In this document: positions 1 to 64,000 of the stretch, one piece after another
How the letters are laid out: the number at the start of each line of letters is the position of its first letter
How positions within the stretch are numbered: position 1 is the first letter of the stretch
Source of the DNA: a candidate division WWE3 bacterium
GTDB taxonomy: Bacteria; Patescibacteriota; WWE3; UBA101185; UBA10185
DNA length: 64,000 bases
NCBI GenBank assembly: GCA_052035175.1
Contig: JBPOHV010000001.1
Span: forward strand, 366,773-430,772
Direction: 5' to 3'
Position numbers and translations under genes: made by a program
The notes under the pieces: model-generated
The model's database searches: none
Told to the model about the DNA's origin: nothing
Seen by the model: only the letters and a program-made list of their open reading frames with translations

Positions 1-166
1 AAAAAAGAAGCAAAAGATTTGTTAAAACAAATACGGCCTTAACCTTATAATTCATTTAAAAGCTGCTTTGCTTTTTCTTTTGTTTTCTTTAAATAACCGT
101 CTGGGTCGTTTAATCCCAAAGTCATATCACAATACTGTTGTGCCAATAAATACCTTTTGTGGAATA

Positions 167-234
167 TTGGTATCGCAGTGCGAACCTACTGGTATCGCAC
201 TATCTACTGATAGTGCGTAGCTTACTGCTATAAT
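167..234 (+). promoter_or_regulatory. Promoter region with repeated GGTATCGCA(CTAT) motifs and TATAAT -10
   Basis: GGTATCGCAGTGCGA (168-182), GGTATCGCACTATC-TACT-GATAGTGCG perfect 9-bp palindrome (191-216), TATAAT at 229-234, 7 nt before ATG 241. Confidence 0.5.
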
Positions 235-240
235 TCAGGT

Positions 241-1392
241 ATGAAGATCTTATACGCTTTGAACTCGTCTCAGCCGGGAGGAATGGAGCACCATGTTTTA
301 GACTTGGTAGAAAGTATGGTCAACTTGGGGCATACAGTTTATGTATGGTTGCCAGAGGGTCCTCTAGTTTCAGACTTCGAAAAGTTGGGTGCAAAAGTGA
401 CATTAAAATACATAAAATATGAATGCGATTTTGCATATATTAGTGCTTTGATCAAATTTATAAAAGAAAATAAAGTAGAAGTTGTACATGGTCACGAAAT
501 AAAAGCAGTCATGAATGCATTGTTTGCTGCATGGCTTGCCGGTGTAAAAGCTAGAGTAGGGCATACACATACGCCAATTTCAGAATGGAATTTGACAGGT
601 CTATTAGGTATAAAAAAGTATGTGAATTTATTTTTTTATTTTATTTTTATAAACCTGTTTGTTTCATGCGAGATTGCATTGACTCCATCACGCAAAGAAA
701 TAAAAAAGAAAGAGGGTATTAGTACAAATAAGTTAGTAGTAATTCCCAATTGTGTGCGTATGTCTAAATTTGCATATTCATCTGAGCAACGTAGTTCTTT
801 TCGTAATGAAATTTTGACTAAATATGAAATGCCGTTGGATGCGATTGTTTTTGGCAATGTCAGTAGGATCAGCGAAGAAAAAGGGCATAAGATTTTGATT
901 GATGCTTTTGATGATTTTTGTAGTCGTGTAGCACATTCTGATAAGTATTATTTGCTGCTAGCTGGAGGTGGGCCTTTGGAAGCTGATTTAAAAGCGTATA
1001 TAAAAACCAAAAAGTTTTGTGCTCGTATGATCGTTACAGGTAGATTTGAAGCAGAACTTAATGCCAAATTTTTTGCTACATTCGATTTGTTTGTGCATCC
1101 GACCTTGGCAGAAGGGTTTGGAATAGTTATCATTGAGGCAATGTCTGCATGTATTCCTATAATTTGTTCAGATTTACCAGTACTCAAAGAAGTAGCTCAA
1201 GATCATGTGATGTATTTCAAAAAAGGAGATTCTCAAGATCTAAGTGAGAAATTATTTGACTTTACTATGCATGAACAGTTGTATAAATCAAAAACATCCT
1301 CAGCATATGATTTGGTAAAAAATAACTATACTTTAGAGTTGTTTGCACAAAATTATCAAAATTTGTATAAAAGACTTTTGACAAACCAATGA
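241..1392 (+). CDS. GT4-family glycosyltransferase
   Basis: C-terminal motif EGFGIVIIEAMSACIPIICSDLP, typical of GT-B GT1/GT4 retaining glycosyltransferases. N-terminal Glyco_trans_4-like region (VVHGHE). Internal hydrophobic insertion KKYVNLFFYFIFINLF. Confidence 0.8.
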   Translation: MKILYALNSSQPGGMEHHVLDLVESMVNLGHTVYVWLPEGPLVSDFEKLGAKVTLKYIKYECDFAYISALIKFIKENKVEVVHGHEIKAVMNALFAAWLAGVKARVGHTHTPISEWNLTGLLGIKKYVNLFFYFIFINLFVSCEIALTPSRKEIKKKEGISTNKLVVIPNCVRMSKFAYSSEQRSSFRNEILTKYEMPLDAIVFGNVSRISEEKGHKILIDAFDDFCSRVAHSDKYYLLLAGGGPLEADLKAYIKTKKFCARMIVTGRFEAELNAKFFATFDLFVHPTLAEGFGIVIIEAMSACIPIICSDLPVLKEVAQDHVMYFKKGDSQDLSEKLFDFTMHEQLYKSKTSSAYDLVKNNYTLELFAQNYQNLYKRLLTNQ

Positions 1393-4232
1393 TTGAACTT
1401 GTTGCACTTTTAGGAATCTTTATATGCTCATTATTTCTGATATATTACAGGTTTGAACTTTCAGTATATATTTTATTGGTTTTATCACTTTTATTACACA
1501 AAGAACTTTTTAGTTTTTATAGTTGGGATCTTTTGCCAATACGCGCGTTCATGGGAGCTTTAATTTGCGCGGGTGGTCTTAGAACATTCAATTATCTTAA
1601 AACTCATGATTTTAAGCCAACTAGTTTATTTCAATTTTTCAAAGACCCTTTTATTTTCTTTGTTTCTTTGCTTTGGTTAGTGCGTGGGGTTTCATTAGTA
1701 TTTTCAATGAACTTAAAGGCTAGTATTTTGTTATTTGTATTTTTCACTGGCGTTTGTACGTTATTGATTTGGTTTTATTTGGCTTTTAAAACAAAAAAAG
1801 ATGCAGTTTTGAAATACTTACACTTTTATGTGTTTCTAGTTTTTTTGCTCACGTTATTTGGTTATTTTCAAGTTTTTTTGTATTACAAGACCGGCATAAT
1901 AATTGGCGCGTTATGGAATATCCCAGATAATTTGCCACGCGTAGGTTCAACTTTTTGGGATGTAAATCATTATGCTGCATTATTGGGGACATTATTGCCA
2001 GTTGTAACAATATTCACAGTTACATCTAAATCTTGGAAAATGCGTTTGTTTAATGGTTTTATGGCTGTATCGATGTTAGGCGCTTACCTTTTGACTAATT
2101 CACGTTCTGGCTGGATTATAGGAGCTTTTTCATTTTTATTCTTTGTTATTTTCTTAGTAGTTAAAAAGATAGGGTACAAAGGTATCGCCTATGTTTTTAT
2201 TACTCTATTGCTCATAGCATTGCCTTTTTTGTATCAATACAATCAAAAGGATTCAAAATTTCGTGCAGATATACGTCAGTATTTTCATTATCGGTTAGAT
2301 TCTTTTGATTCACATTTCCTGTTGTTAACAGGTGCTTATCAAGTTTTTGAAGAGTATCCAATATTAGGTGGCGGTTATGGTAGTTTTTTTGAACACTTTA
2401 GTAAAACTAAAATTGCACCTGAATATTTTGGAAGAGACCCTGCTGCTTTAAATACGCGCGTACCTGCTCACACAATTTGGGGTGAACTTTTGGCTGATAC
2501 TGGAATCATAGGTTTAAATGCATTCATCCTTTTATTTGGAGTTTTAATAATAGTTCCATTTTTTGTTGGTTGGACAGAAAAAAGCTTTGAACTGTCTTTA
2601 CTACCCTTTGCTCTAGCTTCGACTATTATAGGTTGGCTGATTGGCGGTATCTTTTATTCGTATAATTCAGAATTTTTTTGGCTAGTTATAAGTTTGTTTT
2701 TTGTTTACGCTGTGTCATCACTGCAAGTTCATAATAAATGGAGATCTTTATTTGATTTCGTATTTACAAATGCAAAACTGCCGTTGATTGTTTTGTCGAC
2801 TCTGGCTGCTTTGCTTATATTTGTAGGGTTGGGAAGTAATCAGCTGATTCCTTGGGATGAAGCTATTTATGCAAAAGTTGCAAAAAATATGGTAACTAGT
2901 GGTGATTGGTTATCATTGCATTGGGATATGAAAGCATTGTGGTTTGAGAAACCACCATTATATATGTGGTTATCAGCTATGCTTATGTCGGTTTTTGGAT
3001 TTAGTTCTATAGTACCTAGATTACCATCGGCTATCTTTGGATTTTTATTGATAATTGTTACATATAAGTTTGCTTCAAAAATGTTCAATCGCACTGCTGG
3101 CTATATAGCTGGTCTTAGCCTATTAACAAATGTAGCAATACTTTATTATTCGCGTGCTTCTATGCTAGATGTGACTGCAACTTTCTTTATGACATCTGCG
3201 CTCTTTTTTTATGCAAAAGCAAGAAGTAAGTATTTATTTACAGATTCAACAAAAGAAGCTTTAAGTAACTGGGTATTAGCAGGACTATTTATAGGCATTG
3301 GAGCAATGGTAAAGGGAGTAGTTGGTTTATTGCCTTTGTTATGTATTGGTGTATTTGAAATATTTTTATTAGTAACTGAGCAAATTGATCTGAAAAGTTT
3401 TATAAAGAATTATTTTGTAATGTTCTCTGCAAGTTTGCTTACGTTTTTACCATGGCACCTATATATGTACTATTTGTACGGACCAATCTTTTTACAGAAT
3501 TATATTGGTTACCATGTGCTTGATCGTGCCACAAAATCGATTGAGGATAAAGGAAAACCACTATGGTGGTATTTGGAGGTTATGAAAGTTTTCATGCGCG
3601 TCTGGTTTGTGGCTTTGATACCTGCTGGTGTATACGCTACTTTTAAGTGTATTAAGTTATCAAATAAACATGTATTTTTAAGTGTTTCATCACTTGTTAT
3701 TTTACTTTTCTTTTCTGTTGCAACTTCAAAATTAGTTTGGTATATAATTCCAATTTACCCGCTGTTAGGTATTATTATTGGTGAGTTTGTAGATTGGGTG
3801 TACACCAAACTTACTTGGGTTTATGAATTTTCTGAGTATCGTTTGGTAAAAATACTTGCTTTGTATTTTATAACAGTTTTTGTTTTGAGTTATTTATTTT
3901 TTGTTAGAAGTATGGTTTATACTTCTGATACTACAGGTTCTCAAGCCAGATTGCTTATGGCAAAAGATGCGTTCTTTGGTATGGAACAAAAAGTTTTTGT
4001 CGATCGTATAGAGTTGCCTTTAGTTATGTATTATACAGATGGTCCATTTGAAATTTATGATATCGAAGTTACTAAAGGTAGATACCCATTTATTTCTCCT
4101 ACGGAAAAGTTAGTACTACTCACAAAGAAAGGCCGTTATTCTCCCACTTTACCAAATAGAAATTCTGAGGCAATTGTATATAAAGAAGATGGTGACTACG
4201 TGCTTTGGTATTTTAAGCCAGAGAGTTTATAG
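1389..4232 (+). CDS. Polytopic membrane protein: O-antigen ligase/polymerase-like domain fused to a GT-C (PMT/ArnT-like) glycosyltransferase domain
   Basis: 947 aa with many TM helices. N-terminal half has a Wzy_C-like signature (LTNSRSGWIIGAF). C-terminal half has LIPWDEAIYAKVAKNMVTSGDWLSLHWDM...FEKPPLYMW, typical of ArnT/PMT GT39/GT83 enzymes. Start overlaps the stop of the upstream GT (ATGA). Confidence 0.65.
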   Translation: MIELVALLGIFICSLFLIYYRFELSVYILLVLSLLLHKELFSFYSWDLLPIRAFMGALICAGGLRTFNYLKTHDFKPTSLFQFFKDPFIFFVSLLWLVRGVSLVFSMNLKASILLFVFFTGVCTLLIWFYLAFKTKKDAVLKYLHFYVFLVFLLTLFGYFQVFLYYKTGIIIGALWNIPDNLPRVGSTFWDVNHYAALLGTLLPVVTIFTVTSKSWKMRLFNGFMAVSMLGAYLLTNSRSGWIIGAFSFLFFVIFLVVKKIGYKGIAYVFITLLLIALPFLYQYNQKDSKFRADIRQYFHYRLDSFDSHFLLLTGAYQVFEEYPILGGGYGSFFEHFSKTKIAPEYFGRDPAALNTRVPAHTIWGELLADTGIIGLNAFILLFGVLIIVPFFVGWTEKSFELSLLPFALASTIIGWLIGGIFYSYNSEFFWLVISLFFVYAVSSLQVHNKWRSLFDFVFTNAKLPLIVLSTLAALLIFVGLGSNQLIPWDEAIYAKVAKNMVTSGDWLSLHWDMKALWFEKPPLYMWLSAMLMSVFGFSSIVPRLPSAIFGFLLIIVTYKFASKMFNRTAGYIAGLSLLTNVAILYYSRASMLDVTATFFMTSALFFYAKARSKYLFTDSTKEALSNWVLAGLFIGIGAMVKGVVGLLPLLCIGVFEIFLLVTEQIDLKSFIKNYFVMFSASLLTFLPWHLYMYYLYGPIFLQNYIGYHVLDRATKSIEDKGKPLWWYLEVMKVFMRVWFVALIPAGVYATFKCIKLSNKHVFLSVSSLVILLFFSVATSKLVWYIIPIYPLLGIIIGEFVDWVYTKLTWVYEFSEYRLVKILALYFITVFVLSYLFFVRSMVYTSDTTGSQARLLMAKDAFFGMEQKVFVDRIELPLVMYYTDGPFEIYDIEVTKGRYPFISPTEKLVLLTKKGRYSPTLPNRNSEAIVYKEDGDYVLWYFKPESL

Positions 4233-4234
4233 CA

Positions 4235-5104
4235 ATGACGCTAGAAGAAAAAACACAGAAATTTTTGGACTTTCTCAAATTCGAGTTTCCTCTTGATTAC
4301 GAAAATATATTGGCATCTTTGTCTCAGACTTATCCTACAACTTTCAGAATCAATACACTCAAATATGAACCAGATCATGTTTTGTCTTTATTGGAAGACG
4401 ATGGTTTTGTTGTCGAGAACGCAGATTTAGAAAATAGCTATATCGTGAAGTCAAATCGATTTGAAAAGCCGCTGTCATATAGTTATTTGTTTGAGAAACA
4501 ATATGTATATATTCAAAGCTTATCTAGCATGCTACCAGTTAGTTCATTGGCACCGCAGAAAGGTGAGCATATTTTAGATTTATGCGCTGCGCCTGGTAGT
4601 AAAACTTTGCAGATTGCATCACTTACAAATAATGCTGCGAGTGTTGTAGCCGTTGACAACAACAAAACCCGCTTTTACAGATTACAAGCTTTATTGAACT
4701 CATATGACGCAAGAAATATTAGTTTTATATGTGCAAATGGTGCACTTTTATACAAAACTCACCCAGCATATCAAGGCTATTTTGATAGAGTATTGCTAGA
4801 TGCGCCGTGTTCTAATGAAGGTAACATAACTTTTACAGATATGCGCACTGTTAATTATTGGCACCCACGTTTACCCAAAAAGTTATCAAAGCTACAAAAG
4901 AGTTTGCTTTATTCTGCATTAATGCTTTTGCGTCCAGGAGGGACTATGGTTTATTCGACTTGCACTTTGAATACACTAGAAAATGAAGAGGTTGTAAACT
5001 GGGCATTGGACAAGTTCAAAAATCTAAGTCTAGTCGAATCCAAAAGGATTTTACCTAACGGCTTATACAAAGGTTTTTATTATGCGAAGTTAATACTGAT
5101 ATGA
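4235..5104 (+). CDS. RsmB/Sun (NOL1/NOP2) family rRNA cytosine-C5 methyltransferase
   Basis: SAM-binding motif DLCAAPGSKT and catalytic-region motif LLDAPCSNEG. Confidence 0.75.
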   Translation: MTLEEKTQKFLDFLKFEFPLDYENILASLSQTYPTTFRINTLKYEPDHVLSLLEDDGFVVENADLENSYIVKSNRFEKPLSYSYLFEKQYVYIQSLSSMLPVSSLAPQKGEHILDLCAAPGSKTLQIASLTNNAASVVAVDNNKTRFYRLQALLNSYDARNISFICANGALLYKTHPAYQGYFDRVLLDAPCSNEGNITFTDMRTVNYWHPRLPKKLSKLQKSLLYSALMLLRPGGTMVYSTCTLNTLENEEVVNWALDKFKNLSLVESKRILPNGLYKGFYYAKLILI

Positions 5105-5114
5105 CATCTCTGTA

Positions 5115-5206
5115 GATATGTCTACCTGCGGTATAGCACTATGTGCTAACCTTGCTGGTATAGCACTATTTGCTTATCATACTGATATGTCTACCTGCGG
5201 TATAAT
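5115..5206 (+). promoter_or_regulatory. Promoter region of the ABC-F gene with the same GGTATAGCACTAT motif and direct repeats
   Basis: GATATGTCTACCTGCGGTATA duplicated (5115-5135 and 5183-5203). GGTATAGCACTAT duplicated (5130-5142 and 5157-5169). TATAAT at 5201-5206. Confidence 0.5.
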
Positions 5207-5212
5207 CAGCGC

Positions 5213-6655
5213 ATGATAATAGTCAAAGGGCTTGAAATAAAGTTTGGCGAGCGCTTAATTTTACAAAATGCCAACTTTTTCTTGGGAAACGGGAAGAAGA
5301 TAGGTGTTGTGGGTAAAAATGGATGTGGTAAGTCGACTTTATTTAGAGTTCTTACTAACAATGAAATATATACAGATGGTCATATAGACATTCAACACGA
5401 AATTATTGGGTATATTCCTCAAGAATTTACGTTTCCTGATGAAATGGTGGGGGAGTATTTAGAAAAGTTTTTAGAATCTACGTGGGATTTTTACAAAATA
5501 GAAATGTATGCCGAACAAGTAGAGTTCACGAACTTTGATATATATCAGCCGCTTAACACGCTAAGCGAAGGTCAGAAAATGAAAGTTAAGTTAATAGAAA
5601 CAATGTTGAAAGATGCGACGACACTTTTCATTGATGAACCAACAAATCATTTGGATATCGAAGGTATTATGTGGTTTGAAAATTATGTCAAAAGTCTAAA
5701 TACTACTGTCGTAATGATTTCACATGATAGATCATTTCTAAACCATACCGTAGATGAAATCTGGGAAATTGATAAATTTGAACTTTTTCAATTTGTAGGA
5801 GATTACGATAATTACAAAGAACAAAAGCTTAAGCTTATAGATAAGTGGAATCAAGAATACGTAATGTTTCTCAAGAAAAAAGCACAGCTAGAAGTGTTGC
5901 TTGAGAATGTTCGTAAAATTAAAGATGGTAAAAAGCGTGGTCGAGCAGTACAAGCTGCAAAAGCAAGAATCGATCGAGAATTGAATTCTGATAAAAAAGA
6001 AAAGTATGTATCCAAAAAAGTTAGCTTGATGGAGTTCAATACTGAAGCTCATCAAAAGAAATTGATGCTTGGTGTAGAGAATTTAGAAAAGAAATATGGT
6101 GAAAAATTAATATTCAAAGACTTAAGTTTTGAACTGCGTGGTACAGATAAGCTCTGGTTGCTTGGTCCAAATGGTGCGGGTAAATCTACTTTGGTAAAAA
6201 TAATTATGGGAGAAGAGCCTATTACAAACGGAAACGTGAAGCTTGGTTACAATGTGAAAATCGGGTATTTCTCTCAAGTGCAAAAGCAGTTGAATCTAGA
6301 AAATGTCGCTCTCGAAGAATTTATTGCAAAGACCAAGTGTTTTCATGCAGAAGCTTATGGTTATCTCAAAAAGTTTTTATTTGATAAAAATGCTTTGAAA
6401 AAGCAAGTAAAGTTTTTTAGCCCTGGCGAACGCGCGAGATTTGCTTTTTCTATTTTTGCTTACTTTGACTATGATTTATTGATTTTGGACGAACCTGATA
6501 ATCATTTGGATATCGAGACAAAAGAGGTAATGGAAACAAGCTTGCGCGAATTTAAAGGAGCAGTATTACTAGTTTCGCACGATAGATATTTTGTAGAAAG
6601 TGTAGGTGTTGATCAAGTACTGAATCTTAAAGAAGGTGTGATTAGTTACTATTGA
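5213..6655 (+). CDS. ABC-F family ATPase (two tandem ABC domains, no TMD; EttA/Uup-like translation factor)
   Basis: Two Walker A motifs (GKNGCGKSTL and GPNGAGKSTL), LSEGQK/FSPGER signature motifs, and a charged linker between the domains. Confidence 0.85.
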   Translation: MIIVKGLEIKFGERLILQNANFFLGNGKKIGVVGKNGCGKSTLFRVLTNNEIYTDGHIDIQHEIIGYIPQEFTFPDEMVGEYLEKFLESTWDFYKIEMYAEQVEFTNFDIYQPLNTLSEGQKMKVKLIETMLKDATTLFIDEPTNHLDIEGIMWFENYVKSLNTTVVMISHDRSFLNHTVDEIWEIDKFELFQFVGDYDNYKEQKLKLIDKWNQEYVMFLKKKAQLEVLLENVRKIKDGKKRGRAVQAAKARIDRELNSDKKEKYVSKKVSLMEFNTEAHQKKLMLGVENLEKKYGEKLIFKDLSFELRGTDKLWLLGPNGAGKSTLVKIIMGEEPITNGNVKLGYNVKIGYFSQVQKQLNLENVALEEFIAKTKCFHAEAYGYLKKFLFDKNALKKQVKFFSPGERARFAFSIFAYFDYDLLILDEPDNHLDIETKEVMETSLREFKGAVLLVSHDRYFVESVGVDQVLNLKEGVISYY

Positions 6656-6679
6656 TGCTTCTTCTGTTAAAATTTTCTT

Positions 6680-7102
6680 ATGTCTACTTTTAAAAGGTTT
6701 GGAGAGCAGCATAAAAGAGAAAATCCATATGACGGCATTGTTTTACTAGTTGGTGTCGATTTAAAAAACAAAGACTATTTTGATATTACATATAAACATG
6801 CCGAGGCATTGGGCAAACATGATTTATATAGTAATGATAGGAATCCAGATGAAACAGAAACTGCAGATGTTCTTAGAGAGAAGGTAATACAAACATATGA
6901 AGAGCTTGGTATATACTCTAGGCAAAATAATAGGTGGCATCAGATAACAGCTCAAAGACACGATGATATAGCAGCTTGGTTAATTATTTTTAATAAGATC
7001 AGCCTACCTCCATTGGTAAACATAAATACATATACAGGACTTACTGCTGCTGTTAATTATATTGACCCTACTTTGAGAAAAAGACCTCCGTGGTTAAGAT
7101 AA
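6680..7102 (+). CDS. hypothetical protein
   Basis: 140-aa ORF filling the gap between ABC-F and the flippase. No recognisable motif. Confidence 0.4.
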   Translation: MSTFKRFGEQHKRENPYDGIVLLVGVDLKNKDYFDITYKHAEALGKHDLYSNDRNPDETETADVLREKVIQTYEELGIYSRQNNRWHQITAQRHDDIAAWLIIFNKISLPPLVNINTYTGLTAAVNYIDPTLRKRPPWLR

Positions 7103-7105
7103 GGT

Positions 7106-8302
7106 TTAGGCTTTGTTGCCAATATACGATAATGTTATACACACAGCACTCACTGCAGCAATCAATTGAGCCCAGGCAATTCCATATAGTCCATACATGT
7201 TGCCTAATACAAACGTACATATAAGCACTACAGTTAATTTGGTAAGACTGATTTTCAATAACTTATCAGTTTTATCTTCGACAAAAAAATAATTTTCCAT
7301 AAAAGAATGTATAGCTGTTAGTGCGTAAGCAAAAATTAATACACTTACTATTCCAATACTTTGATCAAATTTGTCCCCGAAAGCGATTTGTAAAAAGAAG
7401 TGAGACACAAATATTGCTAACACTGCTAATATCAAAATCAGCCCCGCAATAATTCCAGTTTCTATATAGTCGTATTTTAATTTATCTTTTTTGCGCAAAG
7501 AATTTTTTGGCAGTAAGACTGTAAATACAGAAATAGACGCAAGCGAAAAGATCGCAGACATTTTGTCAGCAATCGAATAAATACCTACAGAAAAATTCCC
7601 ACCAAAATATTTTGCGCTTATATTTGAAATATTAGATAAACTTTCGCTGATCATTTGAGATGTACCAGCAGGAAATGCTAATAATAGATAACTTCTGACA
7701 TTAGAAAAATTAAATCTGAGTTTTTTATATTCAGGTGGTAAAAACCAAATTAACGCGATACTTGGTAATACTGATAAAGCAAATACAGCAATATACGTAG
7801 TTGCCTGTACATTAGAAATCAAATTAAGAAAAATGAATAATCCAAATGTACCTTTTATAATAGCTGGAATAAAATTTGTAATGATAAGCAACCAGTACTT
7901 CTCGTATTTTTGAAATATTGAATACAGCGAGAAATTCAGCATATAAAAGAAAACTCCGAGTATAAATATTAAAAGAGTTTTTAAATCAAAAGAATAAACT
8001 TTCGAAATGATTAAAGATATGGGTAGCGTAATTAGAGATAAGAGCACTTTTGTAGAGAAGAATGCAGAGATTAGTTCTTGAGAAGTTTCTATTTTTAAGG
8101 CTTTTGTTACGTATATATTATTTGTTCCAAAGTCGGTGAACTTGGCCACAAAAACCAATAAAGACGTGACGAGCATGTAAAATCCAAATTCGTTTACAGG
8201 CAATTTTGCAGCCCCAGCTGATATGAGTATTAAAGCAAGCAGTGAATTGACCAAGTGCCCAATTCCTACAAAAGCGATAATAGGTAATGACTTTTTTATC
8301 AT
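7106..8302 (-). CDS. Polysaccharide biosynthesis flippase (Wzx/MOP superfamily-like)
   Basis: 398 aa, about 12 predicted TM helices. Sits in the glycosyltransferase cluster. Composition typical of oligosaccharide-unit flippases. Confidence 0.65.
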   Translation of the reverse strand: MIKKSLPIIAFVGIGHLVNSLLALILISAGAAKLPVNEFGFYMLVTSLLVFVAKFTDFGTNNIYVTKALKIETSQELISAFFSTKVLLSLITLPISLIISKVYSFDLKTLLIFILGVFFYMLNFSLYSIFQKYEKYWLLIITNFIPAIIKGTFGLFIFLNLISNVQATTYIAVFALSVLPSIALIWFLPPEYKKLRFNFSNVRSYLLLAFPAGTSQMISESLSNISNISAKYFGGNFSVGIYSIADKMSAIFSLASISVFTVLLPKNSLRKKDKLKYDYIETGIIAGLILILAVLAIFVSHFFLQIAFGDKFDQSIGIVSVLIFAYALTAIHSFMENYFFVEDKTDKLLKISLTKLTVVLICTFVLGNMYGLYGIAWAQLIAAVSAVCITLSYIGNKA

Positions 8303-8338
8303 AGTTTTCGAGTTATGTACTCCTGATATAATAGCATC

Positions 8339-9499
8339 ATGTCAAGACGCATTGGTATAGATGCTAGGTTTTATGGTAAAGCTGGGCCAGGAAGATACAC
8401 AAAGAACATAGTTCAGCATTTGGAAAAAGTTGATACACAAAACGAATATCTAATCTTTTTAACAAAAGAAGGGTATGACATGTATACACCCAAAAATGCT
8501 AATTTTCACAAAGTGCTAGCAGATTATCATTGGTATTCATTTGAAGAACAATTTGGGTTTCTTTGGTTATTATTAAAAAGCAAGCTAGATCTGTATTATG
8601 TTCCACATTTTAATATTCCAGTGTTATACCCAGGAAAAATAATAACAGCTATCCCAGATATGACGATGCATAAATTTAGCACAGAGAAAGGTACTACTCT
8701 GCCTATTTGGTATTTTAGACTTAAAAAATACGTATACAAAGCTGTGTTTTGGTGGGCAGTATTTAGATCGCAAAAAGTTATCGTGCCTTCGCAAACTGTT
8801 TTGAATGACTTTCTGTCTAATCTAAATTTTTCAAATGATAAATATGTTTTGGTCTTAGAAGGAGTTGATCCAGATTTGTTACATATTGATGTAGATGTAG
8901 AAAAAGTTTTGGCTAAGTATCGAGTTACAAAACCCTTTATTTTATATGTAAGTAGTATGTATGAGCATAAGAATGTGCCAGGCTTGATAGAAATGTTTAA
9001 GCTATTGGTTGAAAAATATGGTTATAAAGGTAATTTTGTACTCGTAAGTAAAAAAGATAAATTTTCACAAAGAGTTTATCAACAAATAAAAGCTATGGGA
9101 TATCAAGATAAAATCTTATTTCCTGCATTTAGAGTTGATTCAGATCAAGATATTGTAGTTTCTGATAGCGAAGTTGTTGCGTTTCGTAGATCTGCAGATT
9201 TGTATGTGTTCGCATCTTTTACCGAAGGTTTTAGTTTGACTGCTTTAGAAGGTATGGTAGAAGGCTTACCAGCAGTGCTTTCTGATATTGATTGTCATCG
9301 AGAAATTTATGAAGATTCCGTTTTGTATTGTGATCCTCATAATCCAAGTGATATAGCAGAAAAAGTGAATACTATGCTGACAGATAAATCATTGTTTGAT
9401 GAATATAAGAAAAGAGGGTATGAGCAAATAAAGAAATACGATTGGCTAAAAACTGCAGAGATCACTTTAGATGTTTTTAAGTCATCATTGGAGATTTAA
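8339..9499 (+). CDS. GT4-family glycosyltransferase
   Basis: Motif FTEGFSLTALEGMVEGLPAVLSD (E-x7-E GT4 signature). Confidence 0.8.
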   Translation: MSRRIGIDARFYGKAGPGRYTKNIVQHLEKVDTQNEYLIFLTKEGYDMYTPKNANFHKVLADYHWYSFEEQFGFLWLLLKSKLDLYYVPHFNIPVLYPGKIITAIPDMTMHKFSTEKGTTLPIWYFRLKKYVYKAVFWWAVFRSQKVIVPSQTVLNDFLSNLNFSNDKYVLVLEGVDPDLLHIDVDVEKVLAKYRVTKPFILYVSSMYEHKNVPGLIEMFKLLVEKYGYKGNFVLVSKKDKFSQRVYQQIKAMGYQDKILFPAFRVDSDQDIVVSDSEVVAFRRSADLYVFASFTEGFSLTALEGMVEGLPAVLSDIDCHREIYEDSVLYCDPHNPSDIAEKVNTMLTDKSLFDEYKKRGYEQIKKYDWLKTAEITLDVFKSSLEI

Positions 9500-10623
9500 T
9501 CTGTAGTAAAAACTTCTAAAAACTTTTTTGCTGTTTGGTTCCATGAATACTTTTTTGCGATTTCTTGTGCACGTTGTAAAGCCATTGGTTGTGACAAAGC
9601 TTCATGAATGCCTTGGCTAATATTGTTGATATCAAGTGGATTTACATAAACAGGATATTCTTCGCCAATTTCATTGAACGCAGGAATATTAGAAACAATA
9701 GCTTTTGTTCCGCAAGAAATCGCTTCTAACAAGGGCAAACCAAAACCTTCATCTAAAGAACAATTTATAAAAGCTTCAGCGCCGCTATACAGTGCAGGTC
9801 TGTCTTCATCGGGAATACGCCCAATATAAATTACTTTGTCTTTATTAGCGTTCATGCTATTTACAGACTCATCATATTCCCAGCCAAGCTTCCCAGCGAT
9901 TACCAATTTTATCTCAGGTATCGATTTAACTGCTTCGACCATTCGAGGAACATTTTTACGTGGTTGAATCGTTGATAAAAAGAATAAGTATTTGCCGTTG
10001 ATATTATACTTGTTTCGTATAGTATCGATTTCACTTTCATTTCGTTTATAAAATTCTTCACCCACAGCTTCTGGAATTACATCTATTTTTGATTTATTTA
10101 TAAAAAGATAATTAATTTCAGTTTTCACTTTGTTAGAAGGTACTATTATTTTGTGAGATGTAAGTAATGTCCACCACAATACAAATGGGTGAAGTAATTT
10201 ATGTATAGGTTTTTTGGAATACTGGTTATTTATTTTGTATTCAAATCCATGAAGCATGCACACAGTTTTTTGAAAAAACCTAGAGATTGAAGGTACTGTG
10301 TGAAATGGAGTAAAAAAAACATCGACTCGGTTAGTCATCAATTCTAGTAACAAACTTATTTGTGTCCATGAAATTAACTTTGGTAAGACTTTGTATGTAA
10401 TATTATTTTTGTTTGTAAATAATTTGGTGATTAAGTCTTTATTTGGTTCATTTTCAAAATACACAATATAGTCATTAGTTTTGTCTATCTCAGAAAGTTT
10501 TGTATACAAGTGAAGTGCAAATTGCTCTGGGCCAGCTAGTCCTGAGCGTGTCAACATTTGTCCGTTTAAACCTATTTTCATGCTTTGATTATATCTTTTA
10601 ATTATATCTTTGTATCGATGCAT
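9496..10623 (-). CDS. GT4-family glycosyltransferase
   Basis: Motif LDEGFGLPLLEAISCGTKAIVSN. The likely true start is the internal MKIGLNGQ (near 10581), which would shorten the N-terminus by 14 aa. Confidence 0.8.
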   Translation of the reverse strand: MHRYKDIIKRYNQSMKIGLNGQMLTRSGLAGPEQFALHLYTKLSEIDKTNDYIVYFENEPNKDLITKLFTNKNNITYKVLPKLISWTQISLLLELMTNRVDVFFTPFHTVPSISRFFQKTVCMLHGFEYKINNQYSKKPIHKLLHPFVLWWTLLTSHKIIVPSNKVKTEINYLFINKSKIDVIPEAVGEEFYKRNESEIDTIRNKYNINGKYLFFLSTIQPRKNVPRMVEAVKSIPEIKLVIAGKLGWEYDESVNSMNANKDKVIYIGRIPDEDRPALYSGAEAFINCSLDEGFGLPLLEAISCGTKAIVSNIPAFNEIGEEYPVYVNPLDINNISQGIHEALSQPMALQRAQEIAKKYSWNQTAKKFLEVFTTD

Positions 10624-10658
10624 CTACTATTGACTAACGCAGATTGTAATATTATACT

Positions 10659-10913
10659 ATGTTTATGTTTGCAGATTTATTAAATACACTGCAATTTTTA
10701 GGTCTTACACCAGAGAATCTTATACCATTACTATTAGTGTTTATTATAATGGATAGACGAATAGATAATAAGTTGACTATGCAGTTGGACACGATACGTC
10801 ACGACTTACGTGATATAAAAAATAAAATCAATATTTTAGAAAGGGCAGTCGTTGAGATTCAAGTTGTTCTAGTGAATGCAGGGCATAAATTGACTCAACT
10901 ATTGCATAGTTAA
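10659..10913 (+). CDS. small hypothetical protein (possible membrane peptide)
   Basis: 84-aa ORF between divergent glycosyltransferase genes. Hydrophobic N-terminus. No homology recognised. Confidence 0.25.
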   Translation: MFMFADLLNTLQFLGLTPENLIPLLLVFIIMDRRIDNKLTMQLDTIRHDLRDIKNKINILERAVVEIQVVLVNAGHKLTQLLHS

Positions 10914-10914
10914 T

Positions 10915-12024
10915 TTGCGCTTAGCTATTGTTTGTGATGATCTTATTCAAAAAGGTGGGCAAGAACGCTTGGTTATAGAAGCTTGTAAGATTTGGTCTAA
11001 TCCTGTTTTATATACAAGCGTTGCATCTGAGTATTGGAAAGCCAAATGTAAAAATGAAGGAATAACTCTGAAAGTTTCATTTTTGCAAAAATTTCCATTT
11101 ATTCAAAACTTGTATAGGTATTATTCATTATTTCTATTACATGTACTTGCAATTGAATCTTTTGATTTATCCAAATACGATGTGGTTTTAAGTATTTCAT
11201 CTAGGTATGCACACCATGCAAAAACAAAGCCTGGTGCTGTACATATATGCTATATGAATTCTCCTGGACGCATGTTTTGGGAGCCTTTTACTTATTTTGA
11301 AAACGAGAAAGTCTTTCGTACTAATTTTGCAAAAAGTTTGTTGCACCCATTTTTGTCTTATTTTCGAATGATCGACTATATAGCTGCGCAGAAAGTTGAC
11401 TATTTTGTAGCTAATGCAAAAACACCTTATGCTCGTATAAAAAAGTATTACCACAGAGACGCAGCTATTATTTATCCTCCTGTTGATATTTCATCTGATG
11501 CGCTTGTTAACGCTAAATCTGAAAGGTATTTTTTGATCATAAGCAGGTTGGTTGCTTGGAAACATATAGATATAGCCATAGGTGCTTGCAATAAGCTTGG
11601 TATAAGGTTGAAAATTTTGGGTGATGGCCCTGATAAATCTCGGTTAATGAGTATGGCTGGTAAAACTATTGAATTTCTGGGTTATGTAAGTGATGAAAAA
11701 AAGTTTGAAATCGTATCAAAATGTAGTGCACTTATAAATACACAAGCTGAAGATTTTGGTTTGGTACCTGTTGAAGTTATGTCTCACGGAAAACCTGTTA
11801 TCGCTTATGCAAAAGGTGGTGCACTCGAAACAGTATTACCTGGTAAGACTGGAGATTTTTTTTATTCTCAAACAGTCGATGCATTAATAGCCTGTTTAAA
11901 AGATTTTGATGAGACGGCTTATTCACCAAGCGATTGTCGAGCTCAAGCAGAGATTTTTCACAAAAAAGTCTTTGTGTCTAAGCTAAAACGTTTCGTAGAA
12001 AAAAAAGTACTTTTTGAGCAATAA
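10915..12024 (+). CDS. GT4-family glycosyltransferase
   Basis: TTG start. Begins MRLAIVCDDL and carries the motif EDFGLVPVEVMSHGKPVIA. Confidence 0.75.
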   Translation: MRLAIVCDDLIQKGGQERLVIEACKIWSNPVLYTSVASEYWKAKCKNEGITLKVSFLQKFPFIQNLYRYYSLFLLHVLAIESFDLSKYDVVLSISSRYAHHAKTKPGAVHICYMNSPGRMFWEPFTYFENEKVFRTNFAKSLLHPFLSYFRMIDYIAAQKVDYFVANAKTPYARIKKYYHRDAAIIYPPVDISSDALVNAKSERYFLIISRLVAWKHIDIAIGACNKLGIRLKILGDGPDKSRLMSMAGKTIEFLGYVSDEKKFEIVSKCSALINTQAEDFGLVPVEVMSHGKPVIAYAKGGALETVLPGKTGDFFYSQTVDALIACLKDFDETAYSPSDCRAQAEIFHKKVFVSKLKRFVEKKVLFEQ

Positions 12025-12700
12025 GGTTGAGTATGATGTATACTTAGGGCAAATTTCTCTTGATATGAGTTTTTACGACTTGGGTAAAAGATTAATAGAT
12101 ATTTTGGGTGGTATTGTAGGACTTATTATTTTTGCGCCGTTTATGGCCCTCATAGCTTTTTGGATTAAACTTGTTTCACCAGAAGGTCCAGTTTTCGCAG
12201 ATATACCTTATAGAGTTGGTAAAGATGGTAATTTATTTAGAATGTATAAATTTCGATCTATGATTCCTAATGCACAGAATTGGCTTAATGAACATCCAGA
12301 ATGGCTTGAAAAATATAAAGCAAATAGTTATAAGCTTGATCCTGATCCTCGACTTATAAAAGGTGCAAAATTTATACGCAAAAGTAGTGTCGACGAGCTG
12401 CCTCAGTTTTTAAATGTTTTATTAGGTAATATGAGTTTGGTTGGTCCACGTGCATATATGGATTTTGAATTACAGCAACAATTAGAGAAGTTTCCTGATG
12501 CAAAAGCAAATGTTGATCTTTTAATACGCGTAAAACCAGGTATTACAGGTCCTTGGCAGGTAGGTGGGAGATCGGAGATTAGTTTTGTAGAGAGAGTAAA
12601 AATTGATGCAGACTATGCACAGCGCCGCTCTTTGTTGTATGACATTATGATACTGCTAAAAACCCCATTTGCTGTTTTATCGCAAAAAGGGTCGTATTAG
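12014..12700 (+). CDS. Initiating phosphoglycosyl transferase (bacterial sugar transferase family, PglC/WbaP C-terminal domain type)
   Basis: One N-terminal TM helix followed by DELPQFLNVLLGNMSLVGPRA, the hallmark of the Bac_transf family. TTG start overlapping the upstream GT. Confidence 0.8.
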   Translation: MSNKVEYDVYLGQISLDMSFYDLGKRLIDILGGIVGLIIFAPFMALIAFWIKLVSPEGPVFADIPYRVGKDGNLFRMYKFRSMIPNAQNWLNEHPEWLEKYKANSYKLDPDPRLIKGAKFIRKSSVDELPQFLNVLLGNMSLVGPRAYMDFELQQQLEKFPDAKANVDLLIRVKPGITGPWQVGGRSEISFVERVKIDADYAQRRSLLYDIMILLKTPFAVLSQKGSY

Positions 12701-12734
12701 CCTTAAGGCGTATTTATGTAGTATATTAGATATT

Positions 12735-14702
12735 ATGCAAAACGAACCAATAAAAAATAATTTTAATAAGGATTTGAATATGAAATTTAATAAAGATATA
12801 AACCTTAAGTCAAAACCAAATAATTTGGTAAAAGGCTTGGGCGTCACAGGAGTTATATTATTTGTACTTTTATTTGTTTTTGGTCTTGTTATGTATCAGT
12901 TTATTGTACGCCCAGCTTTTGCTTTGATGACGGTTACAAACGAGCTTAAAAAAGATTCACGAGATCTTGTAGATGCGTTTGGATCTAGAGATTTGGTTAG
13001 ACTTGGTGAAGTTATAGATGAAACTCAGTCAGATTTAGAAAAAGTCCGCCGTGAGCGCGATGCAAAGTTTGGTTGGGCAAAAGATGTAAAAGCTTTTAAA
13101 TTAAATGAATTTTATTCCGATTCTGATCGATTTATAAATGCAGGTAATTATGCTTTGGCAGTTATTACAGAAATGTCAAAAGTTATCACGCCTTTTGCAG
13201 ATGCAGCAGGTTTGAAAGTCGACCCAAGTCAAGCACCTCCGTCTACTGAGGGTGGGCTTATGGAAGCATTTCAAACTTGGGTTTCTTTGATGCCTCAAGT
13301 AGCAAATAATATGGATGGCGTTATAGCACTTGTTCAGAAGGTTGGCGAAGAGCTAGAGCCAGTAAATGTTGATAAATATCCAAAAGAGTTTCGTGGCATT
13401 CGCGTACGTGAGAATATCTCTTTGGCAAAAAATGTGTTGACTCAGTCAAAAGATTACGCTCCTGATATAAAACAAGCTTTGACAATTGTTCCAGAACTTT
13501 TGGGTGTAGGTTCTACACAAGATAAACGTTATCTGATAATTTTCCAAAATGATAAAGAAATACGCCCAACAGGTGGTTTTTGGACTTATTTCGCAACATT
13601 TAAATTAAGAAACGGTTTGTTGCAATCTGACTTCACTTCATACAATTTTTATACTCTTGATGAGATTATAAATATTATTGACGCAACCTATGATTTCCCC
13701 GATGCACCAAAAGCATATGCTAAATATCTAAAAGTTGAGCGTTGGTTTGCGAGAGATTCAAATTCTTCTCCAGATCTACCAACTTCACTTGAAAATTTGT
13801 CATTTTATTATAATTTAGCTGCAAAGCTTGACCCTGCTACTATAAAACCAGTTGATGGCATCATTACTATCGATACGACAGTTTTACGAGAATTGTTGGA
13901 AATCACTGGCCCTGCAACTGTTAATGGTGTGACGTACACTAGTGAAAATGCAGTCTTGGAACTCGAAAAGATTGCTTCTTTAGCTTTGGCAGAGCAGGCA
14001 AACCGCAAGAGAGTTTTGGGAGACTTGATGGAATCAATGTTGATCAATGTTTTTGAGTCAGACAAAAACCTTTGGTCAAAAATCATAGAAAAGGGTGTAG
14101 ATTTGGCGGCACGCAAACATATTACAGGCTATAGCTACGATATTAATGCTCAAAAGCTCTTGGAGAAATATAATTTGGCAGGTCGCATTTGGGATACTGT
14201 TCCTGGTGACTATTCTATGGTTGTACAAACAAACCTTGGTGGCGATAAAACGAACTGGTTTGTTACTAAACAAGTCGATCATTCATTGGATCAAAAAGAT
14301 GGTAAGTGGATGGATACAGTTAAGATTACGTATAACTATAAACAACCTTCTGCAGACTTTGGGCCTTTTATAAAAAGATTTAGAGATTGGGTCAGAGTTT
14401 ATGCTCCAGCCAATTCACAATTGATTTCGGTTGAAGGTTCTGAAGATACTGAAGTTAATATGCAGGATCAAGAACGAAACAAAGTTTGGTTTTCAGGCTA
14501 TTTAGAATTGGGTCCAGATGAAACTAAATCTATTACTTTCAAGTACTATTTACCAGATGGCATCATCAAAGATGACAAATATTTGTTGGCTTTACAAAAG
14601 CAATCTGGCATTCTTGAAGAAAAGCATACTATTAGTATAAACGGTAAACTAGTAAAAGAACTGATGTTATCAAAAGATACTAATGTATCGATCGATTTGT
14701 GA
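12735..14702 (+). CDS. Large membrane-anchored extracytoplasmic protein (resembles DUF4012-type proteins of cell-envelope polysaccharide loci)
   Basis: Single N-terminal TM (GVTGVILFVLLFVFGLVMYQFIV), then about 600 aa of soluble domain. Start moved to ATG 12735, downstream of the overlapping upstream gene. The DUF4012 resemblance is from recollection and unverified. Confidence 0.45.
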   Translation: MQNEPIKNNFNKDLNMKFNKDINLKSKPNNLVKGLGVTGVILFVLLFVFGLVMYQFIVRPAFALMTVTNELKKDSRDLVDAFGSRDLVRLGEVIDETQSDLEKVRRERDAKFGWAKDVKAFKLNEFYSDSDRFINAGNYALAVITEMSKVITPFADAAGLKVDPSQAPPSTEGGLMEAFQTWVSLMPQVANNMDGVIALVQKVGEELEPVNVDKYPKEFRGIRVRENISLAKNVLTQSKDYAPDIKQALTIVPELLGVGSTQDKRYLIIFQNDKEIRPTGGFWTYFATFKLRNGLLQSDFTSYNFYTLDEIINIIDATYDFPDAPKAYAKYLKVERWFARDSNSSPDLPTSLENLSFYYNLAAKLDPATIKPVDGIITIDTTVLRELLEITGPATVNGVTYTSENAVLELEKIASLALAEQANRKRVLGDLMESMLINVFESDKNLWSKIIEKGVDLAARKHITGYSYDINAQKLLEKYNLAGRIWDTVPGDYSMVVQTNLGGDKTNWFVTKQVDHSLDQKDGKWMDTVKITYNYKQPSADFGPFIKRFRDWVRVYAPANSQLISVEGSEDTEVNMQDQERNKVWFSGYLELGPDETKSITFKYYLPDGIIKDDKYLLALQKQSGILEEKHTISINGKLVKELMLSKDTNVSIDL

Positions 14703-15325
14703 ATAAGAAAAAAACTGAAGCTATAGTTTTGAAGCATTCTAATTATAGCGATCTCGACCAAATATACACATTGTTTACAAAAGATTTTGGCCTTGTTAGG
14801 TGCCGTGCTTTTGGTGTACGTAAAATTACCTCAAAACGAGTCGGTAGTCTTGATACATTAAATTTGATTTCAATCTCTTATACAGAAAAAAATGGGTTTA
14901 ATACGGTAGATGAGGTATTGGTGCTAGATACATTTGCAGAAATTAAATCAAATCAAGACAAGATCTTTAAATCGTATTATTTAGTTGAACTTATACTCAA
15001 AGCTTTACAAGAAGAACACCCAGAACCAGTTATTTATGCTTTATTTAAAAAAATGTTACTTGGTGTAGCAAAATACGAAGATTTTGATGTATATATAAGC
15101 TTTTTTGAAATAAGGCTTTTGACAGAATTGGGTTACGATTTGCCATTGGACGACCCGCAAAAATTACAAACCACACCTCAAGTTTTGGACATTTTGCGAT
15201 CGTTGTATGCTGGCAAAATGACGAAAGAAGCTTATAAGGCACATAAACCTGAGATTGATAGAATTATAAAGTCTTTTGTAAAGCTGAATGTTTCTCCATG
15301 GTTTAAATCTTTATCTTTAGTGTAA
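14699..15325 (+). CDS. recO: DNA repair protein RecO
   Basis: N-terminal OB-fold segment EAIVLKHSNYSDLDQIYTLFTKDFGLVRCRAFGVRK is characteristic of RecO. GTG start overlapping the upstream stop. Confidence 0.7.
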   Translation: MNKKKTEAIVLKHSNYSDLDQIYTLFTKDFGLVRCRAFGVRKITSKRVGSLDTLNLISISYTEKNGFNTVDEVLVLDTFAEIKSNQDKIFKSYYLVELILKALQEEHPEPVIYALFKKMLLGVAKYEDFDVYISFFEIRLLTELGYDLPLDDPQKLQTTPQVLDILRSLYAGKMTKEAYKAHKPEIDRIIKSFVKLNVSPWFKSLSLV

Positions 15326-15345
15326 AAAGTGAAACAATAGTTTAC

Positions 15346-16797
15346 ATGAGAATGCCTGTTATTAATAAAATAAAAAAACCTTATTTGTTTTTGAGCACCT
15401 TTTTATTACTACTTATATTTCTGGGTGTGTATTTGATCTTACCTGATCAAGTAAATATGTTAATGGCCAATCGTTATGAAGGCTATACCAAGATTGGTAA
15501 TGTCCAAATGCCTATTCTTGTTGAACGTAAAAACTATTTAGAAACTACAGAAGGTGAGTTAGTGCTTGCATCTTATGAATACACTTATACAGGCACACGA
15601 CCAACCCGCCCAAATCTCAAAGTTGTAATACCACAAAAGCTAGCTATTAGTAGACATGGAGATTATGGCATTTTAAGCGATACTTCAAATATATGGATGT
15701 ATAACTATTCTACAAAAGAAAAATCCTTGCTCGCTTTTCCAACCAATCTAAAGGTATACGATAATGTATTACGCATTACTTCATCTAAACTATCTGATTC
15801 ATCGGCGTTAGTTGTTTTTGAAGGTCCATATAATGCAGAGCGTACAGGCTCGCTATATGAGGGTTATGTTTTGGATTTTTCAACAAAACAATTTACAAGC
15901 TTATCAAGTATTGATTGTCCTGGTATTTACTGCTTACCTTCTGCAATGCCTTTAAATGATCAATATGCAATACTTAAGCGTGGTTATGGCGATGGTTGTG
16001 GGGGTGGGGGATCTTTGGCTTTGTTCAATTTGAAGACTTACCAAGAAACTTTTATCACAGATTATGATAATTCTTGTGTTTCTACTGATAGTGCTTTTGT
16101 AGACATTTTTAACGGCAAGTTACTGATGAACACAACAAAATTTATTGCGATGAGTGAATATGATGGTGAAGATAAACTTTCCAGTATTTATAGTCTCGAC
16201 CCATTTACCAAAGAAAAACAAGTACTTTTGACTGACGATCAAATTCCTGCGGATGCTAGGTCAATTAGAGTGGTTGACAACACTACTCTTATATTAAATA
16301 AATCGTATTCTGATGAGTACTATGTATACGATACGGCTGTTGGCAGTCTGATAGAAACTACATTTGCTAAAACTCCATATCAGACTTCAGAAATGCAGGC
16401 GCCATACCTTACATTGGATACAGATATAGAGCTTGGTGAGTTTGTTGGTGCCGAAAAACTTACAAGAGGTCAAGCTGGTCACGATGGTATAAAGCTGAAA
16501 TATTCTAGCAATAAAGAAATAGAGTATATATCACCAGATCGTTGGTCAGAAATGTATTTAACACAAAATCCAGTACCTGAAGCACTCAAAGAATGTGGTT
16601 TTTATTCTTTTTATTTCTCAAATGTTCAGTTTGAAAAGAATAGTATTAGTTGGGTGGTAAAGCCATTATTCAACACTAGCCGGTTGAAGGTAGGTTGTAG
16701 TGCTCCTCAGTATGACTTTTTGTCAGTTATAGCAGATTTGAACACTGGGGATGTTTATTATAAGGTAGGTCATCCCAAAGCTAAGACTGTAAATTAG
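15346..16797 (+). CDS. hypothetical secreted/membrane-anchored protein (possible beta-propeller-like)
   Basis: N-terminal TM/signal (LFLSTFLLLLIFLGVYLIL), Gly-rich GDGCGGGG segment, beta-rich composition. Confidence 0.45.
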   Translation: MRMPVINKIKKPYLFLSTFLLLLIFLGVYLILPDQVNMLMANRYEGYTKIGNVQMPILVERKNYLETTEGELVLASYEYTYTGTRPTRPNLKVVIPQKLAISRHGDYGILSDTSNIWMYNYSTKEKSLLAFPTNLKVYDNVLRITSSKLSDSSALVVFEGPYNAERTGSLYEGYVLDFSTKQFTSLSSIDCPGIYCLPSAMPLNDQYAILKRGYGDGCGGGGSLALFNLKTYQETFITDYDNSCVSTDSAFVDIFNGKLLMNTTKFIAMSEYDGEDKLSSIYSLDPFTKEKQVLLTDDQIPADARSIRVVDNTTLILNKSYSDEYYVYDTAVGSLIETTFAKTPYQTSEMQAPYLTLDTDIELGEFVGAEKLTRGQAGHDGIKLKYSSNKEIEYISPDRWSEMYLTQNPVPEALKECGFYSFYFSNVQFEKNSISWVVKPLFNTSRLKVGCSAPQYDFLSVIADLNTGDVYYKVGHPKAKTVN

Positions 16798-16807
16798 GCT
16801 TTTTCCG

Positions 16808-18190
16808 TTGTATACTCGTTTTATGTCGCCCGATAAGCAACAAAAGATAATATCCTTGGCCAAACGCAGAGGGTTTGTATTTCCTTCTAGTGAGATTTAT
16901 GGTGGGTTGGCGAATACTTATGATTTTGGGCCTTTGGGTTCACTTTTGACTAAAAATATTCAAGCTTCTTGGTGGAGGTTTTTTGTCACTAAAAGAAAAA
17001 ATATCCATGGTATGGATTCGAGCATTTTGATGAGTCCAAAAGTATGGGAGGCTTCTGGTCATACCGTACGTTTTAACGATGCGCTTATAGATTGTAAATC
17101 TTGTAAGTTAAGAACACGCGCAGACCATTTAATAGAAGATAATCTCCAAAACATCAAAGTCGAAGGCCAAAGCATGGAAGCTTTGGAAAAGATTATTTTT
17201 GACAACAAGCTCAAATGTCCAAATTGTGGAGAAATCAACTGGACAAAGCCTCGCAAATTCAATCTTTTATTCGAAACAAATATAGGTATTGTCGAAGATT
17301 CTCAATCTTTAGCTTATTTACGTGGTGAGATTGCTCAAGGCATGTTTGTTAACTTTAAAAATGTTCTCGACAGCATGAGACCAAGATTGCCGTTTGGGTT
17401 AGCTCAATCTGGTAAAGCTTTTAGAAATGAAATAACAAAAGGCAATTTTATTTTTAGAGTTTTAGAATTTTATTTGGCTGAGTTTGAATATTTTATAGAT
17501 CCAGAAAAGCAAAATTGGGAAGAAGTATTTGAATATTGGAAAAAAGAAATGCATGCTTGGGCATTAAGCTTGGGTCTTGATGAAAAGGCGTTATCTTGGA
17601 GAACCCACACAGATGATGAAAGATCGCATTATTCAACTCGGACCGAAGATTTGGAATACGAATTCCCTTTTGGACGAAAAGAGCTTTTTGGTTTGGCTTA
17701 TCGCACAGATTTTGATTTAAAGAATCATACAGAAAAATCAGGCGTCGATCTAAGATATACTGACCCAGATGATCCTACAAGAAAATTTATCCCATATGTT
17801 ATCGAACCAACTTTTGGTATCAACCGAGTAGTACTTGCTGTGCTTGCACAATCTTTTACTGAGGGTGATGACAGGATCTACTTAAAATTACCCAAGGATT
17901 TAGCTCCTTATAAAGTTGCGGTATTTCCTTTGGTAAGAAATAAAGAAGAATTAGTAAAAAAGGCAGATGAAGTTTATTCTGCTTTATTAGAGAAGGGGGT
18001 AAGCACTGCTTGGGATGATCGAGGAAATATTGGTAAGCGTTATTTCGCTCAAGATGAAATAGGTACTCCTTATTGCGTGACTGTCGATTATCAAACGTTG
18101 GAAGATGGGACTGTAACTATCAGAGACCGCGATACTATGAAGCAAGACAGAATTAAGATTGAAGAGATTAGTTCGATTGTTAGCAATTAA
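16808..18190 (+). CDS. glyQS: Glycyl-tRNA synthetase (alpha2 dimeric, GlyQS type)
   Basis: N-terminus KIISLAKRRGFVFPSSEIYGGLANTYDFGPLG, class II motifs, C-terminal anticodon-binding domain. Confidence 0.9.
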   Translation: MYTRFMSPDKQQKIISLAKRRGFVFPSSEIYGGLANTYDFGPLGSLLTKNIQASWWRFFVTKRKNIHGMDSSILMSPKVWEASGHTVRFNDALIDCKSCKLRTRADHLIEDNLQNIKVEGQSMEALEKIIFDNKLKCPNCGEINWTKPRKFNLLFETNIGIVEDSQSLAYLRGEIAQGMFVNFKNVLDSMRPRLPFGLAQSGKAFRNEITKGNFIFRVLEFYLAEFEYFIDPEKQNWEEVFEYWKKEMHAWALSLGLDEKALSWRTHTDDERSHYSTRTEDLEYEFPFGRKELFGLAYRTDFDLKNHTEKSGVDLRYTDPDDPTRKFIPYVIEPTFGINRVVLAVLAQSFTEGDDRIYLKLPKDLAPYKVAVFPLVRNKEELVKKADEVYSALLEKGVSTAWDDRGNIGKRYFAQDEIGTPYCVTVDYQTLEDGTVTIRDRDTMKQDRIKIEEISSIVSN

Positions 18191-19149
18191 GATTTTATGT
18201 CTCTTTTGAACTTTACAGTTGGTAGTTTTTGTTCCTTCTCTGGTTTAGCAAAATTTGGTTTTCGCAAATCACCCATCATTATGTCATCTGCTAACCCCTT
18301 CAGATCTAAAGAAAGAGCTTTGGCTTCTGCTTCTTCCTCAGATAGGCAGATATTTGCTGATGATAGAACTTTAAATTGCTTTTTACCCAATATGTCGTAC
18401 AACACTTTGAGCGCTTTTAAATCACCTGTAAGCATGCCTATTTGTAATTCTTTGAGTTGATCCATATATGAAACATTTCGAATAGCAGCGACTTTAGATA
18501 TTATCTTGTCTATTATGTAGCACTCGTGTTTATAACCTATTCCTGTAAGCACTTCTAAATCTGCTAGATTTTTGTATTTATGAGCATACTTTACTATCAT
18601 TGCGTGGTTGCTTATTTCTGTTAAAGCTTCGTTAAGAGCTTTAAAAGAACTTGTCGGCGTTTTATACCCAGCTCTTTCTTCTACAGGGTTGTATAGCGTT
18701 TGAGAAGGTGATCTATGTAATCCCACTTGTTTATACGCTGACTTGTGTACCATTTCATGATTAAGTCTAATTTTCTCTTTTGGTGTCAACTTGCTATGCA
18801 TTTTTTTAGCTAAAAATAATTGACCTTTATATGGGTTAATCCCAGCTGAGCATTGTCCACCTTCAACGTTATGTTTTTCAAAAGTTTTCATTGGCAAGAA
18901 ATGGGTTCGTGCAATCGTATCTTTGAGCCTGTTTGCAACTAGAGCTTCGAGTCCTAAATCAGCAGCCCATTCTAGTTGCATACTCACTAAATCTTTAATT
19001 ACTTCTATATCGTTTTCTTGTTTTTCTATTTCGCCATCAAAGCTTTCTTCGTAGTTAATTCTAACCTTAGTGCCTTCAGGTGTCCTTGGCGTGCCATACT
19101 CTCGTATTAGAAATCTAACATCTACTAGAGGTTCTTGTGTTTCAATCAT
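18187..19149 (-). CDS. hypothetical protein with HExxH motif (possible zinc metallopeptidase)
   Basis: 320 aa containing RLNHEMVHKSAY (HEMVH). No other recognisable domain. Confidence 0.45.
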   Translation of the reverse strand: MIETQEPLVDVRFLIREYGTPRTPEGTKVRINYEESFDGEIEKQENDIEVIKDLVSMQLEWAADLGLEALVANRLKDTIARTHFLPMKTFEKHNVEGGQCSAGINPYKGQLFLAKKMHSKLTPKEKIRLNHEMVHKSAYKQVGLHRSPSQTLYNPVEERAGYKTPTSSFKALNEALTEISNHAMIVKYAHKYKNLADLEVLTGIGYKHECYIIDKIISKVAAIRNVSYMDQLKELQIGMLTGDLKALKVLYDILGKKQFKVLSSANICLSEEEAEAKALSLDLKGLADDIMMGDLRKPNFAKPEKEQKLPTVKFKRDIKS

Positions 19150-19174
19150 TTCTTTTATTATACATAGATTTTTA

Positions 19175-19194
19175 GGGCTAAGCCCGGCTTAGCC
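19175..19194. repeat. GC-rich palindromic element GGGCTAAGCC-CGG-CTTAGCC
   Basis: Near-perfect 9-bp inverted repeat in AT-rich intergenic DNA. Member of a five-copy family. Confidence 0.7.
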
Positions 19195-19204
19195 TTTTTG
19201 TTTG

Positions 19205-19786
19205 TTAATGTTTTCGAGCTATAAAGTTATAAAAATGCCAGTGTTTATCTTCGCCACTAGCAGTTGATCCATCAAACTCACGTTCGGTTAGCTTTATTAT
19301 ATGCAGTGGCTCCAACAAACTTTCTGCTCTTTCGCGTGTAACAAATGTCAACTCTGTATCTTTTCTGTTCCACGAAGCATTTACACCAAAAAATTGACCC
19401 GTAAAAACACCCTGAGGTTTTAGTGCTAGTTGTATATTAGCTATCAACGCATCAAAGTTATCTGGTTTTTCAAATGGTAAAGACCATTGGGCTGTCACTA
19501 AATCGAATGTGTTTGGTGTGAATTCAAATTCGTCAAATTTTCTTTGAAATACAAGCAATCTTGCGTCTTGAATTTGTGTTTTATACTTTATAATTATTGG
19601 GTTTTTCTCGACTGCGCATACTAAATTGAAACCGCTATCTAGTAAATACTTAGAATCTCTTAGTGTTCCAGCGCCAAGATCCAAGGCAGTATCGCGTACT
19701 TTTACATAATTTACTGCTTCAACTAAAAGCTTGTTTGGTGGTTCTTGTTCTGTTTTTTCATAATATTCATTTGGTGTTATTGCCAT
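19205..19786 (-). CDS. Class I SAM-dependent methyltransferase (TehB-like small-molecule MTase)
   Basis: Motif I LDLGAGTLRDSKYLL, acidic post-I residue, 193 aa. Bracketed by GC-rich palindromic repeats. Confidence 0.7.
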   Translation of the reverse strand: MAITPNEYYEKTEQEPPNKLLVEAVNYVKVRDTALDLGAGTLRDSKYLLDSGFNLVCAVEKNPIIIKYKTQIQDARLLVFQRKFDEFEFTPNTFDLVTAQWSLPFEKPDNFDALIANIQLALKPQGVFTGQFFGVNASWNRKDTELTFVTRERAESLLEPLHIIKLTEREFDGSTASGEDKHWHFYNFIARKH

Positions 19787-19796
19787 GTTTTTTAAA

Positions 19797-19817
19797 AGGC
19801 TAAGCCGGGCCTAGCCC
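19797..19817. repeat. GC-rich palindromic element AGGCTAAGCC-GGG-CCTAGCCC
   Basis: Same family. Lies on the other side of the methyltransferase gene. Confidence 0.7.
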
Positions 19818-20122
19818 TTATACCGATACTTCTCGATATCAATATTAAAATCTTCATCTACGATTATACCTTCTTCAAGAAGTCTTTCTTTTTGGTCTAG
19901 TGCGTTATAGTGTGAACCTTTGATGCTTATGCGTCCGGAATTATTTATTATTCTCCACCAAGGTACTTCGGTTTTACCTTCTAGTTTGTTTAATATCCAC
20001 CCAACTTGGCGCGCAGCACGAGGTGAGTCTGCCAATAACGCAACTTGCCCATAGCTAGCGACTGTGCCAAAGGGAATTGAATTTACTATTTGAATTACTT
20101 TTTGTTTAAACGAAATCTGCAT
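19811..20122 (-). CDS. atl: Alkyltransferase-like protein (ATL; MGMT DNA-binding domain with Cys->Trp)
   Basis: 103 aa: SYGQVALLADSPRAARQVGWILN...VPWWRIINNSGRI. Corresponds to the PCHRV motif of O6-alkylguanine methyltransferases with Trp replacing the acceptor Cys, as in E. coli YbaZ/Atl (PWHRV). Confidence 0.75.
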   Translation of the reverse strand: MQISFKQKVIQIVNSIPFGTVASYGQVALLADSPRAARQVGWILNKLEGKTEVPWWRIINNSGRISIKGSHYNALDQKERLLEEGIIVDEDFNIDIEKYRYKG

Positions 20123-20184
20123 GATTAATTATATCCCACAACCGCAATACATTCGGGTTTTGTTTGTCTTGACTGTGGAACTCA

Positions 20185-20225
20185 AATGGTAGATATTGGA
20201 TATTACATGGTGACTATTGGTGAAA
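20185..20225 (+). promoter_or_regulatory. Putative MraZ operator: four TGG(T/A) direct repeats at 10-11 bp spacing upstream of mraZ
   Basis: TGGTAGATAT TGGATATTACA TGGTGACTAT TGGTGAAAT. The nearest TTGACT is at 20169-20174; exact promoter placement is unclear. Confidence 0.45.
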
Positions 20226-20245
20226 TTTTAGTAGGGCAATAAAAT

Positions 20246-20656
20246 ATGAAAATGTTTTTGGGGGAATATAACCCAAATATTACAGAAGGCTCGCGAATAG
20301 CCCTACCAAAAAAAATCAGAGAGCAGGTCAGTGGTGATGTAGTCATTATGTCTAAAGGCTTTGAAAAGTGTATACACATCTACGATCGAGAAGATTGGAC
20401 AGTGCAAGCACAAAAGCAAATTGAAAATTTAAAAAACACGAGCAAAGTAAGCGATCTAGAAAGGTATTTATTTGCTTCAGCCGTAGAGGTAGCAATAGAC
20501 GCGCAAGGTAGAGTAGTCGTACCTCAACAGTTACTCGATTATGCTGGCGCAAAAAAGAATCTTGCTGTTGTTGGTGTAGGTGATCGCGTTGAAGTTTGGG
20601 ATAAAGAAACATGGTCAGCTTACTACGAAAAAATTTCTGCCAAATTGTCGGAATAG
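20246..20656 (+). CDS. mraZ: Transcriptional regulator MraZ
   Basis: Starts MFLGEYNPNI...IALPKKIRE. Two MraZ repeats. Precedes rsmH. Confidence 0.85.
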   Translation: MKMFLGEYNPNITEGSRIALPKKIREQVSGDVVIMSKGFEKCIHIYDREDWTVQAQKQIENLKNTSKVSDLERYLFASAVEVAIDAQGRVVVPQQLLDYAGAKKNLAVVGVGDRVEVWDKETWSAYYEKISAKLSE

Positions 20657-20659
20657 CTT

Positions 20660-21553
20660 ATGGATTATCATAAGCCAGTATTATTGGCAGAAAGTCTAGG
20701 GTTTCTCCAGGTGTCTCCAGGAGACTCCTTTATAGATGCAACGCTTGGTGATGCAGGACATACAATTGAAATTTTGAAATTGGGTGGAAAAGTTTGGGGT
20801 TTTGATGTAGATGCAGAAGCTCTGCAAAGAGCTACGGCAAGAATCGAAAGCCTTGGTTTAAGTAAAAACTTTGTAGGTGTTAACGAGAACTTTAAAAATA
20901 TAGATGCTATTGCTACTCAAATGAACATTGGTCTCGTAAATGGGATCATATTTGACCTTGGGTATAGCTCATATCAGTTGGATGATGCACAGATGGGTTT
21001 GACCTTTTTGCAAGATCAGCCACTGGATATGCGCTTGGACAAAAAGAATTTGAGCGTCACGGCTGCTGATTTGGTAAATATGTTACCTGAAAAGCAACTG
21101 AGTTCCTTGATAAGGGGCTTTTCTGATGAAAAATTTGCAAACAAGATTGCGCATGCAATAGTTGAACGTCGTAAGGTGGAGAAGCTGCAGACAACAATGC
21201 AACTAAAAAGACTCATTGAGTCTGCGACTTCTCCAGGTTATGAGCACGGTCGTATTAATCCAGCTACGCGGACTTTTCAAGCTCTGCGCATCGCTGTAAA
21301 TGACGAACTAGGTAATCTGGAAACGTCACTGCCTCGGGCTGCGCGATTGTTACTGCCTGGCGGAAGAATGTTGGTTATAAGCTTTCATTCTTTGGAGGAC
21401 AAAGTGGTCAAAGATTTTGGTCACTCCGCGCAGCCCATGATAAATATTGTGACCAAAAAACCGGTCGTAGCTACAGAGACCGAAGTACGTGAAAATAATC
21501 GCTCTCGTAGTGCAAAATTACGAGTTTTTGAAAAAACAAATGAAAAATATTAA
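20660..21553 (+). CDS. rsmH: 16S rRNA m4C1402 methyltransferase RsmH
   Basis: HKPVLLAESL...FIDATLGDAGHT and FHSLEDKVVK motifs. Confidence 0.9.
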   Translation: MDYHKPVLLAESLGFLQVSPGDSFIDATLGDAGHTIEILKLGGKVWGFDVDAEALQRATARIESLGLSKNFVGVNENFKNIDAIATQMNIGLVNGIIFDLGYSSYQLDDAQMGLTFLQDQPLDMRLDKKNLSVTAADLVNMLPEKQLSSLIRGFSDEKFANKIAHAIVERRKVEKLQTTMQLKRLIESATSPGYEHGRINPATRTFQALRIAVNDELGNLETSLPRAARLLLPGGRMLVISFHSLEDKVVKDFGHSAQPMINIVTKKPVVATETEVRENNRSRSAKLRVFEKTNEKY

Positions 21554-21875
21554 ATTTAAATCGCGAATATCTTCAGAATCTAAATACCCCAAAGTATTTG
21601 TGTTTTCACTTGGCTTTTTTATTCTGAGCCTAACTTTGCAAGTAATCTTCTCAAATTTTATTGCAGTTAAGTCTTCACAACTTACCGAACAATATGCAAA
21701 GAAAACAGCTTTAGAAAAAGAAATAGCTGCAATGGAATATCAAGATTCAGTTTTGTCTTCGCTTAGTAATGTAGAAGAAAGGGCTTTAGCCTTGGGATTT
21801 TCGACATTTAATCAAAACGTTATAGCTTTAAACATTTCTTTGCCCAATACTTTGGCTTCTGCTGGCCTAAGATGA
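21540..21875 (+). CDS. ftsL: Cell division protein FtsL-like (small bitopic membrane protein)
   Basis: Sits between rsmH and ftsI. Single TM (VFVFSLGFFILSLTLQVIF) followed by a coiled-coil region. Start set at ATG 21540, overlapping the rsmH stop. Confidence 0.5.
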   Translation: MKNIKFKSRISSESKYPKVFVFSLGFFILSLTLQVIFSNFIAVKSSQLTEQYAKKTALEKEIAAMEYQDSVLSSLSNVEERALALGFSTFNQNVIALNISLPNTLASAGLR

Positions 21876-23659
21876 TCAGAAAACTTTCCGATAAAAACAA
21901 CTTAAATGCGTGTGATTCTAGAATTAATTTATTTTTGTATGTAAGTATTTTTGGCTTTTTTATTCTTTTTTTGCGTTTAGTTTATATACAGATTATTTTA
22001 CATAAAGATCTCGAAGCAGAAGCATTGGATCAACATTGGGCTTTGCAGGATATTCCAGCAAAACGTGGAAGTATTATTACAAGTGATGGTTATACTTTGG
22101 CTGGAACACAAACGCATTACTTACTCTACGCTGAACCAAAAACAATACAAGATCGTGAAGCTGTAGTAAAAGCTTTGACTGCAAATCTGAGTGAGTATAG
22201 AAAAGATGTAAAGCTAGAAATTTCATTAGAAGAATATTTTGAAACTAAAATAAATAGAGCATTGTCGCAAGATCTGTTATGGGTAGCTTTAGAACACAAT
22301 ATTACGCCTTCACAAAAAGTAGAACTAGAAAATCTTAATATAAAAGGTCTTGGTTTTGTAGAAGAACCAGTAAGATATTATCCAGAAGGCTCGATGGCTT
22401 CTCATGTGCTTGGTTTTGTTGCTAGCGACGAACGCGGCGAGAAAAAAGGGTATTTTGGTATCGAAGGTAAATTGGATCAAGAGCTGAAAGGCAAACCGGG
22501 TAAAATTTTACAAGAAAAAGATGCCTTGGGGTTACCAATTTTAACTGGTGGTTATGAAAAGAGTTCTTCTATTGCAGGTCGAGATATAGTTTTAACTTTA
22601 AATAGATCTATACAATATATGGTAGAGAAGCGATTGAAAGAAAGTGTAGAAAAGTATGATGCAGTTTCTGGGACAGTCATAGTAATGGACCCCTTTTCAG
22701 GAAATATATTGGCTATGGCAAATTATCCAAACTATATGCCTGATGACTTTTTATCTCATGAAGAAGTTTTAGAAGATTCTCCTCATCGAAAAAATATAGA
22801 AAAGCGGAATCTGGCTATTTCTGATACGTATGAACCTGGATCGGTTATAAAGCCAATAACAGTGTCAACTGCTCTGGATAAGGGTTTGGTAACACCTTTG
22901 TCTACGTTTAATGATGAAGGGCCAGTTAAGTATTCTGATTATGTCATCGACAATTGGGACGGCAAACATCATGGAGTACAAAATATTATTCAGCTTCTTC
23001 AAAAATCAAATAATATTGGCGCAGCTTGGGTGGGAAGTTTGGTAGGCGCTAAAGATTTGTATGACTCTTTTAAAAAATTTGGTCTAGATGAAAAAACTGG
23101 TATAGAGCTTGAAGGAGAAGATTCTGGTGTATTTCGTGATCCAAAAATATGGACTGACATAGATATTGCTACAGTTGCTTTTGGTCAAGGTATGTCATCT
23201 ACGCCATTGCAAGTTTTGAATGCGTTTAATGTGGTAGCCAATGGTGGTTATTTGGTGCAACCTAGAATTGTTCATAAAATACTAGATGGTGATAAAGAAA
23301 TTGTTACATCTGTAAAGCAAATTCGTCAGGTTATTTCGGAACAAACTTCTGTACAAATGATTGATCTATTGACTCAAGCCGCCGAAGGCGGCGAGGCAAA
23401 GTATTTTGTTCTCAAAAATTATAAGGTTGCTGGCAAAACTGGGACTGCGCAAATCCCTTTTGAAGGTAAATACGACCCTACAAAGACAAATGCTACTTTT
23501 GTGGGATTTCTACCTACATCAAAGAAGTTTTCAATGTTAGTAAAACTTCAAGAACCTAGAGCAAGTATTTATGCAGCCGAAACTGCCGCACCATTGTGGA
23601 TGAGTATTGCTTCAGATTTGATTAATTATTATGGACTTCCTCCTGATTCGACTCAGTAG
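21872..23659 (+). CDS. ftsI: Peptidoglycan D,D-transpeptidase FtsI / class B PBP
   Basis: N-terminal TM, SXXK (SVIKP), SXN (KSNNIG) and KTGT (AGKTGTA) motifs. Confidence 0.85.
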   Translation: MIRKLSDKNNLNACDSRINLFLYVSIFGFFILFLRLVYIQIILHKDLEAEALDQHWALQDIPAKRGSIITSDGYTLAGTQTHYLLYAEPKTIQDREAVVKALTANLSEYRKDVKLEISLEEYFETKINRALSQDLLWVALEHNITPSQKVELENLNIKGLGFVEEPVRYYPEGSMASHVLGFVASDERGEKKGYFGIEGKLDQELKGKPGKILQEKDALGLPILTGGYEKSSSIAGRDIVLTLNRSIQYMVEKRLKESVEKYDAVSGTVIVMDPFSGNILAMANYPNYMPDDFLSHEEVLEDSPHRKNIEKRNLAISDTYEPGSVIKPITVSTALDKGLVTPLSTFNDEGPVKYSDYVIDNWDGKHHGVQNIIQLLQKSNNIGAAWVGSLVGAKDLYDSFKKFGLDEKTGIELEGEDSGVFRDPKIWTDIDIATVAFGQGMSSTPLQVLNAFNVVANGGYLVQPRIVHKILDGDKEIVTSVKQIRQVISEQTSVQMIDLLTQAAEGGEAKYFVLKNYKVAGKTGTAQIPFEGKYDPTKTNATFVGFLPTSKKFSMLVKLQEPRASIYAAETAAPLWMSIASDLINYYGLPPDSTQ

Positions 23660-24659
23660 TTGGCAGCGGTTGTGGTATGTTATTTAAATAATCGCTTAAT
23701 TCTTTTGAAAATTTAGTAAATCCATCTGGCTGTTCATCTAATACCCACGCACCACCATAGTTTTCCATTGGTGGATTAAAGACATAGTCACCATCTAGGA
23801 AAAATGACTGAATTTCATATTTATCTTTGTCTTTATAAAAATCCCATAGGTATTTTGCATCATCAAGCTGTAAGTTAGTGTCCATCTTATTGGTAGTGAC
23901 CATTGTTAATGCTTTCTCAACATTCATAGGATTAAACAAGCTTTGTGGTTGGACGACTGCCTGGAGCATCCCTTTTAAAATAAGATGCTGGCGTTTCATA
24001 CGCATCCAATCGCTACCCTCCCCGTTATTGCCTTTGCGTGATCTTGCATAAATCAATGCCTTTTCACCAGTTAAAACCGTAGGTCCTTGTATAAAATTAA
24101 TGGTTTGATAACCATGTGTTGCGTCGACAGGGTATTGTGTATCTGTAAATGATGTTTCTACAGTAACAGGCACCCCTCCCATAGAGTCTACTATCCAGGA
24201 GAAATCTGCAAAATCAGTCAGGACAAATTTTTGTGGTCGTATTCCTGTAAACTTTTCAAAAGCGTCTTGCATACCTATAAAGTCTTCGGCTACATATACG
24301 GCATTGATCCTACCGCTGTGGTACCACAGATCTCGTGGCACTGATACCATAGCGACTTTATTAGTTTTTTTATTTACTATCAGCGAAATCATTATATCTG
24401 TGCGATATGCTGTTTCTTCACGACTGCGACGATCTATACCGAGCAAAAGTATATTTATAATATCGTTGTTAGCGAGTTCTGAGTTTGGCTTGGGTTGTAT
24501 TGGCGTTTTTAGCTCGTCAACGGCTGCTACTAGTTTATTAGCAAATGGGCTAATGATTTCGGCAGTGGCGTTTTGCTGAGTTTGTTTAACATATATCCAA
24601 GTACCACCTAATATAAGCGTCACGATAAGAAGCGCGATCAGTAGTGTTTTTAAACCCAT
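23622..24659 (-). CDS. LytR-CpsA-Psr (LCP) family cell-wall glycopolymer phosphotransferase
   Basis: N-terminal TM and LLLGIDRRSREETAYRTDIMISLIVNKKTNKVAMVSVPRDLW, the LCP core. Convergent 38-bp overlap with ftsI. Confidence 0.85.
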   Translation of the reverse strand: MGLKTLLIALLIVTLILGGTWIYVKQTQQNATAEIISPFANKLVAAVDELKTPIQPKPNSELANNDIINILLLGIDRRSREETAYRTDIMISLIVNKKTNKVAMVSVPRDLWYHSGRINAVYVAEDFIGMQDAFEKFTGIRPQKFVLTDFADFSWIVDSMGGVPVTVETSFTDTQYPVDATHGYQTINFIQGPTVLTGEKALIYARSRKGNNGEGSDWMRMKRQHLILKGMLQAVVQPQSLFNPMNVEKALTMVTTNKMDTNLQLDDAKYLWDFYKDKDKYEIQSFFLDGDYVFNPPMENYGGAWVLDEQPDGFTKFSKELSDYLNNIPQPLPTTESNQEEVHNN

Positions 24660-24838
24660 TTAAAAATTGTACGCCACCTCTGTGTAGTCCAACAAGTGCG
24701 AAGTCTAACTCCTAACTTAGCAGTCACTATTTGGTCACATAGTAGGGACATGGTAACAGAGCCTATAGTATATGATAAATTTAACAATTTAACTTAGTCA
24801 GCCTTTATAGGCTGACTTAAAACTATAGGAGAAATCTC

Positions 24839-25087
24839 ATGCTATCTGAAATCGCAACAAAAATGCTCCGGAGCGGAAATCCACTCCAAATGACTACAGC
24901 TGTCATTCTCGTAATGGATGAGCTGTATAGCGCATTGCGCGACCTGCAGAAAAAGGAACACCTTTCAAGTAAAGTTCTTTTGGGATTTGCAAAGCAGCAA
25001 TTGCAGATTGCAGACGCCCTTGGATTTACTGTCCACAGTTGTCGTGTCACTCCCTTAGAAGCATCGGATCCCGTATCCGAACAATAA
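24839..25087 (+). CDS. small hypothetical protein (82 aa) with strong SD
   Basis: AGGAG 7 nt upstream of the ATG. GC-richer than its surroundings. Preceded by the hairpin GTCAGCCTTTATAGGCTGAC. Confidence 0.35.
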   Translation: MLSEIATKMLRSGNPLQMTTAVILVMDELYSALRDLQKKEHLSSKVLLGFAKQQLQIADALGFTVHSCRVTPLEASDPVSEQ

Positions 25088-25640
25088 ACTGTTTGAGCTG
25101 CCTATACGACAGCTTAGCAAGGTATTAACATACAGTTAGTCCGATAAGTTTACTTATCAGATTTTCCGAAACCTTGCCATTTCAAAATGACTTACCGCGT
25201 ACCTCGGATCTGTCCTTGATAGGGACAGTCCTTTGAATCATATGTACCTCTTTTAGTTAGTAAAGAAAATATTTTTCTGGTCTTAATATTGTTATTTACA
25301 CTAATTAACCTTAACGATTATTCGGAAGATCTGTTCTGTATTCTCATAAACTGTTATGTTGTTTTCTAGGCGGTATAAGAATTATTCATAAGCTTTATCG
25401 TCATCAACTTGTTTAGGTATTTAGCTTTTTTGTTAGTTTGCAGCTTGTTTTATCTGCATCTACATATGTACTTGTAAAACTATGGGCATAATGCCTATTT
25501 ATAAGAATTTCCATAGATATCACATATCGATTTAGATTTACAAAAGGTACAGATCTATAGAAGTACAGTACTTGGTGAGGACAGATCCCTTAGCAGAATC
25601 CCCTCTTGCATGGGGGAAAGCATTTGTGTACCATCTATGT

Positions 25641-26048
25641 ATGCCAGGTGGAAAAAAAATATTAATAGTAGAAGACGATGTGAATTTTTATAACTTAGTT
25701 CGTACAGCTCTTGAACTTAAGGGCTATAACATAGTACATGTTTCAAACGGTATGGAAGCTGTATCTCGTATAAGAGAAGAAATGCCAGACTTAGTTCTCT
25801 TGGATATTGTTATGCCAGGAGCAAGTGGTCTAGACATTTTACAAGAATTGAAAGGTACAGATGATACTAAAGGTTTGAAAGTTGTAATGCTTACAAACTT
25901 TGGAACTGATGAAAATGTTAATAGAGCGATGGGATTAGGAGCAGAAGACTATTTTATGAAATATAACGTAGTGCCCACGGAACTTCCAGATAAAATAGCG
26001 ACATATTTGGGAGAGGTACCGTCTTCTGGAGTATCAGTAACGAACTAA
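25641..26048 (+). CDS. Single-domain response regulator (receiver only, CheY-like)
   Basis: KKILIVEDD...LLDIVMPGASGL...KVVMLTNFG receiver motifs with no output domain. Start chosen at internal ATG 25641. Confidence 0.8.
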   Translation: MPGGKKILIVEDDVNFYNLVRTALELKGYNIVHVSNGMEAVSRIREEMPDLVLLDIVMPGASGLDILQELKGTDDTKGLKVVMLTNFGTDENVNRAMGLGAEDYFMKYNVVPTELPDKIATYLGEVPSSGVSVTN

Positions 26049-26057
26049 AAACAACGA

Positions 26058-26846
26058 ATGGATTTCATAACTGCCTTATTGACAATACAGACGTTAGTCA
26101 TTGGATTGCTTATATTCGTAATTGTGTTCGTTTTGAATCATCCTTCATATAAAAACTATAAAAAACACGATCGCGAACGTGATCAATTTATTGCCATGCT
26201 TGTACATGAGTTGCGCTCACCTTTGTCTATCATTCGAGGTTCTTGTGACCTTTTGGTTAAAGAGGCATACAATCTTTCTCAAGATCAAATTAAAAACATG
26301 CTTAATCAGTTAGGTGATTCTGCAAAGTTGATGCTAGATATTGTGAACGATCTACTTGATGTATCCAAAATTGAGTCTGGAAAATTCGAAATTTTGAAAG
26401 AAGCTGGTGATCTAAATAATATTATAAAAGAAGAAGCTGGTTATTTTTCTGTTTTAGCCGATAAGAAAAGCATTAAACTTAATGTTTTTCTAGATTCGAG
26501 TATTTCATCGTGTAAATTTGATACAGAGCGTTTAAAACAAGTAATGAACAATCTTTTATCAAATGCTATCAAGTTTACAGATACTGAAGGTGTAGTTATT
26601 GTTAGTAGTAAAAAAGTTGGGTCTTCTGCCCGCATAGAAGTAGCTGATACTGGTATTGGCGTACCTCCAGAACAAAAAGTAAAACTGTTTCACAAATTTT
26701 CTCAAATACCCAATGGCACACATGAGAAAGGTACCGGTTTGGGGCTTGTTGTAGCCAAAGGGATTGTCGAGGCACATGGTGGGAAGATTTGGGTTGAAGA
26801 CAACCAACCAAAGGGCTCTAAGTTTGTTTTTACACTTCCCTTATAA
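26058..26846 (+). CDS. Sensor histidine kinase (membrane anchor + HisKA + HATPase_c, no sensor domain)
   Basis: H-box LVHELRSPLSII; N, G1 and G2 boxes (NLLSNAIKFT, DTGIGV, GTGLGL). Confidence 0.85.
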   Translation: MDFITALLTIQTLVIGLLIFVIVFVLNHPSYKNYKKHDRERDQFIAMLVHELRSPLSIIRGSCDLLVKEAYNLSQDQIKNMLNQLGDSAKLMLDIVNDLLDVSKIESGKFEILKEAGDLNNIIKEEAGYFSVLADKKSIKLNVFLDSSISSCKFDTERLKQVMNNLLSNAIKFTDTEGVVIVSSKKVGSSARIEVADTGIGVPPEQKVKLFHKFSQIPNGTHEKGTGLGLVVAKGIVEAHGGKIWVEDNQPKGSKFVFTLPL

Positions 26847-26912
26847 TACATTCACAAATTTTAATAGATATTCTGCTAGACAATATAACTTAATTGCTAG
26901 TATCATCTACGT

Positions 26913-29171
26913 ATGAATAAAAAGACTGCCCATGTACTTTGGTTCGAACATATTCGAAAAACTGATATCCCACTCGTCGGGGGTAAAGGTGCAAATTTAG
27001 GCGAGATGTACCATGCTGGTATACCAGTACCAAATGGTTTTGTTGTAACTGCTAAAGCTTATTTTGACTTTCTGAAAACTACATCATTGCGAAAAAAAAT
27101 ATTGTCTGAAATATCAGGACTTGATGTCAACGACTCAAAAAAGTTGCAACAAGCTTCAAAGAATATCAAGACAGCTATTTTGGCGGCAAAAATGCCTGAA
27201 TCTTTGGAAGAAGAGATAAAAGCGCATTATCATGAATTATCAGGCGAGTACGATAAATTTGTTGCAGTTAGATCTTCTGCTACTGCGGAAGATTTACCCG
27301 ATGCGTCATTTGCAGGTCAACAAGAAACATATTTGAATATTAAGTCGGGTGTTGAAGTTGTAAAAAATGTTCAAAAATGCTGGGCTTCTTTATTTGAATC
27401 TCGTGCAATTTTTTATCGTACAGAAAAAGGATTTAGCCATTTTAAAATTGGTATAGCAGTTCCTGTACAATTGATGGTGCAGTCAGAAGTCTCTGGCATA
27501 ATGTTTACAGTCAACCCGCTAACAAATAGCCGTTCTGAGATTTCGATAGAGGCTGCTTATGGTTTGGGTCAACCAATAGTTTCTGGTGAGTTAACGCCAG
27601 ATCAATATTTGGTCAGTAAAAATACATGGGATATTTCGTATAAACATGTTGTTCCTCAAACATGGCAATTTGTCGGTACAAAAAAAGCTCCTGTTTCAAA
27701 AAAATATCAAAAAGAACAAAAGCTTGATGATAAGTTGATAGTACAATTAGCAAAGCTTGGGAAAAAAGTTGAAGATCACTACAATCACCCGCAAGATATG
27801 GAATGGGGACTTGAAAACAACAAATTATATGTTGTGCAAGCTCGCCCTGTTACTACACTAAATATTCCTACGCAAAGACATTTCTATGCATTAGATCCAT
27901 CAAAAGTTGGCAATCTATTATTAGAAGGTTTGTCTGCATCTCCTGGAATTGCGTCTGGTCCAGTTAGAATTATTAAAAACGCTAGCCAAATAAATGAAGT
28001 TTTAGATGGTGAGGTTTTAGTAGCTTCTATGACTAATCCCGACTATGTTCCCGCTATGAAGCGTGCACGCGCTATAGTTACTGACCTTGGAGGCAAAACA
28101 AGTCATGCTGCCATAGTAAGTAGAGAGTTGGGCGTACCAGCGGTAGTAGGAACTGAACAAGCTACAAAAGTACTACGTACTGGTGAAGTAATAACAATTG
28201 ATGGCTCGACTGGAAGAGTATACGAAGGAGATATTACTATTGAAGATAAAAATGCCGAAAAAGGCATGGATACAAGTACACTAAAAACAGCTACAAAAGT
28301 ATACGTTAACTTAGCAGAACCAGAATTAGCTGCTATTCAAGCTGCAAAGAATGTAGACGGTGTTGGTTTACTGCGAGCAGAATTTATAATTGCAAATATT
28401 GGTACGCATCCAAAAAAATACATCAAAGATGGGAAGTCAAAAGAATTCACAGATAAATTGGCCGAAGGTCTAGCCGAGTTTGCTAGAGAATTTAACCCGC
28501 GTCCGGTTGTATATCGTTTTACCGATTTTAAAACCAACGAATATGCTTCATTAAAAGGCGGGAGTGAATTTGAACATGAAGAACCAAATCCATTGATTGG
28601 TTACAGAGGTACTGGGCGTTATCTAGAAGACCCAGATGTTTTTAGATTAGAAATTGAAGCAATCAAACATGTACGAAATAAATTGGGGTACAAAAATCTT
28701 TGGGTAATGTTGCCTTTTGTTCGCACTATCACACAATTGCGAGAAGCAAAGAAGCTCATGGCGGCACATGGTTTGCGCAGAGGTGGGTTGTTTAAAGTAT
28801 GGATGATGGTAGAAATACCCTCCAATGTTTTAATGCTTGATGAATTTTTGAACGAAGGCATTGATGGTGTTTCTATAGGTACAAATGATTTAACCATGTT
28901 GATTTTGGGTGTAGATAGAGACAACCCACAAGTTGCTCATATATACAACGAACTCGATCCTGCCGTTTTGATGGCGCTGGAAAAAATAGTTACTACTTGC
29001 AGAAAACGCAAGGTAACGTGCTCTATGTGCGGTCAGGCTCCATCTCAGTATCCTGAGCTTGTTAAAATGTTGGTTGAGTGGGGAATAACTTCTATGTCTG
29101 TTTCACCAGACGTTATAGATAAAACTAGAGCTGTTGTTTATGAAATGGAAAAGAAAGTTAAACGCAAATAA
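26913..29171 (+). CDS. ppsA: Phosphoenolpyruvate synthase (pyruvate, water dikinase)
   Basis: N-terminus VLWFEHIRKTDIPLVGGKGANLGEM...PVPNGF closely matches the PpsA N-terminus. Phosphohistidine domain GGKTSHAAIVSRELGVPAVVG. C-terminal PEP-utilising TIM barrel. Confidence 0.9.
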   Translation: MNKKTAHVLWFEHIRKTDIPLVGGKGANLGEMYHAGIPVPNGFVVTAKAYFDFLKTTSLRKKILSEISGLDVNDSKKLQQASKNIKTAILAAKMPESLEEEIKAHYHELSGEYDKFVAVRSSATAEDLPDASFAGQQETYLNIKSGVEVVKNVQKCWASLFESRAIFYRTEKGFSHFKIGIAVPVQLMVQSEVSGIMFTVNPLTNSRSEISIEAAYGLGQPIVSGELTPDQYLVSKNTWDISYKHVVPQTWQFVGTKKAPVSKKYQKEQKLDDKLIVQLAKLGKKVEDHYNHPQDMEWGLENNKLYVVQARPVTTLNIPTQRHFYALDPSKVGNLLLEGLSASPGIASGPVRIIKNASQINEVLDGEVLVASMTNPDYVPAMKRARAIVTDLGGKTSHAAIVSRELGVPAVVGTEQATKVLRTGEVITIDGSTGRVYEGDITIEDKNAEKGMDTSTLKTATKVYVNLAEPELAAIQAAKNVDGVGLLRAEFIIANIGTHPKKYIKDGKSKEFTDKLAEGLAEFAREFNPRPVVYRFTDFKTNEYASLKGGSEFEHEEPNPLIGYRGTGRYLEDPDVFRLEIEAIKHVRNKLGYKNLWVMLPFVRTITQLREAKKLMAAHGLRRGGLFKVWMMVEIPSNVLMLDEFLNEGIDGVSIGTNDLTMLILGVDRDNPQVAHIYNELDPAVLMALEKIVTTCRKRKVTCSMCGQAPSQYPELVKMLVEWGITSMSVSPDVIDKTRAVVYEMEKKVKRK

Positions 29172-29183
29172 AACTTTCATTTT

Positions 29184-30419
29184 ATGCCCAAAATTGAATC
29201 AATAACATGTCACAAGATATTGAATAGTCGCGGTGATTGGACAATTTCTACAAAAGTTACACTAGACAACGGTGCATTTGGTGAACAAACAATTCCTGAA
29301 GGAGCTTCAAAGGGTGAGCACGAAGCCGCTTTCATTCCTGTAGAAAAAGCTATTGATGTAGTTTCTACTGCTTTAAACGATGCTATGTATGGCAAAGATC
29401 CATTTGATCAAAAAGGTATCGATGATTATTTAATTCGATTAGATGGAACCAAAAACAAGTCTCATTTAGGCGGAAACAGTATTTTGTCTGTTTCATTGGC
29501 AACAGCTAGGGCGTGCGCAATGTCTGAAGAACAAGAGCTTTATATGTATTTGGCCAAAGTTTTTGACAATAAGCTTTTGGATAACGACAATGTAACTTTT
29601 CCAACTCCGATTTTTAATATTCTCAATGGCGGTAAACACGCGCATAATAATCTGTCATTTCAAGAATTTATGGTGATTCCAGCGATGAAGTATTCTTATG
29701 ATAAAGCATTGCAAATTGGTGTCGACGTCTACCATTTGTTACAAAAATTGTTGATTAAGTATAACTTAGATACTGATGTCGGTGATGAAGGGGGTTTTGC
29801 TCCAAATGGTTTAAATGTTACTACTGCGCTCGATTACATCAAATTGGCTGCGATGCAAAAATATACGCCAGGTAAAGACGTTTTTTTTGGGATGGATATC
29901 GCTGCTGAATCTTTTTATGATAAAGATACAAAGCATTATGTCTTAAAAGAAGAAAGTGCCCATTTGCCCGGCGATTTGCTTTTGGCAAAATATATAGAGC
30001 TTTTGAATAAGTATGAAATCATTTATCTAGAAGACCCGTTTTATGAAAATGACTTGGATATGTGGAAAAAAGCGATGCATGCGCTTGATCACAAATTATT
30101 TGTGTGCGGTGATGACCTTGTTGTGACTAATCCAGTCTTTTTACAAAAAATTATTCAGCGCAAGCTTGCGAATTGTGTCATCGTCAAACCGAATCAAGTT
30201 GGCACTTTGTCAGAGACCTTTGAATTTATAAAGAATGCACAAGCTGCAAATATGAGTATTGTTGTATCTCATCGCAGTGGAGATACTGGTGAAGATACTT
30301 TTATTGCAGATCTTGCAGTAGCCGTGGGTGCTCAATTTATGAAGTCAGGTGCCCCTGTGCGCGGTGAGCGCGTGGTCAAATACAACAGGCTGTTAGATAT
30401 TTACAACGATTTTCATTGA
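29184..30419 (+). CDS. eno: Enolase
   Basis: IESITCHKILNSRGDWTISTKVTLDNGAFGEQTIPEGASKGEHEA and SHRSGDTGEDTFIADLAV motifs. Confidence 0.95.
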   Translation: MPKIESITCHKILNSRGDWTISTKVTLDNGAFGEQTIPEGASKGEHEAAFIPVEKAIDVVSTALNDAMYGKDPFDQKGIDDYLIRLDGTKNKSHLGGNSILSVSLATARACAMSEEQELYMYLAKVFDNKLLDNDNVTFPTPIFNILNGGKHAHNNLSFQEFMVIPAMKYSYDKALQIGVDVYHLLQKLLIKYNLDTDVGDEGGFAPNGLNVTTALDYIKLAAMQKYTPGKDVFFGMDIAAESFYDKDTKHYVLKEESAHLPGDLLLAKYIELLNKYEIIYLEDPFYENDLDMWKKAMHALDHKLFVCGDDLVVTNPVFLQKIIQRKLANCVIVKPNQVGTLSETFEFIKNAQAANMSIVVSHRSGDTGEDTFIADLAVAVGAQFMKSGAPVRGERVVKYNRLLDIYNDFH

Positions 30420-30497
30420 AGAGTTTCTACTTTTGCAGTCTTGTTGTTTCCAGCTTTTACCTGTTCTATCTGATATGGTTCTGTGTCTATTAATTTA

Positions 30498-31181
30498 TCA
30501 AATTTCATATGCTAAATAGTCTTGTCCTAATGGGGTCTCTACTGTTGCGGTTTCATCGTCAGACAAATGCTCGAAATAACGTCTGAAGCCTCTTATAGAA
30601 TTTCCATGGCATGAAACAGCTACATTGACTTTTGTATTTTTCATAAGTGGAACGATTTCATCGCAAAATTCTGCTACACGTTGGCATACGGCTTCGATAC
30701 TCTCGCCATCTTTTACAGCATATGTAAAAGAGCGTCTGATCATTTCTAATTTATCTGGGTCTTCTAAATAAAATTCTAGTTTACTTTTACCTTGCAATTC
30801 ACCATAGCTTCTTTCTCTTATTCTTTTATCTGTATTAATTTCGAGCGTCCAGGCATGTTCATTTTGAGATATTGCATGTTTCATAGTATCTATAGCCCGC
30901 GATTGAGGTGAAGAGATTAGCATATCTATTTTTTTATTAGATAATTTTGGAGCTAGTACTAAAGCTTGGTCTATACCTTTTTTAGTCAATCCTGGTTCAC
31001 GCCAACCGCTAAAAATAAAGTTTGCGTTGTCTTCGGTTTGGCCGTGTCTAAATATATAAAGAATTGGACGATTAGAAGACTCAAATTTTGGAAGCGGTTC
31101 TACATGTCTATAGCTCAAATAATCTATGGCTTTATCGACTGTTTCTTTTCCATATTTCTCGTAAAATGGCATTAGATCCAT
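30498..31181 (-). CDS. gpmA: Histidine phosphatase family protein, probably 2,3-BPG-dependent phosphoglycerate mutase
   Basis: LYIFRHGQTEDNANFIFSGW (RHG catalytic motif and the FxGW of dPGM). Adjacent to eno and pps. Confidence 0.65.
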   Translation of the reverse strand: MDLMPFYEKYGKETVDKAIDYLSYRHVEPLPKFESSNRPILYIFRHGQTEDNANFIFSGWREPGLTKKGIDQALVLAPKLSNKKIDMLISSPQSRAIDTMKHAISQNEHAWTLEINTDKRIRERSYGELQGKSKLEFYLEDPDKLEMIRRSFTYAVKDGESIEAVCQRVAEFCDEIVPLMKNTKVNVAVSCHGNSIRGFRRYFEHLSDDETATVETPLGQDYLAYEI

Positions 31182-31209
31182 GCATATATGGTATCATTTC
31201 TTTTATATT

Positions 31210-31890
31210 ATGAGCATTATTGGTCAAGTAATAAGCTTTTTGGAAATTTTATCTCTAAAAGTACCTGTTTTAATTTTTGTATTTATAGGTGGTTTACTCG
31301 AAGAAATCGTCGCTCCAATTCCTTCTCCTTTGGTCATGTCGGCTACGGGAACTTTAATAAATACACAGCAAAAGGGTGTACTCTTTCTTTTACTCGCCGG
31401 TCTAGTTGGTAGTGTAGCCAAAACTATTGGTTGCTGGTTTTGGTACGTTTTAGCAGATAAAGGTGAAGATTTTATACTTTCTAGGTTTGGTAAATATATA
31501 GGCTTTAGCCATAAAGAAGTAGAATCAATTGGTAAACATTTTAAAAACAGCGAAAATGATTTTTTGATACTACTGTTAACGCGTGCAATTCCACTTATGC
31601 CTACAACACCTGTCTCTGTTGTCGCGGGCATAATTAAGCTTGATATGAAGAAGTATTTATTAGCTAGCTTTGCAGGTAATTTTATAAGAAATATGATGTT
31701 TTTGTACATCGGTTATGTCGGAGGAGAAGCTTACAAAGATTTACTCAATGGTTTAAGCAATATAGAATCGTTAGTGCAAATTATAATCGGTTTGATTTTA
31801 GTAGGTTTTGTAGGTTATGTGTATTGGAAGAGAAATAAGACCAGTGATCCTATTCAAGATTTTTTCAACAAGTTTGTAAAGAAAAAATAA
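31210..31890 (+). CDS. DedA/SNARE-associated (VTT domain) membrane protein
   Basis: Multi-TM protein with EEIVAPIPSP...LLAGLVGS...WFWY pattern typical of the DedA family. Start placed at ATG 31210. Confidence 0.65.
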   Translation: MSIIGQVISFLEILSLKVPVLIFVFIGGLLEEIVAPIPSPLVMSATGTLINTQQKGVLFLLLAGLVGSVAKTIGCWFWYVLADKGEDFILSRFGKYIGFSHKEVESIGKHFKNSENDFLILLLTRAIPLMPTTPVSVVAGIIKLDMKKYLLASFAGNFIRNMMFLYIGYVGGEAYKDLLNGLSNIESLVQIIIGLILVGFVGYVYWKRNKTSDPIQDFFNKFVKKK

Positions 31891-31905
31891 CTTGTGAAGA
31901 AGTAA

Positions 31906-32535
31906 TTAAGAATATCTTCTAACAACTCCAGTTACTTTACCTTGTACTTGTAAATTTTCAGCGTCTACATATATAGGTGCCATATTTTTGTTTGCGGGTT
32001 GCAACCTAATTTGACCATTTTTTTCTCTATAAAAAGTTTTGAGCGTAGCAAAGTTGTTATCGATCAAAGCTACTACTATATCGCCATCGTTGGCGGTTTC
32101 TTGTTGTTGTATAACAACATGATCTCCATCAAAGATACCCATATCAATCATGGAGTCACCTCTGACTTGTAACACATAACTTCTTCGATTTTTTGAAACC
32201 ATGTCGCTAGAGACCAAAACTGTTTCATATTGGTTTTCGTTTGCTTCAATAGGTTCTCCAGCTGCAATGAATCCCATTAGTGGAAGCTCTATCGAGTTAA
32301 GCGACGCGTTGTAAGACATGTCTGTAATTTCTATACCTCTTACAGCGCCATCATAGCGTTTGATAACGCCTTTCTTTTCTAAGGTTTGTAGGTGTTCGTG
32401 GACTGTAGCTAAGGAAGAAAGGCTCATAGCATCTGCGATTTCTCGAAGAGTAGGGGAGCTGTTGTTAACTTGTATATACTGAGAAATGTATTCTATTATT
32501 TGTTTTTGTTTTTTATATAAAGTTATAGGACTCAT
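31906..32535 (-). CDS. lexA: LexA repressor
   Basis: N-terminal wHTH (SPTLREIADAMSLSSLATVHEHLQTLEKKGVI) plus the S24 autopeptidase domain (Ser in VRGDSMIDMGIFDGD, Lys in ATLKTF). Confidence 0.9.
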   Translation of the reverse strand: MSPITLYKKQKQIIEYISQYIQVNNSSPTLREIADAMSLSSLATVHEHLQTLEKKGVIKRYDGAVRGIEITDMSYNASLNSIELPLMGFIAAGEPIEANENQYETVLVSSDMVSKNRRSYVLQVRGDSMIDMGIFDGDHVVIQQQETANDGDIVVALIDNNFATLKTFYREKNGQIRLQPANKNMAPIYVDAENLQVQGKVTGVVRRYS

Positions 32536-32547
32536 ATGTTATTAGAG

Positions 32548-32573
32548 TACCGAAAGTAACCCGAATATGTCAA
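32548..32573 (-). promoter_or_regulatory. lexA promoter with candidate SOS operator (ATATTCGGGTTAC-TTTCGG) between -35 TTGACA and the -10
   Basis: Minus-strand reading: TTGACATATTCGGGTTACTTTCGGTACTCTAAT...ATG. The TTCGGG core is shared with the uvrB and uvrA regions. Confidence 0.5.
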
Positions 32574-32588
32574 GGGGGAATTTTATAT

Positions 32589-32612
32589 AGGGCTAAGCCT
32601 GGTTAAACCCTA
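32589..32612. repeat. GC-rich palindromic element GGGCTAAGCC-TGG-TTAAACCC
   Basis: Same family as 19175 and 19797. Left boundary of the GC-rich cassette. Confidence 0.65.
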
Positions 32613-32687
32613 TATTAGTCTGATACAAATTGTACTATAATTGTACTATTTGGCTGTTTTGGCTTATAATTGCTTTAGCAATCTTCT

Positions 32688-32707
32688 GGGATGCGGAGGC
32701 GTCAAGG
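32688..32707. repeat. Left arm of 20-bp inverted repeat flanking the small secreted-protein ORF
   Basis: GGGATGCGGAGGCGTCAAGG. Its partner is CAAGGATGCCTCCGCATCCCC at 33058-33078 (18 of 20 complementary). Confidence 0.65.
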
Positions 32708-32722
32708 AAAAGGAGGTTTGAT

Positions 32723-33046
32723 ATGAAATTCATTAAGGGTGCAGTTTTTGCACTCTTTTTAATTCTCATAGCTGGGATGGCGGTGCAAGCCGCTGCCCAG
32801 CCTGCACGCGATAGCGTGCAAATCACACTCGCCAGCGGTGTCGCTGGTGAGATCACTGAAAAAACTGTGAGCTGCGGAAAAGTGCAGCTTACTTTTTTTT
32901 CAGACAATACACTTTTCGCCCCTGGAGTACGGGGCGAAAGAGGAAAGCTGATTTTCGAAGGGGGAATTGAACTTACGGTCACCGTCCAAAACTTGGACGG
33001 TGGTATAAAGTACACTGCGACCTCAGTCGGGTGTACTTTTAATTAA
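32723..33046 (+). CDS. Small secreted protein (signal peptide, two Cys), GC-rich cassette gene
   Basis: Strong RBS AAGGAGG 6 nt upstream of the ATG. Signal peptide MKFIKGAVFALFLILIAGMAVQAAAQ. The ORF is flanked by a 20-bp inverted repeat. Confidence 0.5.
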   Translation: MKFIKGAVFALFLILIAGMAVQAAAQPARDSVQITLASGVAGEITEKTVSCGKVQLTFFSDNTLFAPGVRGERGKLIFEGGIELTVTVQNLDGGIKYTATSVGCTFN

Positions 33047-33057
33047 GTTTCAAATCA

Positions 33058-33078
33058 CAAGGATGCCTCCGCATCCCC
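33058..33078. repeat. Right arm of the inverted repeat flanking the small secreted-protein ORF
   Basis: See 32688-32707. Confidence 0.65.
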
Positions 33079-33091
33079 CTTCGTACTAATA

Positions 33092-33111
33092 GGGTTTAAC
33101 CAGGTTTAACC
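33092..33111. repeat. GC-rich palindromic element GGGTTTAACC-AGG-TTTAACC (reverse orientation of 32589 copy)
   Basis: Near reverse-complement of 32591-32610. Confidence 0.6.
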
Positions 33112-33190
33112 TTTTAATCTTATTATCCAATTTATGCTAATCATTGCTACTAGCGTATGCTATTAGAAGTAAACATAGGTAGTTGTGCGA

Positions 33191-33213
33191 CAGGCTTAGC
33201 CTGGCCTAGCCCT
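33191..33213. repeat. GC-rich palindromic element AGGCTTAGCC-TGG-CCTAGCCC
   Basis: Same family. Right boundary, just upstream of uvrB. Confidence 0.65.
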
Positions 33214-33227
33214 TAGGTCATATGTTA

Positions 33228-33250
33228 GAATGTTCGGGATATGTTCGATA
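33228..33250 (+). promoter_or_regulatory. Candidate SOS operator at uvrB: GAATGTTCGGGATATGTTCGATA, overlapping -10 TAGAAT and the start codon
   Basis: TTCGGG core plus a second GTTCG half 11 bp downstream. TAGAAT at 33226-33231. Confidence 0.45.
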
Positions 33251-35316
33251 TTTTTTCATCTTATTCACCAACAGGAGATCAGCCAACGGCAATAGACCAG
33301 CTTACTAAAGGAGTACTTGGTGGTGTTAAAAACCAAACATTATTAGGAGTAACCGGTAGCGGTAAAACATTTACAATAGCAAACGTTATAAAAAATGTTT
33401 CAAAACCTACACTTATACTTTCACACAATAAAACTTTGGCTGCACAGCTTTATCAAGAGTTCAGAGAATTTTTTCCGAATAATGCAGTTGAATACTTTGT
33501 AAGCTATTATGACTATTATCAGCCAGAAAGTTATATCCCATCTACAGATACTTATATAGAAAAAGACGCAGATATAAACGACATGATTGATCGACTTAGG
33601 CTGTCTGCGACTACATCGTTGATGACGCGCAAAGACGTTATTGTAATTTCTTCAGTTTCTTGCATTTATAATCTTGGTTCACCTGCAGAATATTCAAAAA
33701 TGGCTATCGAAGTACGTAAAGGTATGAAGATACGTGCTGTCGATTTACTCAAAAGACTTTCACAAATATATTACGAACGTAATGAGTTTGAGTTTAAGCG
33801 CGGTACATATCGTGTGCGCGGTGATGTCATAGATATATTTCCAGCATATGTAGAGTATGCAGTGCGGTTGGAAATATTTGATGATATTTTGGTAAATGCT
33901 TCATTCTTTGATCCTTTGACTGGTGACGCGTTAAATACTGTAGGTGCTCCAAGTACAAGACAAGGCAGCCATACTCGGTCTGTTACTCAGGATGAAAAAG
34001 ATTATGCTCTGCATCGTTTGAATGAAAGTGGGCTTATTTTAATATATCCAGCCAAACACTATATTGCTGCAGAAGATAGGCGAGAATCGGCAATTGAACA
34101 AATTAAATCTGATTTAGCTTTACGCTTACAAGACTTGAAGCAGCAAGGAAGAAGCATCGAAGCTTATCGCCTTGAGCAAAGAACAAATTATGATTTGGAA
34201 ATGATGGAAGAAATAGGTTACTGCAAAGGCATTGAAAACTATTCTAGATATTTCGACGGACGAAACCCTGGTGATACACCTTATTCTTTGTTGGAGTTCT
34301 TTCCAAAAGATTATTTGTTAGTAATAGATGAGTCACATATAACTGTACCTCAAGTAAGAGGTATGTATAACGGTGATCGTTCGCGTAAGCAAACACTTAT
34401 AGATTATGGGTTTAGACTGCCATCGGCTTTGGATAACAGGCCACTAAACTTCACAGAATTTATGTCAAAGCTCAATCAAGCTATATATATAAGCGCGACT
34501 CCTTCAGAATGGGAGTTGAGTATGTCTGCAGGACATGTAGCTGAGCAATTGATTAGGCCAACAGGTATAGTTGACCCGGAAGTTACTATTTTGCCAACTC
34601 AAAATCAGATACACGATTTGTTAGATCGCATTAAAGCAAAAGTTGCAAATAATCAAAGAGTTTTGGTGACTACTTTGACTAAAAAAATGTCTGAAGAGTT
34701 GGCATCTTTTTTGACTGAAAAAGGTATTAAGGTTACTTATTTGCATTCTGATGTAGAAACTTTGGAACGGACAAATATTTTGGATGATTTGCGAAAAGGT
34801 GAGTATGACGTTTTGGTAGGCATAAACCTTTTGCGCGAAGGTTTGGATTTACCAGAAGTTTCTTTGGTAGCAATTTTGGATGCTGATAAAGAAGGCTTCT
34901 TGAGATCTGATACTTCCTTGATTCAAACTATGGGACGTGCGGCGCGCCACTTGCAAGGCGAAGTCGTGATGTATGCTGATAGTGTAACTGGCAGTATGCA
35001 GCGTGCGCTCGACGAAGTGGCGCGCCGCCGTGAAATCCAAAGAGCATACAACGAAAAACACCATATATCTCCAACTCAAATCTTCAAACCAATACGCCAA
35101 AAGTTAATCGATGAATATGTCGAGGAAATTGTTAATAAAGCTAAGAAATTTGAGACCGATGTAGATTATAAATCTATGCCACCAAAAGAAGTAAATAAAG
35201 AGGTAAAACGCATGGAAGCCGAAATGAAACTTGAAGCCGAGAATTTAAACTTTGAACGCGCAGCTGCTTTGCGAGATAAAATAAGAGAAATTAAAGGCTA
35301 TTTATCCAAGCAATAG
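33241..35316 (+). CDS. uvrB: Excinuclease ABC subunit B
   Basis: N-terminus SPTGDQPTAIDQL, Walker A GVTGSGKT, helicase motifs, C-terminal UVR domain (AENLNFERAAALRDKI). Confidence 0.95.
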   Translation: MFDIFSSYSPTGDQPTAIDQLTKGVLGGVKNQTLLGVTGSGKTFTIANVIKNVSKPTLILSHNKTLAAQLYQEFREFFPNNAVEYFVSYYDYYQPESYIPSTDTYIEKDADINDMIDRLRLSATTSLMTRKDVIVISSVSCIYNLGSPAEYSKMAIEVRKGMKIRAVDLLKRLSQIYYERNEFEFKRGTYRVRGDVIDIFPAYVEYAVRLEIFDDILVNASFFDPLTGDALNTVGAPSTRQGSHTRSVTQDEKDYALHRLNESGLILIYPAKHYIAAEDRRESAIEQIKSDLALRLQDLKQQGRSIEAYRLEQRTNYDLEMMEEIGYCKGIENYSRYFDGRNPGDTPYSLLEFFPKDYLLVIDESHITVPQVRGMYNGDRSRKQTLIDYGFRLPSALDNRPLNFTEFMSKLNQAIYISATPSEWELSMSAGHVAEQLIRPTGIVDPEVTILPTQNQIHDLLDRIKAKVANNQRVLVTTLTKKMSEELASFLTEKGIKVTYLHSDVETLERTNILDDLRKGEYDVLVGINLLREGLDLPEVSLVAILDADKEGFLRSDTSLIQTMGRAARHLQGEVVMYADSVTGSMQRALDEVARRREIQRAYNEKHHISPTQIFKPIRQKLIDEYVEEIVNKAKKFETDVDYKSMPPKEVNKEVKRMEAEMKLEAENLNFERAAALRDKIREIKGYLSKQ

Positions 35317-35337
35317 TATTATTAGTATAATAATCAT

Positions 35338-36741
35338 ATGCCTAACCACACAAAGTATGGTGATCTTTTTGGAGATAGTATGCCGGCAGAGGCGCATAGA
35401 CCTGCCAGATATTATTTTGCGCATGGTCAGCCGGTAGAGCGTTGGGAGGCTGAGCTGTTGGTTACTCCAGAAGTTCTAGATATTACGCAGAAGTTAGCTG
35501 GTGATGGCTCTGCAGTTTTAGCTGGAGGTACTGGCTTATATGCTACCTATGGCGGAAATATTCATAAAAGAGATTACGATATTACAGTTGCTGATTTACC
35601 TTTAACTGCCAACTCCACATTAGCATCATTAGGTTATGCGTATGTTTCTGGTGATTATGCTCAGCGATACAAAAAGGGGAATGTAACAATAGATATATTA
35701 AGTGCTAAACGTGTAGCTGATGCTAGTATACATGAGTTAACTAGCTTAAAATCCCAGTTACTTCAATTATCACTGCCAGGGGATGTAATGTCTAAAGCAC
35801 TTGAGCAAATTGTACGTTCAGAAAAGCTGTTGCTATCCAATGTGCTCGAATATCAAATGCGTGCGAATTGTTTTTTCAATATCGAGTTATTGGGGTATGG
35901 AGTTGATAATGCAGGGGCTATTTCTGTATTTGATGCAGGGCACATCCTTCAGGATCCAAATGAGATACACAGCTTGGATCATGCTTATAAAGCTGGCACG
36001 TTGCCGCATGCTCCTAGATACACCGTAAATACGTATTCAACGCGTAATACATTCACACAATTAATTACTGCTACAGCTGGTTCTGAACACCCACTAATGT
36101 TCACCTCAGATATGATTATGTGGTACCTAGAGAATTATGGTAGAAGCATGAGTAAATGTGCAAAAAATGATGCATCTCTTCCTTACAGTCAGTCGGCGTA
36201 TATCGACTATACTACTATTATAGATCTTGTTTTAAAAGGTGACGCACCATTTAAAGTTTCTAAGGATCTTTTAGATAAATTGCAAACTCGAGGTTTTTCA
36301 TCTTTAGAGAGTTTTGTACGTGCAAATATATGTCGCCATTTTGTGCAAGCTTTTATTTATAACCCAGAAAAGGCTATAGAGTTTTTATTTACTGAAGGGG
36401 ATATTGTTGCACCAGCACTTATGCCTAGTGTAGCATTAGGTGAAGGTGATCATAGAAGGACTACACGTGTAAGCATGTTGAGTTTGGCGGAAAAGGCCTT
36501 TCCTAAAAAGAAAGTTTGGGCGAGAGTTCCTGAATTTAGCTCCTCGCATCATCTTCAAACTGAAAAGTATGTACACTTACCGCAAAGTGTAGAACAGGCA
36601 CTGGCATTTTTATTGGTTGGGTTAAATGCAGGTGATTCTGTTGATGAGCTTTTAGCTTATTGGGCATCGATTGAAGGATTTAAAATGAATATAGATAAAA
36701 CTGAAATTGAAAAAGCTATGGTAGCTTTTAAAAAGTTATAA
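35338..36741 (+). CDS. hypothetical protein, possible nucleotidyltransferase-fold domain
   Basis: Segment LAGGTGLYATYGGNIHKRDYDITVAD fits the minimal pol-beta NTase pattern [GS]-x(9-13)-DhDhhh. The remaining ~380 aa have no recognisable motif. Locally GC-richer. Confidence 0.45.
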   Translation: MPNHTKYGDLFGDSMPAEAHRPARYYFAHGQPVERWEAELLVTPEVLDITQKLAGDGSAVLAGGTGLYATYGGNIHKRDYDITVADLPLTANSTLASLGYAYVSGDYAQRYKKGNVTIDILSAKRVADASIHELTSLKSQLLQLSLPGDVMSKALEQIVRSEKLLLSNVLEYQMRANCFFNIELLGYGVDNAGAISVFDAGHILQDPNEIHSLDHAYKAGTLPHAPRYTVNTYSTRNTFTQLITATAGSEHPLMFTSDMIMWYLENYGRSMSKCAKNDASLPYSQSAYIDYTTIIDLVLKGDAPFKVSKDLLDKLQTRGFSSLESFVRANICRHFVQAFIYNPEKAIEFLFTEGDIVAPALMPSVALGEGDHRRTTRVSMLSLAEKAFPKKKVWARVPEFSSSHHLQTEKYVHLPQSVEQALAFLLVGLNAGDSVDELLAYWASIEGFKMNIDKTEIEKAMVAFKKL

Positions 36742-36743
36742 TT

Positions 36744-37982
36744 ATGAAGCCTGTAGTATCTAATGCTTTACTCGAGCGTTTTTCTACTATGCTTATCGAT
36801 CAGGCTAGAGATTTGGATACCAGTATCACAACTTTTCGTGGTAGTTGGGTAACCTCTATTTTGATGTATTTAGCCAGAGAGCGCCGACATACGTATCTTA
36901 AGAATGCACAGGTAATTTTGCCTATCAGTGTTAAAAGCTTATATACAGATAAGAATGCAACGTTTGGTAATACATATAATTATTACAAAGAATTCTATAA
37001 AAATTTGACTATATCAACTCACACTGACTTAGAGAGTTTAATTTATGCACTTACGCATGGCGCTGATTACAAAGTTACGATATTGGCTAACGGGTTTGGT
37101 ACTCTTTTACAAACTAACAACACACATTTCAGTGCAGCAATCGCTTTAAGAGAGTTGAAAAAAATAAATCCTAAAAATGTGAGCTTTATCTTTGTTAATA
37201 CTGTAGAAATTTATCCTACCGATATACAACAAATCCCTGGATTGATGTCTAGCTTCTTACAAAACATGCGTTGGCAGCAAGACTTTGTTATTGATAAGGA
37301 AAGTGTAGCTAATATTTTATGTAATGAAACAGGTAAGCGAGAGTATGAAGAGAACGATTTATTAATATCAAAAGTATTTGAATACGCATATAATGATCCT
37401 TCTGTAGTGCAAATCATAGGAAAAAATCTATTAATTGACGCAGACTTTGAGAGGCAACTTTTGTCTGCTGGTAGCATTGCTGACCTATATGAAGTGATAG
37501 GTAAAGATAAGCTTGATTCACGTTATCGCCAGATTTTGAGCAGCCTAAAAAAAGAATCAAGGCAAAGTTTGCAGTATTATCTTGAATCTGACAATTCTGC
37601 GCATTTACCGACGATTTACTTGTTAAAAACAAATTTACTTGTTAGGAGTCATGATAGCTATAAGGCAATGAACCCTCTTTTTGATCACTATTTAAAGTCT
37701 GTAGACTTTCACTCAGCAGACATTTATGAATCAAGCGTTGATAAGCTAACGCGTGCATTAACTGGTCAAGAGCAGCAACTCTTTAATCTGTTACAAGTTA
37801 AACATGGCAAATTTGCTACCAAAGACGAAATCGCTCAAACTATTTGGGGAGATACTTGGCAAGATGTGTATAGTGACTGGGCAATTGATAAGCTTGTCTC
37901 TACACTACGCAAAAAACTTGTAGACAATAATTATGAAAAGACAATAAAAGCAGTGAGAAACAAAGGTATTATGTTAGTTTGA
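36744..37982 (+). CDS. hypothetical protein with C-terminal OmpR/PhoB-type winged-helix DNA-binding domain
   Basis: C-terminus LTGQEQQLFNLL...TKDEIAQTIWGD...LVSTLRKKL...KAVRNKGIMLV matches the Trans_reg_C pattern. The N-terminal ~320 aa are unknown. Confidence 0.5.
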   Translation: MKPVVSNALLERFSTMLIDQARDLDTSITTFRGSWVTSILMYLARERRHTYLKNAQVILPISVKSLYTDKNATFGNTYNYYKEFYKNLTISTHTDLESLIYALTHGADYKVTILANGFGTLLQTNNTHFSAAIALRELKKINPKNVSFIFVNTVEIYPTDIQQIPGLMSSFLQNMRWQQDFVIDKESVANILCNETGKREYEENDLLISKVFEYAYNDPSVVQIIGKNLLIDADFERQLLSAGSIADLYEVIGKDKLDSRYRQILSSLKKESRQSLQYYLESDNSAHLPTIYLLKTNLLVRSHDSYKAMNPLFDHYLKSVDFHSADIYESSVDKLTRALTGQEQQLFNLLQVKHGKFATKDEIAQTIWGDTWQDVYSDWAIDKLVSTLRKKLVDNNYEKTIKAVRNKGIMLV

Positions 37983-38034
37983 ACTTGGTTAGCTAAAAAA
38001 TCCTAGTAAGAAAAGAAATACACCTGCATCTATC

Positions 38035-38058
38035 AAGCAGGTTTTTATAATAAAGTCG
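38035..38058 (+). terminator. Rho-independent terminator
   Basis: CCTGC-ATCTATCAA-GCAGG followed by TTTTTAT, directly after the 36744..37982 gene. Confidence 0.6.
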
Positions 38059-38167
38059 CTAAAATGTTTATTGGCTTCAAGCTATTTACTCATTTTCGCT
38101 CAGCCGCCACGCCTTGCTATAGGATAACATCTTTTCTAATAATCTTATGTTCAAAAGGAGTTAGCAA

Positions 38168-38467
38168 ATGAAAACCGGCTGGTTTTTTGCAATAATCTTC
38201 GCAGTAGTGGCTTTAATCATAGCGACACATCTAGCTTATCAACAGCCATATCTGCAAACCCTGGATCTTTATCCGGGGTCTCACGTCAAATTAAATAATG
38301 TGGATTTTTTCATGGATGAAGAAACTGGTTTTTCTGCTTCGGCTTCATGCTTGGGATCTCTGAAGCTTTATGGTGACCAGAAAGATCATTATGGATTTAC
38401 GTGTAACAACATCGACTTTGATGTTGTGTACAGCGAATCTGTAACAAAGATTTCTTGGGCTCCCTAG
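38168..38467 (+). CDS. small membrane-anchored protein (island gene 1)
   Basis: RBS AAAGGAG 7 nt upstream of the ATG. N-terminal TM WFFAIIFAVVALIIATHLAY. 99 aa. Confidence 0.4.
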   Translation: MKTGWFFAIIFAVVALIIATHLAYQQPYLQTLDLYPGSHVKLNNVDFFMDEETGFSASASCLGSLKLYGDQKDHYGFTCNNIDFDVVYSESVTKISWAP

Positions 38468-38473
38468 GAAAAG

Positions 38474-38542
38474 AGCGGGTTTGGACTCGTAGATACAGAT
38501 TAGCTTTGGCTAGTTTTTGTTTACGGTCCGACCCGCTTTTTT
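38474..38542 (+). terminator. Long-loop rho-independent terminator
   Basis: AGCGGGT...(inner GGAC..GTCC stem)...ACCCGC followed by TTTTTT. Confidence 0.5.
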
Positions 38543-38778
38543 AGTTGTGTTAGTAAGCATTTTTCTACTCAGTTTTACTCAAGCCGATATAACCTATAGC
38601 TCGTATCATATCTTCATACAATTGAATAGAACTTTGACATCCAAATACTTTTCACTAGAACTCTAGAAGGAGGCTTTTTAGGCTTAACTGCGCTGTCGAG
38701 CTTATAAAGCCTTCTTTTATGAGAAGGTTCCCCAATGTGGGGAAATGCTAATAATCGCCGCAGTTGTGGCCAAGTCAA

Positions 38779-39076
38779 GGAGCTTGATATGTCTCGAATC
38801 AATGAACTTTTCACAAATCCAGTTGTAACCTTTTTGTGGTTTTTAATCCCGACCGGGGTACTCTGGTTCTTTGGGGTTGTGGCCCTTGGTATGGGTAGCA
38901 GTCTTGGAGATCTCTTGTTCGGAGCTGTCTTTGGCGGCGCCGTAACTGCATTCTTTTTTACAGTGTCTATGGAGGCGAAAAGTCGTGGGGAGCCCGGTTG
39001 GTTTTACACCTTCTTGATCTTTGGGCTCATTTCCATTGCAATTCCCATCACTGCTTTCATTAAAGCAGCTTATTAG
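38779..39076 (+). CDS. small 3-TM membrane protein (island gene 2)
   Basis: RBS AAGGAG 7 nt upstream of ATG 38779. Hydrophobic throughout. Preceded by the hairpin TTCCCCAATGTGGGGAA. Confidence 0.45.
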
Positions 39077-39085
39077 GCTGTACCT

Positions 39086-39148
39086 AGGTGGGCGAGGTGC
39101 TCATGGATAAAGATCTTAAGATCTCACACCATGGCACCTCGCTCACTA
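39086..39148 (+). repeat. Structured hairpin repeat, copy 1 (GGTGGGCGAGGTGC...GCACCTCGCTCAC)
   Basis: Imperfect stem of about 17 bp with a roughly 22-nt loop containing the GATCTTAAGATC palindrome. Homologous to 39999-40059, with compensatory substitutions between the copies. Confidence 0.7.
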
Positions 39149-39264
39149 AATCAATTACTAGAAAAAAGTTTGTACTAGATTTCAAAAAATGAAAGTTAGT
39201 ATGAGCTTTCTTCTGGAAAAATCTAGATGAAAGGTATTATGTTGCGTTGAGTAAGGAGTTAGTA

Positions 39265-39972
39265 ATGTCTCAGAAAATCTTGTCTTTTGGTCTCGCCCTG
39301 TTCGTGGCCTTTATGGCCGCTTGCAGCGGAGGTGGAGAACCGCAGTCTAGTGTAGTAGTAACTGCATATGATTGCAAAGGCGATGTCTTGGATCTCCAAA
39401 ATCGAGACCAGTTTATCCTAAACGGTCAAGAAGTTTTATTTGCGGATCAAGGATTCGCAAATTATCAATTTCTTGACACAGACTGGAACCAGCTCGCTGC
39501 TGGTCCAGATAAAGTTCCGTCAGATTCAATTCATTTAGATGATGAAAAAGTCTCGTTGGCCGGATCTGACTGGAAAATCACAAACATAGGTACCACTGTA
39601 GAGGGGAAAAGCAGAATATGCTTTGAGGAATGGAACGTGAATTACATTCCTCCAACAGTGACGCCAACGCCAACCCCGGTTGGGGAAATTGGTCTGGCGC
39701 TAACCCCAACTCCAGCTTATTCCTGTCCCCAAGGCGAATTCAACTATGTTGAAATCGAAGCTGGGAATCCCCATTACTCTTCTCTTGATGGTGATACCAC
39801 TGTGGTTATCGAAAAAAATACAAGTGGTTTTTCCATTGAGGTGGTCGGAGAGTTTTACGTCAGTGGAGACGTAAGTATTGGTTATGGAGAAGAAGCCATA
39901 ATTGGCGATTACCGATTCCACATCATTCGTGGTTATGAGGACGCATTATGTGTCCTTGTGACTCCTCCTTAA
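39265..39972 (+). CDS. Putative lipoprotein (island gene 3)
   Basis: RBS AAGGAGTTAGTA then ATG. Signal plus lipobox-like FVAFMAAC|SGG. Pro/Thr linker PPTVTPTPTPVGEIGLALTPTP. Confidence 0.5.
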   Translation: MSQKILSFGLALFVAFMAACSGGGEPQSSVVVTAYDCKGDVLDLQNRDQFILNGQEVLFADQGFANYQFLDTDWNQLAAGPDKVPSDSIHLDDEKVSLAGSDWKITNIGTTVEGKSRICFEEWNVNYIPPTVTPTPTPVGEIGLALTPTPAYSCPQGEFNYVEIEAGNPHYSSLDGDTTVVIEKNTSGFSIEVVGEFYVSGDVSIGYGEEAIIGDYRFHIIRGYEDALCVLVTPP

Positions 39973-39998
39973 CCTAAGGAGTAAAACTAAGGAAATCA

Positions 39999-40059
39999 AG
40001 GTGGGCGAGATGCTCGTGAAGAAGATCGCATGATCAGATATCACGGCATCCGCCCACTA
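39999..40059 (+). repeat. Structured hairpin repeat, copy 2 (GGTGGGCGAGATGC...GCATCCGCCCAC)
   Basis: Same architecture as 39086-39148. The GGTGC/GCACC to GATGC/GCATC and CATGG/CCATG to CGTG/CACG changes keep the pairing intact. Confidence 0.7.
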
Positions 40060-40153
40060 AACCAAGAAGAAAGTTTCTATCAGCCTTTGGATCTCTGAAA
40101 GCAAAGATTGGTAGAAGCCTTCTGCTAAGAAGGTAAACCACAAGGAGGCAGTA

Positions 40154-40603
40154 ATGTTTTTTGTAGCGATATTGCGTAAGTTTTGGTGGATCTTGCCTGT
40201 GGCAATGGTGATTATGTTAATCGCTATGGCTATGGGAGTAGGAGATCCCGCTCCGGTTTTACCAGAGACAGAAACACCCGCCAATGAAGTTAGTGCATTA
40301 TGTACTGATTTCTTCGGCTGGTCCGTTGTGGATAGTACTGACTTTGTCAGCGCTGAATATGTGAATGGCGACATTTACGTAGAGTGGACCAATAGTGGTC
40401 CGAATCCACGCATTATGGGGGTGAACTTTTATGGCTGGATCGTCAAAGATCCACAGCCTGGTGTACATCTGGAAATTCCTCAGGGTATTCTGCTCCTCAG
40501 TGACGATGGACAAATATTGTCCATCTTACCTACAGGGCAGGATCCAGTGGTGATTGAAATAGGCACAACCTGCCTGCAAAAGCCACTGCCTACCAGAGGA
40601 TAA
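40154..40603 (+). CDS. small exported protein (island gene 4)
   Basis: RBS AAGGAGG 5 nt upstream of the ATG. N-terminal TM/signal WWILPVAMVIMLIAMAMG. 149 aa. Confidence 0.45.
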   Translation: MFFVAILRKFWWILPVAMVIMLIAMAMGVGDPAPVLPETETPANEVSALCTDFFGWSVVDSTDFVSAEYVNGDIYVEWTNSGPNPRIMGVNFYGWIVKDPQPGVHLEIPQGILLLSDDGQILSILPTGQDPVVIEIGTTCLQKPLPTRG

Positions 40604-40606
40604 ATT

Positions 40607-40671
40607 GAGCGGTAGATCGCTGTAGATAGTCCAAATCAGGACGCAATCTCTACGCGATCTACCGCTTTTTC
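40607..40671 (+). terminator. Rho-independent terminator with large structured loop
   Basis: GAGCGGTAGATCGC...GCGATCTACCGC followed by TTTTTC. Perfect 13-bp stem. Confidence 0.65.
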
Positions 40672-40786
40672 AGTTTTATACTAATGACTCATCAAATGAT
40701 ACTAGTTCTGCTTAACTCAGTTTCACTCATGCCCTCATACCTCATAGTGCTAGTATGCCGCTATTAATCTGATTAAAGGAGATGCC

Positions 40787-40990
40787 ATGTTAGTACTAAC
40801 TAAGAATACCGAACTTACCTTGTTTGGTATAAAAATTACGTTTGTAAATAACAGTTTGGATTTTTCAGCTGCATCCGAACTGGATGTTTTGTATGTCCCA
40901 GATTCCAATCCAAGAATTGTAAATGTTTGTTATCGGAATCGATCAATTTTTGTTGTGCAGCTACACGACATGCTTATTATTTCATGGTAG
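40787..40990 (+). CDS. small hypothetical protein (island gene 5, 67 aa)
   Basis: RBS AAAGGAG 5 nt upstream of the ATG. No TM helix. Confidence 0.3.
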   Translation: MLVLTKNTELTLFGIKITFVNNSLDFSAASELDVLYVPDSNPRIVNVCYRNRSIFVVQLHDMLIISW

Positions 40991-41048
40991 TTACCTTCAA
41001 TACCCAACAGTTTGGCATAAAGACCAAACTACAAATAAGGAGAATCTG

Positions 41049-41303
41049 ATGAAACGCTTTATGAAAAACCCGTTGATAACCTGGCTCGTACTTCTTGTTT
41101 TACTAACACCATTTTGGTGGTTAGCAAATGGAGGGGGCCGTGAGATAGATCTACCGCTAGCTCTGTCGGGGGTTAATGCATACATATTAATGTATGCATT
41201 GATTACTCGTGAAAAGGGTGACGCGCTCTTTTTGTCATTAGTCTATGCCGTTGCAGGACTTGTGATGCTAGGGTTTTCTTGTTATCTGATTATTATAGGG
41301 TAG
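41049..41303 (+). CDS. small 2-3 TM membrane protein (island gene 6)
   Basis: RBS AAGGAG 6 nt upstream of ATG 41049. Begins MKRFMKNPLITWLVLLVLLTPFWW. Confidence 0.4.
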   Translation: MKRFMKNPLITWLVLLVLLTPFWWLANGGGREIDLPLALSGVNAYILMYALITREKGDALFLSLVYAVAGLVMLGFSCYLIIIG

Positions 41304-41310
41304 AAAGAAA

Positions 41311-41373
41311 AAGGCGGTAGGTTTGCTGAGTACATTAATCAATGATTGATGCGCTCGCGATCTACCGCTTTTT
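41311..41373. terminator. Bidirectional rho-independent terminator sharing its 3' arm with the 40607-40671 terminator
   Basis: GAAAAAGGCGGTAG...GCGATCTACCGC followed by TTTTTC. Sits between convergent genes. The 18-nt 3' arm is identical to the 40654-40671 arm. Confidence 0.6.
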
Positions 41374-41379
41374 CTTTTC

Positions 41380-42783
41380 TTATTTATAGTAATCGTTTAA
41401 TTGACTATATGGCACTATCTTCATATCTGGGTTTTGTGTTAGCAAGTCTTTTTGTAACTGCAGATCTAACGTATCATCTCTGAATATCACAGCTTTTATA
41501 TCTTTACTAGAAACATGCATATTTCTTGGTTGTTTCGTATAACCTTTACTTGGATGCAACACGCCTTCTACGTATACACCATTGCCCTTCATTGCGCCTG
41601 CTTCAGGCGTTCCTGGTAAATATGTATAGCTCATGTGTTTTTCTATTTCAAATACTTCTCGGAATGCATGTACCATTCTTGCATCAACAAGTGAAAGCAT
41701 TTTGATTAAAGTTCCATCTGCAAATTCATGTCGTCCTATTGGTTCTCCTCGATCACCATATGTATATTCAACTCTTAAGGCTAGTGCTTCGTTGAAATGA
41801 ACAAAGATAGGTCTTTTTTTGCCCCATTCGTAGCGCTCGCCAGTTTTTTTTGAAATAAGTGCCCCGTACAATACAGAGTAAGGTTCGTTATTAACGGTTG
41901 CTTCTAATTGGGCTGGTGCGGTTGCATTCGAAAAAATAATAGTGTCGTATATTTCTAGTATCTGTTGTTCTAGTTCGTCTACTTGCATTGTGTCTATTAA
42001 TTCCGCTGCTTGAGAGTCCACTATCTCAATAGGTGAATCGCCAAGAGTGTGTTTTAATAATTCAATTGCTTCCCTCTGTTCGTTGGAATCAGCAATATTG
42101 TTGTATATTGTTTCTACCGCTTTTTCTATTTCGAGTTTTATTTTGTTTTGTATTTTTTCGCGTGTTAAAAACTTGCCAACTTTTTCAATAACTGCTATAG
42201 CCGCATTTTCACTTGTTTGCTTATTAATAGCAGTAGTTATGTTTTTTTCTGTAAATAGTGGTTCTTCTTGTATATTCTCAACTAGATGTATAAACTGAAT
42301 AACGGTTTGATTAGGCGCAGAAAAGTTTTCTAAGAAAAGTTCGTTTTTAGCCTCATCACAATCAACATCAGCGATGTTTACGCCTTTAACCTGTATTTGT
42401 ACACCACTCTCAGACTTAACCAGGCTATATTCATCTGGTAATCTTTTTTTTAATATTTCGATATCAGTATTTAATTTGGCAAATAGTATGGAGTGATCGC
42501 TTGCATTTGTTTTAAAAGAAATAGACATGAGTTCATTATCAGGAGTTTCCATTCTTATACTAGGTCCTGCTCCTAGTGTATCGATATATACTTTACACGC
42601 TTTAACCAAAGTGTCTGCGTGTGCAGTTTCATCTTCTATTACTTGTGTAAAATTCGCATACCTAGCAATTTTTTTGGTGTATGTTTCTAATAGTTCCAAC
42701 TTTAAATTTTCTTGGCTTGTTTGAACCTCATCAGCAGTGTTTTCAATATGAACTTCTTTTTCACTGGTTATATCATCAAGCAT
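41380..42783 (-). CDS. hypothetical protein (467 aa, acidic N-terminal half)
   Basis: Long ORF with no recognisable catalytic motif. Co-directional with the upstream 94-aa gene and separated from it by 8 bp. Confidence 0.5.
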   Translation of the reverse strand: MLDDITSEKEVHIENTADEVQTSQENLKLELLETYTKKIARYANFTQVIEDETAHADTLVKACKVYIDTLGAGPSIRMETPDNELMSISFKTNASDHSILFAKLNTDIEILKKRLPDEYSLVKSESGVQIQVKGVNIADVDCDEAKNELFLENFSAPNQTVIQFIHLVENIQEEPLFTEKNITTAINKQTSENAAIAVIEKVGKFLTREKIQNKIKLEIEKAVETIYNNIADSNEQREAIELLKHTLGDSPIEIVDSQAAELIDTMQVDELEQQILEIYDTIIFSNATAPAQLEATVNNEPYSVLYGALISKKTGERYEWGKKRPIFVHFNEALALRVEYTYGDRGEPIGRHEFADGTLIKMLSLVDARMVHAFREVFEIEKHMSYTYLPGTPEAGAMKGNGVYVEGVLHPSKGYTKQPRNMHVSSKDIKAVIFRDDTLDLQLQKDLLTQNPDMKIVPYSQLNDYYK

Positions 42784-42790
42784 GTAAGGT

Positions 42791-43075
42791 TTATGCTTCT
42801 CCTTGTACTAGTTTTCTCCAGTCAGTTTTTGATGGAGCAGCCGTTGGGGTTGCTTGTTTTTCATCTTTAGTGGGCTCTTCTGTTAAACCTTCAAGTTTTA
42901 TGTCAGCTGCTTCTGCTGTTTCGGCTTGGACTTCTGGTGTTCCTTGACGCATCATAGCTGCTATTCTGTTCATCGTTTTTGAGGTAATTATCGTTTCTGG
43001 TTGTTTTTCATTTGGTGTTTCATTTGTACCTGTAACTTCCGAAAGTCTTTCTAATGGCATATATTTTCCTTTCAA
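42791..43075 (-). CDS. small acidic hypothetical protein (94 aa)
   Basis: First gene of the putative two-gene operon. Low-complexity Glu/Thr/Ala/Pro-rich sequence. Confidence 0.4.
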   Translation of the reverse strand: MKGKYMPLERLSEVTGTNETPNEKQPETIITSKTMNRIAAMMRQGTPEVQAETAEAADIKLEGLTEEPTKDEKQATPTAAPSKTDWRKLVQGEA

Positions 43076-43135
43076 TTTAATATATGTAAATATGATATTC
43101 TATTTTGGTGACTTCTTCTATGAGTGAAACTGACT

Positions 43136-43155
43136 TCACAAACCCGAACATATAC
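43136..43155. promoter_or_regulatory. Candidate SOS operator (CCCGAACATAT / ATATGTTCGGGTTTG) in the uvrA divergent intergenic region
   Basis: Same ATGTTCGGGTT core as lexA and uvrB. About 65 bp upstream of the minus-strand 94-aa gene and about 120 bp upstream of uvrA. Confidence 0.4.
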
Positions 43156-43266
43156 CGTATACTGTTTTGGTCACATTTATTGCGGCAGCATTCTTTTCGT
43201 CACTAAGTCCTCGCTTTGCTGCGGAATGGTTCCTCAATAATGTTGCCGCTAATAAATTTAACTAAT

Positions 43267-46200
43267 ATGAACAAACCAAACAATTCAGCCTTAACACATA
43301 TAATCGTCAAAGGTGCTCGCCAGCACAATTTGAAAAATATCGACCTAGAAATTCCAAAAAATAAAATGGTCATATTCACAGGAGTTTCTGGTAGTGGTAA
43401 GTCATCTATGGCAATGGATACTATTTATGCAGAAGGTCAAAGACGTTATGTAGAAAGTTTGAGTTCATACGCACGCCAATTCTTGGGAGTTATGGATAAG
43501 CCCGACGTCGATAGTATCGAAGGTTTATCCCCAGCAATTGCGATCGATCAAAAAACTACTTCAAAAAACCCTCGCTCTACAGTAGGCACTATTACAGAAG
43601 TTTATGATTTCATGCGTTTACTTTATGCAAGAGTGGGGCATCCGCATTGTCCAAATTGCGGACGCGAAGTCCAACGACAGTCGTCTGAAGAAATTGTAAA
43701 TCAAATATTTTCATTAGCTGAAAGTGATACAAATTTTAAATCTGAGCGTGGTTCGCGTTTTATTATTTATTCACCTATAGTTAGAGATCGAAAAGGTGAG
43801 TTTTCTTCGCTTTTTGATAATTTAAAAAAGCAAGGCGTAGTGCGTGCGCGCATTGATGGCAAAGTTTATGAACTCTCTGAGCAACTTACTTTAATTAAAA
43901 CAAATAAACATACTATAGACGCATTTTTATCAAGACATATTATAAGCAAAAAAAGACTGGCAGACGATGAAAAGAATATACGTTCTACTATCTTTCAAAG
44001 TATCGAAACTGCTTTACGCATGAGTAACGGCCTGGCGTTGGTTTCGTTTATCAAAGATAAAGACTTTGATTTTTCTGAAAATCCCAAAGAAGTCGAAGAT
44101 CACTTATTTTCAGAAAACTTTGCTTGTCCATTTTGCAATATATCTTTGCCAGATATAGAACCACGAAGTTTTTCTTTTAATTCTCCTCATGGTGCATGCG
44201 CCGAGTGCGATGGTTTGGGCACAAAGTTGGTTATAGATGAATCCACAGTTTTAAATAAATCTTTAACAATTAAAGAAGGCGCAATATTACCTTGGAATAA
44301 ATTGTTTGAGCACAATTCGTGGACGCAACTTGTTATTGACGCAGTCGCAAAAGAGCACAATATACCTTTGAATATCGAAGTTTCCAAAATGACAAAAGAA
44401 CATATGGATATTGTTTTGTATGGTACTGGTGATGTGAAGCATAAGATCAATTACACAAACAAAGAAGGTGACATGCACAATTTTAATGCTAGATATGAAG
44501 GAGTTATTCCAAATTTATTACGCAGACACAAAGAAACTCAATCTGACTATGTACGAAACGAAATTGAAAAGTATATGGTTTTGTATCCGTGCAGTGTGTG
44601 TAACGGTGACAGACTAAATAAGCATGCGCTTTCTGTAGTTATAGATTCACAAAATATTGCGCAGATCTCGAATTTATCAATAGAACACGCCGTCACTTGG
44701 TTTAATGAAATTACCACAAAGTTTAATTTACGCGAGCAAACTATAGCCGAGCCCATAATGAAAGAAATTAATTACCGTATGAAGTTTTTGCTAGACGTTG
44801 GTCTGGGATATTTAACTTTGAGTAGAGCTTCTAGCCATTTATCTGGTGGAGAAGCTCAACGCATACGGTTAGCTTCGCAAATTGGTTCTGGTTTATCTGG
44901 TGTTTTATATGTTTTAGACGAGCCATCTATTGGACTACATCAAAGAGATCAGGGCAAGCTGATCAAAACTTTGCACCATTTAAGAGATTTGGGAAATACT
45001 GTTTTGGTAGTAGAACACGATGAAGAAACAATGTTACAAAGTGATTATATTTTTGATTTTGGTCCAGGCGCGGGTGAACATGGTGGAAAAGTTATTGCCG
45101 AGGGTACGCCAGCACAACTGATGAAAGATGCAAATTCACTGACTGGAAAGTATTTATCAAGGCGCTTGGTCGTGGGTCAAACTGATGTAATATCAAAGAA
45201 AAAAAGTAAAAAGAAATTTGAATTTGATGATGGTTTTATAGACGCAGAAATTTCTGTAAAAGATGTAAAAGGAAGATCACTATCTATCATTGGGGCTTCA
45301 GGTCGTAACTTAAAAAATATTGATGTAGAGATTCCATTAGGAAAGCTCGTTTGTGTAACAGGTGTATCTGGAAGCGGTAAGTCTACATTGATTATGGATA
45401 CATTACATAGAGCTTTGCGCCAAAGATTTGCTTTAAAAAATGAAGAGCGACCAGAGCCATTTAGAGATATGACAGGGTTGGAACATATCGATAAAGTAAT
45501 CGCAATTGATCAAACGCCAATTGGTCGTACACCAAAATCTAATCCAGCAACTTATACAAAAGTATTTGATTTGATACGCGAGTTATTTGCACAAACTCAA
45601 GACTCTAAAATCCGTGGTTACAAAGCAGGACGATTTAGTTTTAATGTAAAAGGTGGTAGGTGTGAAGCTTGCAGTGGTGAAGGCCAAGTCAAAATTGAAA
45701 TGCAATTTATGCCAGATGTTTATATTAATTGCGAAGTATGTGAAGGCAAAAGATATAACAAAGAAGCTTTGGAAATACATTTTAGAGGCAAAAATATCGC
45801 AGATGTTTTGGATATGACTATTGAAGAGGCATTAGAGTTTTTTGCAAATCATGAAAATATTAGAAGAAAAATACAAGTGTTATACGATGTAGGTTTGAGT
45901 TATATAAGACTTGGTCAACCAGCTCCAACGTTATCTGGAGGAGAAGCTCAAAGAGTTAAGTTAGCTTTAGAGTTGGCAAAAAGATCTTTTGGTTCGACTT
46001 TGTACATTTTGGATGAACCTACTACCGGTCTACATTTTGCTGATCTCGAAAATTTGATAACTATTATGAAAATATTGACTCGTCGCGGTAATACTGTGTT
46101 AGTTATAGAACATAATTTGGATATAATCGCCAATAGCGATTGGATTATCGATCTCGGTCCCGAAGGCGGAGATAAAGGTGGTGAACTAGTTTTTTCAGGT

Positions 46201-46284
46201 GACTTAAAAGCATTGCTAAGTTGTAAATACTCACATACAGCAACAGCCCTACGAGAAATACAACAAAAACCTTTGACGCAATAA
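43267..46284 (+). CDS. uvrA: Excinuclease ABC subunit A
   Basis: Two ABC ATPase modules (GVSGSGKSS and GVSGSGKSTL), zinc-finger Cys clusters (CPNCGRE, CPFCN, CEACSGEG, CEVCEGKRYN), C-terminal SHTATALREI. Start set at ATG 43267. Confidence 0.95.
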   Translation: MNKPNNSALTHIIVKGARQHNLKNIDLEIPKNKMVIFTGVSGSGKSSMAMDTIYAEGQRRYVESLSSYARQFLGVMDKPDVDSIEGLSPAIAIDQKTTSKNPRSTVGTITEVYDFMRLLYARVGHPHCPNCGREVQRQSSEEIVNQIFSLAESDTNFKSERGSRFIIYSPIVRDRKGEFSSLFDNLKKQGVVRARIDGKVYELSEQLTLIKTNKHTIDAFLSRHIISKKRLADDEKNIRSTIFQSIETALRMSNGLALVSFIKDKDFDFSENPKEVEDHLFSENFACPFCNISLPDIEPRSFSFNSPHGACAECDGLGTKLVIDESTVLNKSLTIKEGAILPWNKLFEHNSWTQLVIDAVAKEHNIPLNIEVSKMTKEHMDIVLYGTGDVKHKINYTNKEGDMHNFNARYEGVIPNLLRRHKETQSDYVRNEIEKYMVLYPCSVCNGDRLNKHALSVVIDSQNIAQISNLSIEHAVTWFNEITTKFNLREQTIAEPIMKEINYRMKFLLDVGLGYLTLSRASSHLSGGEAQRIRLASQIGSGLSGVLYVLDEPSIGLHQRDQGKLIKTLHHLRDLGNTVLVVEHDEETMLQSDYIFDFGPGAGEHGGKVIAEGTPAQLMKDANSLTGKYLSRRLVVGQTDVISKKKSKKKFEFDDGFIDAEISVKDVKGRSLSIIGASGRNLKNIDVEIPLGKLVCVTGVSGSGKSTLIMDTLHRALRQRFALKNEERPEPFRDMTGLEHIDKVIAIDQTPIGRTPKSNPATYTKVFDLIRELFAQTQDSKIRGYKAGRFSFNVKGGRCEACSGEGQVKIEMQFMPDVYINCEVCEGKRYNKEALEIHFRGKNIADVLDMTIEEALEFFANHENIRRKIQVLYDVGLSYIRLGQPAPTLSGGEAQRVKLALELAKRSFGSTLYILDEPTTGLHFADLENLITIMKILTRRGNTVLVIEHNLDIIANSDWIIDLGPEGGDKGGELVFSGDLKALLSCKYSHTATALREIQQKPLTQ

Positions 46285-48100
46285 ATAGCGTATTTGATTC
46301 ATTGTCGATGATTTTTGGTATTTTTTGTTGAGTGATTATAAAAGGAATTTCTAGTGGTGTATCATTTGCATCTTTAAATTCGATTTTTGTGGTATCTCGA
46401 TCGAAATACACTTTAATCTTTCTATTTGGTTTCAAAATCGAGACTGTGCTGTTTGCAGTTTGTATATTGTATAAAAATGTACCGCCTTCATTTGTGAGTA
46501 TGTATGCTTTACGACCTTTAAATATCTGATACAAATTCAAGTTTGGTGTGTTGTATATTTTCAGTTTATTATCAAACTTATCTTCTATATTATTTTGTGC
46601 AAATTCGACTTCTACTAGCTTTTTGGCGATAGGTGCATCTTTTTCTGGTGAGTTTATATTAGTATTTCTGTACCCACCAGCAGGAATAGGCCATTGAGAA
46701 TCAATACCTTTTGTTACAAAAGCAAAATGATTTGTATCTAGTTTTGTAAAATAGTCTATCCCAGCGGTTTTTCCCCACGTAGGATCAACAGAAACCCACC
46801 CGTAAGTTGGATCGTAAAACTCGGGCCACGCGTGTAACAAATCGATTCCAGAAAGGTTAATTGATAAAGGTTTATTTTCTATGTCTGTTGTAAATGCATA
46901 TCCGTTTAATTCTCGAGAAGGTATACCCATAGCTCTAGTTATTGCTATAAAGGCGTCGGTAAATTCCATGCATACATTTGGTGAATCTTGTGTAAGCGCA
47001 GTTTTTGCTCCATGGCGTTCTACAGTTTCTCTCGAATTTATTTCAAAGTCATAATCTAGCGTATGTACAACATAGTCATAAGCTTTTTTTGCATTTTGTG
47101 CAACCGACACATTTTCGTCTTTAAGTTGCGCAGCTATTTCTTGAATTTGTTGTGAATCACTTTCCCAAAAGGGTTGGGCGTTTGTATATTTTTTTACTAA
47201 TTCATCAGGTAAATCCGCAAAATTTTTGCTAGCATTCAAATCTATTTGCTTGCTAAATAGCCTAGCAGATCCAAGTGCTTTTACTTCTATAGCTTGGCTC
47301 GGCTTTAGAATATAACGAGCGATATAATTGTTATCTTCGTCAAAATATACAAAGTAAGGTTCTGGAGTAATAGACGCATAGCTTACTTGCTGTACATTTT
47401 TTTTGTCAAAAGGTAGAGCAATCTCAAATGTTTGAGGTATTTTAGCCTGATTTTGTAATTCGTATGTAAGGTTGAAATTTAAATCTTGATGTAAACCAAA
47501 TGCGGCCGTGATGCCTGTATTTTGCACTTTTTCTTTTGAAAATGTATATATGTATACATTACCGTCATCTTTAGTCGTATCAGGAATTGGTGAAATAAAA
47601 ATGTTTGGGCCTATTTCTTTTGGTACAGCGATTGTTATATTGTACCTGCTGGCAGCGGTAGTTATCTCGGCTTTTGGTATATTTATATTCCAAATATTCC
47701 CAACTTTTTTTGCAATGTCTTTAGTTTTATACGTTACCGTAAATCTATTTTGTTTACCTTCGCCAATTATTTGTTTGTTGAGTTGCGCGCTTATGCTTGT
47801 GTTGTCGTCTGTTTTTTCTACATTTGTTTTCATTTGACCTTCCAAGTCGTGGCCGTAGACATCATACACGCTCAATTTTTTTATCAGTAGTGAGTAACTC
47901 GTTGCGACAACATCTTTTTGTAAATTTGTGAGTGTGACGGTTTGATCTACTTGTGTTTCACCGATCGATGTTATGTTATAAGTGAGATCGTATTCTACAA
48001 TAAACTGATTATCTGCTTTTACAACCAAAGCTATAAGGCTTATCATCAAAGCTGTGGGGAGTAAGGCGAATTGCAATAATTTTATAAGTCTTCCAAACAC
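46145..48100 (-). CDS. Large exported transglutaminase-like (Cys-His-Asp) superfamily protein with N- and C-terminal TM anchors
   Basis: CMEFTDAFIAITRAMGIPSRELNGYAF and LLHAWPEFYDPTYGWVSVDPTWG match the transglutaminase core. The 3' end overlaps the uvrA 3' end convergently by 140 bp. Confidence 0.7.
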   Translation of the reverse strand: MFGRLIKLLQFALLPTALMISLIALVVKADNQFIVEYDLTYNITSIGETQVDQTVTLTNLQKDVVATSYSLLIKKLSVYDVYGHDLEGQMKTNVEKTDDNTSISAQLNKQIIGEGKQNRFTVTYKTKDIAKKVGNIWNINIPKAEITTAASRYNITIAVPKEIGPNIFISPIPDTTKDDGNVYIYTFSKEKVQNTGITAAFGLHQDLNFNLTYELQNQAKIPQTFEIALPFDKKNVQQVSYASITPEPYFVYFDEDNNYIARYILKPSQAIEVKALGSARLFSKQIDLNASKNFADLPDELVKKYTNAQPFWESDSQQIQEIAAQLKDENVSVAQNAKKAYDYVVHTLDYDFEINSRETVERHGAKTALTQDSPNVCMEFTDAFIAITRAMGIPSRELNGYAFTTDIENKPLSINLSGIDLLHAWPEFYDPTYGWVSVDPTWGKTAGIDYFTKLDTNHFAFVTKGIDSQWPIPAGGYRNTNINSPEKDAPIAKKLVEVEFAQNNIEDKFDNKLKIYNTPNLNLYQIFKGRKAYILTNEGGTFLYNIQTANSTVSILKPNRKIKVYFDRDTTKIEFKDANDTPLEIPFIITQQKIPKIIDNESNTLFIASKVFVVFLVGLLLYVSIYNLAMLLSHLKKLVHHLYLRLRDRDR

Positions 48101-48121
48101 GTAAGTGTATTATATAACATT

Positions 48122-49510
48122 ATGAAGCTAAAGCTTGCTATAGGATTCGAAAATATAAAAGACCAAATTCCGCATAACCCTGGCGTATATAGATATTATG
48201 ATGCTTCTGATCAAATAATTTATATTGGTAAAGCCAAGAATTTACGTCATAGAGTAGGAAGCTACTTTTCTACTAAGCTTATGTCTGGTAGTAAAACGCA
48301 AGCTTTGGTATCGAATATCGCTAGCATGGACTTCATTATCACAGCTTCTGAGTTTGAAGCCATTATCTTAGAAGCTCAACTTATTCGAGATATCATGCCA
48401 AAATACAATATAACTCTCAAAGACGACAAAACGAATTTATATCTTGTAATTAGGAAAGAAAGTTTTGATATAAGTGGAAAAAAGGTTAATGTTCCAAAAG
48501 TGTTATTGGTACGTAAAACTTTGATTTTGCCAACAGACATTGTGTTTGGCCCATATACAAATTCTGATACTGCCAGACTCATATACAAGTCGACACGCAA
48601 AATCTTTGGTTTCCGTGATTGTAATACACTCAAGTTTAATAGGTACAAAAGACTAAAGCGACCATGTTTATATGGTTATATTGGGATGTGTCTTGCACCA
48701 TGTACAAAAAATGACAACGCATCTTTGCAAACATATACAACATCAATCTCAAAGGTAAAAAAACTACTTTCGTCCGGTGCAAAGCCTATAATCAATTCTT
48801 TGAGATCTGCTATGTTGGCTAGCTCAAAAAACCATGATTATGAAGAGGCAGCACAAATTCGAGATACGTTAAAAAAGCTAGAAAGTATTATTGTTGATTT
48901 TAAAACACCTGATAGATATATTGAAAATCCACATTTGACAGAAGATATTGCAGATAAAGCTTTGTCAGAACTTGTTAGAGTTTTACCAAATTTAGATAAA
49001 TTACCACAGCGTATAGAATGTTATGACATAGCGAATATTTCTGGTAAAGAGGCGGTTGGGGCAATGGTAACAGCAATAAATGGAGTAGTTGATAAACGTG
49101 AGTATAAGAGATTTAGAATAAAACTAAAAAACACTCCAGATGATTTTGCTATGATGCGTGAGGTAATAACGCGTAGACTTAAGCACGAATTAACAGACTC
49201 CAAATTAATTGCATGGGGCAGACCGGATTTGTTAGTAATAGATGGTGGAAAAGGTCAAGTTTCTGCCGCCTTAGAGGTACTAGCAACGTTAAATTATTTT
49301 GTACCTGTTGTAGGATTGGCCAAAAAGTTTGAGACACTGGTATATAAAGATCTTGTAACGAATGAATTTGTCGAGATAAAGGTAGCAGAAGCAAACTATG
49401 GTTTATCTTTGCTTATCAGGTTGCGTGATGAAGCACATAGGTTTGGGCAAGCTTACCACCATAAACTACGCTTAAGAAATATTACTAACAAAAAATTCAA
49501 AAGCACATAA
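48122..49510 (+). CDS. uvrC: Excinuclease ABC subunit C (short form)
   Basis: GIY-YIG module PGVYRYYDASDQIIYIGKAKNLRHRV, UVR domain (EEAAQIRDTLKKLE), RNase H-like endonuclease region. 462 aa, apparently lacking the C-terminal (HhH)2. Confidence 0.8.
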   Translation: MKLKLAIGFENIKDQIPHNPGVYRYYDASDQIIYIGKAKNLRHRVGSYFSTKLMSGSKTQALVSNIASMDFIITASEFEAIILEAQLIRDIMPKYNITLKDDKTNLYLVIRKESFDISGKKVNVPKVLLVRKTLILPTDIVFGPYTNSDTARLIYKSTRKIFGFRDCNTLKFNRYKRLKRPCLYGYIGMCLAPCTKNDNASLQTYTTSISKVKKLLSSGAKPIINSLRSAMLASSKNHDYEEAAQIRDTLKKLESIIVDFKTPDRYIENPHLTEDIADKALSELVRVLPNLDKLPQRIECYDIANISGKEAVGAMVTAINGVVDKREYKRFRIKLKNTPDDFAMMREVITRRLKHELTDSKLIAWGRPDLLVIDGGKGQVSAALEVLATLNYFVPVVGLAKKFETLVYKDLVTNEFVEIKVAEANYGLSLLIRLRDEAHRFGQAYHHKLRLRNITNKKFKST

Positions 49511-49520
49511 ACGAAGTTAA

Positions 49521-49946
49521 ATGTATAATTTACATATGCTCAAGTCGTTCTTAAGATCTGTTTTTTTCACTTACGTGTCGTTTTATGTGGTGAATGGTAT
49601 TTTGAATGTCTTGACTTTGGATATTAGAGAATACATCATTTTTATCTTAGGTTTATCTTTGTTCCATTTGTCAGTTAAATCTGTTTTGAACCTTGTAGGT
49701 TTGCCCTCGGCAGGAATTAGTCTGTTTATTATAAAAGTAGTTTTAGTATTTGTTTTACTTATGTTGTTTGTATCTTTTGTTCCCAATTTTTTCATAAAAG
49801 CATCGACGATATCAGGCATTGTGTTTTTTGGTTATATAGTCCCAGATTTATATATGACTAATATTTGGGCTACTGTAGCAATGTCATTATTGAGCACATC
49901 GCTATTTGGCTTTTTTGACTGGATGTGCCATACTTCAGGCAAATGA
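49521..49946 (+). CDS. hypothetical small membrane protein
   Basis: 141 aa with four hydrophobic segments. No motif recognised. Confidence 0.4.
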   Translation: MYNLHMLKSFLRSVFFTYVSFYVVNGILNVLTLDIREYIIFILGLSLFHLSVKSVLNLVGLPSAGISLFIIKVVLVFVLLMLFVSFVPNFFIKASTISGIVFFGYIVPDLYMTNIWATVAMSLLSTSLFGFFDWMCHTSGK

Positions 49947-50161
49947 TAGGTTTTTTGAAGATATTACAAATAGTTATAGCACTTCTTTTGATAGTACTTG
50001 TGCTTATACAATCAAAAGAAACTGGCTTGAATAAATATGTTGGCAATGCCTTTTCATTTTATTCGGCAAAACGAGGTGTAGAAAAGTTTATATTTATACT
50101 TACGAATGTTTTGGTATTTCTTTTCGCGATTAATTCCCTTTTGATTTTGTATTTTTCATAA
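49943..50161 (+). CDS. secG: Preprotein translocase subunit SecG-like
   Basis: 72 aa, two TM helices, LIQSKETGLNKYVGNAFSFYSAKRG resembles the SecG LLQxGKG...FG core. ATG overlaps the upstream stop. Confidence 0.5.
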   Translation: MIGFLKILQIVIALLLIVLVLIQSKETGLNKYVGNAFSFYSAKRGVEKFIFILTNVLVFLFAINSLLILYFS

Positions 50162-50163
50162 AT

Positions 50164-51420
50164 ATGTCTGACGTAGTTGTATTTGAAGATAAACAACCAC
50201 TGCTTGGTGAGGTTGAAATTGAGGCTTCGGGAATCTCGGCTATAAATATTATCGCTGCTTCACTTTTCTTGGATAGAGAAATTATCTTATCGAACATACC
50301 AAATGTGTCCATTGTTCAGCATGCTTTAGATGTGATTATAGCTTTGGGTGCAAAAGTTGCCTGGATAGACGACAAAAGCTTGTTGATAAACGGTTCAAAT
50401 ATAAATGCAAATTGTCCTTCTGGTGACCCACGTGTAGTTATTTTGCTGTTGCCTGTACTTTTATCAAAATTTGGTAAAGTTGTTTTGCAAAGCGAGGCTT
50501 TGGTTGACTATATTGGTAAGTATGAAGGCATTAAGAATACTCTTGATAAATTTAATGTTTTAATAACTAAAGATGACAATTCGTATGAAGTCAGCTATAC
50601 GCCACTGACCGAGTCACTTTTTGTAATAAAAGAAGAAGATTACTTGGGCACAGTTTTGGCAGCATTATTTTCTTGTCTTAATAAACAAACAGACATCGAA
50701 CTAAATTTTTCTGTAAATGATCCTGAAATTGAGGACTTGATACAATTCTTGACTTCTTGCGGTTACAAGATAGATATGCAATCTACAGCTAACCTGCATA
50801 TAAATGGTTTTGATGATACTTTACTGCAAAAATATAAGTTGGCTAGTGATATCAATTTAATTGTGTTTTTTTCTTTAGCAGCATTAATGTCTGAAGGAAA
50901 CATTTTGATACGAAATGTAGCGCGCAGTTATCTAACATCTTTTTTGAGTTTCTTGACCAAAACTGGTTCATTATTTGATTTGTCAGGAAATAATTTGAAA
51001 GTTTGGGCGGGCACGAAAGTTTTGACTGGCGCAGACATTTATATAGGTAATTATCCTAACTTAATTAAAGACTGGTTACCAATGCTGTTAGTTTATTTAT
51101 CGACTATTGCTGAACCAAGCACTATCCGTATTGATGCAAAAGAAAATTTACACGTTATAGGTAATTTGGACCATTTGGGGATAAATGTTGACGTAGAAGA
51201 ATCAAATGGTGTTAATACTCTTACCTTGTCTGGGCATAGTGCCTTTAAGTCTGGTAAATTTTATGCAGAAGGCGTGCCTGATTGTTTGGCGTTGTTATTG
51301 TATGGTTTGGCTTCTACAGCTAAATTTGAATTTGGAAATCCCAAACTTTTAGAAACTTATTACAAAAATTTATACGAAAAACTTATAATGTTAGGAAGTA
51401 ATCTGATTTATAAATCATGA
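50164..51420 (+). CDS. murA: MurA-like (EPSP-synthase fold) protein; canonical catalytic residues not evident
   Basis: N-terminus LLGEVEIEASGISAINIIAASLFLDREIILSNIPNVSIVQHALDVIIALGAKV aligns with the MurA N-terminus. No counterpart of E. coli K22 (GAKN) or the C115 loop (GGCxIGxRP) could be found by eye. Confidence 0.65.
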   Translation: MSDVVVFEDKQPLLGEVEIEASGISAINIIAASLFLDREIILSNIPNVSIVQHALDVIIALGAKVAWIDDKSLLINGSNINANCPSGDPRVVILLLPVLLSKFGKVVLQSEALVDYIGKYEGIKNTLDKFNVLITKDDNSYEVSYTPLTESLFVIKEEDYLGTVLAALFSCLNKQTDIELNFSVNDPEIEDLIQFLTSCGYKIDMQSTANLHINGFDDTLLQKYKLASDINLIVFFSLAALMSEGNILIRNVARSYLTSFLSFLTKTGSLFDLSGNNLKVWAGTKVLTGADIYIGNYPNLIKDWLPMLLVYLSTIAEPSTIRIDAKENLHVIGNLDHLGINVDVEESNGVNTLTLSGHSAFKSGKFYAEGVPDCLALLLYGLASTAKFEFGNPKLLETYYKNLYEKLIMLGSNLIYKS

Positions 51421-52589
51421 TGCATAATTCTGCCCATTACACTCGCAAATTCTTATTAACACTTAGCAGTTTAGTTATTTTTGGTTTGATCTTTATTTAC
51501 AATTCGACGATTGTATCTTCACAGCAAATATATGGAGTCCCTTATAGATTTGTAATCTTACAATTGTTGTGGACGATTCTAGGTTTGGGTGCTTTTATGA
51601 TTTTTTATAAGTTTGACTATTCAAAATTATCGTCGTTTTCTACTTTTCTTTATATGTTGAGTATAGTGTTTTTGTGTATAACGGCTTTTGTGAGTATGAT
51701 TGGTAATTTACGCAATTCCTGTGATGCTTTTATTCCTTTTGTCCCATGTATAAATGGGGCTTATCGATGGTTTTATATAAATCCTTCGCCTTTGCCAAAA
51801 ATACCATTTGTAGGTGTTTTGGGTTTTCAACCAGTAGAGTTGGCGAAATTAGCTTTGGTTTTGTGTCTTACATTTAGATTAAAAAAAGCTATACATTCAA
51901 AACAACAAGACAAAGATCCATTTTTTGTGTATCTAATATTGACAGGTTTAACAAGCGCTTTGGTTTATCTACAACCAAATATGTCGTCGGCAATACTATT
52001 ATTTGGTATAGGAACAGCTATTTATATTGTGTCACAAGCCCCGCTACAAAAATTGTTTATATTAATACCAGTTTTGACGTTAGTTTTTATACTTTTAGTA
52101 TTTGGCTCTTCTTATCGTAGGCAGCGCTTACTCACTTATACTAACAATGATGCATCAGTTGATAGTGGTTATCATATTAAGCAAATTAAAATAGCTTTGG
52201 GATCAGGTGGATTATTTGGGGTTGGCTTTGGACAATCTCGTCAGAAGTATCAATATGTTCCAGAGATAGCTTCAGATTCTATATTTGCAATCATTGGTGA
52301 GGAACTTGGTCTTATTGGTACGTGTAGTGTTTTATTTGGGTTTCTGTTGCTTTTGTATTTTGGTGTCCTCATAGCAAAGAGTTCTATCGACTATGAAGGT
52401 AAGTTGATAAGCGTTGGAATCTTGTCGTGGATTACATTGCAGTTGTTTATAAATGTTTCTGCGATGCTCGAAATAATTCCATTAACTGGTGTTCCTATAC
52501 CATTTATTTCATATGGCGGTAGTTCTACAGTTTTTATTATGGCGGGTGCTGGGTTGCTTGCTTCTGTCGGGAAGAAAAGCCAGGTATAA
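51417..52589 (+). CDS. ftsW: SEDS-family peptidoglycan polymerase FtsW
   Basis: 10-TM SEDS pattern ending PLTGVPIPFISYGGSST. Position between murA and murG. Confidence 0.85.
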   Translation: MMHNSAHYTRKFLLTLSSLVIFGLIFIYNSTIVSSQQIYGVPYRFVILQLLWTILGLGAFMIFYKFDYSKLSSFSTFLYMLSIVFLCITAFVSMIGNLRNSCDAFIPFVPCINGAYRWFYINPSPLPKIPFVGVLGFQPVELAKLALVLCLTFRLKKAIHSKQQDKDPFFVYLILTGLTSALVYLQPNMSSAILLFGIGTAIYIVSQAPLQKLFILIPVLTLVFILLVFGSSYRRQRLLTYTNNDASVDSGYHIKQIKIALGSGGLFGVGFGQSRQKYQYVPEIASDSIFAIIGEELGLIGTCSVLFGFLLLLYFGVLIAKSSIDYEGKLISVGILSWITLQLFINVSAMLEIIPLTGVPIPFISYGGSSTVFIMAGAGLLASVGKKSQV

Positions 52590-52598
52590 TCTATTTTA

Positions 52599-53708
52599 AT
52601 GAAAATAGTAATAACTGGGGGTCATCATAGTTCTGCGTTACCTGTAATTGAAGAGCTTAAAAATACATTAAAAGTATGTGAATTTTTTTGGATTGGTCAC
52701 AAATATTCTTTGTTACACGATAAAAATCCAACATTAGAGTATATCGAAATTTCTCAACTAAATATTCCTTTTTATGATTTGGCAGTGGGTAAAGTTTATG
52801 GAAAAGCTAAGTTAGTAGCGTTATATAAACAGTTGGTATCTTGCATTAAGGCTTTTATTTTATTAAAAAAAATAGCTCCCGATGTAATCTTGTCATTCGG
52901 TGGATACATCGCTGTACCAGTTGCGTGTGCAGGATGGTTATTGCGTATACCTATAGTTACACACGAACAAACCATGGTAAGTGGCTATGCAAACAGATTA
53001 ATTGCTTTTTTTGCTAGTAAGATTTTATTATCGTTTGAATCTTCTCTACAGTTTTATAAAAAGTCGCCCAAAGTTATAGTTACAGGTTTACCTTTGCGAA
53101 AGGCAATTTTTGAACCTGGTACAAATAATTTAGAACTTAACACAAATTTACCTACAATTTATGTGACAGGTGGTAAGTCTGGTTCACACAAGCTAAACGT
53201 TGCGGTTGGTTTGATACTTCCTGAATTATTGAAAATAGCTAATGTTATACATCAAGTGGGGGATTACTCAGAGACGCGTGACTTTGAAGAAATGACAAGT
53301 ATATATAACACTTTAGTCACGAAAAATTTGCCAAATAACTTGCCTGGTAAATATATAATACGAAAATTTGTTTTGGAAAATGAAATTGGAGAAGTTTTTT
53401 CAAAAAGTAGTTTGGTCGTAAGTAGAGCAGGAGCTCATATTGTAAGTGAATTGCTTACGCTTGGTAAATCGTCGATTCTTGTGCCAATCCCATGGGTTTC
53501 ACACAATGAACAAAATTTAAATGCTCAATTGTTGGTGTCTCATGGTTTAGGAATTATTTACCCAGAAACGCAATTGTCAAACTCTGATCTACTTTTACAA
53601 ACAATCTTGAAGCAACTGCAAACTGTTTCTAATAATCAGAAAGTTATTAATTATGATAGTCCAGCAAAAAAGATTGCCCAAGAGACAATCAAAATATCCA
53701 AGCAATAA
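52599..53708 (+). CDS. murG: Undecaprenyl-PP-MurNAc-pentapeptide GlcNAc transferase MurG
   Basis: MKIVITGGHHSSALPVIEEL..., GT28 N- and C-domains, SRAGAHIVSELLTLGKSSILVP. Confidence 0.85.
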   Translation: MKIVITGGHHSSALPVIEELKNTLKVCEFFWIGHKYSLLHDKNPTLEYIEISQLNIPFYDLAVGKVYGKAKLVALYKQLVSCIKAFILLKKIAPDVILSFGGYIAVPVACAGWLLRIPIVTHEQTMVSGYANRLIAFFASKILLSFESSLQFYKKSPKVIVTGLPLRKAIFEPGTNNLELNTNLPTIYVTGGKSGSHKLNVAVGLILPELLKIANVIHQVGDYSETRDFEEMTSIYNTLVTKNLPNNLPGKYIIRKFVLENEIGEVFSKSSLVVSRAGAHIVSELLTLGKSSILVPIPWVSHNEQNLNAQLLVSHGLGIIYPETQLSNSDLLLQTILKQLQTVSNNQKVINYDSPAKKIAQETIKISKQ

Positions 53709-54498
53709 AGAAAGTTTTTTGTCAAAAGGTAAAAACTTTTTTTCAAAATCTTTTTTCAAAGATCGCAGACTTAAAAAGCTGGTAATCAAAACCTTAAAAA
53801 TATTAATTGCATTTAGTGCTGTAAGTAGTGTCGCTTATTTATTTATTATGACAAAGACATTTACTATCAGCGATGTAAAGTTTGTCGGTACCGGTGAATT
53901 TGTAAATTCGACAGACGTCAAAGCTGTAGCTGCAAATAATGCTTTCGGTAAAAATATATTTTTGTATTCATCTCAGAGCTTAGCGACGACTTTAAAGTCA
54001 TCATTCCTTGGTGCAAAAGATTTTGCGGTTACCAAAGTTTTACCCAATACTTTGGTGATTCATATAACTCAAAGAGTTCCGATAGCTGTTTTGGATACTC
54101 CTGATCTGACAAAGCATTTTCTTGTAGATGATGAGGGTTATGTTTTGGGTGAGATTACCGATAAAGACTATAGCGATCTTCCTAGACTGACGTATTTTGA
54201 AGATTTAAATGTAGGTGTTTTTATAAACAAAAGTGTTGTGCCAAAATATATGCAGCTTTTAGCAGAGCTAAAAGCTGCAGAAGTAAAAATAAGTAGCATA
54301 AGCATGTATAATGACTACACCGAGTTCTATACAGAAAACGGAGTTCAAGTGTTGTTGCCAAGCGAAAAGGTAAATAAAAAGTATATATTTTCGATAAAAG
54401 CTGTGATATCCAAAGCTTTAGAGCTAGGAAAAGTTTTACAGAAGATTGATTTACGATACGAAAAAGTAATAGTATTATTTAATACAGAAAAGCTATAA
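53653..54498 (+). CDS. ftsQ: Cell division protein FtsQ/DivIB-like
   Basis: Basic N-terminus, single TM (LKILIAFSAVSSVAYLFI), then FTISDVKFVGTGEF (POTRA-like). Sits between murG and ftsA. Start uncertain; overlaps murG by 56 nt. Confidence 0.6.
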   Translation: MIVQQKRLPKRQSKYPSNKESFLSKGKNFFSKSFFKDRRLKKLVIKTLKILIAFSAVSSVAYLFIMTKTFTISDVKFVGTGEFVNSTDVKAVAANNAFGKNIFLYSSQSLATTLKSSFLGAKDFAVTKVLPNTLVIHITQRVPIAVLDTPDLTKHFLVDDEGYVLGEITDKDYSDLPRLTYFEDLNVGVFINKSVVPKYMQLLAELKAAEVKISSISMYNDYTEFYTENGVQVLLPSEKVNKKYIFSIKAVISKALELGKVLQKIDLRYEKVIVLFNTEKL

Positions 54499-54507
54499 TC
54501 ATACATT

Positions 54508-55764
54508 ATGCCCAAAGAAAAAATAATTACAGGAATTGATATAGGGTCAACCAAAATCAGCACAACAATTGCTACTGTAGATGAAAAAAAGGTATCTGTA
54601 ATAGGTGTTTCTGGTGATGTACCGTCCAAAGGTATAAACCGAGGTATCGTTGTAGATATTGATAGTGCTGTTGAATCTATATCAGCAAGCTTAGAGCGCG
54701 CCGAACGTATGGCCGGTGTATCTGTTTCAAGCGCTTTTGTTACTTTAAACGGAAGTCATATAGAAACTCAGAATTCTCACGGTGTTGTAGCTGTAACTCC
54801 TGGCAAAAGTTCAGAGATCACAAGTGTTGATGTACAACGAGTTACTGAAGCCGCACAGGCTATATCTTTGGCATCAAATAGAGAGCTAGTTCATGTTATC
54901 CCGCGCGATTTTGAAGTAGATTCTCAAGCTGGTATTAAAGATCCTGTTGGTATGGCTGGAAATCGTTTGGAAGTAGAAACAAACATCATTCATGGATCTT
55001 CTACAACAATGCGCAATATTATTAAATGTGTGAATCAACTAAACGTAGAAGTTGCAGATTTAGTATATGTAGGCATTGCAAACGCCGAAGCAGTTCTCAC
55101 AGACACAGAAAAAGAATTGGGAACGCTTTTGGTTGATATCGGCGGTGGTACTACATCAATAATTGCTTATCTAGATGGAAGTCCTATTTATTCTGCCGTG
55201 TTTCCTTTGGGCGGTAAACTAATTACGAGTGATCTTGCTATTGGTTTGCGCGCACGTTTGCCCGAAGCAGAGAAAATCAAATTAAAACTCAGCATGGAAT
55301 ATATTCATTCAGCCAAAACAAATGAGACAAACCGACACGATGAAGAATTTGATATATCTGAGTTTGGTTTAGAAACTGTAAGTGTTCCAAAAAAGCTTTT
55401 ATATAAAATTATTGATGCACGAGTCGAAGAAATTTTTAGATTGATTGCATTAGATATTAATAAAGCCAAATTAGAGCGCAGATTACCAGCCGGTTTAGTA
55501 ATTACAGGTGGTGGTGCTTTAACTGCTGGTGTTGATAAAGTTGCAAAAGATATTTTAAAAACGCCAGTGCGCATAGGATATCCAAGAGGAGTTACTGGAC
55601 TAATTGATGAAATACAAGGGCCATCATCGTCTGCATGTGTAGGTGCATTACTTTATGGTACACATACACATCAGAGTAGCCTATTGTCATTTGAAGATAA
55701 GAAAGGTAAGATGTCTGTAAATTTTAAGAACTTTTTTGAACGCGTAAAGTCTTTTCTGCCCTAG
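54508..55764 (+). CDS. ftsA: Cell division protein FtsA
   Basis: IITGIDIGSTKIS... actin-fold motifs (DIGGGTT, VITGGGA). Confidence 0.9.
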   Translation: MPKEKIITGIDIGSTKISTTIATVDEKKVSVIGVSGDVPSKGINRGIVVDIDSAVESISASLERAERMAGVSVSSAFVTLNGSHIETQNSHGVVAVTPGKSSEITSVDVQRVTEAAQAISLASNRELVHVIPRDFEVDSQAGIKDPVGMAGNRLEVETNIIHGSSTTMRNIIKCVNQLNVEVADLVYVGIANAEAVLTDTEKELGTLLVDIGGGTTSIIAYLDGSPIYSAVFPLGGKLITSDLAIGLRARLPEAEKIKLKLSMEYIHSAKTNETNRHDEEFDISEFGLETVSVPKKLLYKIIDARVEEIFRLIALDINKAKLERRLPAGLVITGGGALTAGVDKVAKDILKTPVRIGYPRGVTGLIDEIQGPSSSACVGALLYGTHTHQSSLLSFEDKKGKMSVNFKNFFERVKSFLP

Positions 55765-55782
55765 ACAAATCCGCAATAAAAG

Positions 55783-56907
55783 ATGCAAGTAAAACCTGAA
55801 ATCGAAAGATTTGCAAAAATAAGAGTCGTTGGAGTTGGTGGAGCTGGTGGTAATGCAATTAATACCATGATTGATGCTCAACAAATCCAAGGTGTCGAAT
55901 TTATTGCAATTAATACAGACGCACAAGATCTCTCAATAAATAAAGCTTATATAAAAGTTCCTATTGGACATGAGATAACTGGTGGACTTGGTGCAGGAGC
56001 GAATCCAGAAGTTGGGCGTAGAGCTGCCGAAGAGTCAAAAGAATTAATTAAAGCCAACTTAGAAGGTGCAGACATGATTTTTATTGCTGCGGGTATGGGT
56101 GGTGGCACCGGTACTGGTGCAGCACCATTGGTAGCAAGCATTGCAAAAGAACTCGGTGCATTAACTGTTGGCGTTGTAACAAAACCATTTAACTTTGAAG
56201 GCGCACAAAGATTGGCAAACGCTGAGCGTGGCATCGAATCACTTCGCAAAGAGGTTGATGCGCTTATTGTTATTCCAAATCAAAAATTATTAGAAGTTGC
56301 TGATAAAAGCTTGCCAGTCGTAGACGCTTTTAAATTGTCAGATAGTATCTTAACTCAGGGTGTACAAGGTATATCAGATCTTATAGTTATGCCAGGTCTT
56401 ATGAATGTAGATTTTGCCGATGTTCGTACTATTATGAAAGACGCAGGTTCTGCGCTCATGGGTATAGGAATAGGTACAGGTGAAAATCGTGCTGAAATCG
56501 CAGCAAAAGCCGCTATATCATCTCCATTGCTAGAACAATCTATCGAAGGAGCAACAGGAATATTGTTTAATGTTGTTGGTGGTGCTGACATGACTTTGCA
56601 AGAGTTTGATCAAGCATCTAGCATTATTTCACAATCTGCCAGCCCGGATGCAAATATAATTGCTGGTACATCGATCGATCCAAACTTAAAAGATCAAATA
56701 AAAGTTACTGTGATTGCAACTGGTTTTGATACCGATGATATTCGTTCTCAACTTGGTATGAAAGTAAGTACTCAAGAAAGACGATCGTTTGATACTTTGC
56801 CTCAAAACGATGCTGCGCAAGACAGTAATCCTTATATTCCAACAGACGAAAATAACGATGATAAATACGAAGGTAAATACGATATTCCAACTTTTCTTCG
56901 TGAATAG
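55783..56907 (+). CDS. ftsZ: Cell division protein FtsZ
   Basis: [17 protein letters not shown], tubulin signature GGGTGTG, T7 loop NVDFAD, C-terminal peptide DIPTFLR. Confidence 0.95.
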
Positions 56908-56995
56908 ATCTCGATTTAACTCCTTTTTAAATTTCTTATCACTAAGCCAAAACTGAGTTATCCACAATTGCAGTGACAACAAAAACCGGCGAAGC

Positions 56996-57038
56996 TACAA
57001 TTTGCATTACATTGTATACACGTTACAAATATGTAAAC
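56996..57038 (+). promoter_or_regulatory. Two adjacent inverted repeats upstream of nrdJ (TACAAT-N9-ATTGTA; TTACA-N4-TGTAA)
   Basis: Seen directly in the sequence. Resemblance to NrdR boxes is weak. Confidence 0.3.
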
Positions 57039-57144
57039 ATTCATATATCGATTCTCTAAAAAAATAATATTAAGTTAAAAAATCTTTGAGCTGCAACAAA
57101 CTTCTAGCAGTGGATGGTTGCTGCCGTTTAAAGTCGACTGCTCT

Positions 57145-59598
57145 ATGAACGTAGATGAAAATTCTTCTGATAAGAATTCTGTTGCCGTAGCAAACTTAAG
57201 AAAAAACGAACATATAGACTTAAGTGAAAATTCTCGTGTAATTTTAGAAAAAAGATATTTGCGTAAAAATCCAGATGGTACCCCTGCCGAAACAATCGAG
57301 CAAATGTTTGAACGTATTTCGAGAGCAGTGGCTGAACCCGACATTACATACAGAGATGTAAATACAACGTTCATCGAATTTTATAATTTACTGACTTCCA
57401 AAAAATTTTTTCCAAACTCACCAACATTTACTGGTGCGGGTACTCCATTGGGACAGTTGGCTGCGTGTTTTGTTTTACCTATTGCCGACGATTTGGGAAA
57501 ACAATCTGACGGTATTTTTACAACTCTGAGAAATGCGTCACTTATTCAGCAGTCTGGTGGGGGAAATGGTTTTTCTTTTACAAAAATTCGCCCGAAAGGT
57601 TCTTACATTTCTAGTAGTAGTGGAAAAGCAACTGGTCCGGTAGGGTTTATGTCTGTTTACGACAAAGCTTTTGGTGAAGTAGCTCAAGGTGGTGTTCGAC
57701 GTGGTGCTAATATGGGTGTTTTACGCGTTGACCACCCGGATGTTCGTGATTTTATAAAATGCAAATCTTCTGAAGGCCAAATTTCAAACTTTAATATATC
57801 TGTAGCAATTACAGACAAATTTATGAAAGCCGTAAAAGACGATACTACTTATGATTTGATAGATCCGCATTCGAGCAAAGTTGTAGAAACTCCCAGAGCG
57901 CGCGAGATTTTCGATATGATCGTCGAGTATGCTTATAAAAATGGCGAACCTGGTGTTTTATTCATCGATGCTGCTAATCGAACAAATCCTGTACCACATT
58001 TATATGAACTTATGGCAACAAATCCTTGTGGTGAGCAATGGCTTGGGCCATATGAAAATTGTTGTTTGGGATCTATAAATCTAGCCGAGCATATCTCAGA
58101 TCATAAAATGGATTGGGAGGCTTTGAAAGAAACTACAATATTATCTACAAGATTTTTGGATAATGTCGTAAGCGCAAATAAATACGTTCCTGCGGTTCCT
58201 CAATTGAAAGAAGCTGCAGATAATGCGCGCCGTATCGGGCTTGGAATTATGGGATTGGCCGATGCAATGTATGCACTGGGGATTAAATATGGAAGTGATG
58301 CAGGCCAAGAGTTTTCTGCTCAAGTTATGGAGTTTGTCAGATACCACTCTATGTTAGTTTCTATAGATTTGGCTAAAGAACGTGGCCCATTCTTAAAAAT
58401 AAAGGGTAGTATATATGATCCTCAAAATGTGACTTGGAGACCACCAACCCCTATAAAGTCTTTTACTTCTGATTTTGGCAGACCTTTAATTGATTGGAAT
58501 ACTGTCATGTCTGGTTTGCGCACACATGGTATTCGAAATGCTGCTCAGACAACAGTTGCACCTACAGGAACGATATCAACCGTAGCAGGTGTAGAGGGTT
58601 ATGGGTGTGAGCCAGCTTTTGCATTGGCTTACTACAGAAATGTTTATCAAGCCGCAGGGGACACTGGGAAAATGACTTTGACTTATGTAAGCCCTTTATT
58701 TATTGAGGCTTTGGATAAAGCTAATATAATCGGAGACGTAAGAAAAAGAATAATTGACGAAGTCTTAGAAAAAGGCACATGCCAACAAATTATAGGGCTA
58801 CCTCAATCAATCAAAGACGTGTTTGTTGTTTCTGCTGATATATCTCCAGAAGAACATATTATGACGCAAGCATCGATACAGGCCTTTGTTGATAACTCTA
58901 TATCAAAGACTTGCAATTTTCCCGCTGAAGCAACAAAAGAAGATGTCGCAAAAGCTTACATGTTGGGTTGGGAGTTAGGTTGCAAAGGGTTAACTGTATA
59001 TGTTACAGGTTCTCGCCAAGAAGTTGTCTTGGAAACAAAAGAAACGAAACTAGCTAAGTCTGGCGATACAGGTACTGTAGTCGTATCAGAAAACAGCATT
59101 GTTGAATTTGATCGCGGTCGAAAGTTGGTTGGTGCAACTTATAAAGTAAAAACACCACAAGGAAAAGCCTTTGTTACAATAAATAAGACAGATAACGGTG
59201 AGCCAGTTGAAATTTTTGTGAATGTCGGAAAAGCTGGTACAGACGTAGCAGCTTTGTCTGAGGCATTGGGTAGATTATTATCTGGCTGGTTGCGTTCTTC
59301 GACTGATAAAACACATACTGTCAAAGACATTATTGTCCAACTTATAGGTATTGGTGGTGCAAGTAGCGTTGGCTTTGGTAAAAGTCGGGTAAGTTCGGTA
59401 CCAGACGCTGTTGCAAAACTATTAGCCGAAGAATTTATGATCGAGGTAAAAATGAATGGAAGCAATGTAGTAGAAAAAGACAAACCTCAAGTTTCTGTTT
59501 TTTCTCATGTCGATATGTGCCCAGACTGTGGAAATACATCTTTGATCATGGAAGAAGGTTGTGAAAAATGTTATACATGTGGCTTTAGCAAATGCTGA
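57145..59598 (+). CDS. nrdJ: Class II (adenosylcobalamin-dependent) ribonucleotide reductase NrdJ
   Basis: [10 protein letters not shown]..., active-site region [22 protein letters not shown]-terminal Cys cluster CPDCGNTS...CEKCYTCG. Start set at ATG 57145 (the track ORF begins at a TTG). Confidence 0.9.
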
Positions 59599-59643
59599 GT
59601 TCTAAGTGTAGATGATACATTTGTTGCGTGGTAACATTTCACA

Positions 59644-59805
59644 ATGTCGCGCTTAACAAAATATCTTTTACTTTTTGTTTTGGTAGTATCAGTAGGTGTT
59701 AGTTTGGTTACATATTTGGTTTATAGAGCTGTGCAAACAGATAACTTTTTCGTGGCGCAAACTGCGCAGGTGTCTGTTTTGTCTGCTGAAAGTATTTCAG
59801 AGTGA
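59644..59805 (+). CDS. small membrane protein candidate (53 aa, below the ORF-track cutoff)
   Basis: ATG 59644 to TGA 59803-59805, read directly from the sequence. One TM (YLLLFVLVVSVGVSLVTYLVY). Fills the nrdJ-ileS gap. Confidence 0.25.
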   Translation: MSRLTKYLLLFVLVVSVGVSLVTYLVYRAVQTDNFFVAQTAQVSVLSAESISE

Positions 59806-59846
59806 GATGTGTTTCAAATTTGTAACTTTTTTGATACTATTCCCAC

Positions 59847-62741
59847 ATGTCTGATACACATACTGAGAAAACTATTCCTCAATTAGAAGAGGAAATGCTG
59901 GCTTATTGGAAAGAGAATACTATTTTCGAGAAGTCTGTTTCTCAGCGCCCTTCTGATAACTCATATGTTTTTTATGATGGACCTCCATTTATTTCCGGTT
60001 TACCACATTATGGTCATTTCTTAGCTTCAATCGCAAAAGATATAGTTCCCAGGTATTGGACTATGCGAGGTAAGCGCGTAGAAAGAGTATGGGGGTGGGA
60101 TGCCCATGGTTTAACCGTTGAAAATAAAGTTCAAAAAGAACTGGGTATCAAAGATCGTCGTGAAATAGAAAACTTTGGGTTGAGTAAATTTACTGAAGCT
60201 TGTTACAAATATACATCTGCAACATCAGCAGAATGGCCATGGTATATAGAACGTATTGGTCGCTGGGTCGACATGGAGCACGCATATAAGACTATAGACA
60301 CCTCATATATGGAGTCTGTTATGTGGGCATTTAAGCAGCTTTATGATAAGAAATTAATTTATGAAGGTATGCGTACATCTTTATATTGCACTACATGCGG
60401 CACGCCTGTTTCGAATTTTGAAGTTGCCATGGATGATACTTATAAAGAAGTTGAGGATCCCGCAGTTACAATCAAATTCAAAATAAGTACACAAGGTAGG
60501 TTTGAAAATATGTTTGTACTAGCATGGACTACTACGCCATGGACGTTGCCTTCAAATAGAGCTTTGGTTTTAGACAAATCTGCTGATTATGCTTTGGTTG
60601 AATATGACATGGCGACTTATATTCTAGCTGTTTCTCGAGTAGCAGAAATCTTCAAAGATAAACAATATAATGTAATTGATAAAGTAAAAGGTGCCGATTT
60701 AGTTGGTCTTGCTTATGAACCTTTGTATAAGATTTATGCAAACAATGACAATGATTTCAAAATTTACCATTTTGACAATATGGTAAGCGCCGATGAAGGT
60801 ACTGGAGTTGTACATAGTGCTCCAGGATTTGGTGCTATAGATACACAAATGGGATTTGAAAGCGGACTCACTTTGATGACATCTATAGACGACGAAGGTA
60901 AGTTTACGCAAGGTAATAATGAAGCTAATCCATATTTTGGACTTTATTACAGTAAAGCAAATCCATTAATAACATATGATCTAGAGAAAAGGGGATTGTT
61001 ATTTGAAAATTCCAAAATACTTCACAGATTTCCATATCACGATAGATGCAATACGCTTTTGATTCAAAGAGCGCAGCACTCTTGGTTTTTACGAGAAACA
61101 GAAATGACTAAAGCTTTGTTAGACAATGCAGAACCCATAAAGTGGGTTCCAGATCATTTGAAAAATGGATTATTTAAATATGTTATCGAATCGGCACCAG
61201 ATTGGTGTATTTCACGCAACCGTTACTGGGCGACTCCAATGCCCGTATGGGAAAGCGCAGATGGAGATCGGTTAGTATTGGGAAGTATAAAAGAAATCGA
61301 AGAGTTGTCTGGTCAAAAAGTAAAAGATCTGCACAGACCTTATATAGATGAAATAGTTATACATAAAGATGGCAAAGAATATAAACGCAGAGTAGAAGTA
61401 CTAGACTCTTGGTTTGAAGCAGGTTCAATGCCGTTTGCACAATGGCATTATCCTTTTGAAAATAAAGAAAAGTTTGAACAAAACTTTCCAGGCGATTACA
61501 TCGTAGAGTATATAGCTCAAACTCGTGCGTGGTTTAGAGTGTTACATGTTATTTCTGTAGGTGTTTTTGATACTCACGCTTTTAAGAATGTAGTTTGTAC
61601 AGGTGTTTTAGCTGGTAATGACGGTCGTAAAATGAGTAAAACCTATGGTAATTACACAGATCCAAAAGAAGTTTTACAAACCGTAGGCGGAGACGCAGTG
61701 AGACTATACTTTATGAATTCTCCTCTACTTACAGGAGGCGGCACCAATTTTGATTTTGACGCGATGAAAGTAAAATCTAGAAATGTTATAAATCCTTTGT
61801 TAAATTCTTTGAAATTTTTTATGATGTATACGCCAAAAGACAATTGGCAACCAGACCTTGAAAAATTATCAGAAAATGTTTTAGACAAATGGATAATGAT
61901 ACGGCTAAACGAAACAATAAAAGGCTTTTCCGATAATATGGAAAATTATTTGATTGCTGATGCCGTTCAATACATAGAAGACTTTGTAGATGATTTATCT
62001 CGATGGTATGTACGCCGATCACGAGAACGTATAACTTCGGGTGATAATGATGCTCTAAATACTTTGTTTACAGTTTTATACAAGTTTTCACTTGCTTCTG
62101 CTCCTACAATACCGTTTTTATCAGAAAGAATATATCAATCTTTAAAATCGTACGTACCTTCTGCTAAAGAATCGGTGCATTTAGAAGATTATCCGCAGTA
62201 CGATGCAGATTTATTAACTGACGAATCTAATATTTTAGTAAAAATGAAAAATACCAGGGATGTGGTTTCAATAATTCTGGCTATGAGGTCATCTGCAAAT
62301 GTAAATCTAAAGGTACGTCAACCATTACAAAATGCATTTGTAGTATTTGACGAGACAGTAAAAGCAAATGAGTACGGTCTTTTTGTAGATATAGTTCAAG
62401 ACGAAGTAAATATTAAAGAAGTAAGTATACTAGATAAAGTGCCTGTCAGCGTTGATACAAATGTGTTTGCTTCTATGCAACTAGATGCAAATAGCGTTGT
62501 CTATTTAAACAAAGAAATCACCGAAGACTTGCGTCTAGAAGGTATGGCACGTGATTTTATAAGGGCTATCCAAGATTTGCGTAAAACAAAAGGTTACAAT
62601 ATAAGCGACAATATCGATGTTACATATCCTGATACTGAAGAGTACAAAAAACTTATGGACATGTTTGGTCCATTTATCAAGTCTAAGGTGACTGCACGTA
62701 ATTTTGTGCCAAGTACTTCTCTCGATGTACTAAAGATTTAA
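59847..62741 (+). CDS. ileS: Isoleucyl-tRNA synthetase
   Basis: HIGH-type motif PHYGH; WGWDAHGLTVE (matches IleRS GWDCHGLPIE rather than ValRS); WTTTPWTLPSN; KMSKS-type GRKMSKTYGN. Confidence 0.9.
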   Translation: MSDTHTEKTIPQLEEEMLAYWKENTIFEKSVSQRPSDNSYVFYDGPPFISGLPHYGHFLASIAKDIVPRYWTMRGKRVERVWGWDAHGLTVENKVQKELGIKDRREIENFGLSKFTEACYKYTSATSAEWPWYIERIGRWVDMEHAYKTIDTSYMESVMWAFKQLYDKKLIYEGMRTSLYCTTCGTPVSNFEVAMDDTYKEVEDPAVTIKFKISTQGRFENMFVLAWTTTPWTLPSNRALVLDKSADYALVEYDMATYILAVSRVAEIFKDKQYNVIDKVKGADLVGLAYEPLYKIYANNDNDFKIYHFDNMVSADEGTGVVHSAPGFGAIDTQMGFESGLTLMTSIDDEGKFTQGNNEANPYFGLYYSKANPLITYDLEKRGLLFENSKILHRFPYHDRCNTLLIQRAQHSWFLRETEMTKALLDNAEPIKWVPDHLKNGLFKYVIESAPDWCISRNRYWATPMPVWESADGDRLVLGSIKEIEELSGQKVKDLHRPYIDEIVIHKDGKEYKRRVEVLDSWFEAGSMPFAQWHYPFENKEKFEQNFPGDYIVEYIAQTRAWFRVLHVISVGVFDTHAFKNVVCTGVLAGNDGRKMSKTYGNYTDPKEVLQTVGGDAVRLYFMNSPLLTGGGTNFDFDAMKVKSRNVINPLLNSLKFFMMYTPKDNWQPDLEKLSENVLDKWIMIRLNETIKGFSDNMENYLIADAVQYIEDFVDDLSRWYVRRSRERITSGDNDALNTLFTVLYKFSLASAPTIPFLSERIYQSLKSYVPSAKESVHLEDYPQYDADLLTDESNILVKMKNTRDVVSIILAMRSSANVNLKVRQPLQNAFVVFDETVKANEYGLFVDIVQDEVNIKEVSILDKVPVSVDTNVFASMQLDANSVVYLNKEITEDLRLEGMARDFIRAIQDLRKTKGYNISDNIDVTYPDTEEYKKLMDMFGPFIKSKVTARNFVPSTSLDVLKI

Positions 62742-63799
62742 TGCTCAAAAAAATTAATTTTGTATTTTGTATTGTTCCTATATTGATCTTTGCCATGAGT
62801 GCTTTGACAATGTATTCAGTGGGGAATACTTTGTTGAAACAGCATATACTCGTGTTTTGTATTGGGTATATTTTGTTTTTTGCTATTTCACTCGTTGATA
62901 TTGAGGTTTTACGATACTATTGGCAGTATTTATACATCTTTATCGTTGCAACTTTGGGTGTAACCCACATACTAGGAACTATTAAGCTTGGTGCCGCAAG
63001 ATGGATTAATTTAGGATTATTTACTGTTCAGCCTTCAGAGTTTGCAAAAGCTGTTACAATTTTATCTTTGGCTTCATTTTTATCTTTTAGTAAAGAAGGT
63101 ATTTCAAACTATAAAACCTTTTTAAAATTTATTTTGTTGGTTATCTTTATTGCGGCTTTTGTAATATTTCAACCTGACCTTGGTACAGCGTTGATTGTAT
63201 TATTTGCTTCATTAGGTATAGGGGTTATAGCAGGTGTTAATCGTAACTATATATTGTTTTTTGTTTTATCTTTGGGTATTTTGTCTTATCCTGTATGGAC
63301 GTCACTATATACTTATCAGCAGCAACGTATCTTGGTATTTATTGATCCTACAATTGATAGTTTAGGCGCAGGTTACAATGTTTTACAATCAATTATTGCA
63401 GTGGGGTCGGGTGGTGTATTTGGTAAAGGTTTGGGGAATGGGACTCAAGCAATGCTCAACTATTTACCGATTTATTGGACAGATTTTATGTTTGCTGCAT
63501 TTGCAGAAGAATGGGGGCTTATTGGAATTATTGTTTTCCTAGCTTTATACGTGATTTTGCTATTATCAATATTGTTTGTAGCGTATAAAGTCGATACGAC
63601 ATTTGCATTGATGATTAGTATAGGTGTGTTTTGTGTTTTTTTTGCTCAATTTGTAATAAATGTAGGGATGAACTTGGGAGTGATGCCAGTGACAGGTATT
63701 CCTTTACCTTTTATGTCATACGGAGGTAGTTCTATGGTTGTGTCATTTATATTATTGGGTATGCTTCATAGCGTCTGGATCTACCAGACAAAAAATTAA
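62741..63799 (+). CDS. rodA: SEDS-family protein RodA-like (second SEDS paralog)
   Basis: Multi-TM protein ending PVTGIPLPFMSYGGSSMV. ATGA overlap with ileS. Confidence 0.8.
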   Translation: MLKKINFVFCIVPILIFAMSALTMYSVGNTLLKQHILVFCIGYILFFAISLVDIEVLRYYWQYLYIFIVATLGVTHILGTIKLGAARWINLGLFTVQPSEFAKAVTILSLASFLSFSKEGISNYKTFLKFILLVIFIAAFVIFQPDLGTALIVLFASLGIGVIAGVNRNYILFFVLSLGILSYPVWTSLYTYQQQRILVFIDPTIDSLGAGYNVLQSIIAVGSGGVFGKGLGNGTQAMLNYLPIYWTDFMFAAFAEEWGLIGIIVFLALYVILLLSILFVAYKVDTTFALMISIGVFCVFFAQFVINVGMNLGVMPVTGIPLPFMSYGGSSMVVSFILLGMLHSVWIYQTKN

Positions 63800-63858
63800 T
63801 AATATAGTATATTTAATTTAGAATTTAGTATCTAAATTTTCTTTATTGAGAAATAATT

Positions 63859-64000
63859 ATGCAAGAAATATCATTATCACTTAATAACAATGTTTTAAAG
63901 CTTACAGTTTTACATAAAGGTGCTTATAAAAAGATTTCTGCGCATGTTCCATCGGATATATGTGAGGGGAGCAAGATACTAGATCAAGATGGGTTCAATA
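63859..64000 (+). CDS. partial ORF (5' fragment), unknown function
   Basis: ATG 63859, MQEISLSLNNNVLKL..., runs off the end of the window. Confidence 0.2.
   Translation, partial: MQEISLSLNNNVLKLTVLHKGAYKKISAHVPSDICEGSKILDQDGFN

What the first reader, a model, noticed from the sequence alone, without database searches (positions are those of the whole stretch)
32588..33213. Cassette-like GC-rich insert: secreted small protein flanked by a 20-bp inverted repeat and by palindromic boundary elements
Between lexA and uvrB sits a ~600-bp segment that is much GC-richer than the flanks (for example GTGCAAGCCGCTGCCCAGCCTGCACGCGATAGCGTGC). It contains one ORF (32723-33046), a signal-peptide protein of 108 aa with two Cys and a strong AAGGAGG RBS. 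The ORF is bracketed by GGGATGCGGAGGCGTCAAGG (32688-32707) and its near reverse complement CAAGGATGCCTCCGCATCCCC (33058-33078). That whole unit is in turn bracketed by members of the GGCTAAGCC-NGG palindromic family (32589, 33092, 33191). The arrangement looks like a miniature gene cassette or MITE-like insertion carrying a secreted peptide. Alternatively the long-range inverted repeat could pair in the mRNA and occlude the RBS, which would be a translational switch.
Basis: seen in the sequence. Interest (0 to 1): 0.65.

Follow-up and report, generated by a model that had tools for sequence, protein, structure and literature searches.

The report
Hairpin-dense secreted-protein gene insert

Summary
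A GC-richer segment (0.48-0.57 against about 0.36) lies between lexA (31906-32535, -) and uvrB (33241-35316, +). It carries an SD-led 107-aa ORF with a signal peptide, a 16-nt inverted repeat (15/16) and three copies of a palindrome family.

New findings:
1. The ORF is a genuine coding gene. It has one homologue among about 15 billion proteins (39% identity, both Cys conserved; codon-position identity .52/.62/.32).
2. The insert is absent from 14 WWE3 relatives that keep lexA and uvrB adjacent. The gap there varies from 81 to 1214 nt.
3. A relative with about 90% identical uvrB DNA carries the divergent homologue. Similarity resumes exactly at the 3' arm, and there is no 5' arm.
4. The left boundary is an inverted duplicate of the right boundary, interrupted by 58 nt that look like a promoter.
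5. The mRNA is predicted to be extraordinarily structured: z -13 against shuffles and -8.7 against synonymous-codon permutation. Five of the window's nine strict hairpins with stems of 10 bp or more lie inside 324 nt.
6. The repeat forms an end-closing helix (P about 1.0), but the SD stays about 63% unpaired, so an RBS-occlusion switch is not supported.

No evidence of mobility was found. The purpose of the hairpins is unknown.

The parts
31906..32535 (-). lexA (209 aa), left neighbour; its mRNA appears leaderless
   Evidence: Pfam LexA_DNA_bind and Peptidase_S24. TTGACA at 32568-32573 on the - strand, TACTCT -10, then 8 nt to the ATG (read).
32549..32565 (+). LexA-type direct-repeat operator ACCGAA-N6-CCGAA within the lexA promoter
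   Evidence: The only 0-mismatch site in 64 kb. The motif is conserved at this position in all WWE3 relatives.
32586..32613 (.). Palindromic element A (REP/terminator-like family); left outer arm of the composite inverted repeat
   Evidence: (I1, I6). Predicted hairpin -8.5 (+) and -11.4 (-) kcal/mol, with no U-tract on either strand.
32591..32629 (.). Outer block of the left inverted duplicate; mirrors 33080-33111
   Evidence: Colinear alignment scores 77 against 48.3 +/- 4.9 for shuffles (maximum 64.7).
32630..32687 (+). 58-nt segment that interrupts the left repeat. It holds the tandem repeat AATTGTACTAT x2 (32628-32649) and a promoter-like TTGTAC-18 nt-TATAAT (32641-32670). The promoter is inferred.
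   Evidence: (D7), sequence. Not called by the strict consensus scan.
32688..32703 (+). 5' arm of the 16-nt inverted repeat, in the 5' UTR; also a local hairpin with a GGAG loop
32710..32716 (+). Shine-Dalgarno AAGGAGG; predicted 63% unpaired
   Evidence: SD-like motifs are found before only 6 of 52 genes in the window.
32723..33046 (+). ORF107: exported all-beta protein with two Cys; a real coding sequence
   Evidence: Homologue P0004, 39% identity over 79 aa. Codon-position identity .52/.62/.32.
32735..33039 (+). Run of near-perfect hairpins inside the CDS: 32735-57, 32771-801, 32803-20, 32828-51, 32856-903 (inner stem followed by T8), 32913-40, 32979-33003, 33007-39
   Evidence: Synonymous-permutation z -8.7.
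33062..33077 (+). 3' arm of the repeat, 16 nt after the stop codon; a local hairpin with a CUCC loop; conserved in L069
33089..33116 (+). Palindromic element B: weak hairpin followed by TTTTAATC; the likely terminator of the ORF transcript; right outer arm of the composite repeat
   Evidence: (I1), (-5.1 kcal/mol).
33191..33213 (.). Palindromic element C, lying where the uvrB -35 region would be
   Evidence: (I3, I7). Present as the single element in L069.
33223..33249 (+). uvrB extended -10 (TGTTAGAAT, 33223-33231) and a reverse-oriented LexA-type direct repeat (33233-33249, - strand) that overlaps the start codon
   Evidence: 1 mismatch; sequence. Identical in L069.
33241..35316 (+). uvrB (691 aa), right neighbour

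Best explanation
This is a lineage-specific accessory gene, not a non-coding element. It encodes a small exported all-beta protein with two cysteines and lies in the gap between the back-to-back lexA and uvrB promoters of a candidate division WWE3 (Patescibacteria) bacterium. That gap varies widely in length and content across the clade.

The gene is a self-contained, leadered, SD-dependent transcription unit in a genome that is otherwise largely leaderless. Its left boundary arose as an inverted duplication of its right boundary (the 3' hairpin, the CCCCCTTCGTACTAAT stretch and half of a REP/terminator-like palindrome). That duplicate was later split by a 58-nt promoter-like segment.

In the mRNA, the inner 16 nt of the duplication pair with the 3' copy. 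This clamps the two ends of a transcript whose coding region is folded into about nine short, near-perfect hairpins. The helix next to the clamp also brings the start and stop codons together.

The most likely role (inferred, not shown) is a compact, nuclease-resistant mRNA that is translated slowly. The SD would be presented in an open internal loop rather than hidden. The flanking palindromes act as terminator or insulator hairpins that keep this transcript out of the two SOS genes.
For: Shown:
- Coding status. There is one homologue with both Cys and the TSVGC[TA]F motif conserved, and codon-position identity follows pos2 > pos1 > pos3. P0004 begins with its own lipoprotein-type signal, which supports the ATG at 32723.
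- Insert status. It is absent from all relatives that keep the lexA-uvrB synteny, where the gap ranges from 81 to 1511 nt.
- Atypical features. GC 0.48 against 0.36, and a strong SD when only 6 of 52 genes have one.
- Composite inverted duplication.
- Structure. MFE -198 kcal/mol, z -13.1 on the + strand against -10.0 on the - strand. Synonymous-codon permutation gives z -8.7, against -1.0 for lexA and +0.3 for uvrB. Five of the nine strict hairpins in 64 kb lie here. No cluster of 3 or more was found in 1067 kb-strand of comparison loci.
- The homologue's mRNA is also hyper-structured: z -7.2 and -7.6.
- Closing helix probability 1.00, with the SD 0.63 unpaired.
- The 5' arm must be in the mRNA, because it lies between the nearest TATAAT and the SD. 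The 3' arm lies before the first U-tract hairpin.

Inferred: the promoter position, termination at B, and the stabilising or throttling role.
Against: - The 5' arm is missing from the only homologue, which appears leaderless. The clamp is therefore not a conserved requirement of the family.
- The hairpins are not in register between the two alleles: alifold on the codon alignment gives z -0.4. No specific RNA architecture is conserved.
- The sense-over-antisense stability bias (16 against 6 G-U pairs) is shared by most + strand genes in this window. It therefore does not prove selection at the RNA level.
- Element A has no U-tract, so an insulator role for it is weak.
- There are no transcript data, only two sequences, and no experimental support for export.
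Confidence: 0.6

Rival explanations
1. The repeats act on DNA. The roughly 507-531-bp unit would then be a non-autonomous mobile cassette (MIC/MITE-like, moved in trans) or an invertible segment. The RNA clamp would be incidental.
For: - Perfect 16-bp inner terminal repeats (32598-32613 / 33089-33104), extending to a colinear composite repeat of about 45 nt.
- Insert absent from relatives.
- Atypical GC and SD usage.
- In L069 the homology breakpoint falls exactly at the 3' arm, and the left side abuts what appears to be a truncated gene, glycosyltransferase-like by inspection only.
- A second gene (19205-19786) is also flanked by inverted copies of the palindrome family.
Against: - Single copy in 64 kb. 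No hit to the repeat in 68 loci, or in phage, plasmid, viral and JGI metagenome collections.
- No target-site duplication seen by eye.
- No transposase, integrase or invertase within +/-10 kb.
- The putative promoter lies inside the repeat-bounded segment, so inversion would switch nothing.
- The palindromes are self-complementary, which inflates apparent inverted repeats between family members.
Confidence: 0.17
2. The hairpins are a mutational by-product. Repeated template-switch events between nearby complementary sequences would create perfect inverted repeats in a fast-evolving gene. The hairpin density would then have no function.
For: - Stems are uninterrupted (10-12 bp) rather than the bulged helices typical of selected RNAs.
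- Hairpins are not positionally conserved between alleles. Both alleles are hairpin-rich, and the same conserved codons (Leu-Ala) lie in a 5' arm in one allele and a 3' arm in the other.
- The protein is only 39% identical while the flanking uvrB DNA is 90% identical.
- Template switching is documented to create and maintain perfect RNA hairpins (PMC8794818).
Against: - It does not explain why 5 of the 9 strict hairpins in 64 kb fall in one 324-nt gene.
- It does not explain the raised GC at all three codon positions.
- It does not explain why the three CDSs with the strongest synonymous-permutation signal of 53 tested in the window are all orphan ORFs with hydrophobic or signal-like N-termini.
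- Purifying selection on the protein is evident, and multi-nucleotide template-switch events would often be deleterious.
Confidence: 0.2
3. The protein is this lineage's counterpart of the Gram-positive SOS cell-division inhibitors (YneA, SosA, ChiZ, DivS). Those are small, fast-evolving, single-TM exported proteins encoded divergently next to lexA.
For: - Adjacent to lexA and divergent from it.
- 107 aa, with an N-terminal hydrophobic segment and an extracytoplasmic C-terminal part, by inspection.
- Very poorly conserved.
- The known inhibitors share this synteny and topology despite having little sequence similarity to one another (PMC6851548).
- Five WWE3 relatives have a different small single-TM ORF (52-54 aa) in the same gap.
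Against: - No LexA-type direct repeat near its putative promoter. The only two good sites in 64 kb belong to lexA and uvrB.
- No LysM domain.
- Absent from most relatives.
- The N-terminus looks like a cleavable signal peptide, and a lipoprotein signal in P0004, rather than a membrane anchor.
- In L069 the homologue is not next to lexA.
Confidence: 0.12
4. The RNA is the main product. It would be a dual-function or regulatory structured RNA (as RNAIII encodes delta-haemolysin), or a hok-like type I toxin mRNA held inactive by 5'-3' fold-back. The ORF would be secondary.
For: - z -13 and a closing helix with P = 1.0.
- Sits as a GC-rich island in an AT-rich genome.
- Terminator-like hairpins lie inside the CDS in both alleles.
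- Lies between SOS genes, as tisB-type toxins do.
Against: - No Rfam family within reach: best hit 19.7 bits against a gathering score of 50.
- No conserved consensus structure between the two alleles.
- A clear protein-level selection signature.
- The SD is not sequestered.
- The protein is 107-130 aa with a folded-looking beta domain, unlike toxins of under 60 aa.
- No antisense promoter found.
Confidence: 0.08

Closest known systems
Mobile insertion cassettes (MICs) and MITEs: non-autonomous elements with IS-type terminal inverted repeats, some carrying passenger genes (from my own knowledge)
   Same: A short unit of about 0.5 kb bounded by inverted repeats and carrying one non-transposase gene. 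Present or absent among relatives.
   Different: Single copy, no target-site duplication, and no cognate IS or transposase seen. The 'TIR' overlaps a self-complementary terminator-like palindrome and is interrupted on one side by 58 nt.
REP/BIME-type repetitive extragenic palindromes and intrinsic terminators
   Same: The GGYYWARCC-N-GGYYWARCC doublets are short intergenic palindromes repeated in the genome. The best copies (19176, 19798) form hairpins of -12 to -14 kcal/mol with U-tracts at gene ends.
   Different: Only 5 copies are seen in 64 kb. Three of them are degenerate and clustered in this one gap. No RAYT-type transposase is in view.
hok-family type I toxin mRNAs with 5'-3' fold-back inhibition (from my own knowledge)
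   Same: A compact, highly structured mRNA of about 400 nt whose 5' and 3' ends pair. It encodes a small protein with a hydrophobic N-terminus.
   Different: The SD is predicted to be open. No antisense RNA was found. The protein is an exported beta domain of 107-130 aa. The fold-back is absent from the homologue.
Gram-positive SOS cell-division inhibitors YneA, SosA, ChiZ and DivS (PMC6851548)
   Same: A small, poorly conserved, exported or membrane protein encoded divergently next to lexA.
   Different: No LexA box at its own promoter, no LysM domain, a signal that looks cleavable, and no conservation across the clade.
Dual-function RNAs such as S. aureus RNAIII (from my own knowledge)
   Same: A multi-hairpin RNA with long-range end pairing that also encodes a small secreted peptide.
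   Different: Here the ORF fills almost the whole RNA and is under protein-level selection. There is no conserved architecture and no known targets.
Integron gene cassettes (attC)
   Same: A single promoter-proximal ORF followed by an imperfect palindromic site at the cassette boundary.
   Different: The hairpin has a 5-6-bp stem and 4-nt loop (14-16 nt in all), far shorter than attC. There is no integrase, attI or cassette array, and the gene has its own promoter-like region.

Membership tests
MITE / mobile insertion cassette | Terminal inverted repeats | tested here: met
   28 nt at 86%, with the inner 16 nt perfect. The composite colinear repeat scores 77 against 48 +/- 5 for shuffles.
MITE / mobile insertion cassette | Target-site duplication flanking the repeats | tested here: not met
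   No direct duplication at 32585/33117 or at 32597/33105, by inspection.
MITE / mobile insertion cassette | Multiple copies, or a cognate IS with the same ends | tested here: not met
   The repeat core is unique in 64 kb. It is absent from 67 other loci and from phage, plasmid, viral and metagenome collections. The rest of the genome was not available.
Integron cassette | attC site of about 57-141 bp, with an integrase and attI nearby | tested here: not met
   The 3' hairpin has a 5-6-bp stem and 4-nt loop. There is no integrase among the genes within +/-10 kb.
Inverton (invertible promoter segment) | Inverted repeats flanking a promoter whose flipping switches a neighbouring gene; an invertase; both orientations present in reads | not testable with these tools
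   Inverted repeats are present. However, the putative promoter and its gene both lie inside the segment, no invertase is seen, and no reads are available. The two assemblies are identical.
Type I toxin mRNA (hok-like) | 5'-3' fold-back that blocks translation initiation | tested here: not met
   The fold-back helix has P = 1.0, but the SD is 0.63 unpaired with the 3' arm and 0.51 without it.
Type I toxin mRNA (hok-like) | Small hydrophobic toxin (usually under 60 aa) with a cis-antisense RNA | tested here: not met
   The protein is 107 aa with a beta-rich exported domain. No antisense promoter was found by the consensus scan.
YneA/SosA-type SOS division inhibitor | Encoded adjacent to and divergent from lexA | tested here: met
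YneA/SosA-type SOS division inhibitor | LexA operator controlling its promoter | tested here: not met
   ACCGAA-N6-CCGAA with 1 mismatch or fewer occurs only at 32549-65 and 33233-49. There is none between 32600 and 32720.
YneA/SosA-type SOS division inhibitor | Single N-terminal TM segment with an extracellular C-terminus; small size | tested here: inconclusive
   A hydrophobic N-terminus of 16 residues followed by AxA-type sites, judged by inspection only. No topology predictor was available. P0004 has a lipobox-like FFASC.
Known structured RNA families (Rfam 15) | Match reaching the family gathering score | tested here: not met
   No hit at gathering score in the whole window. The best sub-threshold hit is 19.7 bits against 50.
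Protein-coding gene | Homologue with a codon-position substitution pattern pos2 > pos1 > pos3 and no frame disruption | tested here: met
   Identity .62.52 and .32 over 101 aligned codons. All gaps are whole codons.
REP/terminator-like palindrome family | Repeated intergenic palindrome that forms a stable hairpin, often at gene 3' ends | tested here: met
   5 sites against 0.13 expected. D and E form hairpins of -12 to -14 kcal/mol with U-tracts at gene ends. A, B and C are weaker copies.

The most novel reading that the evidence does not exclude
Hairpin-dense, SD-led, GC-rich mRNAs may be a distinct expression class for orphan exported proteins in an otherwise leaderless CPR genome. ORF107 is the extreme case. 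Window genes 38168 and 39247, and to a lesser extent 40154, share some of these traits. In this reading the density of short local hairpins is itself the selected trait, not any fixed architecture. It could armour the mRNA against nucleases, make completion of transcription depend on coupled translation through the in-CDS terminator-like hairpins, or let the RNA act in its own right. The end-closing helix, which brings the start and stop codons together, would be a recent refinement.
Probability: 0.2. Interest if true: 0.7.

Novelty: new variant of a known kind. Interest (0 to 1): 0.5.

Why it matters
If the hairpin density is selected, it would show the stability of a whole mRNA fold shaping codon choice throughout a bacterial gene without any conserved architecture. 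It would also tie that trait to the poorly understood surface and secreted orphan proteins through which CPR episymbionts probably interact with their hosts.

The locus also shows how a tightly regulated divergent SOS promoter pair tolerates inserted genes. Both lexA and uvrB appear leaderless, and uvrB uses an extended -10, so the DNA between them is free to vary.

If the hairpins are instead a by-product of template switching, the locus would be a compact bacterial example of that mechanism remodelling a coding sequence.

Tried and rejected
- **Non-coding RNA with a spurious ORF.** This was my first reading, from z -13 and GC-richness. I rejected it because of homologue P0004 and the codon-position pattern.
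- **Conserved RNA architecture.** Alifold on the codon alignment gives z -0.4.
- **Known RNA family.** None found.
- **Known protein family or fold.**
  - Pfam, NCBIfam and PHROGs give nothing significant.
  - The weak hits to the giant proteins P0002 and P0003 fall in two unrelated repeat types (HCBP_related-like and CARDB) and look like generic beta-strand similarity.
  - The AF2 models are poor (pLDDT 51 and 58), with no PDB fold or sequence match.
- **Element B plus its downstream AT-rich stretch as a decayed duplicate of element C plus the uvrB 5' end.** The alignment score equals the shuffle mean.
- **More alleles.** No new alleles turned up:
  - two metagenome scans, one on the uvrB start 30-mer and one on the 3'-arm flank 22-mer;
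  - viral scans;
  - phage and plasmid BLAST;
  - a UvrB N-terminus protein search, whose best hit was 80% identical;
  - exact-protein look-ups.
- **GC of paired against unpaired bases as a test of selection.** It does not discriminate from shuffles.
- **Sense/antisense G-U asymmetry as proof of RNA-level selection.** Most + strand genes in the window share the bias.
- **The two 467-aa ORFs flanking the 38-41 kb island as paralogues.** They are unrelated.
- **The T8 run as unusual.** There are 13 runs of 8 or more T/A in the window, fewer than the 37 expected from shuffles.
Full report
**Setting.**
- The window comes from a candidate division WWE3 (Patescibacteria/CPR) genome. The LexA protein is 67-76% identical to those of 17 WWE3-type MAGs.
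- An identical 20-kb stretch is present in a Logan assembly.
- lexA (31906-32535, -) and uvrB (33241-35316, +) are divergent neighbours separated by 705 nt.
- The same divergent pairing is kept in 14 WWE3 genomes and about 18 further CPR genomes.
- The gap length ranges from 81 to 1511 nt. No relative shows nucleotide or protein similarity to the window's segment.
- The shortest gaps (81-137 nt) hold only two conserved motifs. One is a direct repeat TACCGAA-N4-TACCGAA inside the lexA promoter. The other is a related repeat before an extended -10 of uvrB.
- In the window, the good matches to ACCGAA-N6-CCGAA are exactly these two: 32549-65, and 33233-49 in reverse orientation. They bracket the insert.
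- Direct-repeat LexA motifs in Patescibacteria were reported by Sanchez-Osuna et al. 2017, which is cited in PMC7739468. I could not read that paper itself.
- Both lexA and uvrB have a -10 element 8-9 nt before the ATG, so they appear leaderless.

**Checking the observation.**
- The GC rise is real.
- The ORF is 107 aa with AAGGAGG upstream.
- The inverted repeat is 16 nt at 15/16. Its 13-nt core is unique to these two places in 64 kb.
- The three palindromes belong to a five-member family, GGYYWARCC-N-GGYYWARCC. It is strongly over-represented and absent from 67 loci of other genomes.
- The two best family members (19176, 19798) fold into hairpins of -12 to -14 kcal/mol with U-tracts at gene ends. 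The family therefore behaves like REP/terminator hairpins.
- A, B and C in this gap are weaker copies. Only B has a downstream U-tract on the ORF strand.

**Is the ORF real?**
- My first suspicion was a structured non-coding RNA. The segment 32677-33120 folds at -198 kcal/mol, with z -13.1 on the + strand and -10.0 on the - strand. The word-indexed protein search found only the ORF itself.
- An exhaustive HMMER search of 1.84 billion representatives then found P0004. This is a 130-aa protein with a lipoprotein-type signal and 39% identity over 79 residues. Both cysteines and the C-terminal TSVGC[TA]F motif are conserved.
- Over 101 aligned codons the nucleotide identity is .52.62 and .32 at positions 1, 2 and 3, and all gaps are whole codons. 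That is the signature of purifying selection on a protein.
- P0004's start aligns with the ATG at 32723, not with the TTG used in the 138-aa NCBI call.
- No family, fold or phage relative could be assigned. Structure models are all-beta but of low confidence.

**The informative relative.**
- P0004 lies on a 1033-bp contig, L069.
- Its last 263 nt are 90% identical to window 33193-33455, which covers element C, the uvrB promoter and the uvrB 5' end.
- A further 43 nt are 93% identical to 33062-33104.
- Similarity therefore begins exactly at the 3' arm, while the ORFs are only 39% identical.
- L069 has only the 3' copy of the hairpin. It also lacks the roughly 100 nt between B and C.
- Its ORF has a -10-like box 7 nt before the ATG, so it appears leaderless.
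- Upstream it abuts what appears to be a truncated gene rather than lexA. That gene looks like a glycosyltransferase only by inspection.
- The 3' hairpin is therefore ancestral to both alleles, and the 5' arm is an innovation of the window's lineage.

**Origin of the 5' arm.**
- The left side aligns colinearly with the reverse complement of the right side, 33065-33111. The aligned left blocks are 32591-32629 and 32688-32700.
- The alignment scores 77, against 48.3 +/- 4.9 for shuffles.
- On the left, the two blocks are separated by 58 nt (32630-32687).
- This insertion carries an 11-nt tandem repeat and a TTGTAC-18-TATAAT promoter-like arrangement.

**The RNA.**
- The 5' arm lies between the nearest TATAAT and the SD. 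The 3' arm lies between the stop codon and the first U-tract hairpin (B). Both should therefore be in the mRNA.
- In the ensemble they pair with probability 1.00. The next helix pairs 32724-30 with 33046-52, which brings the start and stop codons together.
- The SD is 0.63 unpaired with the 3' arm and 0.51 without it. The AUG is mostly paired in every truncation tested. An occlusion switch driven by the repeat is not supported.

**The unexpected part.**
- The coding region contains uninterrupted stems of 10-12 bp with 3-8-nt loops at 32735-57, 32828-51, 32867-92, 32913-40 and 32978-33004. Several 6-9-bp stems lie between them.
- With strict criteria the whole 64-kb window has nine such hairpins on the + strand, and five are in this 324-nt ORF.
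- Sixty-eight comparison loci (1067 kb-strand) average 0.14 per kb and never have three within 400 nt.
- Permuting synonymous codons, which keeps the protein and the codon usage, raises the MFE from -153 to -99.5 +/- 6.1 kcal/mol (z -8.7). lexA gives -1.0 and uvrB +0.3.
- The L069 allele behaves in the same way (z -7.6, and z -7.2 against dinucleotide shuffles). It has four terminator-like hairpins inside its CDS, against 1.0 expected.
- Yet the hairpins are not in register. Alifold on the codon alignment is no better than codon-column shuffles (z -0.4). For example, the conserved Leu-Ala codons lie in a 5' arm in one allele and in a 3' arm in the other.
- What is shared is hairpin density, not architecture.
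- That pattern fits two explanations. One is selection for overall foldedness. The other is recurrent template switching, which can create perfect hairpins (PMC8794818).
- I could not separate the two. The G-U asymmetry (16 on + against 6 on -) is confounded by strand composition. The GC partition between paired and unpaired bases is uninformative.

**Context in the genome.**
- Only 6 of 52 genes have an SD-like motif, and many have TATAAT 7-10 nt before the start.
- The SD-led genes include ORF107 and genes of a GC-richer island at 38.1-41.4 kb. That island encodes orphan ORFs with hydrophobic or signal-like N-termini.
- Among 53 genes, the three most negative synonymous-permutation z-scores belong to 39247 (a lipoprotein by inspection), ORF107 and 38168.
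- ORF107 is therefore the extreme member of a small set of atypical accessory genes. This argues for acquisition from elsewhere, or for a distinct mode of expression.

**Function of the protein.**
- Its position invites comparison with the Gram-positive SOS division inhibitors. Those are small, single-TM proteins encoded divergently next to lexA and are barely conserved (PMC6851548).
- Five relatives do have a different 52-54-aa single-TM ORF in this gap.
- However, ORF107 has no LexA-type repeat at its own promoter. It also has no LysM domain and is absent from most relatives. I rate this reading at about 0.12.

**Verdict.**
The 'cassette' reading is right in that this is an inserted, atypical, insulated gene whose right boundary coincides with the 3' hairpin.
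- Mobility is unsupported, and the RBS-occlusion idea is not supported.
- The insertion itself is ordinary accessory-gene biology at a permissive site.
- The extreme, allele-specific hairpin density of a protein-coding mRNA, closed by a recently duplicated end-pairing helix, is unusual and unexplained.

Noticed in passing
window 38100-41400: A GC-richer island (0.40-0.46) of orphan ORFs with hydrophobic or signal-like N-termini, by inspection: 38168, 38735, 39247 (lipoprotein-like), 40154 and 40923. Several have strong SD motifs and strongly structured sense mRNAs (synonymous-permutation z -5.6, -4.1 and -4.6). Large intergenic hairpins lie at 39088-39146 and 40608-40666.
   Followed up: partly
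window, all 52 gene starts: The genome appears largely leaderless. Only 6 of 52 genes have an SD-like motif, and many have TATAAT 7-10 nt upstream of the ATG. The SD-led genes cluster in the GC-rich accessory regions.
   Followed up: partly
window 19176-19194 and 19798-19816: Two strong copies of the GGCTAAGCC-N-GGCTTAGCC palindrome, in inverted orientation, flank a TehB-like methyltransferase gene (19205-19786, -). The second copy overlaps the stop codon of an MGMT-DNA-binding-domain gene. The family is absent from 67 loci of other genomes.
   Followed up: partly
window 32549-32565 and 33233-33249: A direct-repeat LexA-type operator (ACCGAA-N6-CCGAA). At uvrB it is reversed and lies downstream of the -10, overlapping the start codon. 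In relatives it lies upstream of the -10, in the space that element C occupies here.
   Followed up: partly
L004, L005, L006, L017 (lexA-uvrB gap, about 100-260 nt from uvrB, on the lexA strand); L016: A conserved 52-aa single-TM ORF (for example MDETRWARYEAEARRAAVMVFWGEVFKILGTLLTSWVTYVAALIIWGLTKIF) occupies the same gap in other WWE3 genomes. L016 has a 54-aa analogue. These are candidates for SOS-linked small membrane proteins.
   Followed up: no
L014 and L015, lexA-uvrB gap: A GC-rich insert of about 100 nt (gap GC 0.45-0.50) contains a long hairpin in L014 (z down to -4.3). It shows no detectable nucleotide similarity to the window's insert.
   Followed up: no
window 32628-32649: A perfect 11-nt tandem repeat, AATTGTACTAT x2. 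It has the same 11-nt period as the LexA operator but different half-sites, and it overlaps the putative -35 of the ORF promoter. It may be a binding site for another regulator.
   Followed up: no
window 33105-33192 against L069: About 100 nt between elements B and C is missing in L069, which has a single hybrid element. This is an indel whose ends lie in two copies of the palindrome family, which suggests the family is recombinogenic.
   Followed up: partly
window 54251-54279: A perfect 13-bp palindrome, TGCAGCTTTTAGC-AGA-GCTAAAAGCTGCA. It is the longest uninterrupted hairpin in the window.
   Followed up: no
window 32856-32903: Inside the ORF there is an A6 tract, a 10-bp hairpin and a T8 tract, which is the shape of a bidirectional intrinsic terminator. 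The L069 allele has a 13-bp hairpin with a U-rich tail at roughly the same place, around the first Cys.
   Followed up: partly

Follow-up and report, generated by a model that had tools for sequence, protein, structure and literature searches.

Two open reading frames of the 64,000-nucleotide stretch of DNA that was analysed (hereafter the window), ORF1 and ORF2, follow one another on the same strand with a gap of 2 bp (Table 1). ORF1 starts 21 bp after the end of uvrB (33241-35316), and ORF2 is followed by a probable intrinsic terminator, an ACCTGC-N9-GCAGGT hairpin and T5 with an RNAfold dG of -8.3 kcal/mol, which was not listed by a consensus terminator scan because of its 9-nt loop. An earlier note on this DNA had described the two ORFs, their spacing and their position between uvrB and a terminator, and all of this was found as described; its remark that ORF1 is locally richer in GC is also correct, but the effect is minor (0.389, against a mean of 0.357 +/- 0.026 for the genes of the window and 0.377 for uvrB). 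The genes neighbouring the pair are housekeeping genes. No sign of a mobile element (integrase, tRNA, flanking repeats or Rfam matches) was detected at the pair, and no member of the family was found on viral contigs. The gene order in the window is LexA-uvrB-pair-...-uvrA, and RecG and RadC are encoded near two relatives of the pair. Because the contexts differ among loci, a link of the pair to DNA damage was set aside; the adjacency to uvrB is not conserved in the relatives.

Table 1. Positions in the window of the two genes, their domains and motifs, and the downstream terminator.
Feature	Positions	Strand	Description or basis
ORF1	35338..36741	+	467 aa, ATG; ORF list
ORF1 make-up: N-terminal NTase-like core, then long, mostly helical C-terminal region	35338..36741	+	
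Putative NTase catalytic core of ORF1, residues 44-122	35467..35703	+	Motif conservation
C-terminal family motif of ORF1, RHFVQAFIYNPEKAIEFL	36334..36387	+	Conserved in 10-member family alignment
ORF2	36744..37982	+	412 aa, ATG; degenerate Orc1/Cdc6-like AAA+ module and OmpR/PhoB-type winged helix-turn-helix
AAA+ (base and lid) region of ORF2, approx. residues 35-290	36846..37613	+	Family profile against PDB
Walker-A-equivalent FRGSWVTS of ORF2, without GK[ST]	36834..36857	+	Family alignment columns
Walker-B-equivalent strand KVTILANGFG of ORF2, without acidic residue	37071..37100	+	Family alignment
OmpR/PhoB-type wHTH of ORF2 (Trans_reg_C, residues 338-410), recognition helix YSDWAIDKLVSTLRKKL	37755..37973	+	Pfam
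Probable intrinsic terminator 3' of ORF2	38022..38047	+	6-bp stem, 9-nt loop, T5; RNAfold

The C-terminal part of ORF2 is a winged helix-turn-helix (wHTH) domain of the OmpR/PhoB type. Pfam Trans_reg_C matches residues 338-410 with an E value of 4.5e-10 and 39.9 bits (Pfam cutoff 26.2 bits), the domain is present in all of the 33 members of the ORF2 family that were compared, and residues W368, W372, Y376, S377, D378, W379, A380 and G408 are invariant across the 33 sequences. No receiver (Response_reg) domain was found in ORF2 with Pfam or NCBIfam, the matches to the latter spanning the C-terminal ~80 aa only. A C-terminal OmpR-type winged helix with no receiver is what the earlier note had read from the sequence.

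The N-terminal ~300 aa of ORF2 were identified as an Orc1/Cdc6-like AAA+ module by comparing a profile of the family (33 sequences) with the PDB. The profile matches archaeal Cdc6/Orc1 (2qby_A) with an E value of 5e-10 over 254 positions, with profile positions 35-288 aligned to 46-306 of the chain, and the alignment is colinear across Walker A, Walker B, sensor 1 and the lid. Human CDC6 (E 1.6e-4) and Cdc6-3 (0.011) were matched as well, and among the 60 matches listed of the 84 with E<=1, other AAA+ clades were represented by a weak match to NB-ARC (0.03) only. The C-terminal winged helix of the Orc/Cdc6 type is absent, the OmpR-type domain being found there instead. No curated model or description of an architecture composed of an Orc1/Cdc6-like AAA+ module and an OmpR wHTH was found.

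A few members of the ORF2 family have intact Walker motifs; in most, including the ORF2 of the window, these are decayed. The GK[ST] of Walker A is kept in 6 of 76 distinct members (e.g. GLPGVGKTS in L014 and GAGKT in L034). In the ORF2 of the window, neither an intact Walker A (GxxGxGK[ST]) nor an intact Walker B (hhhhDE) is present, and FRGSWVTS and VTILANGF are found instead. The AAA+ module of this copy is predicted to be catalytically dead, with no NTP hydrolysis, and since both Walker A and Walker B are lost, nucleotide-dependent switching is doubtful for it.

Among known proteins, this domain order recalls the archaeal Orc1/Cdc6 family, especially Orc1-2 (a non-initiator DNA-damage regulator of Sulfolobales), in which an N-terminal AAA+ base and lid are likewise followed by a C-terminal winged helix. 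Orc1-2 is an AAA+ plus winged-helix protein that acts as a sequence-specific transcription regulator and is switched by ATP and post-translational modification (PMC9738581, PMC12490963). Unlike these proteins, ORF2 is bacterial (CPR), its winged helix is of the OmpR/PhoB type (Trans_reg_C), it has lost Walker A and B, as have most of its family, and its adjacent partner gene is obligate. With the OmpR/PhoB response regulators, ORF2 shares the C-terminal Trans_reg_C wHTH; however, it has neither a receiver nor a histidine kinase partner, and its input module is AAA+-like.

In ORF1, the GGT...DYDITV motif indicated in the earlier note is present (LAGGTGLY at residues 61-68, DYDITV at residues 79-84) and conserved. 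The motif of the Pol-beta nucleotidyltransferases (NTases) is defined as hG[G/S]-x9-13(15)-DhD (PMC3985639), and ORF1 agrees with it, reading LAGG(63,64)-x14-D79-Y-D81-I. The putative core consists, in this order, of a helix (PEVLDITQKLAG), a strand and LAGGTG (G63/G64), DYDITV (D79, D81) and VTIDILS (D119). In the 10-member alignment of the ORF1 family, whose members share ~12-21% identity, conservation of 90% or more is reached in two columns only, D79 and D81, and G64, D79, D81 and D119 are invariant across the three closest members. The hG[GS]-DxD motif is found in eight of the nine members with a complete N-terminus, and in the small ORF1 family hG[GS]-x14-DxD is kept together with a later Asp. 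The D119 column holds Asp in six of eight aligned members (it is absent there in L044 and L079), and the placement of D119 on a strand comes from low-confidence models only. The C-terminal motif of the family has the consensus F[AS]RAxxx[DN]PxxA.

ORF1 is fast-evolving and close to being an orphan. Searches of ORF1 and its relatives against Pfam, NCBIfam and PADLOC gave zero matches even at E<=10, as did those against PHROG(s), and no profile of the curated NTase families (NTP_transf_2, DUF1814, CD-NTase, PAP etc.) matched ORF1. Of the HMM searches that the earlier note had proposed, the one for Trans_reg_C in ORF2 was positive and those of ORF1 for NTP_transf_2, CD-NTase and AbiEii/DUF1814 were negative. 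No NTase was returned when ORF1, a three-member alignment and the N-terminal core were searched against the PDB by sequence and by profile; the top matches, a superantigen and a C5a peptidase, were judged to be due to chance. Two AlphaFold2 runs on ORF1 gave models with a pLDDT of ~39, both showing the order alpha-beta-GG-alpha-beta(DxD)-alpha-beta...beta(D); because of this low pLDDT, it is from the motif, and not from the models, that an NTase fold is proposed. Judging from the alignments, the G..DxD motif exceeds chance, and the most probable identity of ORF1, given hG[GS]-x14-DxD and a third Asp, is that of a nucleotidyltransferase-like enzyme dependent on Mg2+, for which we infer the fold and the activity of an NTase.

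The two genes do occur together elsewhere, as the reading in the earlier note required. The solid ORF1 family comprises seven members and one fragment, and all seven solid homologues adjoin a homologue of ORF2, with which they are co-directional or convergent, and their neighbourhoods are unrelated; an ORF1-family HMM detected the partner beside every close ORF2 homologue. A search of 1.8e9 representatives gave one relative of ORF1 (P0013, E 2.7e-6), the sole distant one found independently; the gene after it is a homologue of ORF2 over its full length (33% identity, E 9e-74), and the context is one of ribosomal-protein and RadC genes. Three gene arrangements are seen in the family. The genes are co-directional, with the partner upstream of the regulator, in the window, L006, L002, L034 and the L033 fragment, and they are convergent in L001, L003 and L005; the regulator-first members (L044, L079, L049) are tied to the ORF1 family by weak E values (1e-3 to 1e-4).

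The survey of the family covered 88 regulators, and partners were counted over the 52 for which 1.3 kb of flank or more was available; 47 of these adjoin an ORF of 330 aa or longer. Eleven modules are convergent, and start/stop overlaps or 2-bp spacing are seen within family pairs. Regulator and partner co-diverge: in 40 of 45 cases the nearest ORF2 relative has a partner of the same cluster, against a random expectation of 3.6. The distribution is sporadic, and several copies may be found on one contig. The pair is a real, co-inherited two-gene cassette, largely restricted to the tiny genomes of Patescibacteria (CPR).

Across this family, a constant regulator is combined with a highly variable partner. 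A dCMP/cytidine deaminase domain is found in three partners (L091, L048, L025), with a deaminase partner also matching MafB19-like deaminase, and a SAM methyltransferase domain in a fourth (L026), while no Pfam-recognisable input or sensor domain was detected in the partners. By regex, the G[GS]..DxD motif is over-represented among partners (12/66 vs 4/134, p = 4e-4), 54 of the 66 being without it. Comparison of 33 partner clusters by hhalign gave no significant unification into one superfamily, the sole signal being weak matches that recurred over the G[GS]..DxD segment, and for most partner clusters homology to ORF1 is not demonstrable. Neither this Patescibacteria-restricted family of constant regulators and variable partners nor the Orc1/Cdc6-like module of ORF2 appeared in the earlier note, whose interpretation is, overall, partly supported.

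Many promoters of the family contain direct repeats of YYTGAC with a spacing of 10-11 bp. TCTGAC is present in 24 of 78 regulator promoters and in 4 of 151 other promoters (p 2.5e-9), and 34 of the 50 matches to tandem YYTGAC-N4-6-YYTGAC lie just upstream of regulators, where 1.1 would be expected. In their 10-11 bp phasing, and in overlapping or abutting a -35-like CTTGAC, the repeats resemble pho boxes, and they are computationally predicted to be the operator of the ORF2-family regulators. For the copy of the window, no tandem YYTGAC operator above chance was found anywhere in the 64 kb. The operator is present at 1 of 13 promoters of convergent partners, so direct control of these partners is unsupported.

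The reading that we prefer, tentatively and with slightly less than even confidence, is that ORF1 and ORF2 form a cassette of a constant AAA+/wHTH regulator and a variable enzyme with nucleotides or nucleic acids as its substrates. As a transcription factor, ORF2 would carry an Orc1/Cdc6-like AAA+ module ahead of its winged helix, where regulators of the OmpR family have their receiver, and ORF1 would be the variable element, co-evolving with the N-terminal domain of ORF2. The AAA+-like domain may act as a switch, binding either the partner or a nucleotide that the partner makes or uses, and the winged helix would bind DNA, its target in many relatives being the YYTGAC repeats at the regulator's own promoter. 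We infer a physical or ligand coupling between ORF1 and ORF2, and a biological role that may be defence/toxin-like or one in signalling.

A comparable logic is seen in the NTPase-plus-HTH one-component regulators MalT/LAL and AfsR/SARP, in which an NTP-binding switch is coupled to a DNA-binding domain as in ORF2, and in the BrxR/CapW-type regulators, where a conserved regulator stands beside variable defence cargo as in the cassette. Their DNA-binding parts differ from that of ORF2, being a LuxR HTH in LAL, an N-terminal wHTH plus BTAD in SARP, and a wHTH-WYL in BrxR/CapW. In addition, compared with these systems, ORF2 has no sensor repeats, and the cargo of the cassette is a single gene with no known defence annotation.

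Another reading, which we consider unlikely, is that the pair is an AbiE-like type IV toxin-antitoxin or abortive-infection system, with ORF1 as a growth-arresting NTase toxin (AbiEii/MenT-like) and ORF2 as an autorepressor and as the antitoxin neutralising it via its N-terminal domain. In the AbiE and MenT-type systems, too, an NTase-like protein of the Pol-beta type and an autoregulator with a wHTH form a two-gene unit; the hG[GS]-x14-DxD spacing of the ORF1 family is long, as in DUF1814, and in five of its ten members an Arg directly precedes DxD, as in AbiEii motif II. The start/stop overlaps or 2-bp gap suggest translational coupling, the operator is found at the promoter of regulator-first operons, and the hypervariable partners include toxin-type domains (MafB19-like deaminase); the sporadic distribution and the possible multiple copies per contig would also fit. 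However, the pair has no DUF1814/AbiEii Pfam match at E<=10 and no PADLOC match, and in the ten family members AbiEii motif III (KLxAaxxR) is absent and motif IV (+DxxD) not conserved (regex). The regulator is of a different and much larger architecture (AAA+ and C-terminal OmpR wHTH, as opposed to the N-terminal wHTH and CTD of AbiEi), and both proteins are far larger than typical toxin-antitoxin components. Gene order is variable, the NTase-like gene coming first in the window whereas the antitoxin is encoded first in the bicistronic AbiE operon, and the 11 convergent modules imply that the genes are not co-transcribed there. The housekeeping neighbours and the absence of viral-contig members also count against it. 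As regards CBASS/CD-NTase membership, there was no PADLOC match and no effector-type neighbour. Membership of the toxin-antitoxin, abortive-infection or nucleotide-signalling systems that had been mentioned in the earlier note was not supported by these searches.

We regard it as improbable that the pair is a non-phosphorelay 'two-component-like' signalling system, in which DNA binding by the wHTH would be switched by ORF1, a sensor enzyme, either through nucleotidylylation of ORF2 or through a nucleotide ligand produced for the P-loop remnant of ORF2. An OmpR wHTH normally stands behind a signal-receiving domain modified by an adjacent partner, and here an AAA+ nucleotide-binding fold is found beside an NTase-like partner with which the N-domain of the regulator co-diverges; moreover, Orc1-2 is controlled by ATP binding/hydrolysis and phosphorylation (PMC9738581, PMC12490963). 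Against this, the enzyme varies (NTase-like, deaminase, methyltransferase, unknown) while the regulator is constant, which is the opposite of sensor-kinase systems, the partners show no Pfam-recognisable input, and Walker A is destroyed in the ORF2 of the window. A more specific scenario, which we offer as a speculation of even lower probability, would be a lineage-specific Patescibacteria non-phosphorelay signalling or immunity device, namely an Orc1/Cdc6-derived (pseudo-)ATPase-OmpR wHTH switched by a co-evolving enzyme. In the subfamily of the window, the NTase would nucleotidylylate the regulator, or place a nucleotide that it has produced in the decayed P-loop pocket of the regulator, and a conserved YYTGAC-repeat regulon would thereby be controlled.

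It is similarly improbable, in our opinion, that ORF1 is not an enzyme. In that case G..DxD..D would belong to a new fold other than that of the NTases and serve there for structure or metal binding, and ORF1 would be a target of the regulator or an adaptor with no catalytic activity. ORF1 was not assigned to the NTase superfamily by any method, whether based on sequence or on structure, and most partner clusters lack the motif; on the other hand, in a family with ~15-20% identity elsewhere, conservation is highest at the acidic residues, which have the order and spacing of a Pol-beta NTase core and a predicted strand/helix context that agrees with it. Finally, a fortuitous adjacency, or a replication/maintenance module (Orc1/Cdc6-like initiator) of a cryptic integrated element, is very improbable: CPR genomes are gene-dense, so that abutting neighbours are common, AAA+ plus winged helix is the architecture of Orc1/Cdc6 initiators, and the pair lies with ~5 kb of genes without known function between uvrB and uvrA, but chance is contradicted by homologous partners that are adjacent across three arrangements and unrelated contexts with strong co-divergence, the mobile-element and viral-contig searches were negative, and an OmpR-type winged helix with promoter-proximal direct-repeat operators is typical of transcription factors.

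The CPR/Patescibacteria represent a large share of bacterial diversity, and their regulatory repertoire is almost uncharacterised. The cassette of a constant regulator and a variable enzyme proposed here would define an architecture, Orc1/Cdc6-like AAA+ plus OmpR wHTH, with a predicted operator and an obligate, hypervariable enzymatic partner. ORF2 would be a bacterial example of a transcription factor built on the Orc1/Cdc6 fold, as Orc1-2 is in archaea, and, if ORF1 is an active NTase, the pair would represent a new logic of toxin or defence systems, or else a new signal input to an OmpR-type DNA-binding domain.

The nucleotidyltransferase (NTase)-like ORF1 and the winged-helix regulator ORF2 are linked. 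An ORF1-family gene stands beside every close ORF2 homologue. P0013 (locus L006), a distant relative found from ORF1 alone, precedes an ORF2 homologue of full length (33% identity, E 9e-74) in a neighbourhood of ribosomal-protein/RadC genes. The ORF1-family gene is upstream of and co-directional with the regulator in the window and at L006, L002, L034 and L033, and convergent with it, with overlapping 3' ends, at L001, L003/L004 and L005. Scanning JGI metagenomes and one genome for each species added 103 loci and gave 88 distinct regulators. Of the regulators flanked on both sides by at least 1.3 kb (n = 52), 47 were abutted by an ORF of at least 330 aa; such partners were downstream and co-directional (27), upstream and co-directional (11), convergent (11) or divergent (2). 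The nearest relative of a regulator had a partner from the same sequence cluster in 40 of 45 cases, where chance would give 3.6; this is clearly the opposite of the missing co-conservation that the earlier note had named as fatal to the pairing.

Several paralogous cassettes (regulator plus partner) occur per genome, at times adjacent or in tandem: L035 and L040 lie 38 kb apart on one contig, L075 holds two regulators (3571-4857 and 7640-8893) and shares a 222-kb contig with L106, and regulator genes are tandem at L041 and L083, the L083 regulator looking split (171 + 283 aa) and being possibly a pseudogene. L112 and L065 are three-gene modules, in which a second gene, very large and unannotated (868-881 aa), lies upstream of the regulator and the partner has 986-1010 aa.

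The OmpR-type winged helix (wHTH) previously assigned to the ORF2 C-terminus is matched by Pfam Trans_reg_C, a profile proposed for that search, at residues 338-410 (E 4.5e-10); as also claimed, no receiver domain was detected (Pfam, NCBIfam), which rules out a response regulator. What had been overlooked is an N-terminal AAA+ module. When the profile of 33 aligned ORF2-family sequences was searched against all PDB sequences, archaeal Cdc6/Orc1 (2qby_A, E 5e-10, profile positions 35-288) outranked every OmpR-family wHTH structure, followed by human CDC6 (1.6e-4), Cdc6-3 (0.011) and an NB-ARC protein (0.03), and the match to 2qby_A was colinear across Walker A, Walker B, sensor 1 and lid. By this comparison, ORF2 is a fusion of an Orc1/Cdc6-like AAA+ module and an OmpR-type winged helix, the likeness to Orc1/Cdc6 being limited to the AAA+ module, which is catalytically decayed in ORF2. 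Some regulators keep canonical motifs (GLPGVGKTS and VFILDS at L014, GAGKT at L034), GK[ST] being retained by only 6 of 76 distinct members; the window ORF2 is predicted to be ATPase-dead, because FRGSWVTS and VTILANGF replace its Walker A and Walker B motifs. No model in Pfam, NCBIfam or PADLOC covers the whole protein. The wHTH is nearly invariant (IWGxxWxxxYSDWAIDKLVSxLRKKL, eight residues being invariant among 33 sequences).

The invariance of the recognition helix prompted a search for a shared DNA site, in which words upstream of the regulators were compared with those in 151 other promoters of the same loci. YYTGAC words were enriched: TCTGAC occurred in 24/78 regulator promoters versus 4/151 others (p 2.5e-9), and ATCCTGAC in 14 versus 2. 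The words, often WTCCTGACW, form two to five direct repeats with 10-11 bp spacing (e.g. -86/-75/-64, -144/-133/-122 and -32/-21/-10), which often take in, or overlap, a -35-like CTTGAC; tandem copies precede the regulators of L018, L023, L068, L079, L081, L083, L091, L094 and others. YYTGAC-N4-6-YYTGAC matched 50 times in 562 kb, 34 of them within -260 to +30 of a same-strand regulator start versus 1.1 expected. These repeats look like the family's predicted operator, with the classical geometry of OmpR/PhoB operators, and their geometry and position lead us to predict autoregulation of the regulator and its co-transcribed downstream partner. Of 13 promoters of convergent partners, only one has an array; the closest relatives of the window copy mostly lack one, and no tandem array occurs in the 64-kb window.

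ORF1, as judged by sequence searches, is nearly an orphan. A word-indexed search of 5.8 billion clusters retrieved only ORF1 itself, exhaustive phmmer against 1.84 billion representatives found P0013 as its single relative (22% identity, E 2.7e-6), and neither ORF1, its relatives nor their profile matched Pfam, NCBIfam, PADLOC, PHROG or PDB, the suggested NTP_transf_2, CD-NTase and AbiEii/DUF1814 profiles likewise failing to match ORF1. The family, built from loci fetched via ORF2 homologues, has solid members in the window and at L006, L002, L034, L001, L003, L005 and L033 (a fragment), and three weakly linked ones (L044/L045, L079, L049). At 12-21% identity, D79 and D81 are the only columns at least 90% conserved; G64, D79, D81 and D119 are invariant among the three closest members. 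The NTase-like motif reported earlier (LAGGTGLY...DYDITV) is present, and the family pattern, hhhG[GS]-x(10-45)-DxD-h, then G-h-x-h-D-h, is the Pol-beta NTase signature; its spacing, and an Arg beside DxD in 5/10 members, are like those that PMC3985639 gives for AbiEii/DUF1814. The signature speaks for an NTase; the fold is unproven and no NTase family profile matches. ORF1 is probably a metal-dependent NTase.

The partners are variable: 68 fell into 33 phmmer clusters, which profile-profile comparison did not unify, and most had no Pfam match. Beyond the ORF1 family, the NTase-like signature reappears at the N-terminus of further partners (e.g. L007, L012, L013, L063, L074, L095), and it is enriched in partners (12/66 versus 4/134 among the remaining large ORFs at these loci, p = 4e-4); other partners carry deaminase or methyltransferase domains (Table), which sit behind a long Pfam-less N-terminal region. 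These are partners of another regulator subfamily, and their deaminase domain also matches MafB19-like deaminase.

Coordinates of the pair, its hairpin and the partners with domain matches
Feature	Position	Strand or side	Detail
ORF1	35338-36741	+	467 aa
ORF2	36744-37982	+	412 aa
Hairpin, 6-bp stem, 9-nt loop, T5 tail	38022-38047	3' of ORF2	dG -8.3 kcal/mol
Cytidine/dCMP deaminase domain partner	L091:1931-3928		Pfam 1.8e-19
Cytidine/dCMP deaminase domain partner	L048:1874-3409		Pfam 7.9e-12
Cytidine/dCMP deaminase domain partner	L025:4282-5460		Pfam 3.3e-5
SAM methyltransferase domain partner	L026:4215-7007		Pfam 1.9e-19

Locally, the layout described in the earlier note holds: the ORFs share one strand with a 2-bp gap, between uvrB, ending 21 bp 5' of ORF1, and a hairpin that the consensus terminator scan missed because of its loop length. 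ORF1 is indeed GC-richer (0.389 versus a window gene mean of 0.357 +/- 0.026), but at only ~1.2 SD the remark is not meaningful. Since the uvrB-ORF1 gap is so short and a promoter scan found no promoter-like site in it, the pair is probably transcribed together with uvrB. A perfect TATAAT (35326-35331, 6 nt before the ORF1 ATG) lies in this spacer without a detectable -35, and could yield a transcript that has no leader or a very short one, or merely reflect AT-richness.

The surroundings (31906-46284) form a DNA-repair neighbourhood, LexA(-), UvrB, ORF1, ORF2, ~5 kb of unknowns and UvrA, in which the pair and unknown genes separate uvrB from uvrA; RecG and RadC occur near the relatives at L003 and L006. 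Although the gene context is not conserved among relatives, a link to DNA damage is possible. Five consecutive small ORFs (38168-41303; 99-241 aa; GC 0.42 versus 0.36 for the window) are hydrophobic at the N-terminus or in several stretches, and one begins like a lipoprotein (MSQKILSFGLALFVAFMAAC); the three scanned (38168, 38735, 39247) had no Pfam match, and the run is possibly a small acquired island of membrane or secreted proteins. The acidic 467-aa ORF at 41380-42783 (-) had no Pfam or PHROG match and, despite its equal length, was rejected as an ORF1 relative (HMM E 7.6).

Most loci with organism names belong to Patescibacteria (CPR), to which the cassette is largely confined, namely Gottesman-, Roizman-, Woese-, Davies-, Ames-, Levy-, Dojka-, Nomura- and Saccharibacteria, and none was on a viral contig. 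Five loci in MAGs labelled uncultured Gammaproteobacteria/Pseudomonadales (L015, L019, L023, L028, L030) and one from 'Candidatus Eisenbacteria' (L032) are either CPR contigs that were wrongly labelled or binned, or infrequent non-CPR occurrences.

The earlier note had set the pair among toxin-antitoxin, abortive-infection and nucleotide-signalling systems. CBASS is ruled out, neither CD-NTase nor effector being found, as is AbiE, since no DUF1814 HMM matched, motifs III and IV are absent, the regulator differs and the gene order varies; the pairing of an NTase-like protein with a wHTH stands. ORF2 would be a DNA-binding regulator whose AAA+-like N-domain, which diverges rapidly and in step with the partner, may serve as an input or partner-binding switch, and ORF1 its cognate enzyme. 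Archaeal Orc1-2 is a precedent for such a regulator: it is of the Orc1/Cdc6 type and regulates transcription, with ATP and phosphorylation as its switches (PMC9738581, PMC12490963). In a toxin/defence-like cassette, ORF1 would be cargo that does harm, controlled or neutralised by ORF2; in a signalling device, ORF1 would modify ORF2 or make its ligand. A constant regulator with a swappable nucleotide or nucleic-acid enzyme is the pattern of toxin/defence-type cassettes and regulator-plus-cargo modules and not that of sensor-kinase systems. A constant regulator plus variable enzymatic cargo is the favoured reading, since subfamilies differ in the enzymatic domain but not in the regulator. The first interpretation is partly supported, with the caveat on the NTase fold, and gains the AAA+ module and a family context, that of a cassette akin to NTPase-HTH regulators and NTase-plus-wHTH pairs.

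Follow-up and report, generated by a model that had tools for sequence, protein, structure and literature searches.

A strain-variable, probably laterally acquired array of small envelope-protein modules in the uvrB–uvrA gap of a Patescibacteria (WWE3-like) genome

The window analysed here, a stretch of 64 kb from a Patescibacteria (WWE3-like) genome, carries in the gap between uvrB and uvrA a block of six small open reading frames, g1 to g6, at positions 38060–41380. The units of the block are separated by five hairpins, H1 to H5. The features of the block and one gene of the same class outside of it are the following (SD, Shine–Dalgarno sequence):

32723–33046, + strand: seventh gene of the same class, 107 aa, with an AAGGAGG SD, a signal peptide, two Cys and a GC content of 0.48
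38022–38047, + strand: weak intrinsic terminator (6-bp stem and T5, −8.3 kcal/mol) that ends the upstream gene of a 412-aa wHTH protein; left edge of the block
38168–38467, + strand: g1, 99 aa, with Cys61, Cys79 and a single hydrophobic segment (anchor or signal) at the N-terminus; SD AAGGAG at 38155–38160
38469–38543, + strand: H1, long-stem terminator (−43.5 kcal/mol, z −7.4) with an A-run on one side and a T-run on the other; end of module 1
38567–38599, + strand: D1 box, 33 nt, with a second copy (D1′) at 40715–40747 that is 76% identical (z 6.4)
38661–38734, + strand: structured leader of g2, a hairpin that pairs the orphan AGAAGGAGG with AAAGCCTTCT
38789–39076, + strand: g2, 95 aa, small integral membrane protein with three hydrophobic segments; SD at 38777–38782
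39087–39216, + strand: intercistronic RNA module, copy 1 (g2–g3), with hairpin A (H2, 39087–39147, no U-tract) and hairpin B (39158–39216)
39265–39972, + strand: g3, predicted lipoprotein of 235 aa, lipobox Cys20; SD at 39253–39258
40000–40134, + strand: intercistronic RNA module, copy 2 (g3–g4), with hairpin A (H3, 40000–40058), hairpin B (40075–40116) and a CCUUCU/AGAAGG hairpin C (40117–40134) that adjoins the SD
40154–40603, + strand: g4, 149 aa, with a signal or anchor at the N-terminus; SD at 40142–40147
40607–40671, + strand: H4, long-stem terminator, end of module 2; its 3′ arm (40653–40671) is copy 1 of a 19-nt repeat, CGCGATCTACCGCTTTTTC
40672–41374, + strand: module 3 (D1′ box, g5, g6, H5), 703 bp, missing from contig L202
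40787–40990, + strand: g5, 67 aa, no hydrophobic segment; SD at 40776–40781
41049–41303, + strand: g6, 84 aa, three hydrophobic segments; SD at 41037–41042
41302–41380, both strands: H5, bidirectional long-stem terminator with A-run and T-run, common to g6 and the convergent gene of a 467-aa protein

An earlier note on this DNA had listed ORFs of 99, 99, 236, 149, 67 and 84 aa; these lengths are right for g1, g4, g5 and g6, but g2 has 95 and g3 235 residues. Its statement that all products are targeted to the envelope is correct for five of the six, the exception being g5. This ORF has a host-like GC3 (0.31), was missed by the gene finders, is the weakest gene call of the block and may be no gene at all. 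The N-terminus of g3, MSQKILSFGLALFVAFMAAC, is a signal sequence with a hydrophobic segment (residues 3–24) and an FMAAC lipobox with the invariant Cys20, as in bacterial lipoproteins, so that lipidation is predicted. The protein has two domains, one framed by Cys37 and Cys119 and the other by Cys154 and Cys229, which a Pro/Thr linker (PTVTPTPTP) joins, and g4 contains a β-rich domain bracketed by Cys50 and Cys140; secondary structure from AF2 is all-β for both proteins, at low confidence. The three hydrophobic segments of g6 recall the architecture of g2, but the similarity of the two proteins is itself not significant. As part of the cassette-array explanation developed below, g1–g4 and g6 probably encode small cell-envelope proteins, namely anchored or secreted Cys-bracketed β-rich domains, a two-domain lipoprotein and two proteins with three transmembrane segments. 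No function could be assigned to any of the six proteins; as no PADLOC protein model matched, no known anti-phage defence system is among them, and the block bears no phage, integron or defence signature.

No homologue of g3 is found in 5.8 billion clusters or in 1.84 billion representatives. The only block gene with a database homologue is g4, which has one near-relative (P0013, 85%) in the 5.8 billion clusters. Every called block protein forms a singleton cluster, and by these sequence comparisons all six products are ORFans, without homologues beyond this near-relative. In six related genomes (L003–L008) the order eno, lexA, uvrB, a variable stretch of 1.2–7.9 kb and uvrA is kept, and the content of the gap differs in every genome. 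The 10 genes at 35338–43075 have no homologue in any of the six, and the block is absent from the uvrB–uvrA site in all of them; the possibility that the six ORFs are conserved core genes in syntenic position, which the earlier note had considered, thus does not apply. In the relatives uvrA is preceded by TM-anchored SD-led genes. An independent assembly has the identical block sequence, and therefore a local misassembly is unlikely. The 107-aa gene lies outside of the block, where inverted repeats flank the insertion that carries it, located between lexA and uvrB.

The composition of the block differs from that of the genome. Its GC content is 0.422 compared to 0.357±0.019 in 541 non-overlapping windows of 3.3 kb (maximum 0.394; z = 3.5), and no other part of the 64 kb is as GC-rich. 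This agrees with the visibly raised GC content noted before, although the surroundings have a mean of 36% and not of ~33%. The pooled GC3 of the six genes is 0.405, whereas host genes have 0.272±0.033 with a maximum of 0.352; GC1 and GC2 are likewise raised. Under host codon usage none of the six genes has a per-codon likelihood above the host minimum, and the dinucleotide distance of the block is 80.6 versus 43±13. Other membrane proteins of the window stay inside the host range in GC3 and synonymous codon choice. The profiles along the window thus set the block apart from its flanks, and it shares two properties of horizontally acquired genomic islands, in that its composition is atypical and related genomes lack it at the syntenic site.

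The translation signals differ as well. AAGGAG is present 5–7 nt upstream of the ATG in all six block ORFs and at 0/47 other annotated starts (Fisher p=4e-8), or at 2/47 in a lenient count (p=1e-6), in line with the earlier observation of an SD on each of the six and essentially none on host core genes. In 15/47 host genes a TATAAT-like box ends 5–12 nt before the start, and we therefore regard these genes as leaderless. We suggest that the host mRNAs are mostly leaderless or devoid of an SD and that the block cistrons are leadered, or internal between structured spacers of ~185 nt, which would be the reason why each has a strong SD of its own. SD-led GC-rich small genes are also found outside of the block, at 32723–33046 and 24839–25087, and the SD is used in the clade, for example on lexA of relatives. 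The SD alone is therefore no proof of foreign origin and could reflect a leadered mRNA architecture instead. Loss of the anti-SD motif has been reported only for a subgroup of the Parcubacteria and not for WWE3 (PMC9297842).

All five hairpins are very stable (MFE −34 to −44 kcal/mol, z −6.8 to −8.4). A T-run follows directly 3′ of H1, H4 and H5, which qualify as intrinsic (Rho-independent) terminators; H2 and H3 do not qualify because they lack a U-tract. H2 and H3 belong to one hairpin family, and the 3′ arms of H4 and H5 are identical over 19 nt, the second copy of CGCGATCTACCGCTTTTTC being located at 41356–41374. The earlier description of genes separated by a repeated hairpin family and by terminators sharing an arm is thus accurate, and the terminator placed at 38035 exists but has merely a 6-bp stem and T5. 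The spacers g2–g3 and g3–g4 are copies of one two-hairpin RNA module with compensatory changes in 10/44 pairs across the spacer. In hairpin A 5/19 stem pairs have compensatory double changes and one G·U is conserved; 94% of the cells of its alignment are paired, compared to at most 48% when the alignment is slid. No hairpin module reached the gathering threshold of an Rfam model: the best hit, a chance match to a miRNA model, has 25 bits with a threshold of 70. The locus thus contains a structured intercistronic RNA which is absent from Rfam and is backed by covariation. It would act in the + strand RNA. Hairpin A, with ~24 bp, no U-tract and conserved G·U pairs, is most likely an RNase III-type processing or 3′-stabilizing element that uncouples the cistrons, and hairpins B and C, whose CCUUCU anti-SD-like tracts adjoin the SD, may tune the access of the ribosome. 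A CCTTCT-loop-AGAAGG hairpin resembling the one that precedes g4 also follows the AGAAGGAGG/AAAGCCTTCT hairpin in the leader of g2.

From this arrangement we suggest three modules: g1 with terminator H1; the D1 box, the structured leader, g2, RNA module, g3, RNA module, g4 and terminator H4; and the D1′ box, g5, g6 and terminator H5. Each D1 copy lies ~25–45 nt downstream of a terminator, and modules 2 and 3 may have their promoter or the start of their leader at these boxes; another promoter candidate is a weak sigma-70-like match at 38114–38143. Hence the block is modular with related hairpins and terminators as had been proposed, but it is predicted to form three transcription-unit-like modules and not a single coordinately organized operon.

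The sole comparison strain is represented by a metagenomic contig of 1.5 kb (L202). It contains g3 and g4, but g4 and H4 run straight into the convergent gene and the g5–g6 unit of 703 bp is missing. The two identical 19-nt terminator arms mark the exact ends of the indel; a small residual chance remains that the junction is an assembly collapse at a shared stretch of 29 nt. The divergence between both strains is mosaic. Some parts are 97% identical, whereas domain 1 of g3 is hypervariable with only ~35% amino acid identity and the C-terminal variable third of g4 has 80% nucleotide identity. The linker and second domain of g3 (dS 0.085, dN 0.026) and codons 1–80 of g4 (dS 0.108, dN 0.011) are under purifying selection and are therefore parts of real genes. 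Synonymous divergence is much higher in codons 81–149 of g4 (dS 0.57) and in the flank gene (dS 0.36), and the conserved block parts differ significantly from the flank (p=0.01) and from the g4 C-terminus (p=5e-6). As a mode of turnover, which is partly shown, we suggest that recombination at the conserved 3′ arm of family-related terminators adds or removes whole modules and that allelic recombination replaces domain-sized segments. This pattern would fit envelope proteins under diversifying selection, for example, by contact with host cells or phages. A diversity-generating retroelement was rejected as the source of the variation, as the variable parts of g3 and g4 occur only once in the window, which thus has no template repeat, no reverse transcriptase domain is encoded there, and the substitutions are not adenine-specific.

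Taken together, we consider the block to be a laterally acquired, strain-variable and recombining array of three small envelope-protein expression modules in a flexible uvrB–uvrA gap, with a probability of roughly 0.6. This agrees with the earlier proposal that composition, translation signals and modularity point to horizontal acquisition: composition and SD look foreign, and the block is absent from the syntenic site in six relatives. No donor was found, and the 64-kb window contains no mobility gene, att site, recombinase, integrase or tRNA; direct repeats bound module 3 and not the whole block. Alternatively, the locus could be native, inherited vertically and fast-evolving, with GC content, SD and hairpins as functional constraints of leadered polycistronic mRNA, stable RNA and hydrophobic or Gly/Pro-rich proteins. 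The SD-led genes of the relatives (lexA and the TM-anchored genes before uvrA), the parallel rise of GC1 and GC2, the need of stable spacer stems for G+C and the lack of mobility genes in the window speak for such an origin, but we regard it as unlikely. In GC3 (0.405 vs 0.27) and in the choice of synonymous codons the block lies outside the host range, unlike other membrane proteins of the window, it is missing in the six relatives, its conserved parts are synonymously less diverged than the adjacent flank gene, and a module indel separates the strains. Slightly less likely still are cassettes of the toxin or bacteriocin-immunity type, in which secreted or anchored Cys proteins (g1, g3, g4, perhaps g5) and three-TM immunity-like proteins (g2, g6) would form pairs that strains swap in the manner of polymorphic toxin loci. 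Here the pairs g1/g2 and g5/g6, the strain-variable ORFan units with their own terminators and the mosaic g4 C-terminus would be explained; on the other hand, double-glycine leaders, processing ABC transporters, toxin domains and known immunity families are all lacking, g5 has no signal, and g2 and g6 are not significantly similar.

Phage morons are accessory units that are transcribed autonomously from a promoter of their own, end in their own terminator and deviate in composition. The block resembles them in its strong intrinsic terminators, its composition unlike that of its neighbours and its small lipoprotein and membrane proteins, which are typical moron cargo, for example, superinfection-exclusion lipoproteins. 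That it is a remnant of a phage or satellite, left after prophage decay, is nevertheless improbable: there is no PHROG match below E=0.01, nothing similar among 50,697 phage records or in IMG/VR and no phage, integrase or att feature in the 64 kb, the block does not lie in a prophage, and the flanks are housekeeping genes. As to a promoter of its own, the block has the candidates named above. The moron block proposed in the earlier note thus persists as an analogy only. Least probable of all is an integron-like array (CALIN) with hairpins as attC-type sites of an integrase encoded elsewhere. Small co-oriented ORFs without assigned function, each followed by an imperfect hairpin of 60–75 nt with extrahelical bases, and the gain or loss of a unit exactly at a hairpin arm are reminiscent of integrons. 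However, RYYYAAC/GTTRRRY core sites are missing beside all five hairpins (e.g. H2: AGGTGGGCG...CGCTCACTAAAT), the window has no tyrosine recombinase, and the modules are multigene. In addition, there are two distinct hairpin families, H1, H4 and H5 are ordinary U-tract terminators, the conserved unit is the whole 185-nt spacer and not the hairpin alone, and the conservation of G·U pairs is indicative of RNA.

The preferred cassette array is of a type already known, and the block is a further variant of it. Like flexible genomic islets and islands at conserved hot spots, which are of the additive or the replacement type and code for surface structures, it has conserved flanks (uvrB, uvrA) with different content in each relative, atypical composition, envelope-protein cargo, and presence/absence as well as mosaic recombination between strains. 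In contrast to these, it is tiny (3.3 kb), lacks an integrase, an IS and a tRNA, is divided into units that have family-related terminators as their boundaries, and consists of ORFans throughout. The long bulged hairpins (~24 bp) without U-tract between cistrons that each have their own SD, with a structure conserved by covariation, recall the intercistronic RNase III sites in the early region of phage T7 and the stabilizer hairpins of malEFG (REP) and the puf operon. The block spacers have no sequence relation to these, their processing is only presumed, and hairpin A is part of a larger spacer of two or three hairpins with anti-SD-like tracts. The vsp, vlp and vsa loci of Mycoplasma share tandem surface-protein genes with conserved 5′ non-coding and divergent coding regions in a small genome, but the block lacks a conserved signal-peptide block, inversion sites, a recombinase and intragenic tandem repeats.

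The lifestyle assumed for CPR/Patescibacteria is one of attachment to host cells. To our knowledge, most of their surface proteins are uncharacterized and gene gain by such tiny genomes is poorly documented. No major concept changes unless a more far-reaching and rather unlikely idea proves right, that is, that long terminator hairpins and two-hairpin spacers constitute an undescribed gene-capture and expression platform of CPR bacteria. SD-led envelope cassettes would insert and excise at the terminator 3′ arm and the spacer would be a new cis-regulatory RNA gating SD access. This would amount to an integron-like logic without attC or IntI, with the inverted-repeat-flanked 107-aa cassette between lexA and uvrB as a dispersed example, and to an "accessory translatome" under separate control in an organism whose other translated mRNAs are leaderless. 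On the preferred reading as a laterally acquired array, the locus would be a hot spot that exchanges envelope-protein genes at the scale of units and of domains, and SD dependence, in which the accessory genes differ sharply from the leaderless host genes, could flag recent acquisitions in such genomes.

The island at 38060–41380 carries six small open reading frames (g1 to g6) and five long hairpins (H1 to H5), which form three modules: g1 with H1; the D1 box, a leader, g2, g3, g4 and H4; and the D1′ box, a copy of D1, followed by g5, g6 and H5. The observation of the earlier note is confirmed overall with small corrections: four of the six lengths were right, whereas g2 has 95 instead of 99 and g3 235 instead of 236 amino acids.

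Features of the island (window coordinates)
38168–38467: g1, 99 aa
38469..38543: hairpin H1
38567..38599: D1 box
38789–39076: g2, 95 aa
39087–39147: hairpin H2
39265–39972: g3, 235 aa
40000–40058: hairpin H3
40154–40603: g4, 149 aa
40607..40671: hairpin H4
40715–40747: D1′ box
40787–40990: g5, 67 aa
41049–41303: g6, 84 aa
41302..41380: hairpin H5

Profiles along the window show that the island is atypical in GC content, GC3, codon usage and dinucleotides. Its GC content, already described as higher than that of the surroundings, is 0.422 versus 0.357±0.019 elsewhere (maximum 0.394, z=3.5, 3.3-kb windows), and the pooled GC3 is 0.405 versus 0.272±0.033 in the rest of the window (maximum 0.352). 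The dinucleotide distance is 80.6 versus 43±13. In a host synonymous-codon model none of the six genes exceeds the host minimum, and the spacers also have 40% GC. The weakest gene of the six is g5, which has a host-like GC3 and was missed by gene finders.

The island is also set apart by its translation signals. An AAGGAG Shine–Dalgarno (SD) motif is found 5–7 nt upstream of the ATG in all six genes and at none of the 47 other annotated starts (p=4e-8; 2/47 with lenient motif rules, p=1e-6), in agreement with the claim that the host core genes have essentially none. Fifteen of these 47 genes have a TATAAT-like −10 box, often TGn-extended, and as the box ends 5–12 nt before the start codon we read them as giving leaderless mRNAs. 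The orthologues in the relatives L002–L009 show the same placement of the −10 box, but lexA has an SD there. This implies that translation initiation in the clade is mostly non-SD. The other membrane-protein genes of the window have no SD, and the motif is therefore not a general trait of envelope genes here. Loss of the anti-SD has been reported only for some Parcubacteria and not for WWE3 (PMC9297842), so that SD-led initiation would be expected to work in this organism. The long leader of g2 (38661–38723) contains a perfect AGAAGGAGG that is not followed by a start codon and is locked by AAAGCCTTCT in a hairpin of −32 kcal/mol; it may represent a decoy, the remnant of an SD or a piece of a regulatory switch.

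When the entire plus strand is scanned by folding 80-nt segments, all five hairpins rank within the top eight for stability, and the other strong folds are at 32771–33040. Folded alone they reach −34.5 to −43.5 kcal/mol (z −6.8 to −8.4). A- and T-runs border H1, H4 and H5, which are thus long-stem terminators, probably bidirectional, whereas H2 and H3, the two copies of hairpin A, have no U-tract. H4 and H5 have an identical 19-nt 3′ arm, CGCGATCTACCGCTTTTTC, which occurs nowhere else in the window, and the 33-nt box after H1 recurs after H4 with 76% identity (local alignment z=6.4). The g2–g3 and g3–g4 spacers, 188 and 181 nt long, share 74% identity over their length. Both the repeated hairpin family and the terminators with a common arm, as proposed in the earlier note, are hence real. 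Two further candidates were rejected: a 21-nt repeat (37962/39230) is within chance expectation by our own estimate, and partial copies of the 3′ end of the convergent gene, which would be att-like target duplications, were not borne out downstream of H1 and H4 (z=3.1 and z=0.1).

Three copies of hairpin A, two from the window and one from the g3–g4 spacer of the related metagenomic contig L202, show compensatory double changes in 5 of the 19 stem pairs; 94% of the cells are paired, versus at most 48% with the partner strand slid. RNAalifold of the entire spacer adds a second hairpin, B, and raises the double changes to 10 of 44 pairs. One G·U pair of hairpin A is kept in all three copies, and since G·U pairs are A·C mismatches on the opposite strand the constraint appears to act on the plus-strand RNA. 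The 3′ strand of hairpin B and the small hairpin C (CCUUCU-loop-AGAAGG), also present upstream of g2, adjoin the SD, so access to it could be controlled by occlusion. From this anatomy and covariation we suggest that hairpins B and C would gate the SD and that hairpin A might serve RNA processing or stabilisation; it is similar to intercistronic RNase III sites in the early region of T7. No Rfam family matched the spacer RNA or any other part of the window. A covariance model of hairpin A retrieved only the three known copies from the window and the relatives, and a metagenome scan with a 17-mer of the hairpin yielded at least 120 matches, of which all those listed are due to chance; most of these lie on GC-rich contigs, and the hairpin accompanies none of them.

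According to hydropathy g1 and g4 have one N-terminal hydrophobic segment each and g2 and g6 three each, and g3 has a signal with the lipobox FMAAC (Cys20) and a PTVTPTPTP linker. Five of the six products are therefore envelope-targeted; the earlier claim for all six fails for g5, which has no hydrophobic segment. Pfam, NCBIfam, PHROGs and PADLOC gave nothing for the six proteins or their neighbours except the wHTH of a 412-aa neighbour, and a PDB sequence search gave nothing for g3 or g4. The AF2 models of g3 and g4 (pLDDT 45 and 48) are unusable for fold assignment, and Foldseek found no match under E=0.02 for them in the PDB. Every called island protein is a singleton cluster; for g1, g2, g5 and g6 the search covered exact-cluster look-up. 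No homologue of g3 was found among 5.8 billion clusters; exhaustive HMMER gave only weak matches, the best of which, a 5750-aa protein, was rejected as its score is inflated by 11 identical Ig-like repeats. Paralogy of g1/g5, of g2/g6 and of the Cys-bracketed domains of g3/g4 was rejected likewise, none being significant by BLASTP or hhalign.

The single homologue of g4 (P0013, 85% aa identity) lies on L202, a 1,492-bp contig of metagenome assembly GCA_020047435.1. Positions 293–1345 of L202 match 39637–40679 of the window and 1317–1492 match 41355–41530. Thus g4 and its terminator directly adjoin the convergent 467-aa gene in L202, and a 703-bp unit (40672–41374: D1′ box, g5, g6 and the left arm of H5) is missing, with the breakpoint within the 19-nt repeat. 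The divergence between the two strains is mosaic.

Divergence of the window from L202, by segment
g3 domain 1: nucleotides not alignable, 35% aa identity
g3 linker and domain 2: 97.3% nt, dS 0.085, dN 0.026
g3–g4 spacer: 93.9% nt
g4 codons 1–80: 97.1% nt, dS 0.108, dN 0.011
g4 codons 81–149: 80.5% nt, dS 0.57, dN 0.17
3′ end of the flanking 467-aa gene: 90% nt, dS 0.36, dN 0.06

The low dN/dS values show that both g3 and g4 are genuinely protein-coding. Synonymous divergence in the conserved island segments is below that of the flank (p=0.01) and far below that of the g4 C-terminus (p=5e-6). In this one strain pair a module has been turned over at the terminator arm, and alleles have been replaced at the scale of domains; a DGR was rejected, as there is no template repeat, RT or adenine bias. 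On a second contig of the same assembly, L203, eno has a pS of 0.685 versus the window. Should both contigs stem from a single organism, exchange of the island would be far more recent than the divergence of the core, which is only suggestive as the contigs are unlinked. The last 370 nt of L203 (979–1349, JAHZTN010448674.1) have no match to the window, and they cut its enolase short at 266 aa. A chimera is possible, which makes L203 a weaker yardstick of core divergence.

The relatives L003–L008 have a conserved order of a PEP-utilising enzyme, eno, His-phosphatase, lexA and uvrB, then uvrA and uvrC, with a uvrB–uvrA gap of 1.2–6.4 kb versus 7.9 kb here. The block is absent from this syntenic gap, where none of the ten genes at 35338–43075 has a tblastn match; the entire gap is lineage-specific. 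The four outer genes have a host-like composition and no canonical SD, and the compositional deviation is confined to the six-gene core. The 467-aa protein and the convergent 467-aa and 89-aa pair are ORFans, the two 467-aa proteins being unrelated to each other, and the 412-aa protein has a C-terminal OmpR-type wHTH only, without receiver domain. At the same site L004, L005 and L007 have in common a membrane protein of ~800 aa and an SD-led, TM-anchored protein of ~170 aa.

Genes of the same kind occur elsewhere in the window. The lexA–uvrB gap with its divergent promoters is 705 nt long versus 76–186 nt in six relatives, owing to an insertion of ~640 nt that comes between the conserved ATGTCAAG element and the −10 box of uvrB.

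SD-led small genes outside the island
32580–33220: lexA–uvrB insertion
32723–33046, plus strand: 107-aa ORF, AAGGAGG SD, signal peptide, two cysteines, GC 0.48
32586–32613/33089–33116: outer inverted repeat, 28 nt at 86%
32688–32703/33062–33077: nested inverted repeat, 16 nt at 94%
24839–25087, plus strand: 82-aa ORF, AGGAG 7 nt ahead of the ATG, GC 0.46, no TM segment, non-secreted, singleton ORFan

The insertion has the appearance of a cassette, or of a unit that can invert or move, with the same class of gene as the island. It has the most stable RNA folds of the window (−50 per 80 nt) and is bracketed by two of the five copies of a GGCTWAGCC palindrome (19176, 19186, 19798, 32591 and 33193; all intergenic, 0.27 expected), which may act as a REP-like element or as a target of recombination. 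The 82-aa ORF lies in a gene-poor gap of 912 nt upstream of a response-regulator/histidine-kinase pair and is preceded by a 9-bp hairpin (24796–25087 region). With both ORFs outside the island, SD-led, GC-rich small genes are a dispersed class in this genome, of which the block is the largest cluster.

The organism behind the window is a Patescibacteria (CPR) bacterium with a small genome, and its UvrB shares no more than 71% identity with that of any species representative; the best matches are in candidate division WWE3 UBA1397 and in MAGs labelled Patescibacteria or Saccharibacteria. The island proteins occur on one NCBI contig (925 kb) and in one independent Logan assembly, and as the latter is 100% identical over 16.5 kb around the block a local misassembly is unlikely. 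The remaining genes of the window are housekeeping genes (polysaccharide synthesis, dcw cluster, uvrABC, tRNA synthetases, ribonucleotide reductase); the window has no tRNA, and a domain search of the 64 kb found no integrase, transposase, reverse transcriptase or phage domain in them.

In the best-supported reading, three expression modules for small envelope proteins make up a recombining array that was gained by lateral transfer. The case for acquisition is built on composition, on the absence of the block from relatives, on the ORFan status of the genes and on the comparison of strains. A native, fast-evolving locus is disfavoured by GC3, codon usage and dS. The interpretation proposed earlier is supported in part, as an array of three modules and without phage signal. 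Viral, phage and plasmid searches were all negative, and neither a phage remnant nor the phage-derived moron block considered in the earlier note is borne out. Against an integron-like array, attC cores were rejected on sequence, an integrase is lacking from the window, and the G·U pairs suggest an element that acts as RNA. Toxin–immunity pairs fit the gene order, but there is no family evidence for them.

As an acquired array the block belongs to a familiar type, the flexible genomic islet built from moron-like units. A role of its products in cell–cell or phage interaction is conjectured on the basis of their localisation and the pattern of diversification. What is unusual is the contrast of SD-led with leaderless genes, and the combination of a covarying spacer RNA with the exchange of modules bounded by terminators.
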